From the IMG/VR virus record IMGVR_UViG_3300029156_000003, positions 1-52,988 of that record: a DNA stretch of 52,988 bases. The stretch is one strand, 5' to 3'. A program made the translations under genes and the position numbers. Below, piece after piece: positions 1 to 52,988 of the stretch. Origin of the DNA: a virus. Lineage: Duplodnaviria > Caudoviricetes. Each line of letters opens with the position of its first letter. Within the stretch, counting starts at the first letter, position 1. The notes under the pieces were generated by a model. That model saw only the letters and a list, made by a program, of their open reading frames with translations. It searched no databases and was not told the origin of the DNA.

Positions 1-17
1 GTTTCCCAGTCACGATC
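1..17 (+). other. Residual random-amplification primer tag (library artefact)
   Basis: GTTTCCCAGTCACGATC at the exact contig start matches the M13-derived Round A/B (SISPA) tag. Confidence 0.85.
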
Positions 18-610
18 GGACCGCAGGGACGAGCATTTATGCTATCGGCTTTGATGGCACAAGCCTGCTATTGCAAAAGCGCACCATCTCAACGCTTGCG
101 GCCAGTGTCACCAAGACGCTTGGGGCAACGACGCTGGCGCAAATCGACGCATACACCTATTACGCCAATGTGTTTACGCCGCCCGCCACGTTTGGCGATG
201 CCTCAACCGTTTATGTGTTTGGTCGGTGGACAGATGGCACAGTGCGCCACGTGCAAAAGTCAACCGATGGCGGCGCAACGCTAACCGATATTGGCGATTC
301 GGTAACCTGGGGCAGCGATTACATATCAGCCTTTTTTGCCACCGATGCCAACACGCTTTTTGCGTTTCGGGCTGGCACAACCAAGGCTCTGTATCGGTCA
401 CAGGATGCGGGGTCAACTTGGGATAATCTCAGCACATTGCCCTTCAACGTGTCGCGGGCCTCGCTTGGGAGCGATGGCCGAATTGCGATCTGCAACCGCG
501 ATTCAAGCGGGGCGCAAGTCGAGGTCGCCGATGGGCCTTTATTTAGTAGCTGGACAGACATCAGCGGCACATTGCCGACCAACGGTAAGGGGTCAATCGT
601 TTGGGTTTAG
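2..610 (+). CDS. C-terminal fragment of tail-tip/receptor-binding protein with BNR/Asp-box beta-propeller repeats (5' truncated)
   Basis: Frame open from nt 2; SxDGGxT/SxDAGxTW Asp-box motifs (KSTDGGATL, RSQDAGSTW); may be the end of the ORF starting at 52091. Confidence 0.7.
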   Translation, partial: FPSHDRTAGTSIYAIGFDGTSLLLQKRTISTLAASVTKTLGATTLAQIDAYTYYANVFTPPATFGDASTVYVFGRWTDGTVRHVQKSTDGGATLTDIGDSVTWGSDYISAFFATDANTLFAFRAGTTKALYRSQDAGSTWDNLSTLPFNVSRASLGSDGRIAICNRDSSGAQVEVADGPLFSSWTDISGTLPTNGKGSIVWV

Positions 611-1552
611 AGTTTGGAGCGCAAGCGGCAAAACGATGGGGTATAGCATCATTAGCAAGCGGGTTTCCTCCCATCGGCCAAAGGCTAGAATGGTGATGAT
701 ATAGAGCAAGCCGACGATTGCCATTTGCTTGAGGAATGACGCGGCTTGCGGGTAGTGGCGAATCGCCGCAAACCAGAGAACGCCAAAGAAGATGAGGCTA
801 TTTAATGCGCCTTCGTAGATGCCACGTGGCGATGTGTTCTCAGCCCAAATGTCGGCAACTGTCACCGAGCGGGGCGCATCGCCAAGCCAGAGGCGCAAGA
901 CAACGAATACGCCAAGCCACGCCAAGCCAAGGGCCAGTGACATTGGCAGCTTGCGGCGATGAATAGCATAAGCAACGACGATGAATATAGCCGTCTCACG
1001 ATTGAGCGAAGCGATTAAGACCAGTGGCAAGAGCCACCCATCGGCGTGACGATAGATCAGATATAAGGCAATGATGAACAGCGTCACTTCCAGAAATGAG
1101 TAGGGGTAGAAGTAGCGAAGCCCAACCGGCATTGTAAAGGCGGCGATCAAGCAACCGATCAGGGCTGACTTATCATCAAGCCAAAGCCGCAGATAGAGGT
1201 AGAGGCTAACCAATAGCGTTGCAATCGCGGCAAAGAAGTAGGTTGCGTAGGACAGCAAAAACGCCAAGCCATTGCCAACATAGTGAGACAAATTGACAAT
1301 AAGGACATTGACCAGATATGGCACAAGGATGCGATACCGATACGGCGCAAGCCCACCAGAAACAATATCAGTATGCGCCTCAATGCGCTTTGGCAATATC
1401 GCGCCTTCGGCAAAGGCCAGCCGCCAGATGTCATCAACGACCAGAAACGCGGCAAAACCAATGAGCAACCATAATATGAGCTTATCCCGACTTGTAACCA
1501 TAACAATGATTGTATCAATCCTATCGGCCTGTGTCCAAGCCACGCCACGCAT
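593..1552 (-). CDS. Polytopic membrane protein, putative GT-C-fold glycosyltransferase (surface modification)
   Basis: About 9-10 hydrophobic segments; PYRYRIL, LNRETA, WEETRL loop motifs; start may be 1501. Confidence 0.5.
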   Translation of the reverse strand: MRGVAWTQADRIDTIIVMVTSRDKLILWLLIGFAAFLVVDDIWRLAFAEGAILPKRIEAHTDIVSGGLAPYRYRILVPYLVNVLIVNLSHYVGNGLAFLLSYATYFFAAIATLLVSLYLYLRLWLDDKSALIGCLIAAFTMPVGLRYFYPYSFLEVTLFIIALYLIYRHADGWLLPLVLIASLNRETAIFIVVAYAIHRRKLPMSLALGLAWLGVFVVLRLWLGDAPRSVTVADIWAENTSPRGIYEGALNSLIFFGVLWFAAIRHYPQAASFLKQMAIVGLLYIITILAFGRWEETRLLMMLYPIVLPLALQTLNPND

Positions 1553-1688
1553 TACGCAAGCGGAGTGCTATAGCCTCGACGGCAAGCAACGCTACGATAC
1601 ACTGGCCAACACGTGCCAGACGCTATCGAGCTTGGGCAATTGGGTTGACGTGCCACCCGAAACATTCACGCAGTGGGAGTATGAATAG
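1476..1688 (+). CDS. Small putative lipoprotein
   Basis: MSLSRLVTITMIVSILSAC with LSAC lipobox; stop abuts the 1689 start. Confidence 0.5.
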   Translation: MSLSRLVTITMIVSILSACVQATPRITQAECYSLDGKQRYDTLANTCQTLSSLGNWVDVPPETFTQWEYE

Positions 1689-3392
1689 ATGGGATTAAGA
1701 GACGAAATAGCAGAGCTTCGCGCTGAGGTGGCAGCACTTCGCGCAAACATTGGGGGCAATCGCGGTGATCGGCCTTGGGATGGCGTGATTGTCAACGGGC
1801 CAGCAGGCGAGATCACGCCAAGCTATGACCCAAAAAAGTGTTGGGTCAAGCCGCTTGCCGCGATTGGAACAAACGACAGCAGTCCGGTTGTGCTTTTGCG
1901 TTGCCGCTGGATTGTGCCACAGATCGGCTTGCCCGTCACCGTTGGCACAATGCACGGTGGCAATGAGCAAGAGGTACTCGGCGTTTTGGCTGATGATCTG
2001 GCGTTAATGCCAGGTTATACGGGACAAGACTTCACCACGGCTGGACACGCCGACAACCACGGATGGGAGCGCAGTCTGACCTATCCCTACTCGCAACCGC
2101 ATAAAGATGCCGCAAGCCTGGGCGTTCGCAATCTGACACCGCTTCGCGTTATTCCGAGCGTTGCCGGCGGGCTAAAAGTCGACATCGGCTCTTATGGCGA
2201 TTATGGCGGCTATGTGGGCCTTAATCTGGCCTCGCATCAGCCAAGTTCAGGCGATGCGCTATTCGTGACGGTCTATCTGGACAAAGATACCAATACCGCA
2301 AAATCCACGGCTGGCTCATCCATTGCGGACAATACCGCCGTCAATCCACCCAAAGCCACGCCAAGCGAAACCAATGTCATCATTGCCGCTTATGTCAGGC
2401 TGGATGGCGATGCTACGACCATTGCCGATGGTGACATTGACGACCCGCGTTTGTTATTCGAGGATGGCCGAATTGCGACTTTGCCGTATCGGGTCGCAGG
2501 CGCAACCGGCACGGACAAATCAGCCGCGCAACCTGACAGCCACGATGATTTTTTGGTCAGCGATCAGATACAATTTCGCGGCGGCTTGGTTGCAGGGGGT
2601 GACGATGGCGACAGCACGACTTCAGAAGTCACGGTTTACCACGACACTGCTACCGCTTATGCTGCGGCGTTGCCAGCCAATGCAGATACGGCGTTGCAGC
2701 TTATCAACACCGAAGATCACGTATCAGGTGGGGTTCAAACGGGCGTTGTGTTCCGGCTGTCAGGTGACACCATTACCCGCAAGGCTGGCATATTCGCCAT
2801 CTCAAGAGCCACCGGCACGCGCGAGGCTGATCTGGTTTTTGTCATTGACGATGGCACGGCACGGCCAGAGGTGGTAAGGCTGACCGATGCCAAAGCGCAG
2901 TTTTTGACCAATGTGGTCGTTAGTCCCACGGCTGGCGATTCGGCACTTGCGCCGATGAGCGTACACAAAGATAGCTCAACCGCCTACGCCAATGTCGTGC
3001 CAAATGCCACGACGCTCCCGTTCTATGTCAAAAATACCGAAGATCACGCATCGGGCGGCGTGTATACGGGCTTTATGTTCAACCTGACTGGCGACAGCGA
3101 AAACCGGATTGTGTTTTTTGGAGCTATTACCGAATCGGATGCAAACCAAAAAACCTCATTTGTCATTTGCACCGATGATGACAACACGCGAACCGAAAAA
3201 TTCAGACTGACCGGCGATGGCGATCTGCACATTGGCAGCGCGGGCGCGCCAGGTGCGGCATTGGAAATTGATTTGGCAACCGAAGATTTAGAGATCGTAG
3301 ACGCGGGTAGCACCTCAGCCACCGAGCAAGATTGGATAGAAGTGCAAGTTGGCGGGAACACAGGGTACATTCGCGTTTATGCGACCAAATAG
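1689..3392 (+). CDS. Tail fibre protein with two internal repeats
   Basis: 567 aa, G/A/T/D rich; duplicated ~95 aa module (..TAYA..NTEDH.SGGV.TG..F.L.GD..); C-terminal GYIRVYATK typical of fibres. Confidence 0.7.
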   Translation: MGLRDEIAELRAEVAALRANIGGNRGDRPWDGVIVNGPAGEITPSYDPKKCWVKPLAAIGTNDSSPVVLLRCRWIVPQIGLPVTVGTMHGGNEQEVLGVLADDLALMPGYTGQDFTTAGHADNHGWERSLTYPYSQPHKDAASLGVRNLTPLRVIPSVAGGLKVDIGSYGDYGGYVGLNLASHQPSSGDALFVTVYLDKDTNTAKSTAGSSIADNTAVNPPKATPSETNVIIAAYVRLDGDATTIADGDIDDPRLLFEDGRIATLPYRVAGATGTDKSAAQPDSHDDFLVSDQIQFRGGLVAGGDDGDSTTSEVTVYHDTATAYAAALPANADTALQLINTEDHVSGGVQTGVVFRLSGDTITRKAGIFAISRATGTREADLVFVIDDGTARPEVVRLTDAKAQFLTNVVVSPTAGDSALAPMSVHKDSSTAYANVVPNATTLPFYVKNTEDHASGGVYTGFMFNLTGDSENRIVFFGAITESDANQKTSFVICTDDDNTRTEKFRLTGDGDLHIGSAGAPGAALEIDLATEDLEIVDAGSTSATEQDWIEVQVGGNTGYIRVYATK

Positions 3393-3418
3393 ACTTTGAC
3401 GTATTAGAGGATAAAATT

Positions 3419-3682
3419 ATGGCAATCGTACCAAAAGTGTGGACAGCCAGCGATGTAAATATGGGCAAGCTGGTCATTGTGCAGCAAGGCACAACGCTAA
3501 CCTTCGAGCGGCGATATACCTTTGTCGATGCGCTTGGCAATGAATTAGACATCAGCGGCGGGCGTGTGGTCGAATCGGTGGAATGGTCTGACCTACCATC
3601 GGACATCCAGACCGCTTTGAGCAGCATTGACAGCTTTACCAAAAGCCGCGCCTTAACTCAAGAGGGGATGGGCAGTGTTTAA
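3419..3682 (+). CDS. Small hypothetical protein, possible fibre chaperone
   Basis: GAGGA SD before ATG 3419; follows the fibre gene. Confidence 0.6.
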   Translation: MAIVPKVWTASDVNMGKLVIVQQGTTLTFERRYTFVDALGNELDISGGRVVESVEWSDLPSDIQTALSSIDSFTKSRALTQEGMGSV

Positions 3683-4271
3683 GCATCTGTACTATAACGC
3701 CAAATTTCTCGCCGCCACCCGGCGACCAATGCCAAGCGGCACGTATGGCCTGATCGTGCGCGATGCCAAAACCACCGGCTTGCGGTGGCGTTGCATCGGC
3801 GTTCATCATTTGAGCGGTGCGGAGAATCGTGGCAATCACAACATCTTCCTCGACATTTTGGATGTTGCGGGTCATCGGGTTAATGGCGCAAAATTCAAAG
3901 TCTCCATTGGCGCATCGCCGTATGCCACCGAAGCGATAGCCGACAAGCCAGCCAATGAACCGGCCAGCAACGTGCCGATGTATCGCGGCAATAAATACGC
4001 GATCAGTATCAAAGGCGATACGCCAAGCGATATTGTGTTCGGGCTGAGTACCGATCACCTAGACGAGGATGATGGCAACACGATTGGTCATCATTCGTTT
4101 TATGTGGTGTTTCAGCTAGTCACGGGGCAGACGTTGCCACCGGTTGAGGATACCGCACCCGTGGTGATTGCGCCGCCAAGGGTAGCACGCGAGATTGTGA
4201 TCGGTGGCTTGCTTGAAGGCGATACCGTCAAGCGCGAGGCCGATAGACTGACGATCAGGTTTGTGGTATAA
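3675..4271 (+). CDS. Chloroflexi-type cell-envelope-associated domain protein (candidate lysis/wall-binding)
   Basis: ENRGNHNIFLDILD..DKPANEP..NVPMY..PSDIV.GL.T.H.DE..GNT.GHHSFYVVFQ, recalled from Anaerolineae/Caldilineae proteins. Confidence 0.45.
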   Translation: MFKHLYYNAKFLAATRRPMPSGTYGLIVRDAKTTGLRWRCIGVHHLSGAENRGNHNIFLDILDVAGHRVNGAKFKVSIGASPYATEAIADKPANEPASNVPMYRGNKYAISIKGDTPSDIVFGLSTDHLDEDDGNTIGHHSFYVVFQLVTGQTLPPVEDTAPVVIAPPRVAREIVIGGLLEGDTVKREADRLTIRFVV

Positions 4272-4272
4272 T
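4244..4272 (+). promoter_or_regulatory. Sigma70-type promoter, probably yielding leaderless mRNA for 4280
   Basis: TAGACT-17-TATAAT with TG extension; ATG 7 nt downstream. Confidence 0.55.
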
Positions 4273-4279
4273 ATCGCCT

Positions 4280-4540
4280 ATGGATAACGAATGGACGCTA
4301 GAAAAACCGACCCGACCTGGCGCGTATTGGTACGCAACGCCTGAAAGCACATCGCGTGATCGCCCTTGGTTGGTCGAAGTAAATATTACTCATAAATGCG
4401 TTGACCACGGGCCGCCAGCAGTGTATGAACTAGACCAAATTCGCGTGCACCAGCCTGGGACAACCCGCATCCGAACGCCAGAGGATTTGCCAGGGCATTG
4501 GCTAGGCCCATTAGCCAAGCCGAATTTGCCAGGAGCATAA
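4280..4540 (+). CDS. Hypothetical phage protein
   Basis: WT.EKPT.PG.YWY...W.GP motif common in small phage proteins. Confidence 0.65.
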   Translation: MDNEWTLEKPTRPGAYWYATPESTSRDRPWLVEVNITHKCVDHGPPAVYELDQIRVHQPGTTRIRTPEDLPGHWLGPLAKPNLPGA

Positions 4541-4547
4541 TATTGCT

Positions 4548-4745
4548 ATGGAACTTAATGATTTTTTAGCATCGGTTGACAAATCTAATATTGAAATACG
4601 GCAACACGATTGTAGCCAGCCAAAGCCAGGGACTATGGTGTTAGATTTAGGCGATGGCGAGCCAATAACCGTGGCCTACGATGACAGGGTTGACCACATT
4701 GACGGCAGAATAGAGCTAATTGGATGCCGAACGATTGAGGCATAA
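4548..4745 (+). CDS. Hypothetical protein
   Basis: AGGAG SD; 65 aa ORF. Confidence 0.55.
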   Translation: MELNDFLASVDKSNIEIRQHDCSQPKPGTMVLDLGDGEPITVAYDDRVDHIDGRIELIGCRTIEA

Positions 4746-4777
4746 CTAAACGGGGGTGATTTCTGCTACAATCCCCT

Positions 4778-4900
4778 CACCAGCCAGTGAACCCGCGTCC
4801 GCTCGCGTGTGGCATAGGATGAGGCTAGTCCAAAGATTGCCCTAGCTGGCTGGTGGATTGACGCAATAAAAAAGAGCCTCGGTTGTGAGGCTCTTTTTTA
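4778..4900 (+). ncRNA. Candidate structured small RNA
   Basis: Extended -10 TGCTACAAT at 4764-4772; 10-bp closing stem CACCAGCCAG/CTGGCTGGTG with inner hairpins; ends at terminator. Confidence 0.5.
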
Positions 4901-4902
4901 TT
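4865..4902. terminator. Bidirectional rho-independent terminator
   Basis: AATAAAAAAGAGCCTC-ggttgt-GAGGCTCTTTTTTATT between convergent units. Confidence 0.9.
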
Positions 4903-4914
4903 TGGTCGATGGTT

Positions 4915-5157
4915 TTATAATTGGTGTACTCCTTGGTCAAACACAGTTATGCTGACCACTTTTCCTACCCCAATTATACTTCGCACGATGTAATGAACAT
5001 CTGCGCCGTCCCTATTGCCTGGCCCTTTTTCTGGCCCATACTTAACCGCAATGCAGTTAGTCCCATATTCATCAGTGTATTGCTGTGACGAGATAGCAAC
5101 ACATTCGCTTCTGATTTTTTTGGCGGTTTCCTGGTATTCTTTTCCTGTACTTTTCAT
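4915..5157 (-). CDS. Hypothetical protein
   Basis: 80 aa; ATGA overlap with upstream RHH gene. Confidence 0.6.
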   Translation of the reverse strand: MKSTGKEYQETAKKIRSECVAISSQQYTDEYGTNCIAVKYGPEKGPGNRDGADVHYIVRSIIGVGKVVSITVFDQGVHQL

Positions 5158-5321
5158 TTCGCATCACTCCCTTTCTGAGTAATCCACAATTCAATTAAAT
5201 CTGCCATTGACACGCCTTCGGCTCTGGCTATCGCTTGCAACCGAGCCTTGAGCGTTGCGTTAATTCTGATCTCAAGGCGGGCATCGCGCCCGCCTTTATG
5301 CGGCGTTACTTTTCGCTTCAT
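5154..5321 (-). CDS. Ribbon-helix-helix (Arc/CopG-like) DNA-binding protein, 55 aa (not in ORF track)
   Basis: MKRKVTPHKGGRDARLEIRINATLKARLQAIARAEGVSMADLIELWITQKGSDAK; coupled on both sides. Confidence 0.75.
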   Translation of the reverse strand: MKRKVTPHKGGRDARLEIRINATLKARLQAIARAEGVSMADLIELWITQKGSDAK

Positions 5322-5524
5322 TTTTTTGCCCAAGCTAATTCAGTGCTATTAGCTTCACGCTTTGCCCATTCTCCTGTGATCTCGTTTTCGATATATGATA
5401 CTACGTCTATTCGGCCAAGCGATTCCTCGACAGCATCTTGCTTGGTTTCGCAACTTGTTTCAAAGTTTCGCTTAGGGTTGCTGTAATAAAATGATACTTT
5501 CCAAGGCCATAAATTTTCAATCAT
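5318..5524 (-). CDS. Hypothetical protein
   Basis: AAGGATAACGAAAATG leader. Confidence 0.6.
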   Translation of the reverse strand: MIENLWPWKVSFYYSNPKRNFETSCETKQDAVEESLGRIDVVSYIENEITGEWAKREANSTELAWAKK

Positions 5525-5573
5525 TTTCGTTATCCTTCGAGCAGTTTTGTGACTTGCTCAGGTCTGATTGGGT

Positions 5574-5864
5574 TTATGCTGTTTTGGCTAAATTTTCGGC
5601 CATAATCTTAGCGTTACTTTCTGCTATAATTTCAGTGTCAAGACCTCTGACCCAACTTACCTGTGTTGTGTCTGACCCTTTCAGGATGCGCAATTCTAGT
5701 TGCCCAGCTTCGCAAGCGTTGCTTACTGCCAAGATTGCGGTTGACATTTCTACGTCACTCCCTGCTATTATCATTGCGAATGTTATCAAGTTTCCGCTTG
5801 TCCCTCGGTTCGCTTTGTGCAATTTGCTGATTAGTCTTTCCTGTGCTTGAGTTGCGTTTAACAT
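5574..5864 (-). CDS. Hypothetical protein
   Basis: AAAGGATAACGAAAATG leader; first gene after a strong promoter. Confidence 0.65.
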   Translation of the reverse strand: MLNATQAQERLISKLHKANRGTSGNLITFAMIIAGSDVEMSTAILAVSNACEAGQLELRILKGSDTTQVSWVRGLDTEIIAESNAKIMAENLAKTA

Positions 5865-5907
5865 TTTCGTTATCCTTTGCTAGTTACTGCTTCGCTTCGT
5901 TATATAT

Positions 5908-5936
5908 ATAATACAACATTGTACGTACAATGTCAA
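5908..5936 (-). promoter_or_regulatory. Strong sigma70 promoter with palindromic operator
   Basis: TTGACA-17-TATTAT; perfect 18-bp palindrome ACATTGTACGTACAATGT (5916-5933) across the spacer and -35. Confidence 0.85.
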
Positions 5937-5960
5937 GCATCTTTAAGGTTCGGATACAAT

Positions 5961-5993
5961 AAAAAAAGTCTCACCGGATAGTGAGACTTTTTG
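5961..5993. terminator. Rho-independent terminator of the main leftward operon
   Basis: AAAAAAAGTCTCAC-cggata-GTGAGACTTTTT. Confidence 0.85.
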
Positions 5994-5995
5994 GC

Positions 5996-6229
5996 TTAAC
6001 CGTCAATCATTCGACTAGGCACATTGTACACGATCACGCTCGGCTCTGGCTCTGGCGGCGTGTAGTATTTCTGCCAAGCGGCGTAAAGCTCAAGGCTTTC
6101 TGATGCCAGCAATGCGCCGAACGCTTCGGCGAAGTCTGGCCGCAGCTTTGCCAGGGCAATGCACCGGCTAAGCAATGCGTCGTTTCTGATGTGGCCCAGG
6201 GGGATGTCTCTCCAATCTTGGTGGCTCAT
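5996..6229 (-). CDS. Hypothetical protein
   Basis: GAGG SD; ATG overlaps previous stop. Confidence 0.55.
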   Translation of the reverse strand: MSHQDWRDIPLGHIRNDALLSRCIALAKLRPDFAEAFGALLASESLELYAAWQKYYTPPEPEPSVIVYNVPSRMIDG

Positions 6230-6432
6230 CTCGCCACCTCGATCATCATTGTATGGCGTGATTGGGGTCTGTAATACGCAAACCAATATTGCTCCATTTC
6301 GCGGCCATAGCCAGCCGCGAGAATGTCGAGCATTGGTATCGCGGTTGGGTTCGACAGTGCCAATTGTCGAAACGGGCCGAACACTTCATCGGCTGTCATA
6401 ATGTTGAGTGGTGTCTCATCTATCGCATTCAT
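6226..6432 (-). CDS. Hypothetical protein
   Basis: AAAGGA SD; 68 aa. Confidence 0.55.
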   Translation of the reverse strand: MNAIDETPLNIMTADEVFGPFRQLALSNPTAIPMLDILAAGYGREMEQYWFAYYRPQSRHTMMIEVAR

Positions 6433-6594
6433 TCGCTGGTTCCTTTCGCCCGATTGGGCTTGTTACACTATATCCTATTCAATAACTTCGTTCTCGACTA
6501 TAACCGTGTGGCGCGGTGGCTGGCGAGGGCGGCGGCGGCGGCGGATAGCCACGTTGCCACGGGTTGCGGGCTGATCGGTGGGGGAGGGGGGAGG

Positions 6595-7419
6595 CTACAC
6601 AATGCGAGTTCGATTGTCAGCCACCGCGTTAAAGGTTCGCTTGCCCATTGCGGTTAGTTCGTATTGCCCCCCTACCCCGCTTTCAATATATTTTAATTTT
6701 TCGCAATGCTCAATAAGGGCTTTCCATTGCGCCTCAGTCATCACCTTGTTTGGGTTTCTGGCCCACTGCCCACGGCCAAAGGTTTTGCCATCGTGGATGA
6801 TGCCATAGCAGAATTCAGCGAATAGCTCATAGGTGATACCGTTCGGCAAATGGGTGCGCTTAATTTGCGTGTGATGCTTCGCCTCATCCTGAATGACCAC
6901 ATTAACTGTATGCTGCGGTTCCTCTGGCGATGCGGGTGGCTCTGGCTCATCTCGGCTCAAGGCTTCGCCGATCTCCTCGTAGACAATCAGCAGCTTGTCA
7001 AACCCGCGAATAGCGATCTCCCAACTAACGTACAAAATGCCGATGTAGCTGACCAGAAATCCCCAAAAGTTGAAATAGCCCACGCCGCCATAAATGGATA
7101 GCCAGATCAGGCATTGCAACGCCGTGCCACCGATCAAGGCACGCAGCCCAGGCACGATCACATCAGCCTCTTTGCTCGGTGCGCGTGTCGGCGTTCGCTT
7201 GGTGTAGATGCCGCCTGGCGGTGGCAGAGCCAATGTGCTATCAGTTGGTAGCGACGATTCCAGTTTGCCAACATCCTGGCGTTGCCACGCGCCGATCCGC
7301 TGCCGCGTTTCGGGTCGCAGGTCTTGGTACGGGTCAGCCTCGGTTTTGCGTTCGCTGGCCGCTGTGATGACCAACATTGTATTGCAATGTGGGCAATTGG
7401 TATATCGTTTCTGGTTCAT
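6595..7419 (-). CDS. Membrane protein with N-terminal CxxC and C-terminal winged-helix-like region
   Basis: Two TM segments; YELTAMGK wHTH-type ending; GGAGG SD. Confidence 0.6.
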   Translation of the reverse strand: MNQKRYTNCPHCNTMLVITAASERKTEADPYQDLRPETRQRIGAWQRQDVGKLESSLPTDSTLALPPPGGIYTKRTPTRAPSKEADVIVPGLRALIGGTALQCLIWLSIYGGVGYFNFWGFLVSYIGILYVSWEIAIRGFDKLLIVYEEIGEALSRDEPEPPASPEEPQHTVNVVIQDEAKHHTQIKRTHLPNGITYELFAEFCYGIIHDGKTFGRGQWARNPNKVMTEAQWKALIEHCEKLKYIESGVGGQYELTAMGKRTFNAVADNRTRIV

Positions 7420-7428
7420 TATATCCTC

Positions 7429-7611
7429 CTACGCGATTGCCATTGGTAGCGGTGGCAATAACAAACTGATAATAGCAAGGCAGATCAGGGCTACATCTGA
7501 TCGTATGTCGGTGGCGATAATTCTGGTAATGGCGACACTGGCGATGCCAGCGATGATACATAATCCGATCAGGTAGCCAAGCACGAACATTGGCACTGAG
7601 TAGGTTCTCAT
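7429..7611 (-). CDS. Small 2-TM membrane protein
   Basis: Entirely hydrophobic 60 aa; coupled start. Confidence 0.55.
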   Translation of the reverse strand: MRTYSVPMFVLGYLIGLCIIAGIASVAITRIIATDIRSDVALICLAIISLLLPPLPMAIA

Positions 7612-8111
7612 ACAACACCGTCCAAAAACTTTTGCCCTGCTTCTGTAATCTCTATCACTTGCGGTCTATTCAAATTTCTTAAGCCAGTTAGGATTTCTGA
7701 CAGCTTACTGCTAGACATATATCTTAATTCTTTTCTGTTGCTTTCTTCGTAAAAATACGCCTCAGTATTTCTTAGAAACTTCTTTTCTACATCTCCATTT
7801 ATTACAAGCAATAAAGTTACAGGTTGCCCATACTCGGACGACAGCGCAGACATCCTGTTTTTGACGTTTATTGTTTTTCCTATTTTGCATATTCCATCCC
7901 CCCTCATAGCCAAATAAGTCATATACTTCCTAGGGGCTGATCTATTAAAAACGGGGGGAAGCATTTTTATTTCGTCAAAGTAAACCCCTTTTCTGAGTAA
8001 TTCCTTAATTGCGCCCTGAACAGAATATCCCCTATTAACAAGATTGTTCACTTTGTCTTTTATTATCCCATCGTCTTTCGACAACCTTACTTCAAGTTCC
8101 ATTATTGCCAT
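7608..8111 (-). CDS. ParR-like N-terminal domain fused to GIY-YIG (T5orf172/MUG113-like) nuclease
   Basis: TYLAMRGDGICKIGKTINVKNRMSAL motif; AT-rich relative to neighbours. Confidence 0.7.
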   Translation of the reverse strand: MAIMELEVRLSKDDGIIKDKVNNLVNRGYSVQGAIKELLRKGVYFDEIKMLPPVFNRSAPRKYMTYLAMRGDGICKIGKTINVKNRMSALSSEYGQPVTLLLVINGDVEKKFLRNTEAYFYEESNRKELRYMSSSKLSEILTGLRNLNRPQVIEITEAGQKFLDGVV

Positions 8112-8371
8112 CCTGCAAGCGCATCTTTCATCGCTTGATCGTCATCAATAGGCCGTGTTTCAGTCTCAGCGTAGGCAAAACCAGTGTCATTCTTAGGCAA
8201 ATCTGCGCCATTGACGTTTACGGTTAAATTGATTGGCTCGTTTTTTGCGGCCAGCCCTGCGCGAATTAGCTCTTTTACTGCGGCGGGTTTGGTGTAGCCA
8301 TCGGCCATCATTGACTCGATGGCGCGTATTATTTTTAGATCGTCAGTCGTGAAATTAATTCTTACTTGCAC
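8102..8371 (-). CDS. Putative ParR-like RHH centromere-binding adaptor
   Basis: GTG start with GGAGG SD inside parM 3' end; beta-strand-helix-helix N-terminus, acidic tail. Confidence 0.6.
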   Translation of the reverse strand: MQVRINFTTDDLKIIRAIESMMADGYTKPAAVKELIRAGLAAKNEPINLTVNVNGADLPKNDTGFAYAETETRPIDDDQAMKDALAGWQ

Positions 8372-9410
8372 GGTACAAGCCCCTCCCAATATCCTCAAAG
8401 ATGCGAGCGGTTTCATACTCATCCTTCACGACAACGGGGTTGAAAACCTGTTGCAACTCGGTTTTGAATGAGCCATTAGCCATCACCGCGCCGCCGCCTA
8501 AGATGGTCAAACCGGTGTTTTTCTTTTGGCTCTCAGGCAATCGACGGTGCAAAAGTTGAAGCCGGTTTTTGCTCGAATTGATATGCGCTTGCAATGCCTG
8601 ACTATCGCCTTGCTTGCGAATATAGGAAAGCTCGGCAAGATTTTGGTTGACGTTTTGCGATGCGTAAAGCGTCACCATTCCGTTTGGTTCGGTCAATCGT
8701 GCCAGTGGTTCAGCCTCGCCTTTTTTGAATAGGCAAGTATCGTCAGTGCCATAGCCCATATCGTGAACGATCATATAGTCAGGGTCAAAGCCTCTGACGC
8801 GACCATAGCTTGCCGCCTCTGGCACGATCAATGAAAACTGGCTCGTAAATCGCGTGGCGTTTGCTGACAGTCGATTATCCTTATCGCTCCCTTTATGAGA
8901 CTTCAAGCCAGATCGGTAAGCGGTGGTCGCAGCCTTGCGGGTTGCGGCATCGGCGTGTAATTCGGCTGGCATACCACAAACGATTTTGATTAAGGGCAGA
9001 TCGGCCAGGCTAACTTTATGCTGGCGTGACCATTGCGACAAAACGCCAATCCATAAAATACGGATGTGGTCAGGCTTGTACTTGAATTCGTCAAGTTCGC
9101 GGATGACCGATGGTGAGCCTAGCACGTCAGTGCCAAACCAGTATTCTTGACCGTCTATAACTTCGCTAAAAGATTTGTCTTTCAGTCGATTGCCTGACTT
9201 CCCGCTAATCGCGCCTTTGGGTTGGGCGGGACTATATGCGGCTGGTATCTTTGCCACACAACCGAGCAGAGACAAATTAACAAAGCCGTTGCCAAGATCA
9301 AGGCCAGCCGGAGCAAAGCCAATCTGAGTAGCCAGCGATAATAGCTCTGGCATCGTCAATTTATTTAGTTTGTTTATATCGGGAGATGTCTGTAAAATAT
9401 CGTTGGTCAT
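8355..9410 (-). CDS. parM: Actin-like ParM/StbA family segregation ATPase
   Basis: Phosphate-1 GLDLGNGFVN, VPEAAS, phosphate-2 HDMGYGTDD, adenosine ILGGGA. Confidence 0.85.
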   Translation of the reverse strand: MTNDILQTSPDINKLNKLTMPELLSLATQIGFAPAGLDLGNGFVNLSLLGCVAKIPAAYSPAQPKGAISGKSGNRLKDKSFSEVIDGQEYWFGTDVLGSPSVIRELDEFKYKPDHIRILWIGVLSQWSRQHKVSLADLPLIKIVCGMPAELHADAATRKAATTAYRSGLKSHKGSDKDNRLSANATRFTSQFSLIVPEAASYGRVRGFDPDYMIVHDMGYGTDDTCLFKKGEAEPLARLTEPNGMVTLYASQNVNQNLAELSYIRKQGDSQALQAHINSSKNRLQLLHRRLPESQKKNTGLTILGGGAVMANGSFKTELQQVFNPVVVKDEYETARIFEDIGRGLYRASKN

Positions 9411-9437
9411 ACTTGCCTCACAAGTGTTATGACTACT

Positions 9438-9462
9438 GAGCCTCGTAATGAGGCTCTTTTAT
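9438..9462 (+). terminator. Terminator antisense to parM leader
   Basis: GAGCCTC-gtaat-GAGGCTC-TTTTAT. Confidence 0.65.
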
Positions 9463-9465
9463 TGT

Positions 9466-9897
9466 TTAGTTGTCGAACCAAAACACTAATCGTACATCCT
9501 GCAACGCTTTGGGGTAGTCAGACGGATATTCTCGAAGCCCTTCTATCCCATTCCCAAACAAATACACATCAAATAGCGTGTATTTCCCATCGCTGCAAAA
9601 GTAGCACCCCCAGGGTTTTATATTTCGATGCTTGAAATATCCTACTAGTTGCATTATTTCATCAAAATTCAGCCACGAGTGACTATGCCCATCAAAACCA
9701 TAGCTATCAACGTGCATCCTTGTCAGTGTTGATACATCGTCCGGGAGTCCCTTTGGCGGCGATATTGCATCTTCTGTACCTCTAACACCGGCCATTTTTG
9801 CAAACACATCATATTGCCGCCACATATCAACTGGCGCGTAATAATTCCACTGGTCATTTATTTTTATTTCTACGTGAGCGTGTATATCGCATCCCAT
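9466..9897 (-). CDS. Conserved phage hypothetical protein (MGCDIH...SHSWL...VRLVFWFDN family)
   Basis: Recognisable widespread phage family motifs. Confidence 0.8.
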   Translation of the reverse strand: MGCDIHAHVEIKINDQWNYYAPVDMWRQYDVFAKMAGVRGTEDAISPPKGLPDDVSTLTRMHVDSYGFDGHSHSWLNFDEIMQLVGYFKHRNIKPWGCYFCSDGKYTLFDVYLFGNGIEGLREYPSDYPKALQDVRLVFWFDN

Positions 9898-9945
9898 TGC
9901 TTAATCCTTTCACTTACTATATTTATGGTAAATCAATCGGTCAAA

Positions 9946-10164
9946 TCAGCCAGCCTCACTGGTCTTGTAAAACAAGGCATCGTCTAAATAGTTGATGCCT
10001 ACAATGGCGGCGTTGCTTGGGATGATCGGCTTGACTAGGGTTGCTATAGTTTCGTAGGTGTAATTTTTGCCGTTGTCAATCTCAATCAGCATCGTTGAGG
10101 TGTCGGCGCATTCGTCGTAATCGCTGACCGGCTGGAAATATGTGATAACCCAATAGTCTTTCAT
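9946..10164 (-). CDS. Hypothetical protein
   Basis: GGAGG SD before MKDYW. Confidence 0.55.
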   Translation of the reverse strand: MKDYWVITYFQPVSDYDECADTSTMLIEIDNGKNYTYETIATLVKPIIPSNAAIVGINYLDDALFYKTSEAG

Positions 10165-10174
10165 CAATCCTCCT

Positions 10175-10339
10175 CTATTCCTCAAATTCATCAGCGATCT
10201 TGTCGCACTCAGCGCACCGGCAAACCAACACCCGATGCACTGCATCAAACTCAACCACGATCTCTGCCGCTGGATGCTGATCGCATCGCTCAGACTGCTC
10301 GGCGGCTTCGGCTACTGCTAGTTCGTACTGTGTTTGCAT
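10175..10339 (-). CDS. Small Cys/His protein, 54 aa (not in ORF track)
   Basis: MQTQYELAVAEAAEQSERCDQHP...CRCAECDKIADEFEE; GGAGG SD. Confidence 0.55.
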   Translation of the reverse strand: MQTQYELAVAEAAEQSERCDQHPAAEIVVEFDAVHRVLVCRCAECDKIADEFEE

Positions 10340-10341
10340 AG

Positions 10342-10533
10342 TCAATCCTCCTGATGAGATTTCAGAACAGTTGCTTCACCTGTATCGGTGTCAAAAACAA
10401 CCGTGATTATATCGCCATCCGTGATGAATTCCGATATAGCTTCCTCGGCTTCATCACGCCTGATATGGCTTCGTATTTTTTTAAGTGCGGCAAATATAGC
10501 ATTATGGCTTTCTATTAGCACAGTGACCTTCAT
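10342..10533 (-). CDS. Hypothetical protein
   Basis: GGAGG SD. Confidence 0.6.
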   Translation of the reverse strand: MKVTVLIESHNAIFAALKKIRSHIRRDEAEEAISEFITDGDIITVVFDTDTGEATVLKSHQED

Positions 10534-10534
10534 C

Positions 10535-10825
10535 TTACCCCTCCTGGCTCGATTGCAATTCTTTTATAGTTGTCAAACTGTCCATCCCGCAGTATATCGT
10601 TTTTGGGTCTTGAATATCCTTGATATGATTGGATACCATTGGCTTCAGTATCTTGTATAGATACTGGGTCAATTTGGGGTTGCACTGTACTGTTGAGCCA
10701 TCAATCATCCAGAATGTTATCACGGCACACTCTACTGATGAGCCATAAATGGTTGTTCTCAGGGCAAACCGCGTCACCTGCTTCATATTCACAAATTCGC
10801 CTTTATCTATCTCTATAAAAAACAT
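10535..10825 (-). CDS. Hypothetical protein
   Basis: AGGAGG SD. Confidence 0.55.
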   Translation of the reverse strand: MFFIEIDKGEFVNMKQVTRFALRTTIYGSSVECAVITFWMIDGSTVQCNPKLTQYLYKILKPMVSNHIKDIQDPKTIYCGMDSLTTIKELQSSQEG

Positions 10826-10890
10826 TTTAATCCTCCTGATAGCCAGCGACCTAAGCCGCTGGTTCGTAGAAAGTTCGTAGGCTTCGTAGA

Positions 10891-11277
10891 TTATTCGTAG
10901 GCTTGCGCTGGCTCTGGCACTTCGACCAATGCCGGTTGTTCGTCGCTGGCTGGCTTATCGGCTGGTATCGCTGGCGCGATGCGGATGGCGTTGTGTGTAT
11001 CGCCAAAGGCTTTCACTTCTTCAGTGTATAGCGTGACCTTGCCACCATTCCATTTGTCGGTTTCAGGCCCGTATAGCCGAGCGATGATCTTAGCATTGGT
11101 CTTGTTGAGTATCAAGCCCTTGTCGGTTTCGCCAAAATATAGCACGATCTTTTCCTCGGTTTGGTTGCGGGCTGTCACCTTCTCAGTCACCGCTCGGCTC
11201 ATTGTCATTGTGACGGTTTTACCTTTGAGCGAATCGCCAATGATGTACGGGAAAAGGTTGGTCTTGTAGATGTTCAT
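10891..11277 (-). CDS. Conserved phage protein, putative ssDNA-binding OB-fold
   Basis: LILNKTN..IA.LYG.ETD.W.G..VTL family motif; acidic C-terminal tail. Confidence 0.6.
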   Translation of the reverse strand: MNIYKTNLFPYIIGDSLKGKTVTMTMSRAVTEKVTARNQTEEKIVLYFGETDKGLILNKTNAKIIARLYGPETDKWNGGKVTLYTEEVKAFGDTHNAIRIAPAIPADKPASDEQPALVEVPEPAQAYE

Positions 11278-11642
11278 TATTTGTCTCCGTGATCTAAATA
11301 ATCTTGATTGCTTTCGTTGCGTGGGAAATATTCATCCAGTTCATTTGATTGGTTTGGTAGCCCGTTGCGTTTCACGCTATAGGCTAAGTCCATAATCTCG
11401 CTTTGCTGATCTTCGGGCAGTGCCATAAACGCCTCGACTACGCCATTTTTACCAGCCGTGATTACGGGTAATGCTTGGGCCTTGGCTTGGGCCTTGGCCT
11501 GTTGGAACAATAGGGCTTGTGCTTCGGTTGGGTTGTCTTGTTCATCCAGTTCAGCCGCCAGGGTTAATTCAACCGTCAATTGCTCGTAGTTTCCGAGGTT
11601 GAATTTTCGTCCGTAAGTGACTGATGTGGTGGTGATTCTCAT
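11277..11642 (-). CDS. Conserved phage hypothetical protein (RKFNLGNYE family)
   Basis: VTYGRKFNLGNYEQ motif; AGGAG SD. Confidence 0.7.
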   Translation of the reverse strand: MRITTTSVTYGRKFNLGNYEQLTVELTLAAELDEQDNPTEAQALLFQQAKAQAKAQALPVITAGKNGVVEAFMALPEDQQSEIMDLAYSVKRNGLPNQSNELDEYFPRNESNQDYLDHGDK

Positions 11643-11692
11643 AATATCTCCTGATATGCGGCCAGCCGAAGCCAGCCGCTTGAATTTACTGG

Positions 11693-11956
11693 TTAAACGT
11701 ATACGCCACTGCAAGCTGCGGCTTGCTGGCGTGCCTGCCACAGTGCTAATTGCGCCTCTGGTTGATCGTCATAGTACCCGATCAATTGCGAATCGGAATC
11801 GGTTTCGGGGTCATAGATAGCGTTGATTGTAACTATCCACTTGCCATCAGATAGCGTTGCGCTGCCTACACAATGCTTGATTGCACCATACTTCACAATA
11901 TCCAAAAAAATAATGTCGTGATTGTCGTGATAATTTATCTGAAATTCCATAATCAT
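11693..11956 (-). CDS. Hypothetical protein
   Basis: AGGAG SD. Confidence 0.6.
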   Translation of the reverse strand: MIMEFQINYHDNHDIIFLDIVKYGAIKHCVGSATLSDGKWIVTINAIYDPETDSDSQLIGYYDDQPEAQLALWQARQQAAACSGVYV

Positions 11957-12001
11957 AGTCTCCTAATGTTTGCGGGCACTGGCCTACCCGCTTGAATTTA
12001 C

Positions 12002-12157
12002 TTACTTGTCTGGACTATCGCCCCAAGTGTATCCACTATCGCTGAAAATGCAGACTAATTTGTGAGCGGCTAACCCTGCTAAACCATCGCATTCCTCGCC
12101 GCACTTGCTACAGTACCATTTCAGACAATGCACAATCGCGTTTCTCAGCGTGTTCAT
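12002..12157 (-). CDS. Small C2HC zinc-finger protein, 51 aa (not in ORF track)
   Basis: WYCSKCGEECDGLAGLAAHKLVC; ATGA-coupled to upstream gene. Confidence 0.55.
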   Translation of the reverse strand: MNTLRNAIVHCLKWYCSKCGEECDGLAGLAAHKLVCIFSDSGYTWGDSPDK

Positions 12158-12375
12158 ATCGTCACCCCATTGTCGGCATTTTCGTTGCGGGCTGATCGGG
12201 GGGTAGTGCTTGGCAATCCGCTTAGGCTGAAAATAAACTCGTCAATGTCGATAATGTCATCGGTGATGTCGGCGTAGTGCGCGTCAGTCGGTAGCCAGTC
12301 TAATCGGCCATTGATGAGGCAAGCGGTTTGCCCAGGCTTGTCATTTGCTTCTAATTGTGATAAGGTCATAATCAA
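12154..12375 (-). CDS. Hypothetical protein
   Basis: AAAGGA SD. Confidence 0.55.
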   Translation of the reverse strand: MIMTLSQLEANDKPGQTACLINGRLDWLPTDAHYADITDDIIDIDEFIFSLSGLPSTTPRSARNENADNGVTI

Positions 12376-12581
12376 TTCCTTTACTAATTACACGTTGGTT
12401 TTGGATTTCGGGGCCAGTGGTTCATCACAACCACTGGCCTCTTTGCGTTTGCCTCGATTTGTATACCGCGCTCTACGTAGGTGGCGGTCTTAATGATTGG
12501 CGTATCGCGCCTGTTCTGGTCGGTTTGTTTTGGCGGTTGTCTCCGCTTGGCTTTCGGTGTGGCTGGTTGTTTGCGTTGCCT

Positions 12582-12647
12582 AAGCTACCTCGTCAAAGCC
12601 GCTTGCTCAAGGCGACTGACGGCCCGTAGGCCGTTTCGGATTAGCTT
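12582..12647 (-). ncRNA. Type II hammerhead ribozyme (U3 core variant)
   Basis: AAGCUAAUCC-GAAAC-GGCC(UACG)GGCC-GUC^-AGUCGC..GCGGCU-UUGACGA-GGUAGCUU; all three stems pair. Confidence 0.75.
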
Positions 12648-12835
12648 TGCACTTCGGCTACTGATTCGTCGTACAAAACGCCATCTTTGTACCAACCATC
12701 TGTCTCAACCTCTGGCGACGTTTTCCACTCCAGCCCTGCCAGTTCGCACACATCGCTAAAGCTGAGTGATTGATTTGATTCTACTGTGCCGATTGTTTCT
12801 TGTGTTGACTTTTCTACCAGTGCGTAAGTTGTCAT
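12641..12835 (-). CDS. Hypothetical acidic protein, first gene of the leftward operon
   Basis: CTAGCAAAGGATGAAACGATG leader. Confidence 0.65.
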   Translation of the reverse strand: MTTYALVEKSTQETIGTVESNQSLSFSDVCELAGLEWKTSPEVETDGWYKDGVLYDESVAEVQS

Positions 12836-12883
12836 CGTTTCATCCTTTGCTAGTGCCAGTGCTTGTTGCCCTGACTTGAACTA

Positions 12884-12912
12884 AGTATACCACTTTTCGT
12901 ACCCACTGTCAA
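12884..12912 (-). promoter_or_regulatory. Leftward early promoter
   Basis: TTGACA-17-TATACT with TG extension. Confidence 0.85.
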
Positions 12913-12956
12913 GTGCTTATTTTGACGAATATTGCAATTCAGTTTGCTTAAACCGA

Positions 12957-12985
12957 TTGACATACTGCGGGATATGTAGTAATAT
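12957..12985 (+). promoter_or_regulatory. Rightward early promoter (divergent switch)
   Basis: TTGACA-17-TAATAT upstream of HTH gene. Confidence 0.7.
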
Positions 12986-13025
12986 AGTAGAAACGAAGTA
13001 AATACCACGAAAGGAGGATGGCAAG

Positions 13026-13256
13026 ATGATTGAAGCCACAATGATTATGCCTCGCAAAAACAACCTGAAAAATATGCTAGATTCACGAAAGTGGACTATA
13101 TACAGACTTGCGAAGCTAACGGGCATACCTCATCATAATGTTTCTAAAATTGTCAAGGCAGATCAAATACCAGAGCGCACGGAATACAAAACGTTGCTGG
13201 CGTTGAGTGAGGCGTTAGGTGTTTCTATTGATGATTTGGAAGATAAAGAGGATTAA
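13026..13256 (+). CDS. XRE/Cro-C1 HTH regulator
   Basis: WTIYRLAKLTGIPHHNVSKIV..TLLALSEALGVSIDDL. Confidence 0.9.
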   Translation: MIEATMIMPRKNNLKNMLDSRKWTIYRLAKLTGIPHHNVSKIVKADQIPERTEYKTLLALSEALGVSIDDLEDKED

Positions 13257-13356
13257 CTGACCTGTAGCTGATATTACGGTCATCCCCTCTGGCTTGATGG
13301 GCGCGGGGAGACAACCGTAACGGAGCTACTATACCATATGTAGCGAGGTTTTTGTA

Positions 13357-13884
13357 ATGCACGTTTACTTTATTCAAAACCCAGAAACAGGGCTAATCAA
13401 GATAGGTAAGTCAAAAAATGTATTCGAGCGCATCCACAAGTTGATGGCAGACCACAGAGCAGACTTGCGTATACTAGGTGTCATAAAAGGTGACAGTTGG
13501 AAAGAGAATGAACTTCACAGAAGATTCGCGAAGCACAACAACCATCTTGAATGGTTCAATCCAGAAGGAGAGATACTAAAATATATTGGCGACAATTGCC
13601 GGGACGGTTTGTCGAAATATACCTCAGTGCGACCAACTTCCATAGATATTTATGCTAACAGTCGTGTAAGGGAATTGGCAGAGCCGATGGGCATCGACAC
13701 CTATTCCAAACTTGCCTGGATTGCAGGTGTTCATCCGGCAACTGCACGGAACACTTGGTATGGCGATATAAGTGGGACTAAATTAGCTGTGCTGATCAAA
13801 GTATCAAGGGCTTTGGGATGCACCGTTGACGATCTGTTTGAAGGAAACGGAGAAATTAAATGTGAGGCCGAAGAGGATAGTTAG
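13357..13884 (+). CDS. GIY-YIG (T5orf172/MUG113-like) nuclease fused to C-terminal XRE HTH
   Basis: VYFIQ..LIKIGKS.NV..RI..E.ELH.RF..EWF; C-terminal SKLAWIAGVHPATAR..KVSRALGCTVDDLF. Confidence 0.85.
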   Translation: MHVYFIQNPETGLIKIGKSKNVFERIHKLMADHRADLRILGVIKGDSWKENELHRRFAKHNNHLEWFNPEGEILKYIGDNCRDGLSKYTSVRPTSIDIYANSRVRELAEPMGIDTYSKLAWIAGVHPATARNTWYGDISGTKLAVLIKVSRALGCTVDDLFEGNGEIKCEAEEDS

Positions 13885-13960
13885 GGCACCCTCACCCAAC
13901 CGCTAAGCCAAGGCGAAGGGGTAACGCGGCTATTATAGCATAGTTTAGGAGATGTGGATT

Positions 13961-14158
13961 ATGAATGAAGCCGAAAGGCAGCAATTACACGCCGCCTTTA
14001 ATCGCGAGATAGCGAGGATTGATGCCAAGATATTTGATCTTGAAGCGATGATTTGCGGGTTAAGAAACGATAGACAAATGTTACAACAGGAGTTGCGGCA
14101 CGATTTAGAGGTTTTAGATATGGCAGAAAGCGAGGTTGGATTATGGAAACAGGATTAA
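13961..14158 (+). CDS. Hypothetical coiled-coil protein
   Basis: AGGAG SD; heptad pattern. Confidence 0.6.
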   Translation: MNEAERQQLHAAFNREIARIDAKIFDLEAMICGLRNDRQMLQQELRHDLEVLDMAESEVGLWKQD

Positions 14159-14385
14159 CAGTTTATTTCGTGTGTTGGAAGGAGGAAGGCCAGGGCCAGT
14201 ATGGTTATTTCTCTGGCTTTGGGTACACGGACAAAGAAGAGGCGATTGCGAAGGCAAAGGAATTGGCCGCCAAACAGCAGCACCGCAATCCAGAATACCC
14301 GCCAACCACGTGGATTGGGATACGGGCTGAAACCGTTGTCAATGAGTATGTGTCATTGGCAGAGATAGAAGAAAGTGAGGCTTGA
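14143..14385 (+). CDS. Hypothetical protein
   Basis: GAGG SD; overlapping chain. Confidence 0.6.
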   Translation: METGLTVYFVCWKEEGQGQYGYFSGFGYTDKEEAIAKAKELAAKQQHRNPEYPPTTWIGIRAETVVNEYVSLAEIEESEA

Positions 14386-14654
14386 TGAGCAAACAACCTA
14401 GAGTGTCGGCATACCCAACTGTATCGCACCCCAAGCCGCATCCTGATTGTGACTATTGCAAGGCGGCGAAACACGCACTTGATACTGGCGCAGACTTACA
14501 AAGGGCTGCGGTCAAAAAGGTCAGGGATTTAGACGCTGCTTTGCGTAGATTGATTGAGGAAGCGGAAATCACGTATTTAACTTTGCTGGATGAGGGTGTC
14601 GAACACAGGCATTTAGGCGATGCGATTGAAAGAGCGCGGAACCAACCCAAATAA
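14382..14654 (+). CDS. Hypothetical protein
   Basis: Coupled start; CxxC. Confidence 0.6.
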   Translation: MMSKQPRVSAYPTVSHPKPHPDCDYCKAAKHALDTGADLQRAAVKKVRDLDAALRRLIEEAEITYLTLLDEGVEHRHLGDAIERARNQPK

Positions 14655-14745
14655 AAAAGCCGCCTCACTTTCGACAGGTGGCGGCTTTCTTACTACAAAA
14701 GGATAACACTATATGAAATCTACCACGAATAACGATGATCGTCAA
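14653..14745 (-). ncRNA. Countertranscript (antisense) RNA unit against the rep1 RBS
   Basis: Minus-strand TTGACG-17-TAGATT (14717-14745) in first codons of rep1; terminator AAAGCCGCC..GGCGGCTTTTTT (14653-14688). Confidence 0.65.
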
Positions 14746-15342
14746 TGGGCTGAGATGCTTGATTATTTGAAACGAGCGTCGCCAACCTCATTCGATACGC
14801 ATTTTTTAGGTTCTAAGGCTGTCATTGATGGCGATAGGCTAATTATGACCTTGCCAGATTCGGCCAATCTGGAATGGATAGAAAACAGGCAAAGCGGCAT
14901 AATCAAACAAGCCGCCAAATTCGCTTATGGTGTCAGCTTTGAGATTGAGCTTGTGAAGGCTGAGGCGAAGCCGATAGAGGCTGATGAGTTAGAAGCCGAG
15001 CCGCCAAAGACAGCGATCAAAGCGAAAGGGTTTACGCCGCTAGTCGATAGCTTGGTTCAGGACATTGGACTAACAGCCGCTTCTATATATGGCGTGATCT
15101 GGCGATACTGTCAAATGAATAGCCGCACCTGTTACGCAAGCCAGAAAACCATAGGTGATCGGCTTTGCCTTAGTCGCTCGGCCATCAATCGAAATATCAA
15201 GACGCTCGAATCGTCAGGCTACATCAGATGTCTAAACCCTGGCGCAGCGAAAGAGGGCGTAAGCAAAGTCTACATCGTCACAAATAAGGTCGAGATTGAG
15301 GCGGCATTTGTTATGGATGCCAAGATTAATGAGGGGGTGTAG
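14713..15342 (+). CDS. Replication initiator Rep1: DnaA N-terminal-like domain plus winged HTH
   Basis: W..ML..L....SFDT.F......G.RL....P....EWIENR (DnaA domain I-like); YASQKTIGDRLCLSRSAINRNIKTLESSGYI HTH. Confidence 0.75.
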   Translation: MKSTTNNDDRQWAEMLDYLKRASPTSFDTHFLGSKAVIDGDRLIMTLPDSANLEWIENRQSGIIKQAAKFAYGVSFEIELVKAEAKPIEADELEAEPPKTAIKAKGFTPLVDSLVQDIGLTAASIYGVIWRYCQMNSRTCYASQKTIGDRLCLSRSAINRNIKTLESSGYIRCLNPGAAKEGVSKVYIVTNKVEIEAAFVMDAKINEGV

Positions 15343-15520
15343 CTTTAAGCTACAGGGTGCGGTAGGGTGTAGCTTTGGATTACACCCCGTGTAGCTTTAG
15401 GCTACAGGTAGGTGTAGCTTTAAGCTACAGTAAGATAGTAGTTAAGAAACAACTAATAAAGATATAGGTGATAAAGTGATAGATAAAGAGATTGATAAAG
15501 AGATTGATGATAAAGTTATT
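15337..15520 (+). repeat. Origin 1: four iterons plus AT-rich GATAAAG repeats
   Basis: GTGTAGCTTT(A/G)(A/G)(G/A)(C/T)TACA at 15337, 15367, 15389, 15412; then AAGAAACAACTA and GATAAAG repeats. Confidence 0.8.
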
Positions 15521-15601
15521 GAAAATTTGTATTTCGATCTTGCCAAAATAGCCAACGAGCAAGGCATAGAGTTATCGTTGGAAAAAAGCGAGGTGGAATG
15601 A
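15476..15601 (+). CDS. Small acidic protein, 41 aa (not in ORF track)
   Basis: GTG start after AGGTG; MIDKEIDKEIDDKV...SEVE; coupled to next gene. Confidence 0.4.
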   Translation: MIDKEIDKEIDDKVIENLYFDLAKIANEQGIELSLEKSEVE

Positions 15602-15849
15602 CGAACCAAAACGAATTCGCACAAGGAGTCTTGAAAAGCTACAAGGAACTAAGCGAAGCAACATCAACCACAATCAAGATAAATCATTCTCAAGTGATTC
15701 ACATAGTTGTCAATGACTTGGTTAAAAAATACAAATACAATGCTCGGTTTGGCGATGCTGAATGGGCAACGACCTTTCGGAAAGTCTTATCGTACTATCT
15801 GACTGCCGATGAGATAGACCACTACCTAGCAGAAAGCGAGGTGGAATGA
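15598..15849 (+). CDS. Hypothetical protein
   Basis: Coupled via GAGGTGGAATGA. Confidence 0.6.
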   Translation: MTNQNEFAQGVLKSYKELSEATSTTIKINHSQVIHIVVNDLVKKYKYNARFGDAEWATTFRKVLSYYLTADEIDHYLAESEVE

Positions 15850-16052
15850 TGCGTCAAAAAGGGCCGATGCCAATCGTTATTTTCGAGGGCAAGCAATACA
15901 AGCTACTGAGCAGGAAAACAGTTGTTCCAAATCTTGCTGAAATGGGGATTATCGAGGCTAGAATGTGGGTAATGAAGCACACTAGAGGCAGAGGGTATCA
16001 AATCACGAAGCCTTCTCTTGCTGGCTACACTGGCATAAGCGAGGTTGAATGA
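15846..16052 (+). CDS. Hypothetical protein
   Basis: Coupled via GAGGTGGAATGA. Confidence 0.6.
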   Translation: MMRQKGPMPIVIFEGKQYKLLSRKTVVPNLAEMGIIEARMWVMKHTRGRGYQITKPSLAGYTGISEVE

Positions 16053-16429
16053 TGCGACCAATGGCCCAAATTCGCGCCGACATCGAAAAAATACCAGAGC
16101 CAAGCCGGCACAATTGGTGCAATGCGGCTGGCGGTTGCGCTTGTGCAGGTTGCGCCAATCATTGCGGCGTGACATTTGAAGAATGGGCAATGTGGCTGGT
16201 CGCCGATGCGCTATGGTGGAAAAAGCGTCAATACGTGAAACACTGGCACACTGACCCCAACGGTGATTGGCTGACGATCAGCCAACGCCGCAGGGGCGAT
16301 CAGGCACAGATTGCGCTGGTCAGATGGCGCGAAGCCAAGCGACCTGTGTTGGTACTGATGTTTGATGAGGAACACACGGAGGCAATGCTGGTGTATCGGT
16401 TTTTTGATGAGATTTTGGAGGCTGAATGA
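16049..16429 (+). CDS. Cys-rich hypothetical protein
   Basis: WC...GCACAGCAN motif; coupled. Confidence 0.6.
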   Translation: MMRPMAQIRADIEKIPEPSRHNWCNAAGGCACAGCANHCGVTFEEWAMWLVADALWWKKRQYVKHWHTDPNGDWLTISQRRRGDQAQIALVRWREAKRPVLVLMFDEEHTEAMLVYRFFDEILEAE

Positions 16430-16896
16430 TGGCTGATAACCGAGCGTATATCAAGATTGGCGACGAACGCTATCCCCCCTCGCGCCCGTCTGCTGATCGG
16501 AGAGAAACAACCGATGCCGACCTACATTACACAGCCAGGGCCATTGACCAAATTGATCGTAGGCTAAAAGCCGTTGAAACGATTTCCGAGCCAGATGAGG
16601 CCGATCTGCACAATATCAATCGGCGCATCGAACTATTGGCGCAACGTGTGGCGACGCTGGAAAGCAAACAGTTGCGCGACCCAATGCACTGGCAATTAGC
16701 GGATTTTTTTGTGGCGTGGATAAAATCCACGGTTCGCGCCTCGGCTGATGGCGTTTTTTTGTTTGGTCTGCTCTTTGGCATCGTGTTTCAGATGGTGGTC
16801 AACGGCCAGTCATTTGGTAACTCGGTTCTAGTTTCGTTGATTGCCGCAACCATAGTGCTTGCGGTGCTTGGGCTTATTCGGGTATTTGACCAATAA
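16426..16896 (+). CDS. Coiled-coil membrane protein (2 C-terminal TM)
   Basis: Hydrophobic C-terminus. Confidence 0.6.
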   Translation: MMADNRAYIKIGDERYPPSRPSADRRETTDADLHYTARAIDQIDRRLKAVETISEPDEADLHNINRRIELLAQRVATLESKQLRDPMHWQLADFFVAWIKSTVRASADGVFLFGLLFGIVFQMVVNGQSFGNSVLVSLIAATIVLAVLGLIRVFDQ

Positions 16897-16915
16897 GACA
16901 TAAGGGGGCTTATGT

Positions 16916-17275
16916 ATGATAGACAGGAGACAAATTATGGTATGCAACAAATGTAACAGACGGCTTGAGAATTGCGCTTGCCCGCCGATGGTTTCTGGCG
17001 CAGACGAGCTTCGCGGACAGAAACGGCTCGTGGAACGAATAAGCCTCAGCGCAACACGAGGCAGCACAGACCCGCTCGACTATCGGCATAAAGAAGTCAC
17101 GTTTCGGCTCACTATCGACGGCAGCGAAGGATTGAAGATTGGCGCAGCAGCCATTGCCGAGCCAGGAAATACGATGTTTATTGACTTTGACCGCTTGACC
17201 GAAAAGATGGTAGAGATAATGCGCCATAGCCTGGTCAAGCACGGATTTATTACGGATGATGGCGAGTTCAATTAG
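16916..17275 (+). CDS. Hypothetical protein with N-terminal Cys cluster
   Basis: CNKCNRRLENCAC. Confidence 0.55.
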   Translation: MIDRRQIMVCNKCNRRLENCACPPMVSGADELRGQKRLVERISLSATRGSTDPLDYRHKEVTFRLTIDGSEGLKIGAAAIAEPGNTMFIDFDRLTEKMVEIMRHSLVKHGFITDDGEFN

Positions 17276-17393
17276 TCTTAAAGAGTATCATCGCTCTGGC
17301 CGCGATGGCGGTAAAATTGCGGCTGGTGGTTTGCGGTATTTACCGACATTGTTAAAATGAGGTGGCGACATCTTAACAATGCGAGGTGCAACA

Positions 17394-17582
17394 ATGAATC
17401 CGCTAAACGAGGTGATGACCATCTCTGAGGCTGCACGGTATCACGGCGTTTCGGCTGACACCATCGAACGCCATTGCAAAAAAGTCTGGCTGAAAGATGG
17501 CTCAGCGCGCAAGGCTAACGGCACAATCCTAATAAATAGATCGACGGTGATGGGCTACACGCCGAAGCGTAAAAAAAGATAG
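17394..17582 (+). CDS. Small HTH DNA-binding protein (excisionase/MerR-like)
   Basis: VMTISEAARYHGVSADTIERHC...ARK..GTILI. Confidence 0.75.
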   Translation: MNPLNEVMTISEAARYHGVSADTIERHCKKVWLKDGSARKANGTILINRSTVMGYTPKRKKR

Positions 17583-17624
17583 CGCAATTTCGCGGAAATA
17601 TCCGCATTGCGCTATAATGTTTAT

Positions 17625-17957
17625 ATGAGATCACTGATCGTATATGGAGACGCGACAATCCAATCTGTCAACGGTGTCAGTCGTGGCTACACATCAGCGC
17701 AATGTCTGGTCAAATATGGCTCGGCGCGACACAACTCATCGCGGCTATTCCGTATCCACACCAGCCATAAAGCGATCATTGAACCTGGCTTCCGCTTTGA
17801 TTTTTTCGGAAAGGTGATGCTTGCCAGCAATCGCAAAAGCGTCTGGTATCAGATCGGCGAGGCGGGGTTGGTCGTGGCACACGATGAGCCACGCAAGGCG
17901 CAGATCATCGCCGCCTATGTGACCGGTGCATTTCAAAAAAATGATTGGGGTTTGTAA
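17625..17957 (+). CDS. Hypothetical protein (probably leaderless)
   Basis: TATAAT at 17613-17618, 6 nt before ATG. Confidence 0.5.
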   Translation: MRSLIVYGDATIQSVNGVSRGYTSAQCLVKYGSARHNSSRLFRIHTSHKAIIEPGFRFDFFGKVMLASNRKSVWYQIGEAGLVVAHDEPRKAQIIAAYVTGAFQKNDWGL

Positions 17958-18304
17958 ATTTAGTGTAAACTTTGCTAAAATGACTGTATCACTGGCTATT
18001 GCCAGCAACATCGCGCCCACCTCGCCGCTGTGTGCTACCTCAGCATAGACAGCCGCCTGAACGCCCGACATAGCAAAGTTTAAGCCGATCAAGACATTCG
18101 GCTGATTTTGCTATTTATGTCGGGTATTTTTTGTTAACGGGTTGGGCCAGCAACCACACAATTTGTTTCGGAGCTAACGGGAATGAGCAATATATTCGCT
18201 ACCCACAACCGAAAGTTTTTAACCGACTACTAGACCGCTTTACGGTGGGGCTATTCATTGCTGACCACCTAATGAGCGGTTTTTTGTTTTAAAGATATTT
18301 CAAC

Positions 18305-18498
18305 AACCAAATAAAAGAGCGTTACCGAAAGCCTCAGAAACTTACGCGGTAACGCTCAACTGTTAGAACCGGACAAGGCCGAAGCCTGCCAGGTGGTTCC
18401 CTTTTTTTTATTTCTCCACGGAACTACACCGATTATCTTCTATCGGCTTTGTCTCTCCTTCTAACATTCAATTGTAACAAATTAATGAAAATCGTCAA
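18305..18498 (-). ncRNA. Candidate leftward sRNA with own promoter and terminator
   Basis: TTGACG-16-TACAAT (18471-18498); terminator GAGCGTTACCG..CGGTAACGCTC-TTTTATTT. Confidence 0.5.
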
Positions 18499-18555
18499 AA
18501 CTGGTTCACAACCGTGAAACCTTGCGTAGTAGTATTGTAGTACCACAGCAAATGG

Positions 18556-18789
18556 ATGTCAAAGAAAATGTTTAGATTTGTTATCGAGAAGGCGCAGAAG
18601 TCGCTCGGCGTGTCTCAAAAGGAAATAGCCAAAATGACTGGCACGTCAACTGGCTTTGTCAGCAAGGCCAAAAACGGGCCGAGCAAGTCAATGCTTGCCA
18701 GTTTGAAACTGTTGAATGGTACGGGCTGGCTGCGTACACCTGATGAGTACGACGAGCATATCAAGGCGCAAAATAAAAAAGAAGATTAA
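18556..18789 (+). CDS. Cro-like HTH protein
   Basis: LGVSQKEIAKMTGTSTGFVSKAKNG. Confidence 0.75.
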   Translation: MSKKMFRFVIEKAQKSLGVSQKEIAKMTGTSTGFVSKAKNGPSKSMLASLKLLNGTGWLRTPDEYDEHIKAQNKKED

Positions 18790-18806
18790 CTGATAAGGGA
18801 GATGTT

Positions 18807-19199
18807 ATGGGTGACAAAGCAAAAGTAATGGATATGTTCAAAGAATTGGGCAGTGCGAGGCCGCTGGTAGTGTCAAGCGTGAGCAATGAAGATTATTGCC
18901 ACACCGTAAAATTTCAGTATGGCGAATTAAAAGGCGAGGTTCACCAGACACAGATGCCCGACTTCAAGGGGAAATTAGCCTTAAAACTCATCGAGCAATG
19001 GGGGCTTGTTACCGCGATTCCTGATGGGGAGGACAGCAAGGGCCGTCAAAAGGGCGCACTTGAATCACCAGAGGAATTAGTTGCTCGCGCCATTAAAGCC
19101 GCTGACATCGCCATTGACCAAATGAAAGAATTGGGATGGCTTACACCAGTTCCCGTTTTGTACGATTTTCTGCTAGATGATGACACTCAGGCCGATTGA
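18807..19199 (+). CDS. Conserved phage hypothetical protein
   Basis: WG.V.A.PDGEDS.GRQK..L..PEELV.RA family motif; GGGAG SD. Confidence 0.7.
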   Translation: MGDKAKVMDMFKELGSARPLVVSSVSNEDYCHTVKFQYGELKGEVHQTQMPDFKGKLALKLIEQWGLVTAIPDGEDSKGRQKGALESPEELVARAIKAADIAIDQMKELGWLTPVPVLYDFLLDDDTQAD

Positions 19200-19330
19200 C
19201 CACGGTGCGGAGGCTGGATAGAGCCGCGATGAAATGAGGCGTGGCGCACTGTCCACAATCGGCGATTGTATTCCTCCTTTGATCGGCGGCTGGTCTTTGC
19301 TCCCTGACCAGCCGCCAAAGGGTGACGCAG

Positions 19331-19438
19331 ATGGATTACTGCAAATTGATGTTTGTGTTTATCGCTAGTTGGATGCTATTTAGCTGGCTTGGATTGGTCG
19401 TGGTGGCGTGGTTTATCAGCCGAAGGAAGGCGCAATGA
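19331..19438 (+). CDS. Small single-TM peptide, 35 aa (not in ORF track)
   Basis: MDYCKLMFVFIASWMLFSWLGLVVVAWFISRRKAQ. Confidence 0.5.
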   Translation: MDYCKLMFVFIASWMLFSWLGLVVVAWFISRRKAQ

Positions 19439-19518
19439 TGGGCTGGCTTGCTGTGTGGTTTTTGATTATGGCAATGGCGAATATAGCCGCTTGGCTTCCG
19501 TGGAGGATGCTGATATGA
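19435..19518 (+). CDS. Small single-TM peptide, 27 aa (not in ORF track)
   Basis: MMGWLAVWFLIMAMANIAAWLPWRMLI; ATGA-coupled both sides. Confidence 0.45.
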   Translation: MMGWLAVWFLIMAMANIAAWLPWRMLI

Positions 19519-19817
19519 GTTATTCAAAACGAGTTGACGCGAACCAGCCGCAAATAGTTAAGGACTTGCGGAGCATTGGCGCATACGTAAAGAGCGTTCA
19601 CATTGTGCCTGAATTTCTTGACATCATAGTCGTGTTTCGTGGCGTGGTTTATCTGGCAGAGATTAAAAATCCAGATAACTCCCCAAAAACAAAACCTGTT
19701 GAAACGATGTTGACCGATGGCGAAGCCGAAGCCAAAGCGTTGATTGAGGCCGCTGGTGGCATTTACCATATATGGCTTACCACCGATCAGGCATTCAAGG
19801 CGATAGGGGCAGCGTAA
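19515..19817 (+). CDS. VRR-NUC-like PD-(D/E)xK nuclease / Holliday junction resolvase
   Basis: KRVDANQ..IV..LR..GA.V....FLDIIV.....YLAEIK..LT. Confidence 0.8.
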   Translation: MSYSKRVDANQPQIVKDLRSIGAYVKSVHIVPEFLDIIVVFRGVVYLAEIKNPDNSPKTKPVETMLTDGEAEAKALIEAAGGIYHIWLTTDQAFKAIGAA

Positions 19818-20125
19818 TGACAACCGAAGAAAAACTCGAAAACTTCATTGAAACGCAACGCGCCACGATGTTTGGCGATGAAATAGCAGAGCTACGCGCC
19901 GATGAGATGCGGCTCAATCAGACGTTGCGAACCGAAAACAGTCTAGGCTATCACATCAAATTCGTGATTATTGCCGCCATTATGACCATCATTATTTATG
20001 CCTTGGTCAACCATCCAATGAGCCGACTAGAGCAATGTCAATCTATGCACGTCGAATCATCGGCTGAGGTGGAGTATGTGTGGTCATTTGATCGGGGCTG
20101 CGAAGCCAGAGAGGTGGCGAATTGA
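19817..20125 (+). CDS. Single-TM hypothetical protein
   Basis: TAATG coupling; one hydrophobic segment. Confidence 0.55.
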   Translation: MTTEEKLENFIETQRATMFGDEIAELRADEMRLNQTLRTENSLGYHIKFVIIAAIMTIIIYALVNHPMSRLEQCQSMHVESSAEVEYVWSFDRGCEAREVAN

Positions 20126-20325
20126 CACCATTCGATATAGCGATGAACCGGCAACGCGCCATTATTCAGCAGTTGAATAGCGATGCGCTACGCCTGAAAT
20201 TAGCCATCATTCAAGCGGCCAGCCACGCCCACCGGGGCAACGCTGATGCCGCGCTGAAACTAATTACAGACCACGCGGAAAGGATAAATGATGAGATTGA
20301 ACGTGACTTTACAGAATTTGATTGA
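20122..20325 (+). CDS. Hypothetical protein
   Basis: GAGG SD; TTG start overlapping previous stop. Confidence 0.5.
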   Translation: MTPFDIAMNRQRAIIQQLNSDALRLKLAIIQAASHAHRGNADAALKLITDHAERINDEIERDFTEFD

Positions 20326-20487
20326 AACTGACGCAGACATTATTGAGGCCAAAAAGCGCAAACAATATGCTGCCGCACTGACCTTGCAACGCAAACGCGA
20401 GGCGATGAGCAAGGCGAAGCCATCACAAACGGCAAAGCCAAAGACATCATACAATCACATAAGTTTGAAGTTAATGCGCCTGAGCCA

Positions 20488-21243
20488 TTGGGTGAAATGC
20501 TGTCCATTAAGAAAGGCGAGTCGGATACGGTTCGCTGCCCAACTTGCCAAAGTCTGTACGATGGCGGCGAATTCCCGAACTATTGCCCCTATTGTGCAAA
20601 GCGGCAAGCCACGGGCAATGAAGGCGGGTGGTATGAGCGTGACGAAATTGACCAGATGGCAGAACAGGCAAGAGGGCGCATCAAGCCCAAAACTAGCCAG
20701 CCCGTAAACATCGAAACCGCAAGCCCTTTTGACCATTGCCAAACCCCACCCTATGCAGTCGAACCGCTCATACCATATCTGCCTAAGTCTATCGTTTGGG
20801 AACCTGCCAACGCTGACGGCTATTTGTCAGGCGCATTGGCTAACGGTGGTCGTGATGTGGTCACAAGCCAGATCGAGAACGGACAAAACTTCTTTGACTA
20901 TGAGCCTGCCAAATGGGAGGTGCAAGTAACAAACCCTCCTTACTCCATTAAGTACAAATGGCTTGAAAGGTCGTACCAGCTTGGCAAACCGTTTGCCTTG
21001 TTATTGCCAGTCGAAACATTGGCCGCACAAGCGGGGCAAAAGCTATTCAAGGAATATGGGGTCGAGATCATCATACTGAGTAGCCGTGTTGACTTCAAGA
21101 TGCCTGACAAGGGGTGGGATGGCGGCGGCGCTCAATTCCCGGTGGCGTGGTTCACTTGGGGGCTTGACCTTGGGCGACAAATCATCTTTGAGGAAATGAG
21201 CAAGGTCAAAATGAATGAGTGTAACAATGTTAAAAGTGGTTGA
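20488..21243 (+). CDS. N6-adenine DNA methyltransferase with N-terminal Zn ribbon (start uncertain)
   Basis: QTPPYAV, VWEPANADG (motif I-like), VTNPPYS (motif IV); CPTC..CPYC. Confidence 0.8.
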   Translation: MGEMLSIKKGESDTVRCPTCQSLYDGGEFPNYCPYCAKRQATGNEGGWYERDEIDQMAEQARGRIKPKTSQPVNIETASPFDHCQTPPYAVEPLIPYLPKSIVWEPANADGYLSGALANGGRDVVTSQIENGQNFFDYEPAKWEVQVTNPPYSIKYKWLERSYQLGKPFALLLPVETLAAQAGQKLFKEYGVEIIILSSRVDFKMPDKGWDGGGAQFPVAWFTWGLDLGRQIIFEEMSKVKMNECNNVKSG

Positions 21244-21406
21244 AATGGGGCTTGAAATGTGCTATAATAGTTGTGCTGAGACATCTGAAACGCTTTTTTT
21301 GTTGTCACAATTTTATACTGCTATAATAGTCGATATAGCCACATTAGTTACGGACACTTTCAAAAGCGTTCAAGGTCTCAGCAACCTAACTAATGTGGCT
21401 ATTTTT
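21240..21406 (+). promoter_or_regulatory. Tandem promoters plus C4/CI-like attenuator hairpin
   Basis: TGCTATAATAGT at 21260 and 21319; 16-bp stem 21335-21350/21387-21402 with U tract; loop complementary to 21270-21306. Confidence 0.7.
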
Positions 21407-21483
21407 ATTGGCCCATATACAACAGAAAACGCGCCAATGATAGGACTGGCATCCTATGGCGCGTTTACGAAAGGAATGGCGAT

Positions 21484-21690
21484 ATGATTCACCAAAATTC
21501 AAGCAGTATATTACCACAATCCCCCCCAATTGACAAGTCCAAAGAACTCGCAACCGTCGTGACCTGGCGAACAGCCAGAGGCATTACCTCTATGCCGATC
21601 ATTGGCGATATTCGCGGCGCAATGAAAGCGATGTTGCTATCGTTGCCAATTGATGCCGTTGACGTGCGATTCGAGGTGCAAAATGGCTGA
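21484..21690 (+). CDS. Hypothetical protein
   Basis: AAAGGA SD; ends EVQNG. Confidence 0.6.
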   Translation: MIHQNSSSILPQSPPIDKSKELATVVTWRTARGITSMPIIGDIRGAMKAMLLSLPIDAVDVRFEVQNG

Positions 21691-21886
21691 CATTATGGCT
21701 TGGTGCGAAAGCACGATCAAGGGATTAAGGGTCTATGAGTACCACGAAGTCGCCACGCCTAATTGTGACCGTGATGTCGCTGTGGCGGCGTGGGTTGTTC
21801 GTTGTCTGGCGAACCCAGACAACGCCGATTCTCAAGCCATCTTAGATGCCATCAACGAACGGCGTGACGAGGTGCAAAATGGCTGA
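21683..21886 (+). CDS. Hypothetical protein
   Basis: Starts in CGAGGTGCAAAATGGCTGA junction. Confidence 0.6.
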   Translation: MADIMAWCESTIKGLRVYEYHEVATPNCDRDVAVAAWVVRCLANPDNADSQAILDAINERRDEVQNG

Positions 21887-22190
21887 ATATGCTCAATATC
21901 AAGTTAAAGCTGTAGCGATTATCAATGAATTACATTGGTGCGACTGCTCTAAATGCACTGCCACATACGATAAAAGAGGGGCGCGATTAAATTTCGACAG
22001 ACGCTTGTCTCTTTCGCCTCAAGAGTTAGCGAGGTTGAACGACGAAATCGCAGAATGGATAAACGTAGACGATGTAGAATTTGTCAAATGGGTGATAGAG
22101 CCAAAGGCTATTGAGATTGACACAGCCACGCTTTTGTACGAATCAGGGTATAAACCATTGTTCGACCTTGAAGCGGTGCAAAATGGGTAG
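21879..22190 (+). CDS. Hypothetical protein
   Basis: Starts in identical junction motif. Confidence 0.6.
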   Translation: MAEYAQYQVKAVAIINELHWCDCSKCTATYDKRGARLNFDRRLSLSPQELARLNDEIAEWINVDDVEFVKWVIEPKAIEIDTATLLYESGYKPLFDLEAVQNG

Positions 22191-22503
22191 ACACGCTGAC
22201 CTAGTTATGCGATCTGATAACCGCCGACCAATACCACTGGCCCAGCGTGATGACACGCCGCTCGCGCTGGCTGGCTTCTCTTGGAATAACGCCAGCCGCG
22301 TGATGGCTTGGGAGATCGAGATCAACGGCCTATCTTGGCGACTGGCCTTCGAGGCTGGTGGTATTGCGGCCAAGCGCGTGCTGTGTACCGCAACCGGCAA
22401 TGCGACGCTGACGGTTGCGACATTTGCCAAGCCGCTGACGGTGGCTGAGGCGAAGGCGATACGAGCGAAGTTGATGGAGTTTAGCGGAGGAATGACATTA
22501 TGA
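22183..22503 (+). CDS. Hypothetical protein
   Basis: Starts in GGTGCAAAATGG junction. Confidence 0.55.
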   Translation: MGRHADLVMRSDNRRPIPLAQRDDTPLALAGFSWNNASRVMAWEIEINGLSWRLAFEAGGIAAKRVLCTATGNATLTVATFAKPLTVAEAKAIRAKLMEFSGGMTL

Positions 22504-22838
22504 AACCAGAATTAAGCGCATTGAGCCTCGGTTGGGGCATACAAAGCTGGACGCTGGCGGCTATGTCAGCGTTGGGCGAATTGCCAAAGGTGGATTTTGC
22601 AATCCATTCTGATACCACGTGGGAACACGGGTACACCTATGAATTTGCGGCCAAGTGGGGGCCGTGGCTTGAAGATCACGGCATTAACTATGTTTGTGTG
22701 ACAGACCAGCCACAAGCCGCCAAAGTGGATACCGGCGAAACCGACGCGCCTTTTTTTACAAAAGGCGCGGCAACGCAGGCATTAACGGCCAATGTGGATG
22801 AAGATGCTGAATGCGATAGCGGCTATTGTTTTTTATAG
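22500..22838 (+). pseudogene. Internally deleted PAPS-reductase-like (PP-loop) phage protein
   Basis: LSLGWGIQSWTL..DFAIHSDTTWEH..TYEF joined directly to terminal ECDSGYCFL; only 112 aa. Confidence 0.6.
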
Positions 22839-22848
22839 GAGCAACATT

Positions 22849-23076
22849 ATGAAACCAATGCCAAGCGTCAACTGGTCTGACACCATATTTATCGGCCAGA
22901 TCAACGACCACGAAAAGCGCGCGCTGAATAAGCTGATCGCCTCGCTTGACGGCGTGACCATCGAAGGGCCATACAATCTCGCGTCTGAGGCGATGGTATT
23001 CTGCGAGCCAGCCAAACGCGGTAGCGTCGTGGCTGAGATTGAGAAAATCAACGCAGAACTAATGTCCTTTGCGTAG
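22849..23076 (+). CDS. Hypothetical protein
   Basis: AGGAG SD. Confidence 0.6.
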   Translation: MKPMPSVNWSDTIFIGQINDHEKRALNKLIASLDGVTIEGPYNLASEAMVFCEPAKRGSVVAEIEKINAELMSFA

Positions 23077-23096
23077 TCATCATTTAGGAGCCTGAA

Positions 23097-23342
23097 ATGA
23101 CCACCGAAGCTGAGAACAAGCGTCGATATATCCTAGAGCAGCGCATCGCCTATTATCGCGCCCGCCTGACGGTGATGAGCCTTGCCATTGATGCCTTTGT
23201 CGCCGCACACGGCAATGATAGCGATGCCGCCAAAGGTGCGGCTGCTGAACATCTGCAAGCAATCTATCGCAATGTGTTGAATGATCTGCACGGGGCAGAA
23301 AACGAACTCGACGGATGGCGCAAGAGCCAACCGCGAAAATAG
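23097..23342 (+). CDS. Hypothetical helical protein
   Basis: AGGAG SD. Confidence 0.6.
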   Translation: MTTEAENKRRYILEQRIAYYRARLTVMSLAIDAFVAAHGNDSDAAKGAAAEHLQAIYRNVLNDLHGAENELDGWRKSQPRK

Positions 23343-23400
23343 CAATCTGTCAGGATGTGTCAGGCAACTGGCAGAGATATGTAAGGAAAGTGTGAGAATT

Positions 23401-24141
23401 ATGAGTGAGACATTGGAACGCAATTTGGTTATAGGAGAGACCGGGAAATTCCCGTATGTATCGGAAGTCCCTGGCACTTGCATAGTTTGCTCCGCCGTTT
23501 GCGGGGATTTTGATGATATTATCCCAAGGAGAGGGGTGGTGATTTTTTGCGACAAGGATTTGTCAGCATCCATTTGCCTTAGATGTGCGCCTGTATTGGC
23601 TACGGCAATAGGATATTCAGTAGGTATAGCGACAAACCCTTCGCATCACACGACTGAGGAATTAGCACACAACAAAATGATTACTTTTTTCTGGAAAGGC
23701 ATTGCCGACGGCAGGGCCGTTCAGTTACGAGACATTTATTACGACAAAAAAGAGTTAGACGAGAGACTTTCGGAGTCAGACGAAAACAACCAAATCCTGT
23801 TAAGGCATATTCAATACCTAGATAGCGAAGCCGAGCGAACCGAAGGCGAAGGCTATGTATACCTGATGCACCGGGATGATGGGTGTCACAAGATTGGGCT
23901 ATCAGGCAAGCCAGATAGACGACTATCGCAGATACAGAGAGACTTCCCCTCAGCTACGTTGGTTCACACGATGCGGGCTGACGATATGCGCCAAGCTGAA
24001 AAGATGATGCACGATGAATTCTCGGCAAAGCGGAAGGATGGCGAATGGTTCAATTTGTCGGCTCAAGAAGTTGAGGCAATTTGTCAGCGCATAAGATTTG
24101 AGGACGGATGGTTTCTGACAAGACACGAGGCGACATTATGA
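23401..24141 (+). CDS. Cys-rich domain plus coiled coil plus GIY-YIG (T5orf172/MUG113-like) nuclease
   Basis: GYVYLM..GCHKIGLS..P.RRL..I..AEK.MH..F..KR..GEWFNL. Confidence 0.85.
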   Translation: MSETLERNLVIGETGKFPYVSEVPGTCIVCSAVCGDFDDIIPRRGVVIFCDKDLSASICLRCAPVLATAIGYSVGIATNPSHHTTEELAHNKMITFFWKGIADGRAVQLRDIYYDKKELDERLSESDENNQILLRHIQYLDSEAERTEGEGYVYLMHRDDGCHKIGLSGKPDRRLSQIQRDFPSATLVHTMRADDMRQAEKMMHDEFSAKRKDGEWFNLSAQEVEAICQRIRFEDGWFLTRHEATL

Positions 24142-25196
24142 CCGTTGATAGCCCATTTACCCCGATGCCGCACGAAATAGCCAAAGCCTACAACGACCCG
24201 ATTATTGCTCTGGTTTATGGGGCTGTGTGGGCTTATAGCCAGATGGCTCAACAGGTTTGCAATGCCTCCGTTGACACGATAGCCGAGCGCATCAGCGTAA
24301 GCCGAAAGACCGCCGAGCGGAAGCTAAAAGCGTTGTGCAAAGATGGCTATCTGATCGACCTGACACCCGATGTAACCCACGCCCCACATACGTACATTTG
24401 TTCTAACAAGGTATCTATATCAGTTAGTAAACACGATGGTAGTTACTACACGCAAGGTAAGTCAGAGAGTCTTACCTCCGATGATAAGGTAGGCCAGAGA
24501 GTCTTACCTAGGTCAGACTCAGAGTCTAGCCTAGGTAGGTCAGAGAGTCTTATAAAGAAACAACTACAAGATACAACCAAAGAAACAACTAATAGTGGGG
24601 GTGGGTTTGTCGCTGATCTGCCAGAAATCATTAATGCTATGGATGAGCGCGGTTATGCGCCATTGAGCAATGAGCAATTACGGGCCATTTATGATGCTTT
24701 GGCAGTGCCAGCCAACGAAACGCCGTTGATGTGGATTAGTTACGCACTAGATCGCAATCAGCAGATTGGGGATAAGTCGCTAGATTGCTTGACCGTTGTT
24801 TTGGAATCAATCAACACCGTTGGGTCGCTGGCAACATTCAAGCAATCAGACAAGCCGACCAAGCAAGGCGAACACCCGGCGATTGAGGCTTACAAGGCTG
24901 CAACTGGATATTACCCGCGTCGTAATTGCCAATCGGATATTATCAGCAAGATCGGTGATGACTCAGCCAGTGTTGCGAAGTGGGGCGAAGTGGTCAAGGC
25001 GTGGAAGCTGGCAGGATATAAATTCGACAACTACCAAGGGATGTTTGATTGGTTTGAAACTGGAATACCGACACGAAAGGAACGCAATTATGCAAGCAAT
25101 AAATCAGGCATTATCGGATTACAAGAGCAGAGTACCAAGCCCATTGCCCCAAAGCTCGTCTTTGACCCAGCAACCGGCCAAACCTACGCCCAATGA
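24138..25196 (+). CDS. Replication initiator Rep2 (HTH, internal iterons)
   Basis: CNASVDTIAERISVSRKTAERKLKALCKDGYL HTH; low-complexity iteron-coded linker; precedes loader gene. Confidence 0.8.
   Translation: MTVDSPFTPMPHEIAKAYNDPIIALVYGAVWAYSQMAQQVCNASVDTIAERISVSRKTAERKLKALCKDGYLIDLTPDVTHAPHTYICSNKVSISVSKHDGSYYTQGKSESLTSDDKVGQRVLPRSDSESSLGRSESLIKKQLQDTTKETTNSGGGFVADLPEIINAMDERGYAPLSNEQLRAIYDALAVPANETPLMWISYALDRNQQIGDKSLDCLTVVLESINTVGSLATFKQSDKPTKQGEHPAIEAYKAATGYYPRRNCQSDIISKIGDDSASVAKWGEVVKAWKLAGYKFDNYQGMFDWFETGIPTRKERNYASNKSGIIGLQEQSTKPIAPKLVFDPATGQTYAQ
24456..24566 (+). repeat. Origin 2: iterons within rep2
   Basis: CAGAGAGTCTTA at 24463, 24495, 24541 plus a degenerate copy; then AAGAAACAACTA. 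Confidence 0.75.
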
Positions 25197-25929
25197 TGGC
25201 GGTTGCCCCAAGTGCGGTGGCCTTGGCTTTTTTCGCCGAGATTTGCCACCCGATCATCCTGATTTCGGCAAGCCGGTTCGCTGTGACGGCGAAGCGCACG
25301 CCGTTGACCAGATGAAACGGTTGACCAGTTTGTCAGACCTGACCGACTACGAACGGCAAAAGCGACTGTCAGATATTGCCGTAAACGATGGCAACAGAGC
25401 CGTTATTGATGCTGCTCAATCAATGCTAGACGAGCCATTTGGCTGGCTGTACGTGTGGGGCGGGCCAGGTAATGCCAAAGGCGACACGCTAATTAGCCTG
25501 GTCAATGAGTTTGGGCGGCGTGGCAAAACGGCGTTGTATATCAAATTTAGTCGGTTGGTCAACATTATGCGTGATGCCAAAGTGGAGCGAAATGCCAAAG
25601 CCAGCCACTTGGAGAACAAAGGCGATCTAAATAATTATCAGTCACTTGGCTATCTCGACCTATTTGAGCGCGTTCGTTCGGTATACTGTTTGGCCGTTGA
25701 TGAGGTGGATAAGGTCAATATGACTGGCTTCGCTGAGGAATTCCGTTTCGACTTTTTTGATGAGCGATACCGATTGGCCTTGGCTGGCGAGGCTGTCACC
25801 GTGTTTGCCAGTCAGACATCGCCTGACCAAATGCCAAGCCCGTTGGCAAGCCGCTTTTACGATGGTCGCAATCAGGTTATCGAGAACACGCAGCCTGACG
25901 CAAGGCCCGCAATGCGGAGGTCGAAATGA
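25090..25929 (+). CDS. DnaC/IstB-like AAA+ helicase loader
   Basis: CPKCGG..C Zn motif; WLYVWGGPGNAKG (variant Walker A); LAVDEVDK Walker B; LASRF. Confidence 0.8.
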   Translation: MQAINQALSDYKSRVPSPLPQSSSLTQQPAKPTPNDGGCPKCGGLGFFRRDLPPDHPDFGKPVRCDGEAHAVDQMKRLTSLSDLTDYERQKRLSDIAVNDGNRAVIDAAQSMLDEPFGWLYVWGGPGNAKGDTLISLVNEFGRRGKTALYIKFSRLVNIMRDAKVERNAKASHLENKGDLNNYQSLGYLDLFERVRSVYCLAVDEVDKVNMTGFAEEFRFDFFDERYRLALAGEAVTVFASQTSPDQMPSPLASRFYDGRNQVIENTQPDARPAMRRSK

Positions 25930-26117
25930 ATAGGCCCGATATTATCAAGCTGATCGGAAATGACAAGCGGTTTATTGACGATCTAACCGCGTTTCAATAC
26001 GGCTATATCAATTACGAAACGCTCTTGCACCGCATCATACCCGTGTTGATTTATGGCAAGTTGTTTGTCGAGGAAGCCGAGGAAATCATTAGCGATAATC
26101 AGGAGGAAATCGAATGA
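25926..26117 (+). CDS. Hypothetical protein
   Basis: ATGA-coupled; GGAGG SD. Confidence 0.55.
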   Translation: MNRPDIIKLIGNDKRFIDDLTAFQYGYINYETLLHRIIPVLIYGKLFVEEAEEIISDNQEEIE

Positions 26118-26374
26118 AAGTCCACAAGCTAACTGGCGCGATCAACTACACCGACGCGCGTGATAATCCCAAAGCCGCAACGTTTAACTACGAGCTTCAA
26201 TGCTCATCCAACCGCGAAGAACAGCGCAAGCTCATCACTGATCGGTGGCTGCAAACCGATGCGCCAGCGTTGACAACAAGTAGCGATATTGCCAGCGTTG
26301 ACTTTCGCGCGGTGGCGTTGAGTGACGATGAGATGAGCGATAAATATGGTGCGGTGCAGGGGAGTTTGATATGA
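26114..26374 (+). CDS. Hypothetical protein
   Basis: ATGA-coupled; GGAGG SD. Confidence 0.6.
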   Translation: MKVHKLTGAINYTDARDNPKAATFNYELQCSSNREEQRKLITDRWLQTDAPALTTSSDIASVDFRAVALSDDEMSDKYGAVQGSLI

Positions 26375-26886
26375 GCCGCGAAATTAAACCTTGCCCCTTT
26401 TGCGGCAGCACTGACATATCATTCGTGATCGAGAACCCATCACACGGGAAATGGGGACATATCGAATGTCAATGCGGCGTGACAACTGGCGAAGTCAGAA
26501 CAGATTTTGACACCTCAGCCGATGCGCCTTGGCACGCTGATGCGCTGGCCGAATGGAATACCCGAAAGGATTACGAAATGCACTTTGTGGATTATCAAGT
26601 GAGATCGAAACTAACCGACCTGCAGAAAGGCAACTGGCAATATCATTTACTCGGCTTATCTGGCGAGGTTGGCGAGATCGCAAACAAGCTAAAAAAGGTC
26701 ATCCGCGATGATCGCAAGATTGACATTGATGATATGGCCGCCGAGCTTGGCGATTGCCTCTGGTATCTATCGCAACTTGCAACCGATATGGATATACCAC
26801 TGGATGACATAGCCCAGGCCAACCTGGACAAACTCGCAGATCGCGCCAAGCGAGGGGCGATTCAAGGCGATGGAGACAACCGATGA
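26371..26886 (+). CDS. Lar-family (restriction alleviation) domain fused to MazG-like NTP pyrophosphohydrolase
   Basis: KPCPFCG..C.CG..WNTR, then GLSGEVGEIANKLKK..ELGDCLWY..ANLDKL.DR..RG.I.G.GDNR. Confidence 0.85.
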   Translation: MSREIKPCPFCGSTDISFVIENPSHGKWGHIECQCGVTTGEVRTDFDTSADAPWHADALAEWNTRKDYEMHFVDYQVRSKLTDLQKGNWQYHLLGLSGEVGEIANKLKKVIRDDRKIDIDDMAAELGDCLWYLSQLATDMDIPLDDIAQANLDKLADRAKRGAIQGDGDNR

Positions 26887-27431
26887 GCAAACAACCGAGA
26901 CTATTCAAGTCAACAGCCAAGCGGTATCAGGCCGCAGCCGATAAATGTTGGAAGTTGCATAAAGAGCAGGGGTATATCACCAAAAAGCAGATCACCGCAT
27001 CGTTTGGTCATTCGCAATTTTACCCGCAGACAATGGCGACTGCCGCGAAGTATGGTATCGAATTCCCGCCGCCATTAGATCGGGTTACCGCCAATCGACG
27101 TATGAAATGTGACGCGCTCAACGCCAAATATGCAGAGATTAAAAGGCCGCTGACCCTGGCTGAATTCCGCAAGGCGACAAAAAACACAGTCACAAACAGA
27201 GATTCGATTCGCCAATGGATACAACGCCGCAAGGTCGAAGGCTACGAAGTGCCACCCGTTGAGGGCATCAACCTTGTGCCGTTTGTATCGGTGGCAGAGC
27301 AAAACGCGAAGCTCGACGCAAAACGCTGGCAAACGAAAGGCGAAGTGATTAAAGCCACGCGAATTGGCGGGTTATTTCTTGGAACGCCCGTTCGCAATGA
27401 AGGCGACCAAACGTGGTATGGGCTAATCTAG
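26883..27431 (+). CDS. Basic hypothetical protein, possibly DNA-binding
   Basis: 182 aa K/R-rich; coupled start. Confidence 0.6.
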   Translation: MSKQPRLFKSTAKRYQAAADKCWKLHKEQGYITKKQITASFGHSQFYPQTMATAAKYGIEFPPPLDRVTANRRMKCDALNAKYAEIKRPLTLAEFRKATKNTVTNRDSIRQWIQRRKVEGYEVPPVEGINLVPFVSVAEQNAKLDAKRWQTKGEVIKATRIGGLFLGTPVRNEGDQTWYGLI

Positions 27432-27723
27432 CCACCGCACTCGAAAGGGGGTGATGCCAAAACCGTGCCAGCCTAACACGCTGACACCCGCCAAGATGCA
27501 ACGGAGTCGCTACCACGTTGCACAGAGACAGCGTAGCGAAACCTATGTCTAGTGGAAGCAATTTTTACATTTTGAGCAGGTTCGCGGCTTGCCACACCTG
27601 CGATGATCTGACCAGTGCAAGCGAATGAATTCTTATTCCGCAGTAACGTTGTTCGATAATGTTTCAAACACAAGCCAGCCTCAAGGGGGCGTTTCCTGCG
27701 AGGCTGGCGACCCAATCGGAGGG

Positions 27724-28134
27724 ATGATGGGCAAGTATGACAAAAAAGCGGCTGACTACATAAATTCGTTTTGGGCAACCGTCCACCGGCCACCCGCGAT
27801 AAGAGAGATTCAGCGCGCGTGTGGCATACCATCCAGTGGCACGGTCAGAAATGTTTTAGACCGCCTTGTTTTGTCAGGCGAGTTTAACTATTCGTCTCAA
27901 AAATTCGGCGTGGGCAAAATCGTGCCTGCGTGGGTAGCAAAGGCAATAGACAACGCCACGCCACCGGGATTACCGGCGGTGGGAGACGTTCAGCCACGTG
28001 TGCAAAAATGCGATTGTGGCAAAGACGCACTGCATACGGTAGTGCTGACAGCAGGCGAAGAACAAACGCCGTATAATTACACGCTCTGCGAACAGTGCTA
28101 TCAGTCGGAGCAATCGCTCTATGCGATCAGATGA
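27724..28134 (+). CDS. LexA-like winged-helix DNA-binding domain plus C-terminal Zn finger
   Basis: YINSF....RPPAIREIQRACGIPSSGTVRNVLDRL; CDCG..LCEQC; no S24 peptidase domain. Confidence 0.75.
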   Translation: MMGKYDKKAADYINSFWATVHRPPAIREIQRACGIPSSGTVRNVLDRLVLSGEFNYSSQKFGVGKIVPAWVAKAIDNATPPGLPAVGDVQPRVQKCDCGKDALHTVVLTAGEEQTPYNYTLCEQCYQSEQSLYAIR

Positions 28135-28327
28135 GCAATTTATAACTTGGCTTCGCGGGCAAGGCATCGAAACCTTGCGCCAAGCCGAGCAACAGATGAA
28201 CATAAAAACCAAGTCGATCATCCTCAACCGAAATGAGCGGGCGTTGGTCTGGTTCATCCGTGAGCATAATCTGGATTGTCAAGAAATCCTTAAGGCGATT
28301 CAGGTTGACGTAAGCAATTCGGTCTGA
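28121..28327 (+). CDS. Hypothetical protein
   Basis: Overlapping chain. Confidence 0.5.
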   Translation: MRSDEQFITWLRGQGIETLRQAEQQMNIKTKSIILNRNERALVWFIREHNLDCQEILKAIQVDVSNSV

Positions 28328-28337
28328 TAAAATAAAC

Positions 28338-28351
28338 AGAACTTATATTCT
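28338..28351. promoter_or_regulatory. SOS-box-like site upstream of lysis/TCS operon
   Basis: AGAACTTATATTCT, 1 mismatch to AGAAC-N4-GTTCT. Confidence 0.45.
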
Positions 28352-28378
28352 ACTTTTCCGCAACGGCTGATTACAGTT

Positions 28379-28419
28379 AGGGCGATGACAGGCAATATGC
28401 CGATCATCGCCTTTTTTTA
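28379..28419 (+). terminator. Terminator/attenuator before holin
   Basis: GGCGATGA..TCATCGCC followed by T7. Confidence 0.7.
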
Positions 28420-28436
28420 TGCAACTTGGGGGTTGT

Positions 28437-28634
28437 ATGTCAAAGTCAAGATATTTGAGCAAAACATACTGGTGGGGTAGTAGCTTAATCGCCATCGCAC
28501 TGCTGGTACTAGCCTCATCGGAATTCCAGGCGTTTATCGACAGCCTGCCACCTGAATATGTCGGCTGGGCTACGGGGATCGCTGGCATCGTCACTTTGAT
28601 TTTACGCGAGTTGACCAAAGAGCCGGTTGGCTGA
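28437..28634 (+). CDS. Holin-like 2-TM protein
   Basis: SK..Y.SKT.W...(TM)...(TM)ILR..T.EP. pattern. Confidence 0.7.
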   Translation: MSKSRYLSKTYWWGSSLIAIALLVLASSEFQAFIDSLPPEYVGWATGIAGIVTLILRELTKEPVG

Positions 28635-28912
28635 TGCAAGAAATATTGTCAGACCCAACGCGGCTAAACGCCCTTAGCAGCACCGGCCTTGTTGCGCTCA
28701 TCATCGTGTCAATTCTGATATTTATCTTTTTTAAGTGGTATCCAGATTGGACACGCCGACGAGATCAAGAGGTCTCAAACGAGAAAGAGATTGAATTGGC
28801 AAAAGTAGCCTCTACCACAGAAACACGGATGAAAGAACTCGAAATGTTTACCAGCTTCCACCGGCGATTCGATGATATGAAAGATTGGATACAGGCGGCA
28901 ATGAATGATTGA
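28634..28912 (+). CDS. Single-TM coiled-coil protein (holin-like/lysis accessory)
   Basis: N-terminal TM, charged helical tail; TGATG coupling. Confidence 0.55.
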   Translation: MQEILSDPTRLNALSSTGLVALIIVSILIFIFFKWYPDWTRRRDQEVSNEKEIELAKVASTTETRMKELEMFTSFHRRFDDMKDWIQAAMND

Positions 28913-30011
28913 GTGGTTCGCACCTGAAACGTGGCAACTCCTAAGCTACATACGACTGGTGTACAACGCGGGCTTTGCGCTGATTATGTTTATCATCTCA
29001 GCGATGCCGGTGCTGATTAAATTCGAGGTTGACGAAACCACCGGCCAATCCACGCCACGCCTCAAGCGCGAGGCCAACCGCAGCATTGACTATGCCGTGG
29101 CTCTGTTCTTCTTCGGCATCGGGCTAAACGCCTTGAGCGAGGCGATCTTATTCCTGTTCAGTAATCACTTTACGCTCGGCTATTTTCTGGCGAATCTCAT
29201 TGGTCGATTCCCAACCTATTTACTGGCGATCTTGATGATTATCGGCACATCAACCAAAGGCAAGGAACTTGGAAAGGCTCTGCTTGCGACTGAGGATGTG
29301 CTAAAGCGCGAGGCGGCAGATGCCCATCGCCGTGCTGAGGAATACGCGCAGCTATTATCTATCGCCAGTCACGATCTGAATAGCCCGTCAAAAGGCATCC
29401 TCGGTGGGCTGCGAACGCTCAACGATGGCCTTGGCCTGACTGACGATGAAACCGCCGAGCTACTCGCCGAAATGGAGATCGCCGCGCAGATGGTTTGTGA
29501 TCGGATTGATGGCTTATCCGAGTACAACAAGACGCGGCGCATCGGCGATCGCACCGCCGCGATTGATATGGATGAGCTAATAGAGCAGCTTTGCAACGTG
29601 CTTGAGGCTGATATTGCCACCGTCGATGGTGACGTGGCGCGAGGCCGACTATTACCTGTGGCTGGCTCGAAGGTGCATATCGCGCAATTATTCCAAAATC
29701 TGATCTTGAATAGCCTGAAATACCGGCGCGATAATGTTGCGCCGCGTATCCGCATTACGGCACGACCCGCCGCCAAACGTGGCTTTGTGCAGTTCATCGT
29801 CTCCGATAATGGCATCGGCTTTGAAGCCGATCAAGCCGACAAAATCTTTCAGCTATACCGTTCGGCCCATAAAGACAAGATGGGGACGGGCGTGGGGCTG
29901 ACCATCGTCAAAAACATCGTCACCGCTCACGGTGGCGAGGTCTGGGCTGAGGCACAGCCAAACGGAGGCGCATCATTCTATTTGACATTACCGCAAGCGC
30001 AGCGAAATTAG
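28905..30011 (+). CDS. Membrane sensor histidine kinase (Cph1/bacteriophytochrome-type kinase core, ~3 TM input)
   Basis: H-box SHDLNSP, N-box QNLILNSLKY, G1 DNGIGF, F IFQLY, G2 GTGVGLTIVK, AHGGEVW. Confidence 0.95.
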   Translation: MIEWFAPETWQLLSYIRLVYNAGFALIMFIISAMPVLIKFEVDETTGQSTPRLKREANRSIDYAVALFFFGIGLNALSEAILFLFSNHFTLGYFLANLIGRFPTYLLAILMIIGTSTKGKELGKALLATEDVLKREAADAHRRAEEYAQLLSIASHDLNSPSKGILGGLRTLNDGLGLTDDETAELLAEMEIAAQMVCDRIDGLSEYNKTRRIGDRTAAIDMDELIEQLCNVLEADIATVDGDVARGRLLPVAGSKVHIAQLFQNLILNSLKYRRDNVAPRIRITARPAAKRGFVQFIVSDNGIGFEADQADKIFQLYRSAHKDKMGTGVGLTIVKNIVTAHGGEVWAEAQPNGGASFYLTLPQAQRN

Positions 30012-30013
30012 GC

Positions 30014-30406
30014 GTGCAAAATGTTCTGGTGGTTGAGGACGAAAAGCTACACCAGATGTTGATTAAACGAGCTTTTGACGGCAAGGGTCACAACGTGGTT
30101 TTTGTCGGCGATGGGCGCGAAGCCATCGCCTATCTCAAAACCCAGCCCGTCGATCTGGTTTTGCTCGATCTGAACTTGCCCTACGTCAGCGGCCACGAAG
30201 TGATGGCGCAAATGAATGGACACAAGTTTGCCGTAATCGTGATGACCAGCAGTGACAATCACGACGATGTGCAAAAAGCCTATGACCTGGGCGCGGCCTC
30301 CTACGTAGTCAAACCAGTGGACTACCAGCAGGTCATATCAAGAGCGGTAGACTGGTACTTTAGCAACGACGTGCGTTTACCGGGGGGGTTAAATGCAAAC
30401 GATTGA
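30014..30406 (+). CDS. Single-domain response regulator (Rcp1/CheY-like)
   Basis: VVEDE, LLDLNLP, MTSS...D..KAY.LGA.SYVVKP. Confidence 0.95.
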   Translation: MQNVLVVEDEKLHQMLIKRAFDGKGHNVVFVGDGREAIAYLKTQPVDLVLLDLNLPYVSGHEVMAQMNGHKFAVIVMTSSDNHDDVQKAYDLGAASYVVKPVDYQQVISRAVDWYFSNDVRLPGGLNAND

Positions 30407-30974
30407 CCATAAGATTTTACTGATCGAAGATGAAATTTTGTACCGAATGGAGATCAAGCGATACCTGGCGCGGTTCAAAGCGGTTTATGAGGCTGATGAC
30501 CTTGACCAAGCCTTTGAGCAATTGCTGAAGCACGCCGACATTGATCTGATTTTGCTTGACCTTGGGCTGCCCACCAGCGAGGGGGCTGACACCGTTGAGC
30601 AGGTTATCGCGTTTATCAGAGAACACAATCGGGTTGAGGATATGCCGATCATCGTACTGACTGGCAACACTGACCCTGACGTGCTTCAAGCGGCGTTGGT
30701 CGCTGGCGCGCAAGAGCATCTCGAAAAACACTTGATTAGCGGCTATGTGGTTGAGAAAACGGTGCATTTCGCCATCCGCAATAAGGCGAGAGAAGCGGTG
30801 CTACTTGAAAGCAATCGACGTTGGCGCAAGATCGCCGATCTGAAATGGCAGCAAATGACCCGCGAAGCGGCACTGATGCACGAATTACCATCACAATGGG
30901 CGTATAATGAGCTTATCGAATTACACAAGGCATTTCAAGCCGTGCCACGCAACACAAAGGATAATAACGATTAA
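30393..30974 (+). CDS. Response regulator: receiver domain plus unknown helical output
   Basis: LIEDE, LLDLGLP, IIVLTG, GAQEHLEK; ~65 aa C-terminal extension. Confidence 0.9.
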   Translation: MQTIDHKILLIEDEILYRMEIKRYLARFKAVYEADDLDQAFEQLLKHADIDLILLDLGLPTSEGADTVEQVIAFIREHNRVEDMPIIVLTGNTDPDVLQAALVAGAQEHLEKHLISGYVVEKTVHFAIRNKAREAVLLESNRRWRKIADLKWQQMTREAALMHELPSQWAYNELIELHKAFQAVPRNTKDNND

Positions 30975-33220
30975 TGGCTGTCAATTATGGTTTTGTCCAG
31001 ACTGCACTAAATACCTCGACAGGTACACAGTCGCTATCTGATAGTGAGATGACTGTAACGCCAAAGTTAGCCATTATGTGGCTAACCGAGGGGTCGGTGG
31101 CTGGCACAGATGTAGCTGATGCCGCTATTGGCTATGGGGCAACAGACGGGACAAACCAATGGGCGATGTCGGTTACGTCGCAGGATAATCAAGCGTCAAC
31201 CACATCAACACGGATACTCGATGCCACTAGCTGCATCGCGTTGCTTGATGGTGGCGCAACCTCGACAAAATTGGTCAATGCGACATTCGACAGCTTCGGC
31301 ACTGGTTCGGTAACAATTGACCATCAAGTAGCTCCTGCGGCTGGCTATCTCATCAATGTTGTATTGATCGGTGGGGCTGACTTTGACGTTTTGGTTGGCT
31401 ACATTGACCCAACTGACACCGATGACGGCACAACCGATATTACAACTACGTTTCAGCCCGAAGCTGGTTTATTTGGATACGTCGAACGCGATGATAACAC
31501 AAGCGGCGCGGGACACATCCGCTTTTCGCTTGGCTTTTTCAGCTACGTTTCATCAACAATCACGCAACGGGTTATTGCACAGCGCGAGTCAACGGGGGGC
31601 GGCGCAGGGCAGCCATCAATGGCGAGGCGAACAGACCGCATTGCCAGTTACCTAACGACTAGCGGCACAGAGGTATCAGGCTTTGAGGTGACTGATGTTA
31701 CCTCAACCACCGTTGAAATTACGACACATACGAGCGGGGCCGCTAGTCGGGATTTGCCATACATTATTTTCAATACCGACGGGCAAGGCGTTTGGGTTGG
31801 CGACATTGATAGTCCAACTTCAACTGGCGATGATTCCACGACTGGAATGGGATTCAAGCCAGCCGCATTTTTGCCAGTTATATCAACGCTTTACACCAGC
31901 AACGTAGATGCCAACGACAGCACGGCTGGTGGTTTTTCAATTGGCGCGGCTGTTACTGATATGGGCGATACCGACCTTGAGGGGGCAAGCCGCTTTACTA
32001 TCGAGGATGCTGCTGATCCGACAAACACCGAAAGCAGCACCGAAAGCAGCATTGTTCGTGTCACTCTGGACGATGGTGGAGACGGGGTTGCCGCCTCGTT
32101 TGGGTCATTTGACAGCGACGGTGTAACGCTGAATTGGGGAACAGTTGACGGCTCAAATGCGTGGGCTGGTATCGGACTGGCCTTTGCCGAGGCTCCGGCA
32201 AGCGGCACAGAATACACGCAAGCCACGGCTGGCTCGGTATCGCCAAGCGGGTTGATTTCAAAATCTATCAGCATTGACGCAGTAGGCGTGTTGTTCCAGG
32301 GCGGCAATGCCATCAAGCAATCTGCAAAATCCTTCGCGGGGGCCATTACGCCAAGCAACACATTAGCAACGGTTAAGACCTTTTTGGTGTTACTGGCTGG
32401 GTCGCTTGGGTTGTCGGGCGCAATAGCCAAGCAGGGCAACAAGGCGGCCAGCGGGAATTTAGGACTATCAGGTTCGCCGATAAAACAACTGGCCCGCTCA
32501 ATTGGCGGCACATTGACAACATCCGGCGCATTGGCAAGATCAACGCTCAAAAGTTTTGCGGGCGCATTAGGGCTGGCTGGCGATGCAATTGGCGAATTAA
32601 CCAGCAATACATTTTTTGCCAGCCTGGCGGGGTCGTTGTCCCCTGATGGCACATTGGGCAGATCAACATTGTTGAGCTTTGATGGCAGTTTGCCACTGTC
32701 AGGACAGACGATCAAGCAAACGATTAAAGCATTCGCTGGCAGCATTGCCCCCGCATCGACGCTTGTCACTGTAAAGACGTTTCTACTATCGGTTGCAGGG
32801 TCATTATCCCCATCGGGGCTGCTGACAACGTTGCCGCAAAAGTTAATCGCTGGCGTGATTGCTGGCAGCGGGTCGCTGGCAAAGAAAACGACCAAGACCC
32901 TTTCGGGGGCCATTTCGCCTATCGGCACACTTGCCAAGACATTCCTTTTGACCCTTTCGGGGGCCATTGCCCCAGGTGGGAGCCTGTCTAGCATAAAGGC
33001 TTTTTTCGTATCGCTATCGGGCGCAATTGCGCCAAGTGGCTCTGTCAGCAAGGCCATAAGCAAAAGTTTGTCAGGCGCATTGTCGCTGGTGGGGTCACTT
33101 AGCCGGGCCTCAGATGCAATACCCGTTACCGCAGCAATAAAAACGCTTACGTTCAAAACCCGTGATCTAACCTTCACGGTCAAGAAAAAAATACTGAGTT
33201 TCACGTTCAAAGCAAAGTAA
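30974..33220 (+). CDS. Virion structural/fibre protein with ~18-aa tandem repeats
   Basis: Acidic T/G-rich N-terminal half; C-terminal (L/F)xGxLxPxGxLxKxxxK repeats. Confidence 0.65.
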   Translation: MAVNYGFVQTALNTSTGTQSLSDSEMTVTPKLAIMWLTEGSVAGTDVADAAIGYGATDGTNQWAMSVTSQDNQASTTSTRILDATSCIALLDGGATSTKLVNATFDSFGTGSVTIDHQVAPAAGYLINVVLIGGADFDVLVGYIDPTDTDDGTTDITTTFQPEAGLFGYVERDDNTSGAGHIRFSLGFFSYVSSTITQRVIAQRESTGGGAGQPSMARRTDRIASYLTTSGTEVSGFEVTDVTSTTVEITTHTSGAASRDLPYIIFNTDGQGVWVGDIDSPTSTGDDSTTGMGFKPAAFLPVISTLYTSNVDANDSTAGGFSIGAAVTDMGDTDLEGASRFTIEDAADPTNTESSTESSIVRVTLDDGGDGVAASFGSFDSDGVTLNWGTVDGSNAWAGIGLAFAEAPASGTEYTQATAGSVSPSGLISKSISIDAVGVLFQGGNAIKQSAKSFAGAITPSNTLATVKTFLVLLAGSLGLSGAIAKQGNKAASGNLGLSGSPIKQLARSIGGTLTTSGALARSTLKSFAGALGLAGDAIGELTSNTFFASLAGSLSPDGTLGRSTLLSFDGSLPLSGQTIKQTIKAFAGSIAPASTLVTVKTFLLSVAGSLSPSGLLTTLPQKLIAGVIAGSGSLAKKTTKTLSGAISPIGTLAKTFLLTLSGAIAPGGSLSSIKAFFVSLSGAIAPSGSVSKAISKSLSGALSLVGSLSRASDAIPVTAAIKTLTFKTRDLTFTVKKKILSFTFKAK

Positions 33221-33241
33221 TTTATTTATTTAACAGGAGTA

Positions 33242-33862
33242 ATGATTATGTTTGATTCAAATGTAGATATGAATGGGTCATTAGGTGCAAAATTGATTTC
33301 GCCACCCAAGCCGCCGCTCAAGTGGCGTATCACCAACAAAGCGCGAAACCCTTATCTTTTCGGCTTGCTGTCAAACAAGGTCGCCAAGGGGCTGAGTGCG
33401 ATTACAGGCATCCCAACCTTGACGGCTGAATTGTCAGCACGGTTGGTCAAGGCCGATGGCTCTATGGTTGACTATGGTGTTGTGGGCTACCGCGTGGTGA
33501 CAACCGCGTTTGTCAATGAAATGGTTGACCAGCTACAGGCTGAGGATTCAACCTGGGGCGACTTCAAGTATCACGATTCGGGCGTTGGCACGACTGCCGA
33601 GGCAGTTGGCGACACCGATATGGAAACCACGGACGGTGAAAGCCGCGCCACTGGAACCCAAACCGAAGGCGCAAGCGCGAACATTTACAGAAGCGTTGGT
33701 ACGATCAGTTACACCAGCACCAAGGCAATCACTGAGCACGGCTTATTTAATGCCTCAACATCGGGCGAATTGATGGACAGAACTGTATTCAGTGCCATTA
33801 ATGTGACAAACGGTGACAGTATCCAATTTACCTACGAGTTGACCGTATCAGCAGGTAGCTAA
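33242..33862 (+). CDS. Virion structural protein
   Basis: AITEHGLFNASTSG.L.DR.VF.AINV..GDSIQFT motif of phage fibre/structural family. Confidence 0.7.
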   Translation: MIMFDSNVDMNGSLGAKLISPPKPPLKWRITNKARNPYLFGLLSNKVAKGLSAITGIPTLTAELSARLVKADGSMVDYGVVGYRVVTTAFVNEMVDQLQAEDSTWGDFKYHDSGVGTTAEAVGDTDMETTDGESRATGTQTEGASANIYRSVGTISYTSTKAITEHGLFNASTSGELMDRTVFSAINVTNGDSIQFTYELTVSAGS

Positions 33863-34209
33863 TGGCACTATCAATACATACAATTGATTTGGCAGTCGAA
33901 GGAACACAATCTGTTAGGCGTGGGGTTGGATACGTTTACGCCTTGGACGTATCCAACCGCAAAGCCGGCGGGCTTACCGACAGCGTGACATCGGCAACAA
34001 TCGAGTTGGTATTGCAACGCACCGAAGGGGATGTGTTGAATAGTTTTTTTGCCTCAACCACGACAACCTACAGCGACCAAACAATCACGTTGCCTGAGAT
34101 GACTGTGCCTGCGGGCGCAGAGAAGGGTGAGTACGTGCTAACCGTTGAATATGAGGCAGGTGGCTTTTCGCCAGACAGATTGGCGATTAAGTTCACGGTT
34201 ACGGATTGA
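33862..34209 (+). CDS. Small beta-rich structural protein
   Basis: TAATG coupling; Ig-like alternating pattern. Confidence 0.55.
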   Translation: MALSIHTIDLAVEGTQSVRRGVGYVYALDVSNRKAGGLTDSVTSATIELVLQRTEGDVLNSFFASTTTTYSDQTITLPEMTVPAGAEKGEYVLTVEYEAGGFSPDRLAIKFTVTD

Positions 34210-34255
34210 AATTAAGGTTACACTTCTTGCTTCGTTGTGTAACCATAGAGCGGAA

Positions 34256-34432
34256 ATGAAATACCGAAGCGCAAGACAGCGAGCCATTTGCACCGAGATA
34301 CGCGACTATCCCAAGTCGTGCAAGCATCGCCGACACTACAAACGGCTCGCGCACAAGATCGAACGGCAGAAAGTGAGATTGAGACTGAATGACCGACCAG
34401 CTAACATATTTCGTAAAGATTTCGTAATATGA
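34256..34432 (+). CDS. Small basic hypothetical protein
   Basis: 58 aa K/R-rich; coupled to TerS. Confidence 0.4.
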   Translation: MKYRSARQRAICTEIRDYPKSCKHRRHYKRLAHKIERQKVRLRLNDRPANIFRKDFVI

Positions 34433-34785
34433 CCGTTTTTAAGTGGACACAAAAAAAAGAAGATGCCGTAATGCTCTTGTCCCAAGGGCGTACGCAACAA
34501 GAGACATCAGAGGCCGTGGGTGTCACCTTGCGAACTATCCAAAATTGGGAGTCGGACATTGAGTTTGCGAAAGAGAAAGACCGGCTGAGTTTAATGGTTG
34601 GCATTGCATCACGGGCCGAAAGATTGCGAATTGCGATGAAAGCGGCGCGGCAGATGGTTTCAGATGAAAAGATAACCACGAATAAGGATTTGCTGGACTG
34701 GCTCAAGTTTGCCCAAAGCGAAACAGATGGTATTAAACTCGACCTTACCGCCCTCAGCGAAGCTAAAGCATCTTTGGCCGATTGA
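34429..34785 (+). CDS. terS: Terminase small subunit (HTH)
   Basis: GRTQQETSEAVGVTLRTIQNW HTH; immediately upstream of TerL. Confidence 0.75.
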   Translation: MTVFKWTQKKEDAVMLLSQGRTQQETSEAVGVTLRTIQNWESDIEFAKEKDRLSLMVGIASRAERLRIAMKAARQMVSDEKITTNKDLLDWLKFAQSETDGIKLDLTALSEAKASLAD

Positions 34786-36343
34786 GGACAAAATAGAATA
34801 TGAACGCCATCGTAACACGGCCAACGGCGACAAGCTTCTATGGCAACCCAACCCCGACAATGCCGACATTCCCAACCCGCAACGGTTGGCGGTTGAATCC
34901 GAGGCCGATATTGTGTTTTATGGCGGCGCGGCTGGCAGTGGCAAAACGGATTTGCTGCTAGGGCTTGCCGCAACGGAGCATAAAAGATCGGTTATTTTTC
35001 GGCGCGTGTTTCCCAATCAGCGATCAAACATTGAGCGAAGCCGCGAAATATATGGCAACGATGATGGCTACAATGAATCATTGCATCGCCGAAAATTAGC
35101 CGATAGCGGTATGCTGGAATTCGAGGCTTGCCAGCACGAAAAAGACAAATTCAAGCAACGGGGCAGACCACGTGACTTTTACGGATTCGATGAAGTGACG
35201 GAGTTCACCCGCAGCCAATTCGAGTTTATCATTGGCTGGAATCGCTCAACAAATCCAGACCAGCGATGCCGCGTAGTTTGCACGTTCAACCCGCCGACTG
35301 ATGAAAGCGGCTCTTGGGTATTGGATTACATTAGACCTTGGCTGGCTTATCTGTATCCAGATCACGAAGAATTTATCCACGACAACCCCGCCGCACCGGG
35401 GGAATTGCGATGGTTTACGACCATTAACGGAGTTGAGATTGAGTGCAAGAGCGGCGAGCCATTTGAGCAAGATGGCGAGGAATATACGCCACGAAGCCGC
35501 ACGTTTATACCTGGCAGGCTTGCCGACAATCCGCATTTGTCCAAGACCGGCTATGCTTCTGTGTTACAGGCGCTGCCAGAGCCATTACGGTCACAAATGC
35601 TTTACGGTGATTTTACCGCAACGGCAAAGCCAAACCCGTGGCAAGTGATACCAACGGCGTGGGTCAAGGCGGCGCAACGCCGATGGCTGGAGGCCGAAAA
35701 GCCCGCAATGGCATTGAGCGCCGTGGGCATTGATGCCACCAGAGGCGGCGATGATGAAGCACCAATCGCCAAACGATACGGACATTGGATAGATGAGCTA
35801 TTCATCATCGAAAATGCAGACACCGAAGATGGGCCAAGCTTCGCGGGGGCTGTGTACAACCATCTTGGCAATGAGCAACCGGGATACATCAACATTGATG
35901 TCATTGGCGTTGGCACGTCACCGTATGACAGCCTGAAAACAATGTATACCACCATTCCTGTCAACGCCTCCGAACGCTCTGAGTACGTTGACACCAAAAG
36001 CAAAAAGCTAAAGATGCGAAACAAGCGGGCTGAGTACCATTGGCGAATGCGCGAGGCGCTCGACCCAGAAACCGGCGACAATCTCGCATTGCCAAGCGAC
36101 ACGATGTTGCTGGTTGACCTATGTGCGCCACGCTACGAATACACAGCCAGCGGCGTGCAGATCGAATCTAAAGACGACATCAAAGCCCGAATAAACAGAA
36201 GTCCAGACCGAGGCGAAGCGGTGATGTTGGCTTGTCTGCCAGCCTCGACAATCCCGCCCGCCGCTGGCGAAACCATCGACACCGATATTGACATATACAA
36301 ATCAGAGCGTAGCAGCTCAAGGGGCCGACTATGGCAACGTTAA
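34709..36343 (+). CDS. terL: Terminase large subunit
   Basis: YGGAAGSGKT Walker A, GFDEVTE Walker B, FNPP, DNPHL, GIDATRGGDD nuclease, SPDRGEA; start may be 34727. Confidence 0.95.
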   Translation: MPKAKQMVLNSTLPPSAKLKHLWPIEDKIEYERHRNTANGDKLLWQPNPDNADIPNPQRLAVESEADIVFYGGAAGSGKTDLLLGLAATEHKRSVIFRRVFPNQRSNIERSREIYGNDDGYNESLHRRKLADSGMLEFEACQHEKDKFKQRGRPRDFYGFDEVTEFTRSQFEFIIGWNRSTNPDQRCRVVCTFNPPTDESGSWVLDYIRPWLAYLYPDHEEFIHDNPAAPGELRWFTTINGVEIECKSGEPFEQDGEEYTPRSRTFIPGRLADNPHLSKTGYASVLQALPEPLRSQMLYGDFTATAKPNPWQVIPTAWVKAAQRRWLEAEKPAMALSAVGIDATRGGDDEAPIAKRYGHWIDELFIIENADTEDGPSFAGAVYNHLGNEQPGYINIDVIGVGTSPYDSLKTMYTTIPVNASERSEYVDTKSKKLKMRNKRAEYHWRMREALDPETGDNLALPSDTMLLVDLCAPRYEYTASGVQIESKDDIKARINRSPDRGEAVMLACLPASTIPPAAGETIDTDIDIYKSERSSSRGRLWQR

Positions 36344-37887
36344 ACTTAAACTCCATTTGGAAACGAACGCTGGAGGCGGCGAACCTGATGACCACAGCCG
36401 ACGCAAGCGCAATGGCTGACCGCGTTTACGAGGCGGCAAGCTCCGATTTTAGAAGTCTCGAAGATGAGCCACCATTGGGCGACGTTGCCACTTTTGGCTA
36501 CAAGCGCGTCACAACCAAGGGCTTGCGCGACTTCACGAAGATGAGCCGTGATGACATCATCAATACAGCGTGGGCCTTGTATCAATCGAATGGCGTTGCA
36601 AAGCGGGCGTTGACATTGAAGCGCGATTACATCTTAGGTCGCAATTGCGCCATCACCACGGCTGATGAAGATTTGCGCCCAATCTATGACACCTTTTGCG
36701 ACATCAACCGGCTTGATTATTGGCTACCCAAATTTACACTAGATTTATTCTTGTTTGGCGAGTTATGTTTGCCCGCGTTTGTCAGGCAAGCCGATGGGCA
36801 AACGCGGCTTGGCTATCTCGACCCAAGCGAGATCGAAGCGGTATTGTGCCATCCTCACAACGTACTTGCGCCGTGGATTGTCATTTGTAAATTACGGCAA
36901 GATGACCGCGCGCCAAGAGTGTATCGCATCATCCAGGTTGACCAAGACTTCGTTCGTGGCAATCGGGTGATGACGGCACGGCAACCGGGCTTAATGGTCA
37001 CAGACACGCAAGCCAACATTCAGCCGTGGGAATTGGCATTCCTCAACGCCAATAAGCTCAACGCCTACACCGGCTCGGCGTTTTACTTCTCGGTGAATAA
37101 TGTCACCAATCAGCCACGCGGCTTTAGCGATCTATTGCAATCGGCTGATATGCTCGACCTGTACGACGAAACACTATTCGCCTTGGGTGAGCGCGAAGGA
37201 TTAGCCGGTTATTTTTCGTGGGATGTGACGCTGACCGAGCAAGACGAAGGCAAAGTCAAAGCGCGGGCGGCTGAGATTCGCAAAGCACCGCCAACCAAAA
37301 AGGGCGCGATCAATGTGCATAACGATTCTGAGACGTGGGAGTTTAACTATCCAGACCTTAAAGCGCCGCAGACCATCGCCACCGCAGAGGCGCTAAAATC
37401 GCAAGCAGCCAACGGCTTAGGGCAACCCGCCCACTGGCACAATCTGGATAACACCGCAACTCGCACCACAGCCGAAAGCCAGAATAATCCAACCTGGAAA
37501 ACCTTAGAACACGACCAGGCCGAGATCAGACAAGCGATAGAACACATATTCTGTTTCGTGCGCGACCAGGCCCAAATCGCGGGCGTGTATACGCCATCTG
37601 AGGCTATTGACAATATGCCGATCATCGGCTTACCAGAGATTGCCGAGCGTGACACCAGTCAAGCCAGCCAAACATTAGCCGCCGCGGTGCAAGCCTTGAC
37701 CGTGGCCCAAATTGACCTTGGCGTGATTACCCGCGATACCACGGCTAAGGTAATCGCCCGATTGATCGGCGAGCTTGGCGTGGAGATTGATGCAATGGCA
37801 GAGCTTGAGGCGATTGGCGAGATAACACTCGATGAAGATGAACAAACCATCGAGGCGGTAACAAGGTATTTGAATGGCACTCATTGA
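36331..37887 (+). CDS. Portal protein
   Basis: 518 aa directly after TerL; LFGEL..P, RGFSDL motifs. Confidence 0.85.
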   Translation: MATLNLNSIWKRTLEAANLMTTADASAMADRVYEAASSDFRSLEDEPPLGDVATFGYKRVTTKGLRDFTKMSRDDIINTAWALYQSNGVAKRALTLKRDYILGRNCAITTADEDLRPIYDTFCDINRLDYWLPKFTLDLFLFGELCLPAFVRQADGQTRLGYLDPSEIEAVLCHPHNVLAPWIVICKLRQDDRAPRVYRIIQVDQDFVRGNRVMTARQPGLMVTDTQANIQPWELAFLNANKLNAYTGSAFYFSVNNVTNQPRGFSDLLQSADMLDLYDETLFALGEREGLAGYFSWDVTLTEQDEGKVKARAAEIRKAPPTKKGAINVHNDSETWEFNYPDLKAPQTIATAEALKSQAANGLGQPAHWHNLDNTATRTTAESQNNPTWKTLEHDQAEIRQAIEHIFCFVRDQAQIAGVYTPSEAIDNMPIIGLPEIAERDTSQASQTLAAAVQALTVAQIDLGVITRDTTAKVIARLIGELGVEIDAMAELEAIGEITLDEDEQTIEAVTRYLNGTH

Positions 37888-38683
37888 CGATTTTGAGGAT
37901 GCAACCAACCAAATAGACCGCGAGTTTGCCAGCTTGGAAAGGCGTGCTTTGTCTGAGGCGCTATCATTGACACGTGGCTATGTGCGCGAGGTGCGTGGCG
38001 TATTGGCTGAGACTGATTTGCAAACGATCATCGGCAATCGGCAAAGCCGCAACGCCATTCTCCGCCTCACCAATGACTACCGCTTGCAGATGACCGATCT
38101 TATCAGGCGGCTCTTTGGCGATATGTTTAATCTTGGCTTGGATAGTGTGCGAAAGCCGCTTGCCGCCATTGGCGAGACATTCGCGGCCAGTGTTGACGAT
38201 GGTTTATTGTCAGGTGCGATTGGCTCGGCTGAGTTGATCGGCCAATCGGTTGCCAGTGGATTACAGCGTGGCATCAATGCCAATATTCGGCTTGGCGCAT
38301 TGGGCGATTTGTCAGTGTCAAAGCTGATGGGGCGCATCCGAAAATCAGTGGCAACGCAGCTTGTCAGCATTCGCCGCACGCTCAGAACTGAGACAACCCG
38401 CATCTTTAACCTGGCGCATAATGCTTTGGCGAACGTGGCAAACAAGGCGATCAAGCCGACGCTACTCAAGCAATGGTTGACCGTGGGTGATAGCCGTGTT
38501 AGGCCATCGCATCGGGCGGCGGGTCGTGCCAGACCGATACCCGTTAGCCAACTGTTTGCCGTGGGCGCTGATCGGCTTCGCTACCCTGGCGACCCACGCG
38601 GTTCGGCTGGTGAAACGATTAATTGCAGATGTCGGATGCGGGTATTGCATCCAAAGGTGATAGATGAGAAACAGACTGCATAA
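37874..38683 (+). CDS. Minor head protein (Mu gpF / SPP1 gp7-like)
   Basis: RTETTR, KQWLTVGDSRVRPSH, YPGDP..ETINCRC. Confidence 0.9.
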   Translation: MALIDDFEDATNQIDREFASLERRALSEALSLTRGYVREVRGVLAETDLQTIIGNRQSRNAILRLTNDYRLQMTDLIRRLFGDMFNLGLDSVRKPLAAIGETFAASVDDGLLSGAIGSAELIGQSVASGLQRGINANIRLGALGDLSVSKLMGRIRKSVATQLVSIRRTLRTETTRIFNLAHNALANVANKAIKPTLLKQWLTVGDSRVRPSHRAAGRARPIPVSQLFAVGADRLRYPGDPRGSAGETINCRCRMRVLHPKVIDEKQTA

Positions 38684-38870
38684 TAATGGAAGAAGCCCCT
38701 TGCAGCCACGCGTCACAGAAAGCCATTTCGTTGACGTTCGCAACCCGTACACGGATAAGCTGATTTTTCGCTATGACCCGGTGCGAAATGTGGTGCAACA
38801 TCAAGAGCGCGGCAAGGCGATCATCATTGATCTTAATGCGTATAATGTTGACATAGAACAAACGTTTTGA
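38664..38870 (+). CDS. Small protein, possible Cys-less Com-like regulator
   Basis: DVRNPYTDKLIFRYD..VVQ..RG..IIIDL parallels Com IRC..C.KLL pattern. Confidence 0.4.
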   Translation: MRNRLHNNGRSPLQPRVTESHFVDVRNPYTDKLIFRYDPVRNVVQHQERGKAIIIDLNAYNVDIEQTF

Positions 38871-38876
38871 TACAAT
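38848..38876 (+). promoter_or_regulatory. Capsid-operon promoter with SOS-box-like site in spacer
   Basis: TTGACA-17-TACAAT; GAACAAACGTTT at 38856-38867. Confidence 0.75.
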
Positions 38877-38898
38877 TACTTTAATTCTATAAGTAAAA

Positions 38899-38958
38899 GA
38901 GCGACCAGAGCGCCATTTCACGAACGCATCAAGCGTCAGAAATGGCGCTTTTTTTTAT
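38899..38958 (+). promoter_or_regulatory. Leader terminator/attenuator with overlapping direct repeat
   Basis: AGAGCGACC-AGAGCGCC repeat overlaps stem AGCGCCATTTC/GAAATGGCGCT plus T8. Confidence 0.65.
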
Positions 38959-38969
38959 TGGTTCAATTT

Positions 38970-41273
38970 ATGGCAAAACGAAAACGACAACGCATAACCG
39001 AAAGTCAAACGGCAACCGTCGATAACATTTATTTTGAAGCCGCAATCACGCCAACCAGCGAAGCCGACAATCTAACGGGGCGCGAGTGGGATGTGACCAT
39101 TATCGGTGGCCTTGATAAGGCTGTCACCGTCGAAGGCGAGGAGTTTATTCGCTCCGACAACGGGCGGCTCTATTCCGTTGAGGCCATCGTGGGCAGTGTG
39201 GCGCAATGGGAAGGCGTGAAGGTGTACGACAATCACCAGACCGAGGCCGAGTTTAACCAGTCTGGTGGGATGCGATCTGTTGAAAATGAGTGGCTTGGCT
39301 CAATTGTGGGCGTGGCCTGGGAAGCGGCCAGCAAGAGTCTTGTCGGTACGCTCAAGGTAGTTAAAGACAGCTTAGCCGCAATGCTCAAAAACGCACACGA
39401 TCAAGGCATTCTGGAAACCATCGGCTTATCCATCACCGCATTTCCTGACTCAACCCGTGAGGCGATGTTAGAAAACACGCGGATGAAAATTATAGATGGC
39501 TTCCACGATATTTTGAGCGTTGATCTTGTAGGTAATCCAGCGGCGGGCGGGAAGTTTAACCGCATTATCGCCGCTAAAAATAATTCAGAAAGTCCAAATG
39601 AGGTGACAAATATTATGGACAAGAACGAACTGGCTGAGTTACTCAGCCAATCAATTGGAGCGGCATTAGAGCCGGTTGTCTCTCGACTGGACAATCTGGA
39701 GGCCGCGAAAGTTGAGGAGTCCGAAACATCGGATGAATCAGCCGAGCAAGAAACAGTCGAAACACCGGAAACCCCACAGGCCGAAAGCGACCAACCCGAA
39801 GCCGATGTGGTTCCCGATGCAGTAACAGAGGCATTGCAAGCACTTGAGCTTGGCAAAACCGAGTTGATTTTAGAGCAAAAATTATCAGCCTCGAAACTGC
39901 CTGAGAAGTTCCAAGCCGTTGTCCGTCAAGCGGTATCGGGTCGTGTGGTTGAAGCCTCAGCCATTGACGCGATGATTAAAGCGCAGAAAGACGCGCAAGC
40001 CAGCGAAGATACCACCGGGCGCGTAACTGAGAACGGGCGCACCAACATCGAACCAATCATTGACGAGCAAGACAAAAAAGCCGCAATGCTGATGGCGAAG
40101 CTGATGGGCCGCGAAAAGTTCGCAGGTCTTGAAACTGAATCAGACCGATTGGTGTCAAGTCGCGTTTCTGAGTCAGCCGCTTATAAATCGTGGTTGAACA
40201 GTGGAAAAACCAGCATTGAGTATGGTGGTCGCGTTTCTGAATTGCTCCGAACTGGCTTCTTGAATGGTCAGTGGGGACTTGATGAACTGCCCTACACTGA
40301 GGCTTTGAACCTTGCAACGGTCATCAAAAACACGGTCAACATTATGATCGCCGTCGATTACGCTGGTTCCAATCGTTGGTATGAGGGCTTGGTTGACATC
40401 ATCGAATCAGACAACCCGATTGATGATCTGACCTTGGCCCGCTTGTTTGGTGCTGATGGGCTTGACGTTGTAGCCAAAGGCGCGCCCTATACCGAAATGC
40501 AATTGCAAGACGAGGAAGAAACGGCAGCACACGTCAAACAGGGCAATTATGTAGCGGTGAATCTTGAGGACTTAATGGCCGACAAGATTGACTATTTCCG
40601 TTCAATGCCTACCCGACTGGCCGACGCTTGGTACAACACTCTGAGCGCCAAAGTTGCAGCCGTTTTTACCACCAACACAGCCGCAGGCCCGGTACTTTCT
40701 GACACTGGCGCATTGTTCAACAGCACCGCTGTCACAACTGCCGGTGGACACGCCAACCTGCTAACCACGGCCTTGAGCTGGACAGCCTACGACACCGTTG
40801 TCACCGCAATGTATAACCAGACAGCCCGCACGCTAGGTACTGGTCGAAAATTGGTTGATATGGGCGGCTTTACCATCCTAGTCCCCAACGACTTACGCGC
40901 AACCGCTAACAAGATTCGCAACAGCGTTTTGCAACCAGAATCAGACTTTGCTGGAACTGCCGGCAATCAGTCATCTAACCAGTATGGGCCTGATGGCGAT
41001 CAACCACAAGTCGTTATCGTGCCTGATTGGACAGACGCAAACGACTGGGCAGTATTAGCCCGTTATCGTGGCGCAAGCCCGATCAAACTGGCCTTTCCAA
41101 CCGGGATGATGACACCCCAGGTCGTTGTTGCTAACAATGAAGCCGCTGGCACGTTGTTCACCAATGACACCATCCGCTACAAATTACGGATGATGACCTA
41201 CCGGTTCAGCGCAACTTATGACACCGCACCTGTTGCCGATTGGCGATTACTGCACAAATCTAACGTATCTTAA
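38970..41273 (+). CDS. Prohead protease-scaffold-major capsid protein fusion
   Basis: YDNH, IGLSI, SVDLVGNPAAGG protease motifs; acidic linker; Mu gpT-like capsid (LFNS..HANL, ILVP.DL, VPDWTDANDW). Confidence 0.9.
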   Translation: MAKRKRQRITESQTATVDNIYFEAAITPTSEADNLTGREWDVTIIGGLDKAVTVEGEEFIRSDNGRLYSVEAIVGSVAQWEGVKVYDNHQTEAEFNQSGGMRSVENEWLGSIVGVAWEAASKSLVGTLKVVKDSLAAMLKNAHDQGILETIGLSITAFPDSTREAMLENTRMKIIDGFHDILSVDLVGNPAAGGKFNRIIAAKNNSESPNEVTNIMDKNELAELLSQSIGAALEPVVSRLDNLEAAKVEESETSDESAEQETVETPETPQAESDQPEADVVPDAVTEALQALELGKTELILEQKLSASKLPEKFQAVVRQAVSGRVVEASAIDAMIKAQKDAQASEDTTGRVTENGRTNIEPIIDEQDKKAAMLMAKLMGREKFAGLETESDRLVSSRVSESAAYKSWLNSGKTSIEYGGRVSELLRTGFLNGQWGLDELPYTEALNLATVIKNTVNIMIAVDYAGSNRWYEGLVDIIESDNPIDDLTLARLFGADGLDVVAKGAPYTEMQLQDEEETAAHVKQGNYVAVNLEDLMADKIDYFRSMPTRLADAWYNTLSAKVAAVFTTNTAAGPVLSDTGALFNSTAVTTAGGHANLLTTALSWTAYDTVVTAMYNQTARTLGTGRKLVDMGGFTILVPNDLRATANKIRNSVLQPESDFAGTAGNQSSNQYGPDGDQPQVVIVPDWTDANDWAVLARYRGASPIKLAFPTGMMTPQVVVANNEAAGTLFTNDTIRYKLRMMTYRFSATYDTAPVADWRLLHKSNVS

Positions 41274-41291
41274 GCGCAACTAAAAACCTCA

Positions 41292-41316
41292 TAGGCGGCT
41301 GATATTCAGCCGCCTA
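41292..41316 (+). other. Stem-loop downstream of capsid gene
   Basis: TAGGCGGCTGA-tat-TCAGCCGCCTA, no U tract. Confidence 0.6.
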
Positions 41317-41332
41317 GTACGGAGATAAAACA

Positions 41333-41692
41333 ATGAGTGAAAGATTAGTACATTGGAGCATTACCCTGACAGACCCGCTCGACGCTGGCGTATTGGGTGC
41401 GTTGGTTTACTATGCAACTATCCCAATGTCAATGACAATTGTAGCCGTATCAGCCGCACCGAGCGCAGACGATGCAGGACTTACCATCGACATTAATGTC
41501 GATGGGACTGCCGCTATTGCAGCCCTGGCCGCAGCAGATCAAAACGTTGCTGGCACTTGGACTTCTACCCATTTCGGTGGGGCAAATGAGCCTGTCCACA
41601 TTGCAGCCGACAGCGTTATCAGTATCGACGTAAACAGCGCCGCCGCTGCAACTGCTGTCTACCTTAACATCTGGTATCTGGCTGGTGAATAA
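41333..41692 (+). CDS. Putative head decoration protein
   Basis: Small beta-rich protein right after MCP. Confidence 0.55.
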   Translation: MSERLVHWSITLTDPLDAGVLGALVYYATIPMSMTIVAVSAAPSADDAGLTIDINVDGTAAIAALAAADQNVAGTWTSTHFGGANEPVHIAADSVISIDVNSAAAATAVYLNIWYLAGE

Positions 41693-41913
41693 TGATTGAC
41701 CAAATCTGCCAACATTTTGACATCAACGCAGCGCAGATTTTATCGCACCGTGAAACCGATGATAGCGTGATCGTGGTCATTGATTACGGCATTGCTGGCG
41801 GCAAAAAGCACACAGTTGCCAAGGCTGATCTCAAGCCAAAGGCCGAACCGAAACCCGCCGCAAGCAAGAAAGCACCATCGCGCAAACGGGCCAGCAAAAA
41901 GGCGGCTGAATAA
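41692..41913 (+). CDS. Small protein with K/A/P-rich tail
   Basis: TAATG coupling. Confidence 0.6.
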   Translation: MIDQICQHFDINAAQILSHRETDDSVIVVIDYGIAGGKKHTVAKADLKPKAEPKPAASKKAPSRKRASKKAAE

Positions 41914-42191
41914 TGGTTTATCCAGTAGGACATACCGCTGTTTCAGCAAGTGGCGTAATTAAAGCCTCTGGTGGCAGTTTGACCTCGATCATTATTACTG
42001 GCGGGGCTGATGCCGCAAGCGTGACCTTGCACGACAATGCCAGCGCAGGTAGCGGCGTTGTAATGTGCGTGGTCAAGGCCGCAATCAACACGACAACCGT
42101 TGTCAACCTGGCGCATCCAATGGCCTTTAGCAATGGTCTTTACGCGACGGTTACAGGCACGACACCAGATGTATCGGTTGGATATTTCTAG
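41913..42191 (+). CDS. Small virion structural protein
   Basis: VTLHDNASAGSG..FSNGLYA pattern. Confidence 0.6.
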   Translation: MVYPVGHTAVSASGVIKASGGSLTSIIITGGADAASVTLHDNASAGSGVVMCVVKAAINTTTVVNLAHPMAFSNGLYATVTGTTPDVSVGYF

Positions 42192-42193
42192 CA

Positions 42194-43096
42194 ATGACCA
42201 TCAGCCTGTCAACCTTTGCGGCGCAACTGCTCAATATGGTTCCCGAAGCGGATACCGAACTCAAAGCCATAGTCCGAAACCAGCATATCAAACAAGCGGT
42301 ATCGGACTATGGCAGAGATAAGCCGCTGATTAATACCACCGACATCACCGGCGATGGGGGCAAGTATTACAGCCTCGCCGCCGTGACCACGTGGGCCGAA
42401 ACATTCAGCCAAGTTCAATCAGTGCAGTATCCAGCGCCAACCATTGCCAGCGACGAAACGCCGATCTATCTGGACAGCTCGGACTATGACCAAGCGTATC
42501 TTTCGGGCGGCGTGCGCTATTTATGGCTTCCAAGCCACGCGCCGAGTGCGGCTGAAACCATCCGCATCACATTTACCAGCCTCTACGCGTGGTCAGCGGG
42601 TAGCACAACCACCTCAGTTATTCAGGTCGCGCACGGCTTTAGCCTCAACGATTACATCTATCAAGACGACGACGAAATCTGGATAGCGGCGGGCGCGGGC
42701 AGTGGCGATCTACTCGCAACGCACCAAGCCACAACCATCACCGATTCTGACAACTTTGTTGCCACCGAGTTAGCCGTTGACGTTCCCGTGGTGGACTTTT
42801 TTGCCGTCTGTAACAAAGCGGCGTGCTTGGCCTGCCAATCGCTGGCCGAGCGGTTCAGCCGATCATCGGATAGCCTCATTCGCGCCGATAGCGTCAATCA
42901 TATTTCCAAGGCTGGTGAGTTCTCGGAGCGGGCCAAAGAATTCTGCAAACTGTACGACGATCACATCAAGGCCACCGGCGGCGATAGCTCTGGCGATAGT
43001 ACCAGCGATGGACACGCCGAATTTGTCGATTTGGATGTGTCGCCAATGTACCCAAGCGGACGCAGGTTCCTGCATCACAACCGAGATAGCCGCTAA
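42194..43096 (+). CDS. Head-tail adaptor/connector protein
   Basis: Position; C-terminal AA.LAC..LA..F....DS.I.ADSV.H..K. Confidence 0.6.
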   Translation: MTISLSTFAAQLLNMVPEADTELKAIVRNQHIKQAVSDYGRDKPLINTTDITGDGGKYYSLAAVTTWAETFSQVQSVQYPAPTIASDETPIYLDSSDYDQAYLSGGVRYLWLPSHAPSAAETIRITFTSLYAWSAGSTTTSVIQVAHGFSLNDYIYQDDDEIWIAAGAGSGDLLATHQATTITDSDNFVATELAVDVPVVDFFAVCNKAACLACQSLAERFSRSSDSLIRADSVNHISKAGEFSERAKEFCKLYDDHIKATGGDSSGDSTSDGHAEFVDLDVSPMYPSGRRFLHHNRDSR

Positions 43097-43566
43097 TGAC
43101 TGAGGCGACGATTAGAGCCGCGATTGTGGACGGTATCGAAGATGTGACCGATGCGGGCGTGGTTTATGACCATATACCGTGGTCAGGTAGTTGGGATGTC
43201 CATTTGGCACTATTTCAATGCCGGGTGGCGGGCATCAATGCGTTTCGTGGGTTCACCGTGTCACTTGCGGCGGGCGCACCAATCAGCGTCACCGGCGAGA
43301 TACTTGGCACAACCGCAGGGACAGACGTTAAGACGTTTAACTACACGGTGCGCGGGTATCACGGCATCAACGAAGCCGACAACAGTGAGAATGAATTCAT
43401 TGAAGTGGTTATCGCCGTAATGGACAAGATTGACACGCTCAACCTGTCAGAGTTCAAGCGAGATCGGGCGCAGCTTGTCACATACCAACCCGAAACCATC
43501 GGCGATGTGTTATGTCACTACGCCGAAATAGCGGTATCCAATATTCGTGAAGAGGTCGATTGCTAA
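43096..43566 (+). CDS. Tail terminator/completion protein
   Basis: IRAAIV..I..V...G.VY; GDVLCHYAEI; position. Confidence 0.6.
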   Translation: MTEATIRAAIVDGIEDVTDAGVVYDHIPWSGSWDVHLALFQCRVAGINAFRGFTVSLAAGAPISVTGEILGTTAGTDVKTFNYTVRGYHGINEADNSENEFIEVVIAVMDKIDTLNLSEFKRDRAQLVTYQPETIGDVLCHYAEIAVSNIREEVDC

Positions 43567-43817
43567 TGACAGTCATACTCAAATATCAACGCCAAAATAT
43601 ACCCGTTATCTTGAGCCAGATCGACAACCCCACCAAGGCTGCACTACTCGACATTATCGCCGCGTATGAGGATGGCGTTGACGTGTCGGAGGCTCTGGCC
43701 AATTGGGGCGGCACGGGCGGCACGTGTGGCGATGCAATCGCCGAATATTTAGCACAAAATCATAAACCAAAAACGAAAACCGTCCGAAAACGGGCGCGTA
43801 AAACAGAGGTGAAATAA
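43566..43817 (+). CDS. Hypothetical protein
   Basis: Coupled chain. Confidence 0.5.
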   Translation: MTVILKYQRQNIPVILSQIDNPTKAALLDIIAAYEDGVDVSEALANWGGTGGTCGDAIAEYLAQNHKPKTKTVRKRARKTEVK

Positions 43818-45337
43818 TGGCAATTACTCCACTAAAATCCTCGCAGATTACAACCTGGGTTAGTAGCGATGGGCGGTTTTCTGTGGCGGAGGCGTACAAT
43901 GTACGCGAATCAGGTTACAGCGGCTTGACCTTGCCAGGTCGGGGCGATGTGACCATCAATTATGGTTATGGCAACGGTGGGCAGCCGGTGGTCAGGTCTG
44001 TTGATCTTGGCACACCGGGCGCGCCATCCATCACGCTCGATTCGTTCTTAGGCACGATGCGAGATCGGCTGATGGAAATGCACTTGACCGGCGAAGTATC
44101 TTGGATACAAGAGCGCGCCAAAGGGTGCGGCTCGGTTCCTGACAATCCATTTTCAAATGACATCGTATTCCACCTTGAGTATCCCCGCACTGGCGACGTG
44201 TCAATCGGCGATAAAGACAGCAACTTCTCTAGCACCGATGTGACGCAGACCGTACCATTCACGTCAGAATCTTACGCAGTTTTGTTCAAAGGCGAGATTA
44301 GCGCACTGACCACCAGCGAAACCGCCGACGCAAACGCGGCTTGGATTGCGGATTGGTCGAAGGATACCTGTGGCTCTGGCTACGTTGGGCCTGATAAGAT
44401 CGCCTACATCGCGTGTGACGCGGGTAGTTCAGCAACGCCAAATGTGCTATACACATCTGATAGCGGCAGCACTTGGGCGGCAACATCAGCAGACCCGTTC
44501 ACGACCAACGACGAACACGCGAATTTTATTCAAGGTTTCCCGAAGTCTGACACGCAATTCCGTATTATCGTCGGGCGCACGGTAGCCGATGCCAGCAATC
44601 CACCAGAGATCGCCTATTCCACCGTCACGTATGGCGACGAAGGGACAACGGTCTGGACGCAAGTTGACATTGGCTCGACCAATAACGAAACCGTCACAGC
44701 CGTTTATGTGGCCTCAGCGCAAAACATCTTCGTGGCAACATCAGGCGGCGAAATCTACCGATCAACCGATCAAGGCGAATCGTTTAGCGGCGTTTATGAT
44801 GGCACGCAAATGAACGCCTTTGCCATCGACTACACCAACGGCAACTTGTACGCCGCAGGTGCAAGCAACGTTTTACTTCGCTCAACCGACGATGGCGCAA
44901 GCTGGTCAGCCATCACCGGGCCAACCGGCTCAAACGCCTCAACCGCCATCTACATCGCCAACGATGCAATCTGGCTTGGCAACGGCACGGCGATTTTCTA
45001 CACCGAAGCCAAGAAACCGAGTAGCGCAAACCAGTGGACAAGCCAGAAAGATTTTGGATCCAATCACAGCGTCAAGACCATCGACTGCAAAGGCAAGCCA
45101 ACCGGCATCAATGGTGGCTCGTCTCAATTGGTCGAGTTGGTTGTGAGCGATTCAAGCGGCAACGAAGGCGACGTGTGGAAAACCTTCGACGGTGGCGAGA
45201 CTTGGGAGGAGGTCACGAACGTGACGAACTCCGGTTATGGCCTCGCGTATTTCAGCAAAAATGATGACAATTTCTGCATTATTCCAGGTGAGGACGACAC
45301 GAGTACAGCGGTCATTCATAAATACGCCGCCGCGTAG
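43817..45337 (+). CDS. Major tail tube-like protein with C-terminal BNR beta-propeller
   Basis: Position before chaperone/TMP; TSDSGSTW, RSTDQGESF, RSTDDGASW, KTFDGGETW. Confidence 0.6.
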   Translation: MAITPLKSSQITTWVSSDGRFSVAEAYNVRESGYSGLTLPGRGDVTINYGYGNGGQPVVRSVDLGTPGAPSITLDSFLGTMRDRLMEMHLTGEVSWIQERAKGCGSVPDNPFSNDIVFHLEYPRTGDVSIGDKDSNFSSTDVTQTVPFTSESYAVLFKGEISALTTSETADANAAWIADWSKDTCGSGYVGPDKIAYIACDAGSSATPNVLYTSDSGSTWAATSADPFTTNDEHANFIQGFPKSDTQFRIIVGRTVADASNPPEIAYSTVTYGDEGTTVWTQVDIGSTNNETVTAVYVASAQNIFVATSGGEIYRSTDQGESFSGVYDGTQMNAFAIDYTNGNLYAAGASNVLLRSTDDGASWSAITGPTGSNASTAIYIANDAIWLGNGTAIFYTEAKKPSSANQWTSQKDFGSNHSVKTIDCKGKPTGINGGSSQLVELVVSDSSGNEGDVWKTFDGGETWEEVTNVTNSGYGLAYFSKNDDNFCIIPGEDDTSTAVIHKYAAA

Positions 45338-45368
45338 TAGCAGTAACATAGAAAGGTAATACCAGATC

Positions 45369-46076
45369 GTGACTGATAATACTGTCACAATCGAATTAAC
45401 GAACGGCTTTAAGACCGAGGTTCGCCGCCTCGGTCTTTTTGAAATTCAAGATTTTGTCGGCCAGCCCAATCTCGCGCCATACACCATCGAAGGCGAATTG
45501 CCAAGCGGTCAAAAGTATCGGCAATTCTACGATCTGAGCTACGACAGACCCAAGCCCGATACGCCAATGGAACTATGCGAGAAGAATACGGGTGACTACT
45601 GGGATTGGGTCGAGTGGCACAACTGGCAAGACGGGCTGGTGTATGAGCAACAACGCATCAATGCCTATGCCGACTATTGCCGCAATGCCGCTGACTACAT
45701 CAGACGCAATGCCATCGTTGGACCATTGCCAGATGACATTACCGTTGAGGATTGGCACGCCATCACCCAAGCGGCACTATGTCACACCGTCACGCCCGCC
45801 GATGTGGACAAGGCGATTGTGATGCTTGAGGCAAATTATCAAGGCACGCCATTGAGTGAGGCTTATACCAACGTGGCAAAATCGGGCCTTAGCTATGATT
45901 TCCGTGTGGTCGAGCTTGACTTGATGATGGCGTTGCGTGAAACAGAGGACATCTATTTTAGCCGCAGTGTGATGGATAGAGCGCGGCTGATTGCGAAAGA
46001 TCAAATCAAGGCGATGGGGCAAGCTCTAGACCATCGCGCCGCCATCGAGCAAACAAAGGCCAACGCCGATGGCTAA
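45369..46076 (+). CDS. Putative tail assembly chaperone
   Basis: Position between tube and TMP; GTG start with GAAAGG. Confidence 0.5.
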   Translation: MTDNTVTIELTNGFKTEVRRLGLFEIQDFVGQPNLAPYTIEGELPSGQKYRQFYDLSYDRPKPDTPMELCEKNTGDYWDWVEWHNWQDGLVYEQQRINAYADYCRNAADYIRRNAIVGPLPDDITVEDWHAITQAALCHTVTPADVDKAIVMLEANYQGTPLSEAYTNVAKSGLSYDFRVVELDLMMALRETEDIYFSRSVMDRARLIAKDQIKAMGQALDHRAAIEQTKANADG

Positions 46077-46599
46077 GAAAAAGTTTAATTTTGTACTATC
46101 TCGCAAACCGCCCCCCGCCGCAAAGCAATTCGAGATCGTCAGACGCGAGATACGGGCGCGCTTGGTTGAGGTTGGCAAGTCGCACGTTTCCAGCCGCAAA
46201 CAGGTTGTGGCTAATTGGTCAGCCCGTACCAGACCCGACTTCAAGGCCAAAGTTGGGGTCAATGTGGGTCGAATTACGTTGCAGGTTGATGTTATCGAAC
46301 AAGCATTACCATTTTGGCGATTCGTTGATCGTGGCACACGTCGCCACGTGATACGCGCCAAAAACCCATCGGGCCGCTTGGCGTTTCGGATGGGGGGCTT
46401 TGCCAAAACACAACCCAACCCGCCGCGATATGGGGGTGGCAGGGCTGCAACGGGCGCACTACGCAGACCGCAAGAGGTCAACCACCCAGGCACGAAGGCG
46501 CGGCACTTTAGCCGCAAGATCAACAAAGACCTCAAGAAAGCCGAGCTTGCCGCCATTAAAAACGGAGGGCGCAGTGGATTACGAAAAGCACGTCAATAG
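46069..46599 (+). CDS. HK97 gp10-like tail completion protein
   Basis: FVDRGTRRHVIRAK..L.F..V.HPGTKA. Confidence 0.75.
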   Translation: MAKKKFNFVLSRKPPPAAKQFEIVRREIRARLVEVGKSHVSSRKQVVANWSARTRPDFKAKVGVNVGRITLQVDVIEQALPFWRFVDRGTRRHVIRAKNPSGRLAFRMGGFAKTQPNPPRYGGGRAATGALRRPQEVNHPGTKARHFSRKINKDLKKAELAAIKNGGRSGLRKARQ

Positions 46600-46900
46600 C
46601 CAGTTTGTTCGCCACTTGCTGGCTTACACGCGCCGCACCAATAAGGCCATTGGTATTACGCAAGATGGCAATTTTGAGCAAGGCTTGATAAGCCTCAGAG
46701 CGGCTTTGACCGGTAGCGAAATGGATGAACCTGATTACTGGCAATCGCTAATCGCTGACTGTTTAGCGAAGATCGAATCCTTACAGCGATTGGCCGAAGC
46801 TGGCAACATAGAAGATAGACAAGGGGCCATTGACCTTGGCGCAGAGCTACGCGCCTTGGCAACGATGGCGCATCATCAACGGGAATTGTTAAATGGCTGA
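46574..46900 (+). CDS. Hypothetical protein
   Basis: GGAGG plus GTG start. Confidence 0.5.
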   Translation: MDYEKHVNSQFVRHLLAYTRRTNKAIGITQDGNFEQGLISLRAALTGSEMDEPDYWQSLIADCLAKIESLQRLAEAGNIEDRQGAIDLGAELRALATMAHHQRELLNG

Positions 46901-49376
46901 CGCAGAATATAAATCAACGCTTGACGATAGCGACGTATTAAAAGCCCTAAAACGTGACGAAAAAGCGGTCAAGGGCTTTGCCGACACTGCCAGCAAAGAG
47001 CTTGGCAAGGTTGACAAATCGGTGGATAAACTGTCCACCGGCTTTGGCGGCAAACTCAAGAAAAACATTCTGGCAATCGGCGTGGCCTTAGCGGGGCTGG
47101 GCATTACGGCACAGAAAGCCTTCCAGCAAATCCAAGAAAGCGTCACCGGGCTACGAACAGAACGGGCGTTCTTTTCGCTGGCTGCTGCCGCTGACCAATC
47201 TGGTAATGACATCATCGCCGCAATGGATAGAGCCGCCGCAGGCACGATCAGCCGCTTGGAGTTGATGAACAAGGCAAACCTGGCCTTGCAATTGGGCGTT
47301 GCCAAAACACCGGCTGAGTTTGAAAAGCTGACCAAATCTGCGATTGTGCTTGGGCGTGCTTTAGGCAAAGATGCTTTGTCTAGTCTCGAAGATTTAATCA
47401 CCGCCGCAGGGCGCAAGTCTGTGCTTATCCTCGATAACCTGGGGATTAGTGCTGATGCCGTAAGAGCGCGAATGCAAGGGCTGGCCGAAGTCGAGTTTGG
47501 CAAAGGCTTTGACCAATTGGAGCAAGGGCAGAAAGATGCGCTATTCCTCAAGGCGGCGTTGGATGAGGCCGCCTTTGCCGCAGAAAAAGCGGGCGGCAAC
47601 ATTGACGATCTTGGCGCAAGCCTTGAACGGGCTGGGGCTGGTTTTGACGACTTCAAACAAGAGGCGGGCGAACTTGGCATTATCATTGCGGGCGTGGCTG
47701 ATGATCTGTTTCAATTTGTATCATCCGATCTGCTTGGCATTACGCAAAAGGGGCGTGGGTTTTTTCAAGCGTTGGCCGATGGTGCAAGGGCGTGGCAGTC
47801 AATCACGATTGATGCAATCAGTCTGGTATCGGGCGTGTTTAACGGCTTTGTGCAAGGCGCGAAAGCCGCAGCCGAGCCGCTCATTGACATCTACGATGGG
47901 TTAGCCAAAGCCTTGACGGGCGATTTCTCTGGCTTGGGGGCGGCGCGTGATGCCGCGTTCTCTTCATCCGCAGGGCAACTCGCCAAAGATTTTGACGAAG
48001 CGTTTCGGCAAGGGCTTAAGGACGAATTCAACGACACCCGCGACGAGTTGCGTGATCGCTATGAGCAGATACTAGACCCGCAAGCGGCGATTGACCCAGC
48101 GCAAAACTTGGGTCAGCAAACGGGCGAAGCCATCACCGATGCCACCGTTGAGGCGATTGAGGATGGCGCAGACGACATCGCCAAGGCGCAAGACAAAGCG
48201 GCACGATCCCGCGAAGATCAGGCGATCAAAAACGGACAACGATTGATTGACGTTGAGATTGACACCGAGCGCGACAGACTGGCGATCTTGCGAGATTCGG
48301 CGCGTGATGCCGTTGATGCCGAACGCGACAGGTTGCGTGGGCTTGAGGACATCCGCAAAGATCATCAAGACGATTTAGCCGATGCCGCACGCGATTTGTC
48401 GGACGATGAAACCGACATTGCCCGCGATGGGGCGCGCCAACGATTGGAGATTGAGCGGCGACTGTCACAAAATCGCCTTTCGGCCAAGATCGAATTTCAG
48501 CGGCAGGTGGCCGACATTGAGCGGCAATTCTCGCAATCGGCGCAAGAAGCGGCGATCAACGTTGATGCCCAGGCGTTTAGACGCGCGCAAACCGAGCGGG
48601 CCAATCAGTTACAGGATGCCCAATCGACCCGCGATGAGCGGGTAGAAGATGCCGAGATCGCCGCCAACCAAGAGCGCGAAGCACTCAAAGTACAACAACA
48701 GCAAGCGGTAGACGATGCCAAAATAGAATATGGTCGCCGTGTTGAGGCGTTCAAGCTATCGCTGGAGCGCGAGATCGAGGCTGAGAATTTGGCAATGCAA
48801 CGCAAACTTGAGGACATCAGGATTGCGGAGGAAGTCAAGCTACAGGAATTGGCGATCAAACGGCTTGAGAATTTGGCCGATGTGGAGCTTGACAACCAGC
48901 GACAACTCGAATCAATCGAGCGGCGATTACAGCAAGAGCTTGCGGCAACGATTGCCAACGCCGTTGCCAAGGCCGATGTTGAGATCGCTGAGGCGGTCAG
49001 GGCTGATCGGGAAAAAGAGCGCATCGCCGCAGCCGCAGATGCGCGGCAACGGGCGAGGGCGAATGCCGCCGCCGCTGGCAGAACGCCAAGCGGATTGGGG
49101 GGTATTCCGATCTTGCACGATGGGGGGCCATTACGCAAAGGCCAATCGGCAATCGTTGAAGCTGGCGAACGCTTTTTTACAGCCCCTGCGAATGGCGTGG
49201 TTGTGCCACAAAACCAATTCAGCCCTGCCGCATCGCTACTTGGCGGGGGCGGCTCATCAACCACGACCAACAATAACACCGTCAATGCGGGCTTAACGCC
49301 TGAAATACTCGATTCGCCAGAGATGATGTTTATGGTTGAGCGGATGGTCAATAAGGCGATTGGTGAAATATTATGA
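46893..49376 (+). CDS. Tape measure protein
   Basis: 827 aa helical; GRKSVLILDNLGI motif; long coiled coil; LHDGG..VEAGE.F..P..G.V.P ending. Confidence 0.9.
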   Translation: MADAEYKSTLDDSDVLKALKRDEKAVKGFADTASKELGKVDKSVDKLSTGFGGKLKKNILAIGVALAGLGITAQKAFQQIQESVTGLRTERAFFSLAAAADQSGNDIIAAMDRAAAGTISRLELMNKANLALQLGVAKTPAEFEKLTKSAIVLGRALGKDALSSLEDLITAAGRKSVLILDNLGISADAVRARMQGLAEVEFGKGFDQLEQGQKDALFLKAALDEAAFAAEKAGGNIDDLGASLERAGAGFDDFKQEAGELGIIIAGVADDLFQFVSSDLLGITQKGRGFFQALADGARAWQSITIDAISLVSGVFNGFVQGAKAAAEPLIDIYDGLAKALTGDFSGLGAARDAAFSSSAGQLAKDFDEAFRQGLKDEFNDTRDELRDRYEQILDPQAAIDPAQNLGQQTGEAITDATVEAIEDGADDIAKAQDKAARSREDQAIKNGQRLIDVEIDTERDRLAILRDSARDAVDAERDRLRGLEDIRKDHQDDLADAARDLSDDETDIARDGARQRLEIERRLSQNRLSAKIEFQRQVADIERQFSQSAQEAAINVDAQAFRRAQTERANQLQDAQSTRDERVEDAEIAANQEREALKVQQQQAVDDAKIEYGRRVEAFKLSLEREIEAENLAMQRKLEDIRIAEEVKLQELAIKRLENLADVELDNQRQLESIERRLQQELAATIANAVAKADVEIAEAVRADREKERIAAAADARQRARANAAAAGRTPSGLGGIPILHDGGPLRKGQSAIVEAGERFFTAPANGVVVPQNQFSPAASLLGGGGSSTTTNNNTVNAGLTPEILDSPEMMFMVERMVNKAIGEIL

Positions 49377-49795
49377 GTTCATTTGTGAGCAAGATTCGGC
49401 TACATTCGAGCCAAGCAAATTTGGCGTTGGGCTATCTGCAAGCGTGGGATATACCATCGCCCGATCTGATGATTTACAACGATCACGCGGCACGAACCGA
49501 CAAGGCCGATGGGGGCCAGCATCTTCGCGGGCAAAAGTCCTTTCGGCTGACGTGGGGCGAATTGAGCCAGCATCAAGTTAAAACGCTTCGCGCGATTGCG
49601 GAGTATGCCACCGTGTACGCCACGATCAATAAGGCGTGGATTGCAGACGGTGGAAGCTACGGCTGGATTGACGTGTACGGGCAGGGCATCATTCCACGCG
49701 CCACGCCGAAAGCCAATAGCAACGGCGAAATCTTCGAGAATGTGACGCTTGAGGTTCGCAACTTGACCGTCAACAACGACCCGGCAAGCTTCTAA
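49373..49795 (+). CDS. Distal tail-like protein
   Basis: Directly after TMP. Confidence 0.55.
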   Translation: MSSFVSKIRLHSSQANLALGYLQAWDIPSPDLMIYNDHAARTDKADGGQHLRGQKSFRLTWGELSQHQVKTLRAIAEYATVYATINKAWIADGGSYGWIDVYGQGIIPRATPKANSNGEIFENVTLEVRNLTVNNDPASF

Positions 49796-49956
49796 TGGAG
49801 CTATTGCTGGTCGGTTCAATCGCGCTCAATGTGCTGCTTGCCATTGGCTTGTATCAGGCGAATCAGCGTATCGGCAAACTGGAAGGGCTAATCACGTTGC
49901 ACGCATTGGGCGAGAATCTGATACAGGGCGAAGCGAAGGCGATTAAGGGTAGATAA
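49795..49956 (+). CDS. Small single-TM protein, 53 aa (not in ORF track)
   Basis: MELLLVGSIALNVLLAIGLYQANQRIGKLEG...; TAATG-coupled both sides. Confidence 0.55.
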   Translation: MELLLVGSIALNVLLAIGLYQANQRIGKLEGLITLHALGENLIQGEAKAIKGR

Positions 49957-52091
49957 TGGCAGCACTCACCACCAACGACAAAACCGAATTACGCTCTAGT
50001 AGCAAATTCTCGAAAGAGCAACGCGCCTACGTTTACACAGACTTCACCGAAACCGTTATCTGGCGTGGCACGATCAGCGATGCGTCACCCACACGCGGTC
50101 AGCAGAGTTTTACGGTGTCAGGCTCATTTGAAACGGGCTTTACCAACACGGATGTGCATCGCCATTGCCGCGTGCATATCGGCACGGTGCAAGATTACGA
50201 CGATGCGACAAGGCGCGTGGTCTTGAGCTTCAACGGCACAACCACGCTGGTGGTCGATCAGTCAAGCGACTGGGTTCCCGCCAACGCCCAAACGGTCACG
50301 ATTTACAACCAATATCCGCTCTGGAATAAACTCGCTTACGCGGTGTACGATGAATCAGCCGGGACAGCCGTATTCTATCAAGACGGCAAACCGAGCGGTG
50401 AGGGCGGCGCGGGCATCACCTATAATGAGATCGCGCAACTCAGACCGCATATCCGCATTGGGCGCGATCTTATCAGACGCACCGGTACATTTCCGTTTAC
50501 GGTTGACATTATTCCCTCGATTACGATCACCAACCCCGACGCTTCGAGCGGCACGACCACGGTGACGGTATCGCCACCAGGCTTGGCAACGGTCAGCGCA
50601 CCCGTACCAGGCACGGCACGATTGTCATTTGCTGCGGCTGGCAAAGGCACGGTTCACGTCAAACACACCGACTCGCTTGGCGGCACGACCACGGCGCACC
50701 GGCACATCATCATTGAGGATGAGGACACGCCCATATCATCGGTGATAACCGAGTTTGATTATCGGCGCATTGCCGAACAGGTGGGGCAAGGCAACAAAAC
50801 GGCGCAAGTACGTATCACCGCACCGGATAAGGTTTTTGGTACGACCAACGGACAGATTGATTGGGGCGTATTGCGAAGCGATGCGCTGGTATTCGTCACG
50901 CAAACCGATTACTTCGACGGTAGCGAATCGACCATCACCAGTCTCAAGGAGTCGCTACTCACCGAAACCAACAACATCTTACTGCACGGCTATTCGACAT
51001 CGGCGCGGGAAACGATGATCGCCTCGCCCAGTGCGGTATCATCTGTAACGCTCAATGTTGAAACCTTACCAAGCCAATTCACCTATGCGCTAAGCGTCAC
51101 TGGCAAGACATCACCGGCCAATTTCCTTGAAGCGCGGCCCGCCTTGATGAGTGTGGCAGGCCAAATCTTTATCACCTTGGACGGCTATTCAACGCTTTGC
51201 ACGGTGCAGGATGTCGAATTGCCGTGGTCAGATACGGCACTCAGGGCGGGCAATGAGTTGGTCAATCGTGGCGACATAATGCAAGGCGTGGTCAATCTGG
51301 CCCGCGCCAGGTTGATGGATTTTACCGTCCACGTCGATGGCAGGATTGCGGTGCTACCCGATCTGAATATGGAAACAACCGCCACGCGCAACGCCGCAAC
51401 GACCACCGTGACATTGCTCAATGGCGATCTGACCACCGAGAGAAGTATTGATGTCACACACCGAAACACGGTGGCACGGGTCACGATTCGCGGGGGCGTA
51501 TCCAATGGCGAGCTGGGCAGTACCAGCCAATTTACGCCATACTTGGTCACATCCACCGAAACGCCCTCATCCAATAGCGGCACGGTGCAACCGGACATTC
51601 CGCGTCAGATGTTTGACGACGAAGCCGACGCATTGCATCGGGTTAGCCGCTTTGCCGAGATCTCGAATCAACGGGTTCAGCGTGTGACGGTGCAATTTGA
51701 TGAGCGATACCATCACGCATTCCACATCGCCACCGGCGAGGTCATCAACCTGGGCTTGATTTACGATGCCACCAATAAAGCCAATGCGCGTGGCGAGAAT
51801 GATCTGCGTAATCTCGATGCGATCATTGAGAGTATCAGCTACGCCGAAGGCACAATCACAGTGGTGATGATTCCCGAAGCTCCGGTGGTCGGGTTACCCG
51901 GCGTGACACTGCCGCAGCAAGAATTACCGACGCAGACCGCACTTGACCACAATACGCCGACATTTCCAGACCCATTTGCGTACACGCCGCCAATTGTGGC
52001 CTCTGAAACCGGCATCTTAATTGTCTCTGACCCGACATCGGGCGCATACGCCACCACCGATAGCGGTGGCACTTGGAGCGCGAAAAACTAA
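49956..52091 (+). CDS. Tail tip / baseplate hub protein
   Basis: 711 aa T-rich; position; ends in a partial Asp-box TTDSGGTW. Confidence 0.7.
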   Translation: MAALTTNDKTELRSSSKFSKEQRAYVYTDFTETVIWRGTISDASPTRGQQSFTVSGSFETGFTNTDVHRHCRVHIGTVQDYDDATRRVVLSFNGTTTLVVDQSSDWVPANAQTVTIYNQYPLWNKLAYAVYDESAGTAVFYQDGKPSGEGGAGITYNEIAQLRPHIRIGRDLIRRTGTFPFTVDIIPSITITNPDASSGTTTVTVSPPGLATVSAPVPGTARLSFAAAGKGTVHVKHTDSLGGTTTAHRHIIIEDEDTPISSVITEFDYRRIAEQVGQGNKTAQVRITAPDKVFGTTNGQIDWGVLRSDALVFVTQTDYFDGSESTITSLKESLLTETNNILLHGYSTSARETMIASPSAVSSVTLNVETLPSQFTYALSVTGKTSPANFLEARPALMSVAGQIFITLDGYSTLCTVQDVELPWSDTALRAGNELVNRGDIMQGVVNLARARLMDFTVHVDGRIAVLPDLNMETTATRNAATTTVTLLNGDLTTERSIDVTHRNTVARVTIRGGVSNGELGSTSQFTPYLVTSTETPSSNSGTVQPDIPRQMFDDEADALHRVSRFAEISNQRVQRVTVQFDERYHHAFHIATGEVINLGLIYDATNKANARGENDLRNLDAIIESISYAEGTITVVMIPEAPVVGLPGVTLPQQELPTQTALDHNTPTFPDPFAYTPPIVASETGILIVSDPTSGAYATTDSGGTWSAKN

Positions 52092-52988
52092 TGGCCTTAC
52101 CGAATACCAAAATCAACTATCTGGCGATTGACCCGTATAACCACACCCCTGGCGATCTGACCGCAAGCCGCGTTTATGCGGCTGGCGATGGCTTCCTGGC
52201 TTACTCAGCCGCGAATATGGCATCTTGGACAGACCTAACCAGCGGAATGGGAACGCCACCCAACGGACACGGCGATTCACCCGCACCCGCAGCAAGTACC
52301 ATCAATTACACCTATATCGTCGCCAACCCCTATTCAGACGATGAGATCATCGCCATTGGCGAGTTTGAGAATGGCAGTGGTGAGATTCGGTCATTTATCG
52401 TGACACGCGATAATAGCCTGTCCTGGACTTGGGCAAGTGGCACAACCAGCGATGGCGGCATTGACCCTGAGACGGCTGGCATTGGATGGCTCATCAACAT
52501 CAATCCTGACGATGAGAGCTACGCCAACGATGCCACCGTCACCAGCCTGACCAACGATGGCACGGGCGGCAACGCCTCTGGCGGCACGTCGCCTACGTTC
52601 AAAACCAATGTTAAAAACGGCAAATCAGCCGTGTTGTATGATCGCTCAAGTAGCGAGTATTTGAGCTTTGGCAGTGGCTTGGGCAAACCGTCAGATTGGA
52701 CGATTATCGCCGCATTACGCTGGAATTTCATCGGCACGACTAGCTCGGACATTGCTTTTGCAATGGGGTCTGGCGATGGCAGCAATTCCTATTCAGTTTG
52801 GGGGATGGTCGCCAACGATGGGGCTTCACGGCTCAAATTTGAGTTTGGCGATGATACCGATTATTCAGGCGGGCAATCGGCAAGCGGGCTGCTAGTTGAG
52901 GATGAATGGGTGATCGTATCGCAACGCTATACCGATGGCGACACCGAGCCAGACGCGTGGGTCAATATCGGGGCGCAATCGTGGCCGG
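52091..52988 (+). CDS. Tail-tip protein with propeller blades and LamG/ConA-like domain (3' truncated; not in ORF track)
   Basis: Open frame MALPNTKINYLAIDP...PTFKTNVKNGKSAVLYD..YLSF..WTIIA.. runs to contig end. Confidence 0.75.
   Translation, partial: MALPNTKINYLAIDPYNHTPGDLTASRVYAAGDGFLAYSAANMASWTDLTSGMGTPPNGHGDSPAPAASTINYTYIVANPYSDDEIIAIGEFENGSGEIRSFIVTRDNSLSWTWASGTTSDGGIDPETAGIGWLININPDDESYANDATVTSLTNDGTGGNASGGTSPTFKTNVKNGKSAVLYDRSSSEYLSFGSGLGKPSDWTIIAALRWNFIGTTSSDIAFAMGSGDGSNSYSVWGMVANDGASRLKFEFGDDTDYSGGQSASGLLVEDEWVIVSQRYTDGDTEPDAWVNIGAQSWP

What the first reader, a model, noticed from the sequence alone, without database searches (positions are those of the whole stretch)
28437..30974. 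Intact histidine kinase plus two response regulators translationally coupled to holin-like genes
Seen: holin-like, TM/coiled-coil, HK, RR1, RR2 and a structural gene form one chain with overlapping or abutting stops and starts. All H/N/G1/F/G2 boxes and receiver Asp/Thr/Lys residues are present, and neither RR has a recognisable DNA-binding output. Known: the kinase core and RR1 resemble the Cph1-Rcp1 arrangement, but the photosensory input is replaced by a short ~3-TM module. Inference: a phage-encoded phosphorelay in the lysis cassette that could sense membrane state, holin accumulation or superinfection and set lysis timing, or rewire host signalling late in infection. I know of no characterised equivalent.
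Basis: partly seen in the sequence, partly recalled or inferred. Interest (0 to 1): 0.9.

Follow-up and report, generated by a model that had tools for sequence, protein, structure and literature searches.

The report
Phage-borne two-component signalling cassette
A bacterial virus carries its own intact membrane sensor kinase and two partner signalling proteins at the head of its late genes; such cargo is rare but not unique, and no direct evidence links it to the timing of cell lysis.

Summary
On an IMG/VR virus record (52,988 b, linear, CheckV 68%), eight genes form one tight + strand chain: two small membrane proteins (28437-28634, 28634-28912), a 368-aa histidine kinase (28905-30011), two receiver-only response regulators (30014-30406, 30393-30974) and a conserved structural-type trio (30974-34209). 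All kinase boxes and receiver Asp/Thr/Lys residues are present. The kinase core is bacteriophytochrome/Cph1-like, but its input is three membrane helices running straight into the His helix.

- Neither membrane protein reaches any holin family threshold.
- No endolysin is recognisable anywhere in the window.
- The kinase is a database singleton: the nearest relatives are 37-39% identical.
- Receivers were found in 0 of 48 terminase relatives and 2 of 50 records sharing the downstream module.

It is not an assembly chimera or a recent capture. RR2 has one 67%-identical orthologue. Phage-borne Cph1-type kinase plus receiver cassettes also recur: 25 of 33 IMG/VR records tested, including a complete 99-kb phage.

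Best reading: a functional accessory His-Asp system expressed with the late genes, with a membrane-borne input and a non-transcriptional output. A role as a lysis clock is possible (about 0.12) but untested.

The parts
28305..28333 (+). sigma-70-like promoter match (TTGACG-17-TAAAAT, TG before the -10). It overlaps the end of the upstream 68-aa gene.
   Evidence: It is the best of 14 matches in a 14-kb scan (10 of 12 positions), but the number of matches equals the shuffle expectation of 14.1. Weak lead only.
28379..28419 (+). Terminator-like hairpin (10-bp outer stem plus 4-bp inner stem) followed by U7, ending at the first ATG of TM1.
   Evidence: Fold of 28328-28440: -32.9 kcal/mol, z -3.46, 0 of 200 shuffles fold as well. 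Sequence read. No room is left for a promoter between it and TM1, so transcription of the chain must read through it (inference).
28437..28634 (+). TM1, 65 aa (71 aa from 28419). Two hydrophobic helices with a basic N-terminus, so a hairpin with both ends in the cytoplasm. A phage-type small membrane protein, with the size and topology of a class II holin.
   Evidence: Sequence. Pfam DUF7940 only, at 18.5 bits against a cut-off of 27. No PHROG. No GenBank phage tblastn match. In the ESM Atlas all 30 nearest clusters lack a common Pfam family; the top three shown are 89-100% viral (scores 0.91-0.92). The nearest named cluster is Phage_holin_1 at 0.89, a lead only.
28634..28912 (+). TM2, 92 aa. 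One N-terminal membrane helix followed by RRRD and a long charged helix, so the C-terminus is predicted to be cytoplasmic.
   Evidence: Sequence. No Pfam, PHROG, NCBIfam or PADLOC match. No GenBank phage match. Atlas nearest clusters are viral at 0.87-0.89; a Holin_BhlA-bearing cluster scores 0.86. All are leads only.
28905..30011 (+). Histidine kinase, 368 aa. Three N-terminal membrane helices with no extracytoplasmic domain. The third helix is continuous with DHp helix 1, which carries H156. A CA domain follows.
   Evidence: Pfam. Best solved-structure matches are 8f71 at 7.7e-25 and bacteriophytochromes at 3.6e-21. Invariant boxes. AF2 model pLDDT 79, with helices 7-37, 59-85, 89-175 and 181-209 and a CA domain at 218-364.
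30014..30406 (+). RR1, 130 aa, GTG start. A stand-alone receiver (E8 D9 D52 T78 K100).
   Evidence: Response_reg 1.8e-25. Solved-structure matches: PhoP receiver 6.7e-15, RcpA 3.4e-14, Rcp1 5.4e-11. Nearest database relatives are 41-45% identical, and several carry the JGI name Rcp1.
30393..30974 (+). RR2, 193 aa. A receiver (E12 D13 D56 T90 K112) plus a tail of about 70 aa predicted as two helices, with no recognised domain.
   Evidence: Response_reg 1.6e-16. Best solved-structure match is a GGDEF-type receiver, 6zxc, at 4.9e-11. One orthologue, P0122, is 67% identical, the same length and without indels: 96 of 123 receiver positions and 34 of 70 tail positions are identical.
30974..33220 (+). 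p748. The N-terminal 430 aa has no family. The C-terminal 300 aa consists of about 20-aa Ser/Gly/Ala/Leu-rich protein repeats. It is the first gene of a conserved structural-type trio.
   Evidence: No Pfam, PHROG or NCBIfam match. The repeat region matches large ORFs (363-1723 aa open frames) in 5 of 5 p206-bearing records tested; in L145, the one record read for this, the large ORF lies directly upstream of the p206 homologue.
33242..33862 (+). p206, a widespread phage protein of unknown function. In L153 its homologue follows genes that I read as tape-measure and tail genes from their size and composition.
   Evidence: 119 IMG/VR stretches match, the best at 72% identity. phrog_5417 at 4.7e-6. 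Context in L153 and L145.
33862..34209 (+). p115, the last gene of the coupled chain.
   Evidence: Its start overlaps the p206 stop by 1 nt. No family match. A 103-aa ORF holds the same position in L145; homology was not tested.

Best explanation
This is a functional accessory two-component cassette carried by a tailed phage and made together with its late (virion) genes.

The kinase sits in the inner membrane with almost nothing exposed outside. Its cue must therefore come from within the membrane, or from membrane partners. The two small phage membrane proteins made just before it are the obvious candidates.

The signal travels down the continuous third helix into the DHp. H156 is autophosphorylated from ATP, and the phosphoryl group passes to D52 of RR1 and/or D56 of RR2. 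Neither receiver has a DNA-binding or enzymatic domain. The output must therefore be protein-protein: RR1 acts like Rcp1/CheY-type single-domain regulators or as a phosphate sink, and RR2 acts through its helical tail, on phage or host targets.

Shown: gene integrity, domain identity, catalytic residues, translational coupling, phage context, physical continuity of the DNA, and absence from relatives.

Inferred: late expression by read-through of the upstream hairpin, membrane-borne input, branched phosphotransfer, and non-transcriptional output.

Unknown: the target.
For: - Intact domains and all catalytic residues.
- AF2 model with three N-terminal helices, the third continuous with the His-bearing helix, and no PAS, HAMP or GAF by Pfam.
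- Start/stop overlaps of 1-14 nt through the whole chain.
- A strong hairpin plus U7 immediately before the first gene.
- Replication genes upstream and packaging/head genes downstream.
- One contig of run X1 spans 23526-31632, and two contigs of run X2 span 22000-29394 and 29365-38000, all with 0 differences.
- G+C of the cassette is 0.46-0.555, against 0.47-0.55 in the flanks.
- The nearest relatives of HK are 37-39% identical, and of RR1 41-45%. It has therefore diverged long since any capture, without decay.
- RR2 has an indel-free 67% orthologue with every active-site residue kept.
- Accessory status: receivers are in 0 of 48 TerL-related records, 8 of them at least 90% complete. They are in 2 of 50 records with the p206 module, 0 of the 12 that are at least 90% complete.
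- The same kind of cargo occurs in other phages. Of 33 IMG/VR records with a related kinase core, 25 also hold receivers. These include RR-HK-RR in a DTR, 100%-complete 99-kb record, and HK-RR-RR(tail) beside primase and helicase.
Against: - No expression or biochemical data. No RNA run holds the stretch, which is no evidence either way.
- Pfam HisKA is below its cut-off.
- The kinase is a singleton among 5.8 billion clustered proteins and 1.84 billion representatives. Purifying selection on HK and RR1 therefore cannot be measured.
- The promoter match is no better than chance as a class.
- Which RR the kinase serves, and whether it cross-talks with host partners, is unknown.
- The host is unknown.
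- The record is only 68% complete.
Confidence: 0.55

Rival explanations
1. Lysis clock. TM1 is the holin and TM2 a holin partner. The kinase reads membrane energisation or holin build-up. The phosphorylated receivers then advance or delay triggering by binding lysis proteins.
For: - TM1 has class II holin size and topology, and all its nearest ESM clusters are small viral proteins.
- TM2 is a bitopic coiled-coil protein whose nearest clusters are viral.
- The chain sits directly after a terminator-like hairpin between the early and packaging genes. That is where lambdoid phages keep their lysis genes (recalled).
- The kinase has no external domain.
- A cellular precedent exists for a two-component system that responds to collapse of membrane potential and controls holin-like genes: LytSR-lrgAB (passages).
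Against: - No holin family threshold is reached.
- No endolysin or spanin is recognisable in the chain or anywhere in the window.
- TM2's predicted cytoplasmic C-terminus does not fit a spanin (sequence reading).
- The genes that follow are a structural-type module, not lysis genes.
- In other phages such kinase-receiver cassettes sit beside replication or anti-repressor genes, not lysis genes.
- The true lysis cassette may lie in the missing third of the genome.
Confidence: 0.12
2. Detocs-like defence or superinfection exclusion carried by the phage. The kinase senses an incoming competitor at the membrane. RR1 is the buffer receiver that soaks up leaky signal. RR2 is the effector.
For: - The three-gene layout (kinase, stand-alone receiver, receiver with a C-terminal extension) parallels DtcA/DtcB/DtcC as described in 10.1101/2023.01.24.525353 (passages).
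- The cassette is accessory and lineage-specific.
- There are weak PADLOC receiver matches: PD-T4-6 at 2.6e-6 and PDC-M60B at 3.8e-6.
Against: - The HK has no PADLOC match.
- It has no TPR sensor.
- RR2's 70-aa helical tail is no known killing domain: no PNP, nuclease or membrane-spanning effector.
- The genes are coupled to virion genes behind a terminator. That points to late lytic expression, not the constitutive expression in a lysogen that a defence system needs (inference).
- I could not confirm that PADLOC 2.0.0 holds Detocs models.
Confidence: 0.1
3. Inert passenger: a captured host cassette that is carried along but no longer signals or matters to the phage.
For: - It is absent from all sampled relatives.
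- HK and RR1 have no orthologues from which to show constraint.
- Pfam HisKA is sub-threshold.
Against: - All five frames are open and tightly coupled, with every catalytic residue kept, despite divergence to 37-45% identity from any relative.
- Composition is fully like the phage's.
- The RR2 orthologue keeps its length and active site at 67% identity.
- Phage genomes are under strong size pressure (established knowledge).
Confidence: 0.08
4. Artefact: host DNA joined to phage DNA by mis-assembly, or host flank of a provirus.
For: - The record is a linear fragment.
- Kinase genes in 'viral' records are often host flank; several of the 59 IMG/VR hits are proviruses or very large contigs.
Against: - The cassette lies 28 kb into the record, with phage genes on both sides on the same strand and with overlapping reading frames.
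- Contigs from two runs (two samples, one study) bridge both borders with 0 differences. These runs may be the source of the record, so this is not fully independent.
- There is no compositional break.
Confidence: 0.03

Closest known systems
Cph1-Rcp1 / bacteriophytochrome-type kinase with a stand-alone receiver
   Same: The kinase core is closest to this class. Solved bacteriophytochromes 9ys3 and 8uph score 3.6e-21, and many top hits carry JGI names 'Cph1' or 'light-regulated ... bacteriophytochrome'. RR1 matches RcpA at 3.4e-14 and Rcp1 at 5.4e-11, and Rcp1-named proteins are 37-39% identical. The kinase gene is followed directly by a receiver-only gene.
   Different: There is no PAS-GAF-PHY photosensory module; three membrane helices stand in its place. 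RR1 lacks the insertions seen in the RcpA alignment. A second receiver with a helical tail is present. The genes are in a phage.
Other kinase plus receiver cassettes in IMG/VR phage records (L087, L125 and others; uncharacterised)
   Same: They have Cph1-type kinase cores with one or two receiver-only genes adjacent, often with overlapping starts, inside phage gene contexts. Of 33 records, 25 hold receivers. L125 has the same order: HK, RR of about 130 aa, RR of about 175 aa with a tail.
   Different: They are only 23-36% (kinase) and 27-32% (receivers) identical. Their sensors are cytoplasmic PAS/GAF or CHASE3-like periplasmic domains (the domain names are my reading of the sequences, not a Pfam result). 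They sit next to replication, anti-repressor or tail genes, not behind small membrane proteins at the head of the late genes.
Detocs defensive two-component system (DtcA/DtcB/DtcC)
   Same: It is a three-gene phosphotransfer unit of kinase, stand-alone buffer receiver and receiver-effector, with a non-transcriptional output (passages of 10.1101/2023.01.24.525353).
   Different: DtcA has TPR repeats. DtcC carries PNP, nuclease or transmembrane killing domains. Here there is no TPR and no effector domain, and no PADLOC match for HK.
LytSR with lrgAB/cidAB holin-like genes (Staphylococcus)
   Same: A membrane kinase gene cluster lies adjacent to genes for small holin-like membrane proteins, and the system is reported to respond to collapse of membrane potential (passages of PMC2996381).
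   Different: LytR is a DNA-binding regulator that switches on lrgAB downstream. Here the membrane-protein genes are upstream in the same translationally coupled chain, and neither receiver binds DNA by any model. Pfam gave no LytS-type sensor or kinase domain and no LytTR domain. That LytS and LytR have those domains is recalled.
Known phage-borne two-component parts: agrC in C. difficile phage phiCDHM1; phoR/phoB auxiliary genes in soil phages
   Same: These are sensor kinase genes, and sometimes receiver genes, carried as phage cargo and proposed to feed into host signalling (PMC4124054 and PMC10987575, passages). PHROG families for such kinases and receivers exist: phrog_857, phrog_10912 and phrog_731.
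   Different: phiCDHM1 has no response regulator. PhoR/PhoB are orthologues of a named host system with a DNA-binding regulator. Here the NCBIfam PhoR model gives 77 bits against a cut-off of 334, and no equivalog cut-off is reached. The kinase comes with two receivers of its own.
Intramembrane-sensing kinases with accessory membrane proteins (LiaS-LiaF, BceS-BceAB, SaeS-SaeP/Q, DesK); recalled, not tested
   Same: They have a minimal or absent extracytoplasmic loop, and the signal is taken from the membrane or from co-encoded membrane partners.
   Different: Those are cellular systems with DNA-binding regulators. No sequence relationship was tested. A partner role for TM1/TM2 is unproven; the complex job gave no verdict (see Tried and rejected).

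Membership tests
Class I (HisKA-type) sensor histidine kinase | CA (HATPase_c) domain with N, G1, F and G2 boxes | tested here: met
   HATPase_c scores 81.8 bits against a cut-off of 26.4. N265, N269, D301, G303, G305, F315, G327, G329 and G331 fall in invariant or near-invariant columns of 20 kinases. The boxes align to 8f71 and 9ys3.
Class I (HisKA-type) sensor histidine kinase | DHp helix with the phospho-accepting His in an H box | tested here: met
   H156-D-L-x-x-P is invariant in alignment A3 and aligns to the H box of solved kinases. The Pfam HisKA model itself is below its cut-off (16.8 vs 26.9 bits).
Class I (HisKA-type) sensor histidine kinase | ATP-dependent autophosphorylation and transfer to a receiver Asp | not testable with these tools
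   This needs biochemistry.
Phytochrome-type kinase (Cph1 / bacteriophytochrome) | PAS-GAF-PHY photosensory module binding a bilin | tested here: not met
   No PAS, GAF or PHY domain by Pfam. Residues 1-115 are three helices. Only the kinase core resembles this family.
CheY-like receiver (Response_reg) | Pfam model above its cut-off, and the acidic pair, phospho-Asp, Thr/Ser and Lys | tested here: met
   RR1 scores 89.7 bits and RR2 60.9 bits against a cut-off of 30.2. RR1 has E8 D9 D52 T78 K100; RR2 has E12 D13 D56 T90 K112.
Rcp1/RcpA-type single-domain regulator | Receiver-only protein encoded next to a Cph1-type kinase, and closest to Rcp proteins | tested here: inconclusive
   RR1 is receiver-only and adjacent to the kinase. 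RcpA scores 3.4e-14 and Rcp1 5.4e-11, but the PhoP receiver scores slightly better at 6.7e-15. Rcp1-named hits are 37-39% identical.
Holin (any Pfam/PHROG holin family) | Match to a holin family model | tested here: not met
   TM1 matches only DUF7940, at 18.5 bits against a cut-off of 27. TM2 matches nothing. Neither has a PHROG. Atlas neighbours with holin families score below 0.9 and are leads only.
Holin (any Pfam/PHROG holin family) | Small membrane protein with 1-3 helices and a charged C-terminus | tested here: met
   Read from the sequences. TM1 has two hydrophobic helices and ends RELTKEPVG. TM2 has one helix and then a charged helix. No transmembrane predictor was available.
Holin (any Pfam/PHROG holin family) | Encoded beside an endolysin (lysis cassette) | tested here: not met
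   No muralytic domain in 48 ORFs. No six-frame match to PF00959, PF01510, PF01464, PF13539 or PF01183. PF00182 also gave none, but its control was silent. The record is 68% complete.
Detocs | DtcA-type kinase with TPR sensor, and DtcC receiver fused to a cell-killing effector | tested here: not met
   No TPR and no effector domain by Pfam or NCBIfam. No PADLOC match for HK. Only the three-gene outline is shared.
PhoR/PhoB (phage phosphate auxiliary genes) | NCBIfam equivalog score above the cut-off | tested here: not met
   PhoR model: 77.3 bits against a cut-off of 334.2. PhoB model on RR1: 59.6 bits against 296.2.
LytSR | LytS-type sensor/kinase domains and a LytTR DNA-binding regulator | tested here: not met
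   The Pfam scan of HK, RR1 and RR2 returned only HATPase_c, weak HisKA and Response_reg. Which domains define LytS/LytR is recalled.

The most novel reading that the evidence does not exclude
The two phage membrane proteins and the sensor-less membrane kinase form one membrane-state sensor at the head of the late operon. Through two receivers that bind proteins rather than DNA, it sets the moment of lysis, or aborts a superinfected cell, post-translationally. This would be a phage-owned counterpart of LytSR-type control of holins, and the first phosphorelay wired into a lysis decision.
Probability: 0.12. Interest if true: 0.85.

Novelty: new variant of a known kind. Interest (0 to 1): 0.5.

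Why it matters
Phages are known to borrow single signalling parts such as AgrC and PhoR. A complete kinase with two receivers of its own, fused by translational coupling into the late genes, means the virus can measure something for itself late in infection and respond faster than transcription allows.

The survey here shows that this is one instance of a scattered, unstudied class of phage cargo: 25 of 33 IMG/VR records with a related kinase also carry receivers, one of them a complete genome. This instance is the most tractable for asking what a phage senses. Its sensor is reduced to three membrane helices, it has two candidate membrane partners, and its outputs are two small proteins that can be used as baits.

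If the link to lysis or exclusion were shown, it would add a new layer to lysis timing. If not, it remains a clean example of an auxiliary regulatory module.

Tried and rejected
- **Scripts.** The Python box was lost at the first script. No tblastn over loci, tree or dN/dS could be run. The surveys were done with the genome search instead.
- **Earlier findings.** Whether they share the synteny is unknown.
- **HK, RR2 and P0229 in IMG/VR.** HK alone found no relative. The RR2 alignment found none. P0229 found one distant kinase on a 241-kb record.
- **Portal.** No IMG/VR relative.
- **p748 and p206 in GenBank phages.** No match for either.
- **p748 in TerL relatives.** 0 of 48.
- **TM1 and TM2 in 50 p206-bearing records.** 0 of 50 each. 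The tool warns that an empty answer shows nothing.
- **DUF7940 in 49 records.** Only the window's own sub-threshold match.
- **Host.** TerL in genome contigs gave a Dongia MAG (45%), a Gemmataceae MAG (41%) and a 26% hit. The nearest cultured phages infect Limnohabitans, Acidovorax, Caulobacter, Aphanizomenon, Planktothrix and Bordetella at 42-47%. No host call is possible. No tRNA was found.
- **Complex prediction.** HK(1-170) x2 with TM2 gave no verdict and is not used as evidence.
- **RR2 structure.** The AF2 model from a 2-row alignment had pLDDT 43, too poor for a fold search.
- **Expression.** No RNA holder was listed for the stretch.
- **Region after p115.** A hairpin without a U-run; the fold is not unusual (z -1.25).
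- **p748 repeats.** They exist at the protein level only.
- **Literature.** Searches found no paper describing a phage two-component system tied to lysis; I saw their listings only. Passages were read in PMC4124054, PMC10987575, 10.1101/2023.01.24.525353 and PMC2996381. Supplements are closed. The lists of phoR/phoB-carrying phages (PMC10987575, Supplementary Data 7 and 10) and of Detocs effector types (Table S5) were not seen and might hold closer cases.
- **Recalled from memory, not from a call:** lambda PR'-tR'/Q layout and the position of lysis and stx genes; S21 pinholin size and topology; the positive-inside rule; LiaF, BceAB, SaeP/Q and DesK; LytS/LytR domain names.

Full report
**What the window is.** The window is a whole IMG/VR virus record of 52,988 b, classed linear, with a CheckV estimate of 68% complete. 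Genes on the + strand from about 13 kb run through replication functions: a replication initiator at 24108-25196, a DnaC-like loader ending at 25929, and a Lar/MazG fusion at 26371-26886. After the finding come a small HTH protein (34429-34785), TerL (34709-36343), portal (36331-37887), a head morphogenesis protein and a protease/major-head fusion. The finding therefore sits between the early and the packaging genes of a tailed phage.

**The observation.** Reading the junctions base by base confirms the chain.
- TM1 stop and TM2 start overlap in TGATG.
- The HK start overlaps TM2 by 8 nt.
- RR1 starts with GTG, 2 nt after the HK stop.
- RR2 overlaps RR1 by 14 nt, behind a run of G.
- p748 starts in the TAATG of the RR2 stop.
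- The coupling continues through p206 and p115 to 34209, followed by a 220-nt gap.

Pfam gives HATPase_c at 6.2e-23 for HK, and Response_reg at 1.8e-25 and 1.6e-16 for the two regulators. It finds nothing else in them. NCBIfam adds no output domain, and no equivalog cut-off is reached. Against solved structures the kinase aligns over residues 137-365 to 8f71 (7.7e-25) and to bacteriophytochromes (3.6e-21), with the H, N, G1, F and G2 boxes in register. In a 20-sequence alignment H156, N265, N269, G303, G305, F315, G327, G329 and G331 are invariant columns and D301 is nearly invariant. RR1 has E8 D9 D52 T78 K100, and RR2 has E12 D13 D56 T90 K112.

An AF2 model built on that alignment (pLDDT 79) shows helices 7-37 and 59-85, and one uninterrupted helix 89-175 that carries H156. 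The second DHp helix and a confident CA domain follow. The loop 39-60 is rich in Lys/Arg, and the N-terminus and the 86-88 turn are not. By the positive-inside rule (recalled) the kinase is N-out, with essentially nothing exposed outside the membrane.

**Is it real DNA, and is it old?** Two runs from two samples of one aquatic-metagenome study hold the stretch. One contig of X1 covers 23526-31632. Two contigs of X2 cover 22000-29394 and 29365-38000. All have no differences, so both borders of the cassette are bridged. These runs may be the record's own source.

G+C across the cassette (0.46-0.555) is that of the flanks. The kinase has no relative above 39% identity. This held in a word-indexed search of 5.8 billion clusters (2,281 hits at E <= 1e-5 among the 8,000 candidates scored). 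It also held in an exhaustive HMMER pass over 1.84 billion representatives (869,398 hits at E <= 0.001). RR1's nearest relatives are 41-45% identical. This is neither a chimera nor a recent capture.

**Is it conserved in phages?** Mostly not.
- HK finds nothing in IMG/VR by itself.
- Of 74 loci with a related TerL (best 58%), I searched the records of 48 for receiver domains. None has one; 8 of them are at least 90% complete.
- p206 has 119 IMG/VR matches, up to 72% identical.
- In 5 of 5 such records tested, the repeat part of p748 matches a large ORF. In L145 that ORF lies directly upstream of the p206 homologue, and a 103-aa ORF follows it. In L153 the p206 homologue follows genes I read as tape-measure and tail genes.
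- The trio p748-p206-p115 is therefore a conserved structural-type module.
- Of 50 of these records (50 of the 80 kept), 2 hold a receiver. Both are the same REC-HD-GYP-like gene about 3.4 kb downstream, in a different arrangement.

The five genes TM1 to RR2 thus look like a lineage-specific insert in front of a conserved module.

There are two exceptions. RR2 has an orthologue of identical length, 67% identical: 96 of 123 receiver positions and 34 of 70 tail positions, with no indels and the active site kept. It lies on short Logan contigs that I could not read. One 358-aa protein, P0229, is 37% identical to HK and aligns from the second membrane helix onward, with the same layout.

**Are the first two genes holins?** TM1 (65 aa from 28437) has a basic N-terminus, two hydrophobic helices and a short charged end. 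That is class II holin size and topology. TM2 has one N-terminal helix, then RRRD and a long charged helix, so its C-terminus is predicted to be cytoplasmic. That does not fit a spanin.

Neither reaches any family threshold. DUF7940 scores 18.5 bits against a cut-off of 27 for TM1, and TM2 matches nothing. Neither has a PHROG, and neither has a GenBank phage match. In the ESM Atlas the nearest clusters shown for both are mostly viral small proteins. The nearest named ones are holin families at 0.89 and 0.86, which the tool rates as leads only.

No endolysin is recognisable. There is no muralytic domain in 48 ORFs scanned with Pfam. There is no six-frame match to five common endolysin families; a sixth search had a silent control. 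A third of the genome is missing, and the real lysis cassette may be there.

**Expression context.** Between the stop of the upstream 68-aa gene (28327) and TM1 lies a hairpin with a U7 tail (28379-28419). Its fold energy is -32.9 kcal/mol, z -3.46, and 0 of 200 shuffles fold as well. It abuts the first ATG, so any transcript of the chain must read through it.

Forty-five bases upstream is the best sigma-70-like match of a 14-kb scan. As a class, however, such matches are at shuffle level: 14 found against 14.1 expected. The layout recalls lambdoid late promoters with a terminator overcome by antitermination (recalled). The gene just upstream (27625-28134) has a weak LexA-like HTH and four Cys near its end. 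I treat late, read-through-dependent expression as an inference.

**How common is such cargo?** An alignment of 20 kinase cores found 59 IMG/VR loci with related kinases, 23-36% identical. In the 33 of these that lie on records of at most 115 kb, 25 also hold receiver domains. In the records I checked, these lie next to the kinase.
- L087 comes from a 98,965-b record with direct terminal repeats and 100% estimated completeness. It has RR(135 aa)-HK(372 aa)-RR(137 aa) with overlapping frames, between an Ant anti-repressor, an RNA ligase, a phosphohydrolase and a tail sheath.
- L125 has HK(499 aa)-RR(133 aa)-RR(175 aa, with a tail) between a primase, a Dda-like helicase and a thymidylate synthase.

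These are only 27-32% identical to the window's receivers. PHROGs already holds families for such kinases and receivers. In print, phage phiCDHM1 carries agrC without a regulator (PMC4124054, passages). Soil phages are reported to carry phoR and phoB (PMC10987575, passages). My searches found no paper on a phage two-component system tied to lysis (listings only).

**What it most likely does.** The safest mechanistic statement is a working His-Asp system. Its kinase takes its cue from within the membrane or from TM1/TM2. It passes phosphate to two receivers, and these act by protein contacts. I give this 0.55.

The position, the membrane-only sensor and the LytSR-lrgAB precedent (PMC2996381, passages) speak for it. 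The missing endolysin, the unproven holins and the non-lysis neighbours of other phage cassettes speak against it.

A Detocs-like defence reading (0.10) shares the three-gene outline of kinase, buffer receiver and receiver with an extension. It lacks the TPR sensor, a killing domain and any PADLOC support for the kinase.

An inert passenger (0.08) and an artefact (0.03) are unlikely for the reasons given above. The remainder is for roles not thought of.

**Verdict.** This is a new variant of a known but unstudied kind of phage cargo. It is of moderate interest as it stands, and of high interest only if the membrane-state or lysis link were shown.

Noticed in passing
window 28305-28440 and 27625-28134: A promoter-like site is followed within about 45 nt by a strong hairpin plus U7, directly before the late chain, with a -10-like TATATT at 28344-28349 in between. 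The gene just upstream encodes a 169-aa protein with a weak LexA-type HTH and a C-terminal four-Cys cluster. The layout resembles lambdoid Q-dependent late promoters (recalled), so that protein is a candidate antiterminator.
   Followed up: partly
window 30974-34209; L145 3463-8935; L153 7620-11629: A large protein with about 20-aa Ser/Gly/Ala/Leu repeats, a 206-aa protein and a protein of about 100-115 aa form a three-gene module. It is found in many uncultured phages (119 IMG/VR matches to p206). GenBank phages gave no match to p206 at 1e-10. Its function is unknown. The long antisense ORF 31891-33210 is probably a by-product of the repeat composition.
   Followed up: partly
L153 11926-12912 (and L154): Another phage with the same structural module carries a 328-aa receiver with an HD-GYP-like C-terminal half (my reading of the sequence) just after the repeat protein. 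This is a second, independent link between this module and a receiver protein.
   Followed up: no
L087 5235-7148; L125 5359-7790: Complete RR-HK-RR and HK-RR-RR cassettes sit inside clear phage contexts. L087's record has terminal repeats and 100% estimated completeness. Phage-borne Cph1-type two-component cassettes appear to be a recurrent, undescribed cargo class.
   Followed up: partly
window 8355-9410 (-): An actin-like (ALP_N, ParM-type) protein matches at 1.1e-5, just under the Pfam cut-off, in a minus-strand block. No integrase was found among the 48 ORFs scanned. The phage might persist as a plasmid.
   Followed up: no
window 13357-13884 and 23281-24141: Two proteins carry T5orf172/MUG113 domains, one of them fused to a Cro/C1-type HTH.
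   Followed up: no
window 26371-26886: A single 171-aa protein matches a Lar-like restriction alleviation family in its N-terminal half and MazG-like pyrophosphatase in its C-terminal half.
   Followed up: no
window 43817-45337: A 506-aa protein in the tail region has Sortilin-Vps10/BNR-type repeats.
   Followed up: no
window 23526-31632 in run X1: The contig that carries the replication genes and the cassette has a mean word depth of 800, against 312 and 243 for the contigs on either side. A low-depth contig (13) branches off at 31603-31632, inside p748. This may mean that several phage variants in the sample share this segment, or it may be amplification bias; contig depths cannot decide. 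Loose ends at the contig breaks look like adaptor or primer sequence.
   Followed up: no
RR2 residues 124-193 (window 30762-30974): The tail is predicted as a long helix, a turn and a second helix. It holds two His residues (H163, H178) that are invariant in the one orthologue, and H163 sits in an H-E-L-P context faintly like a kinase H box. There are too few sequences and the model is too poor to say more.
   Followed up: partly
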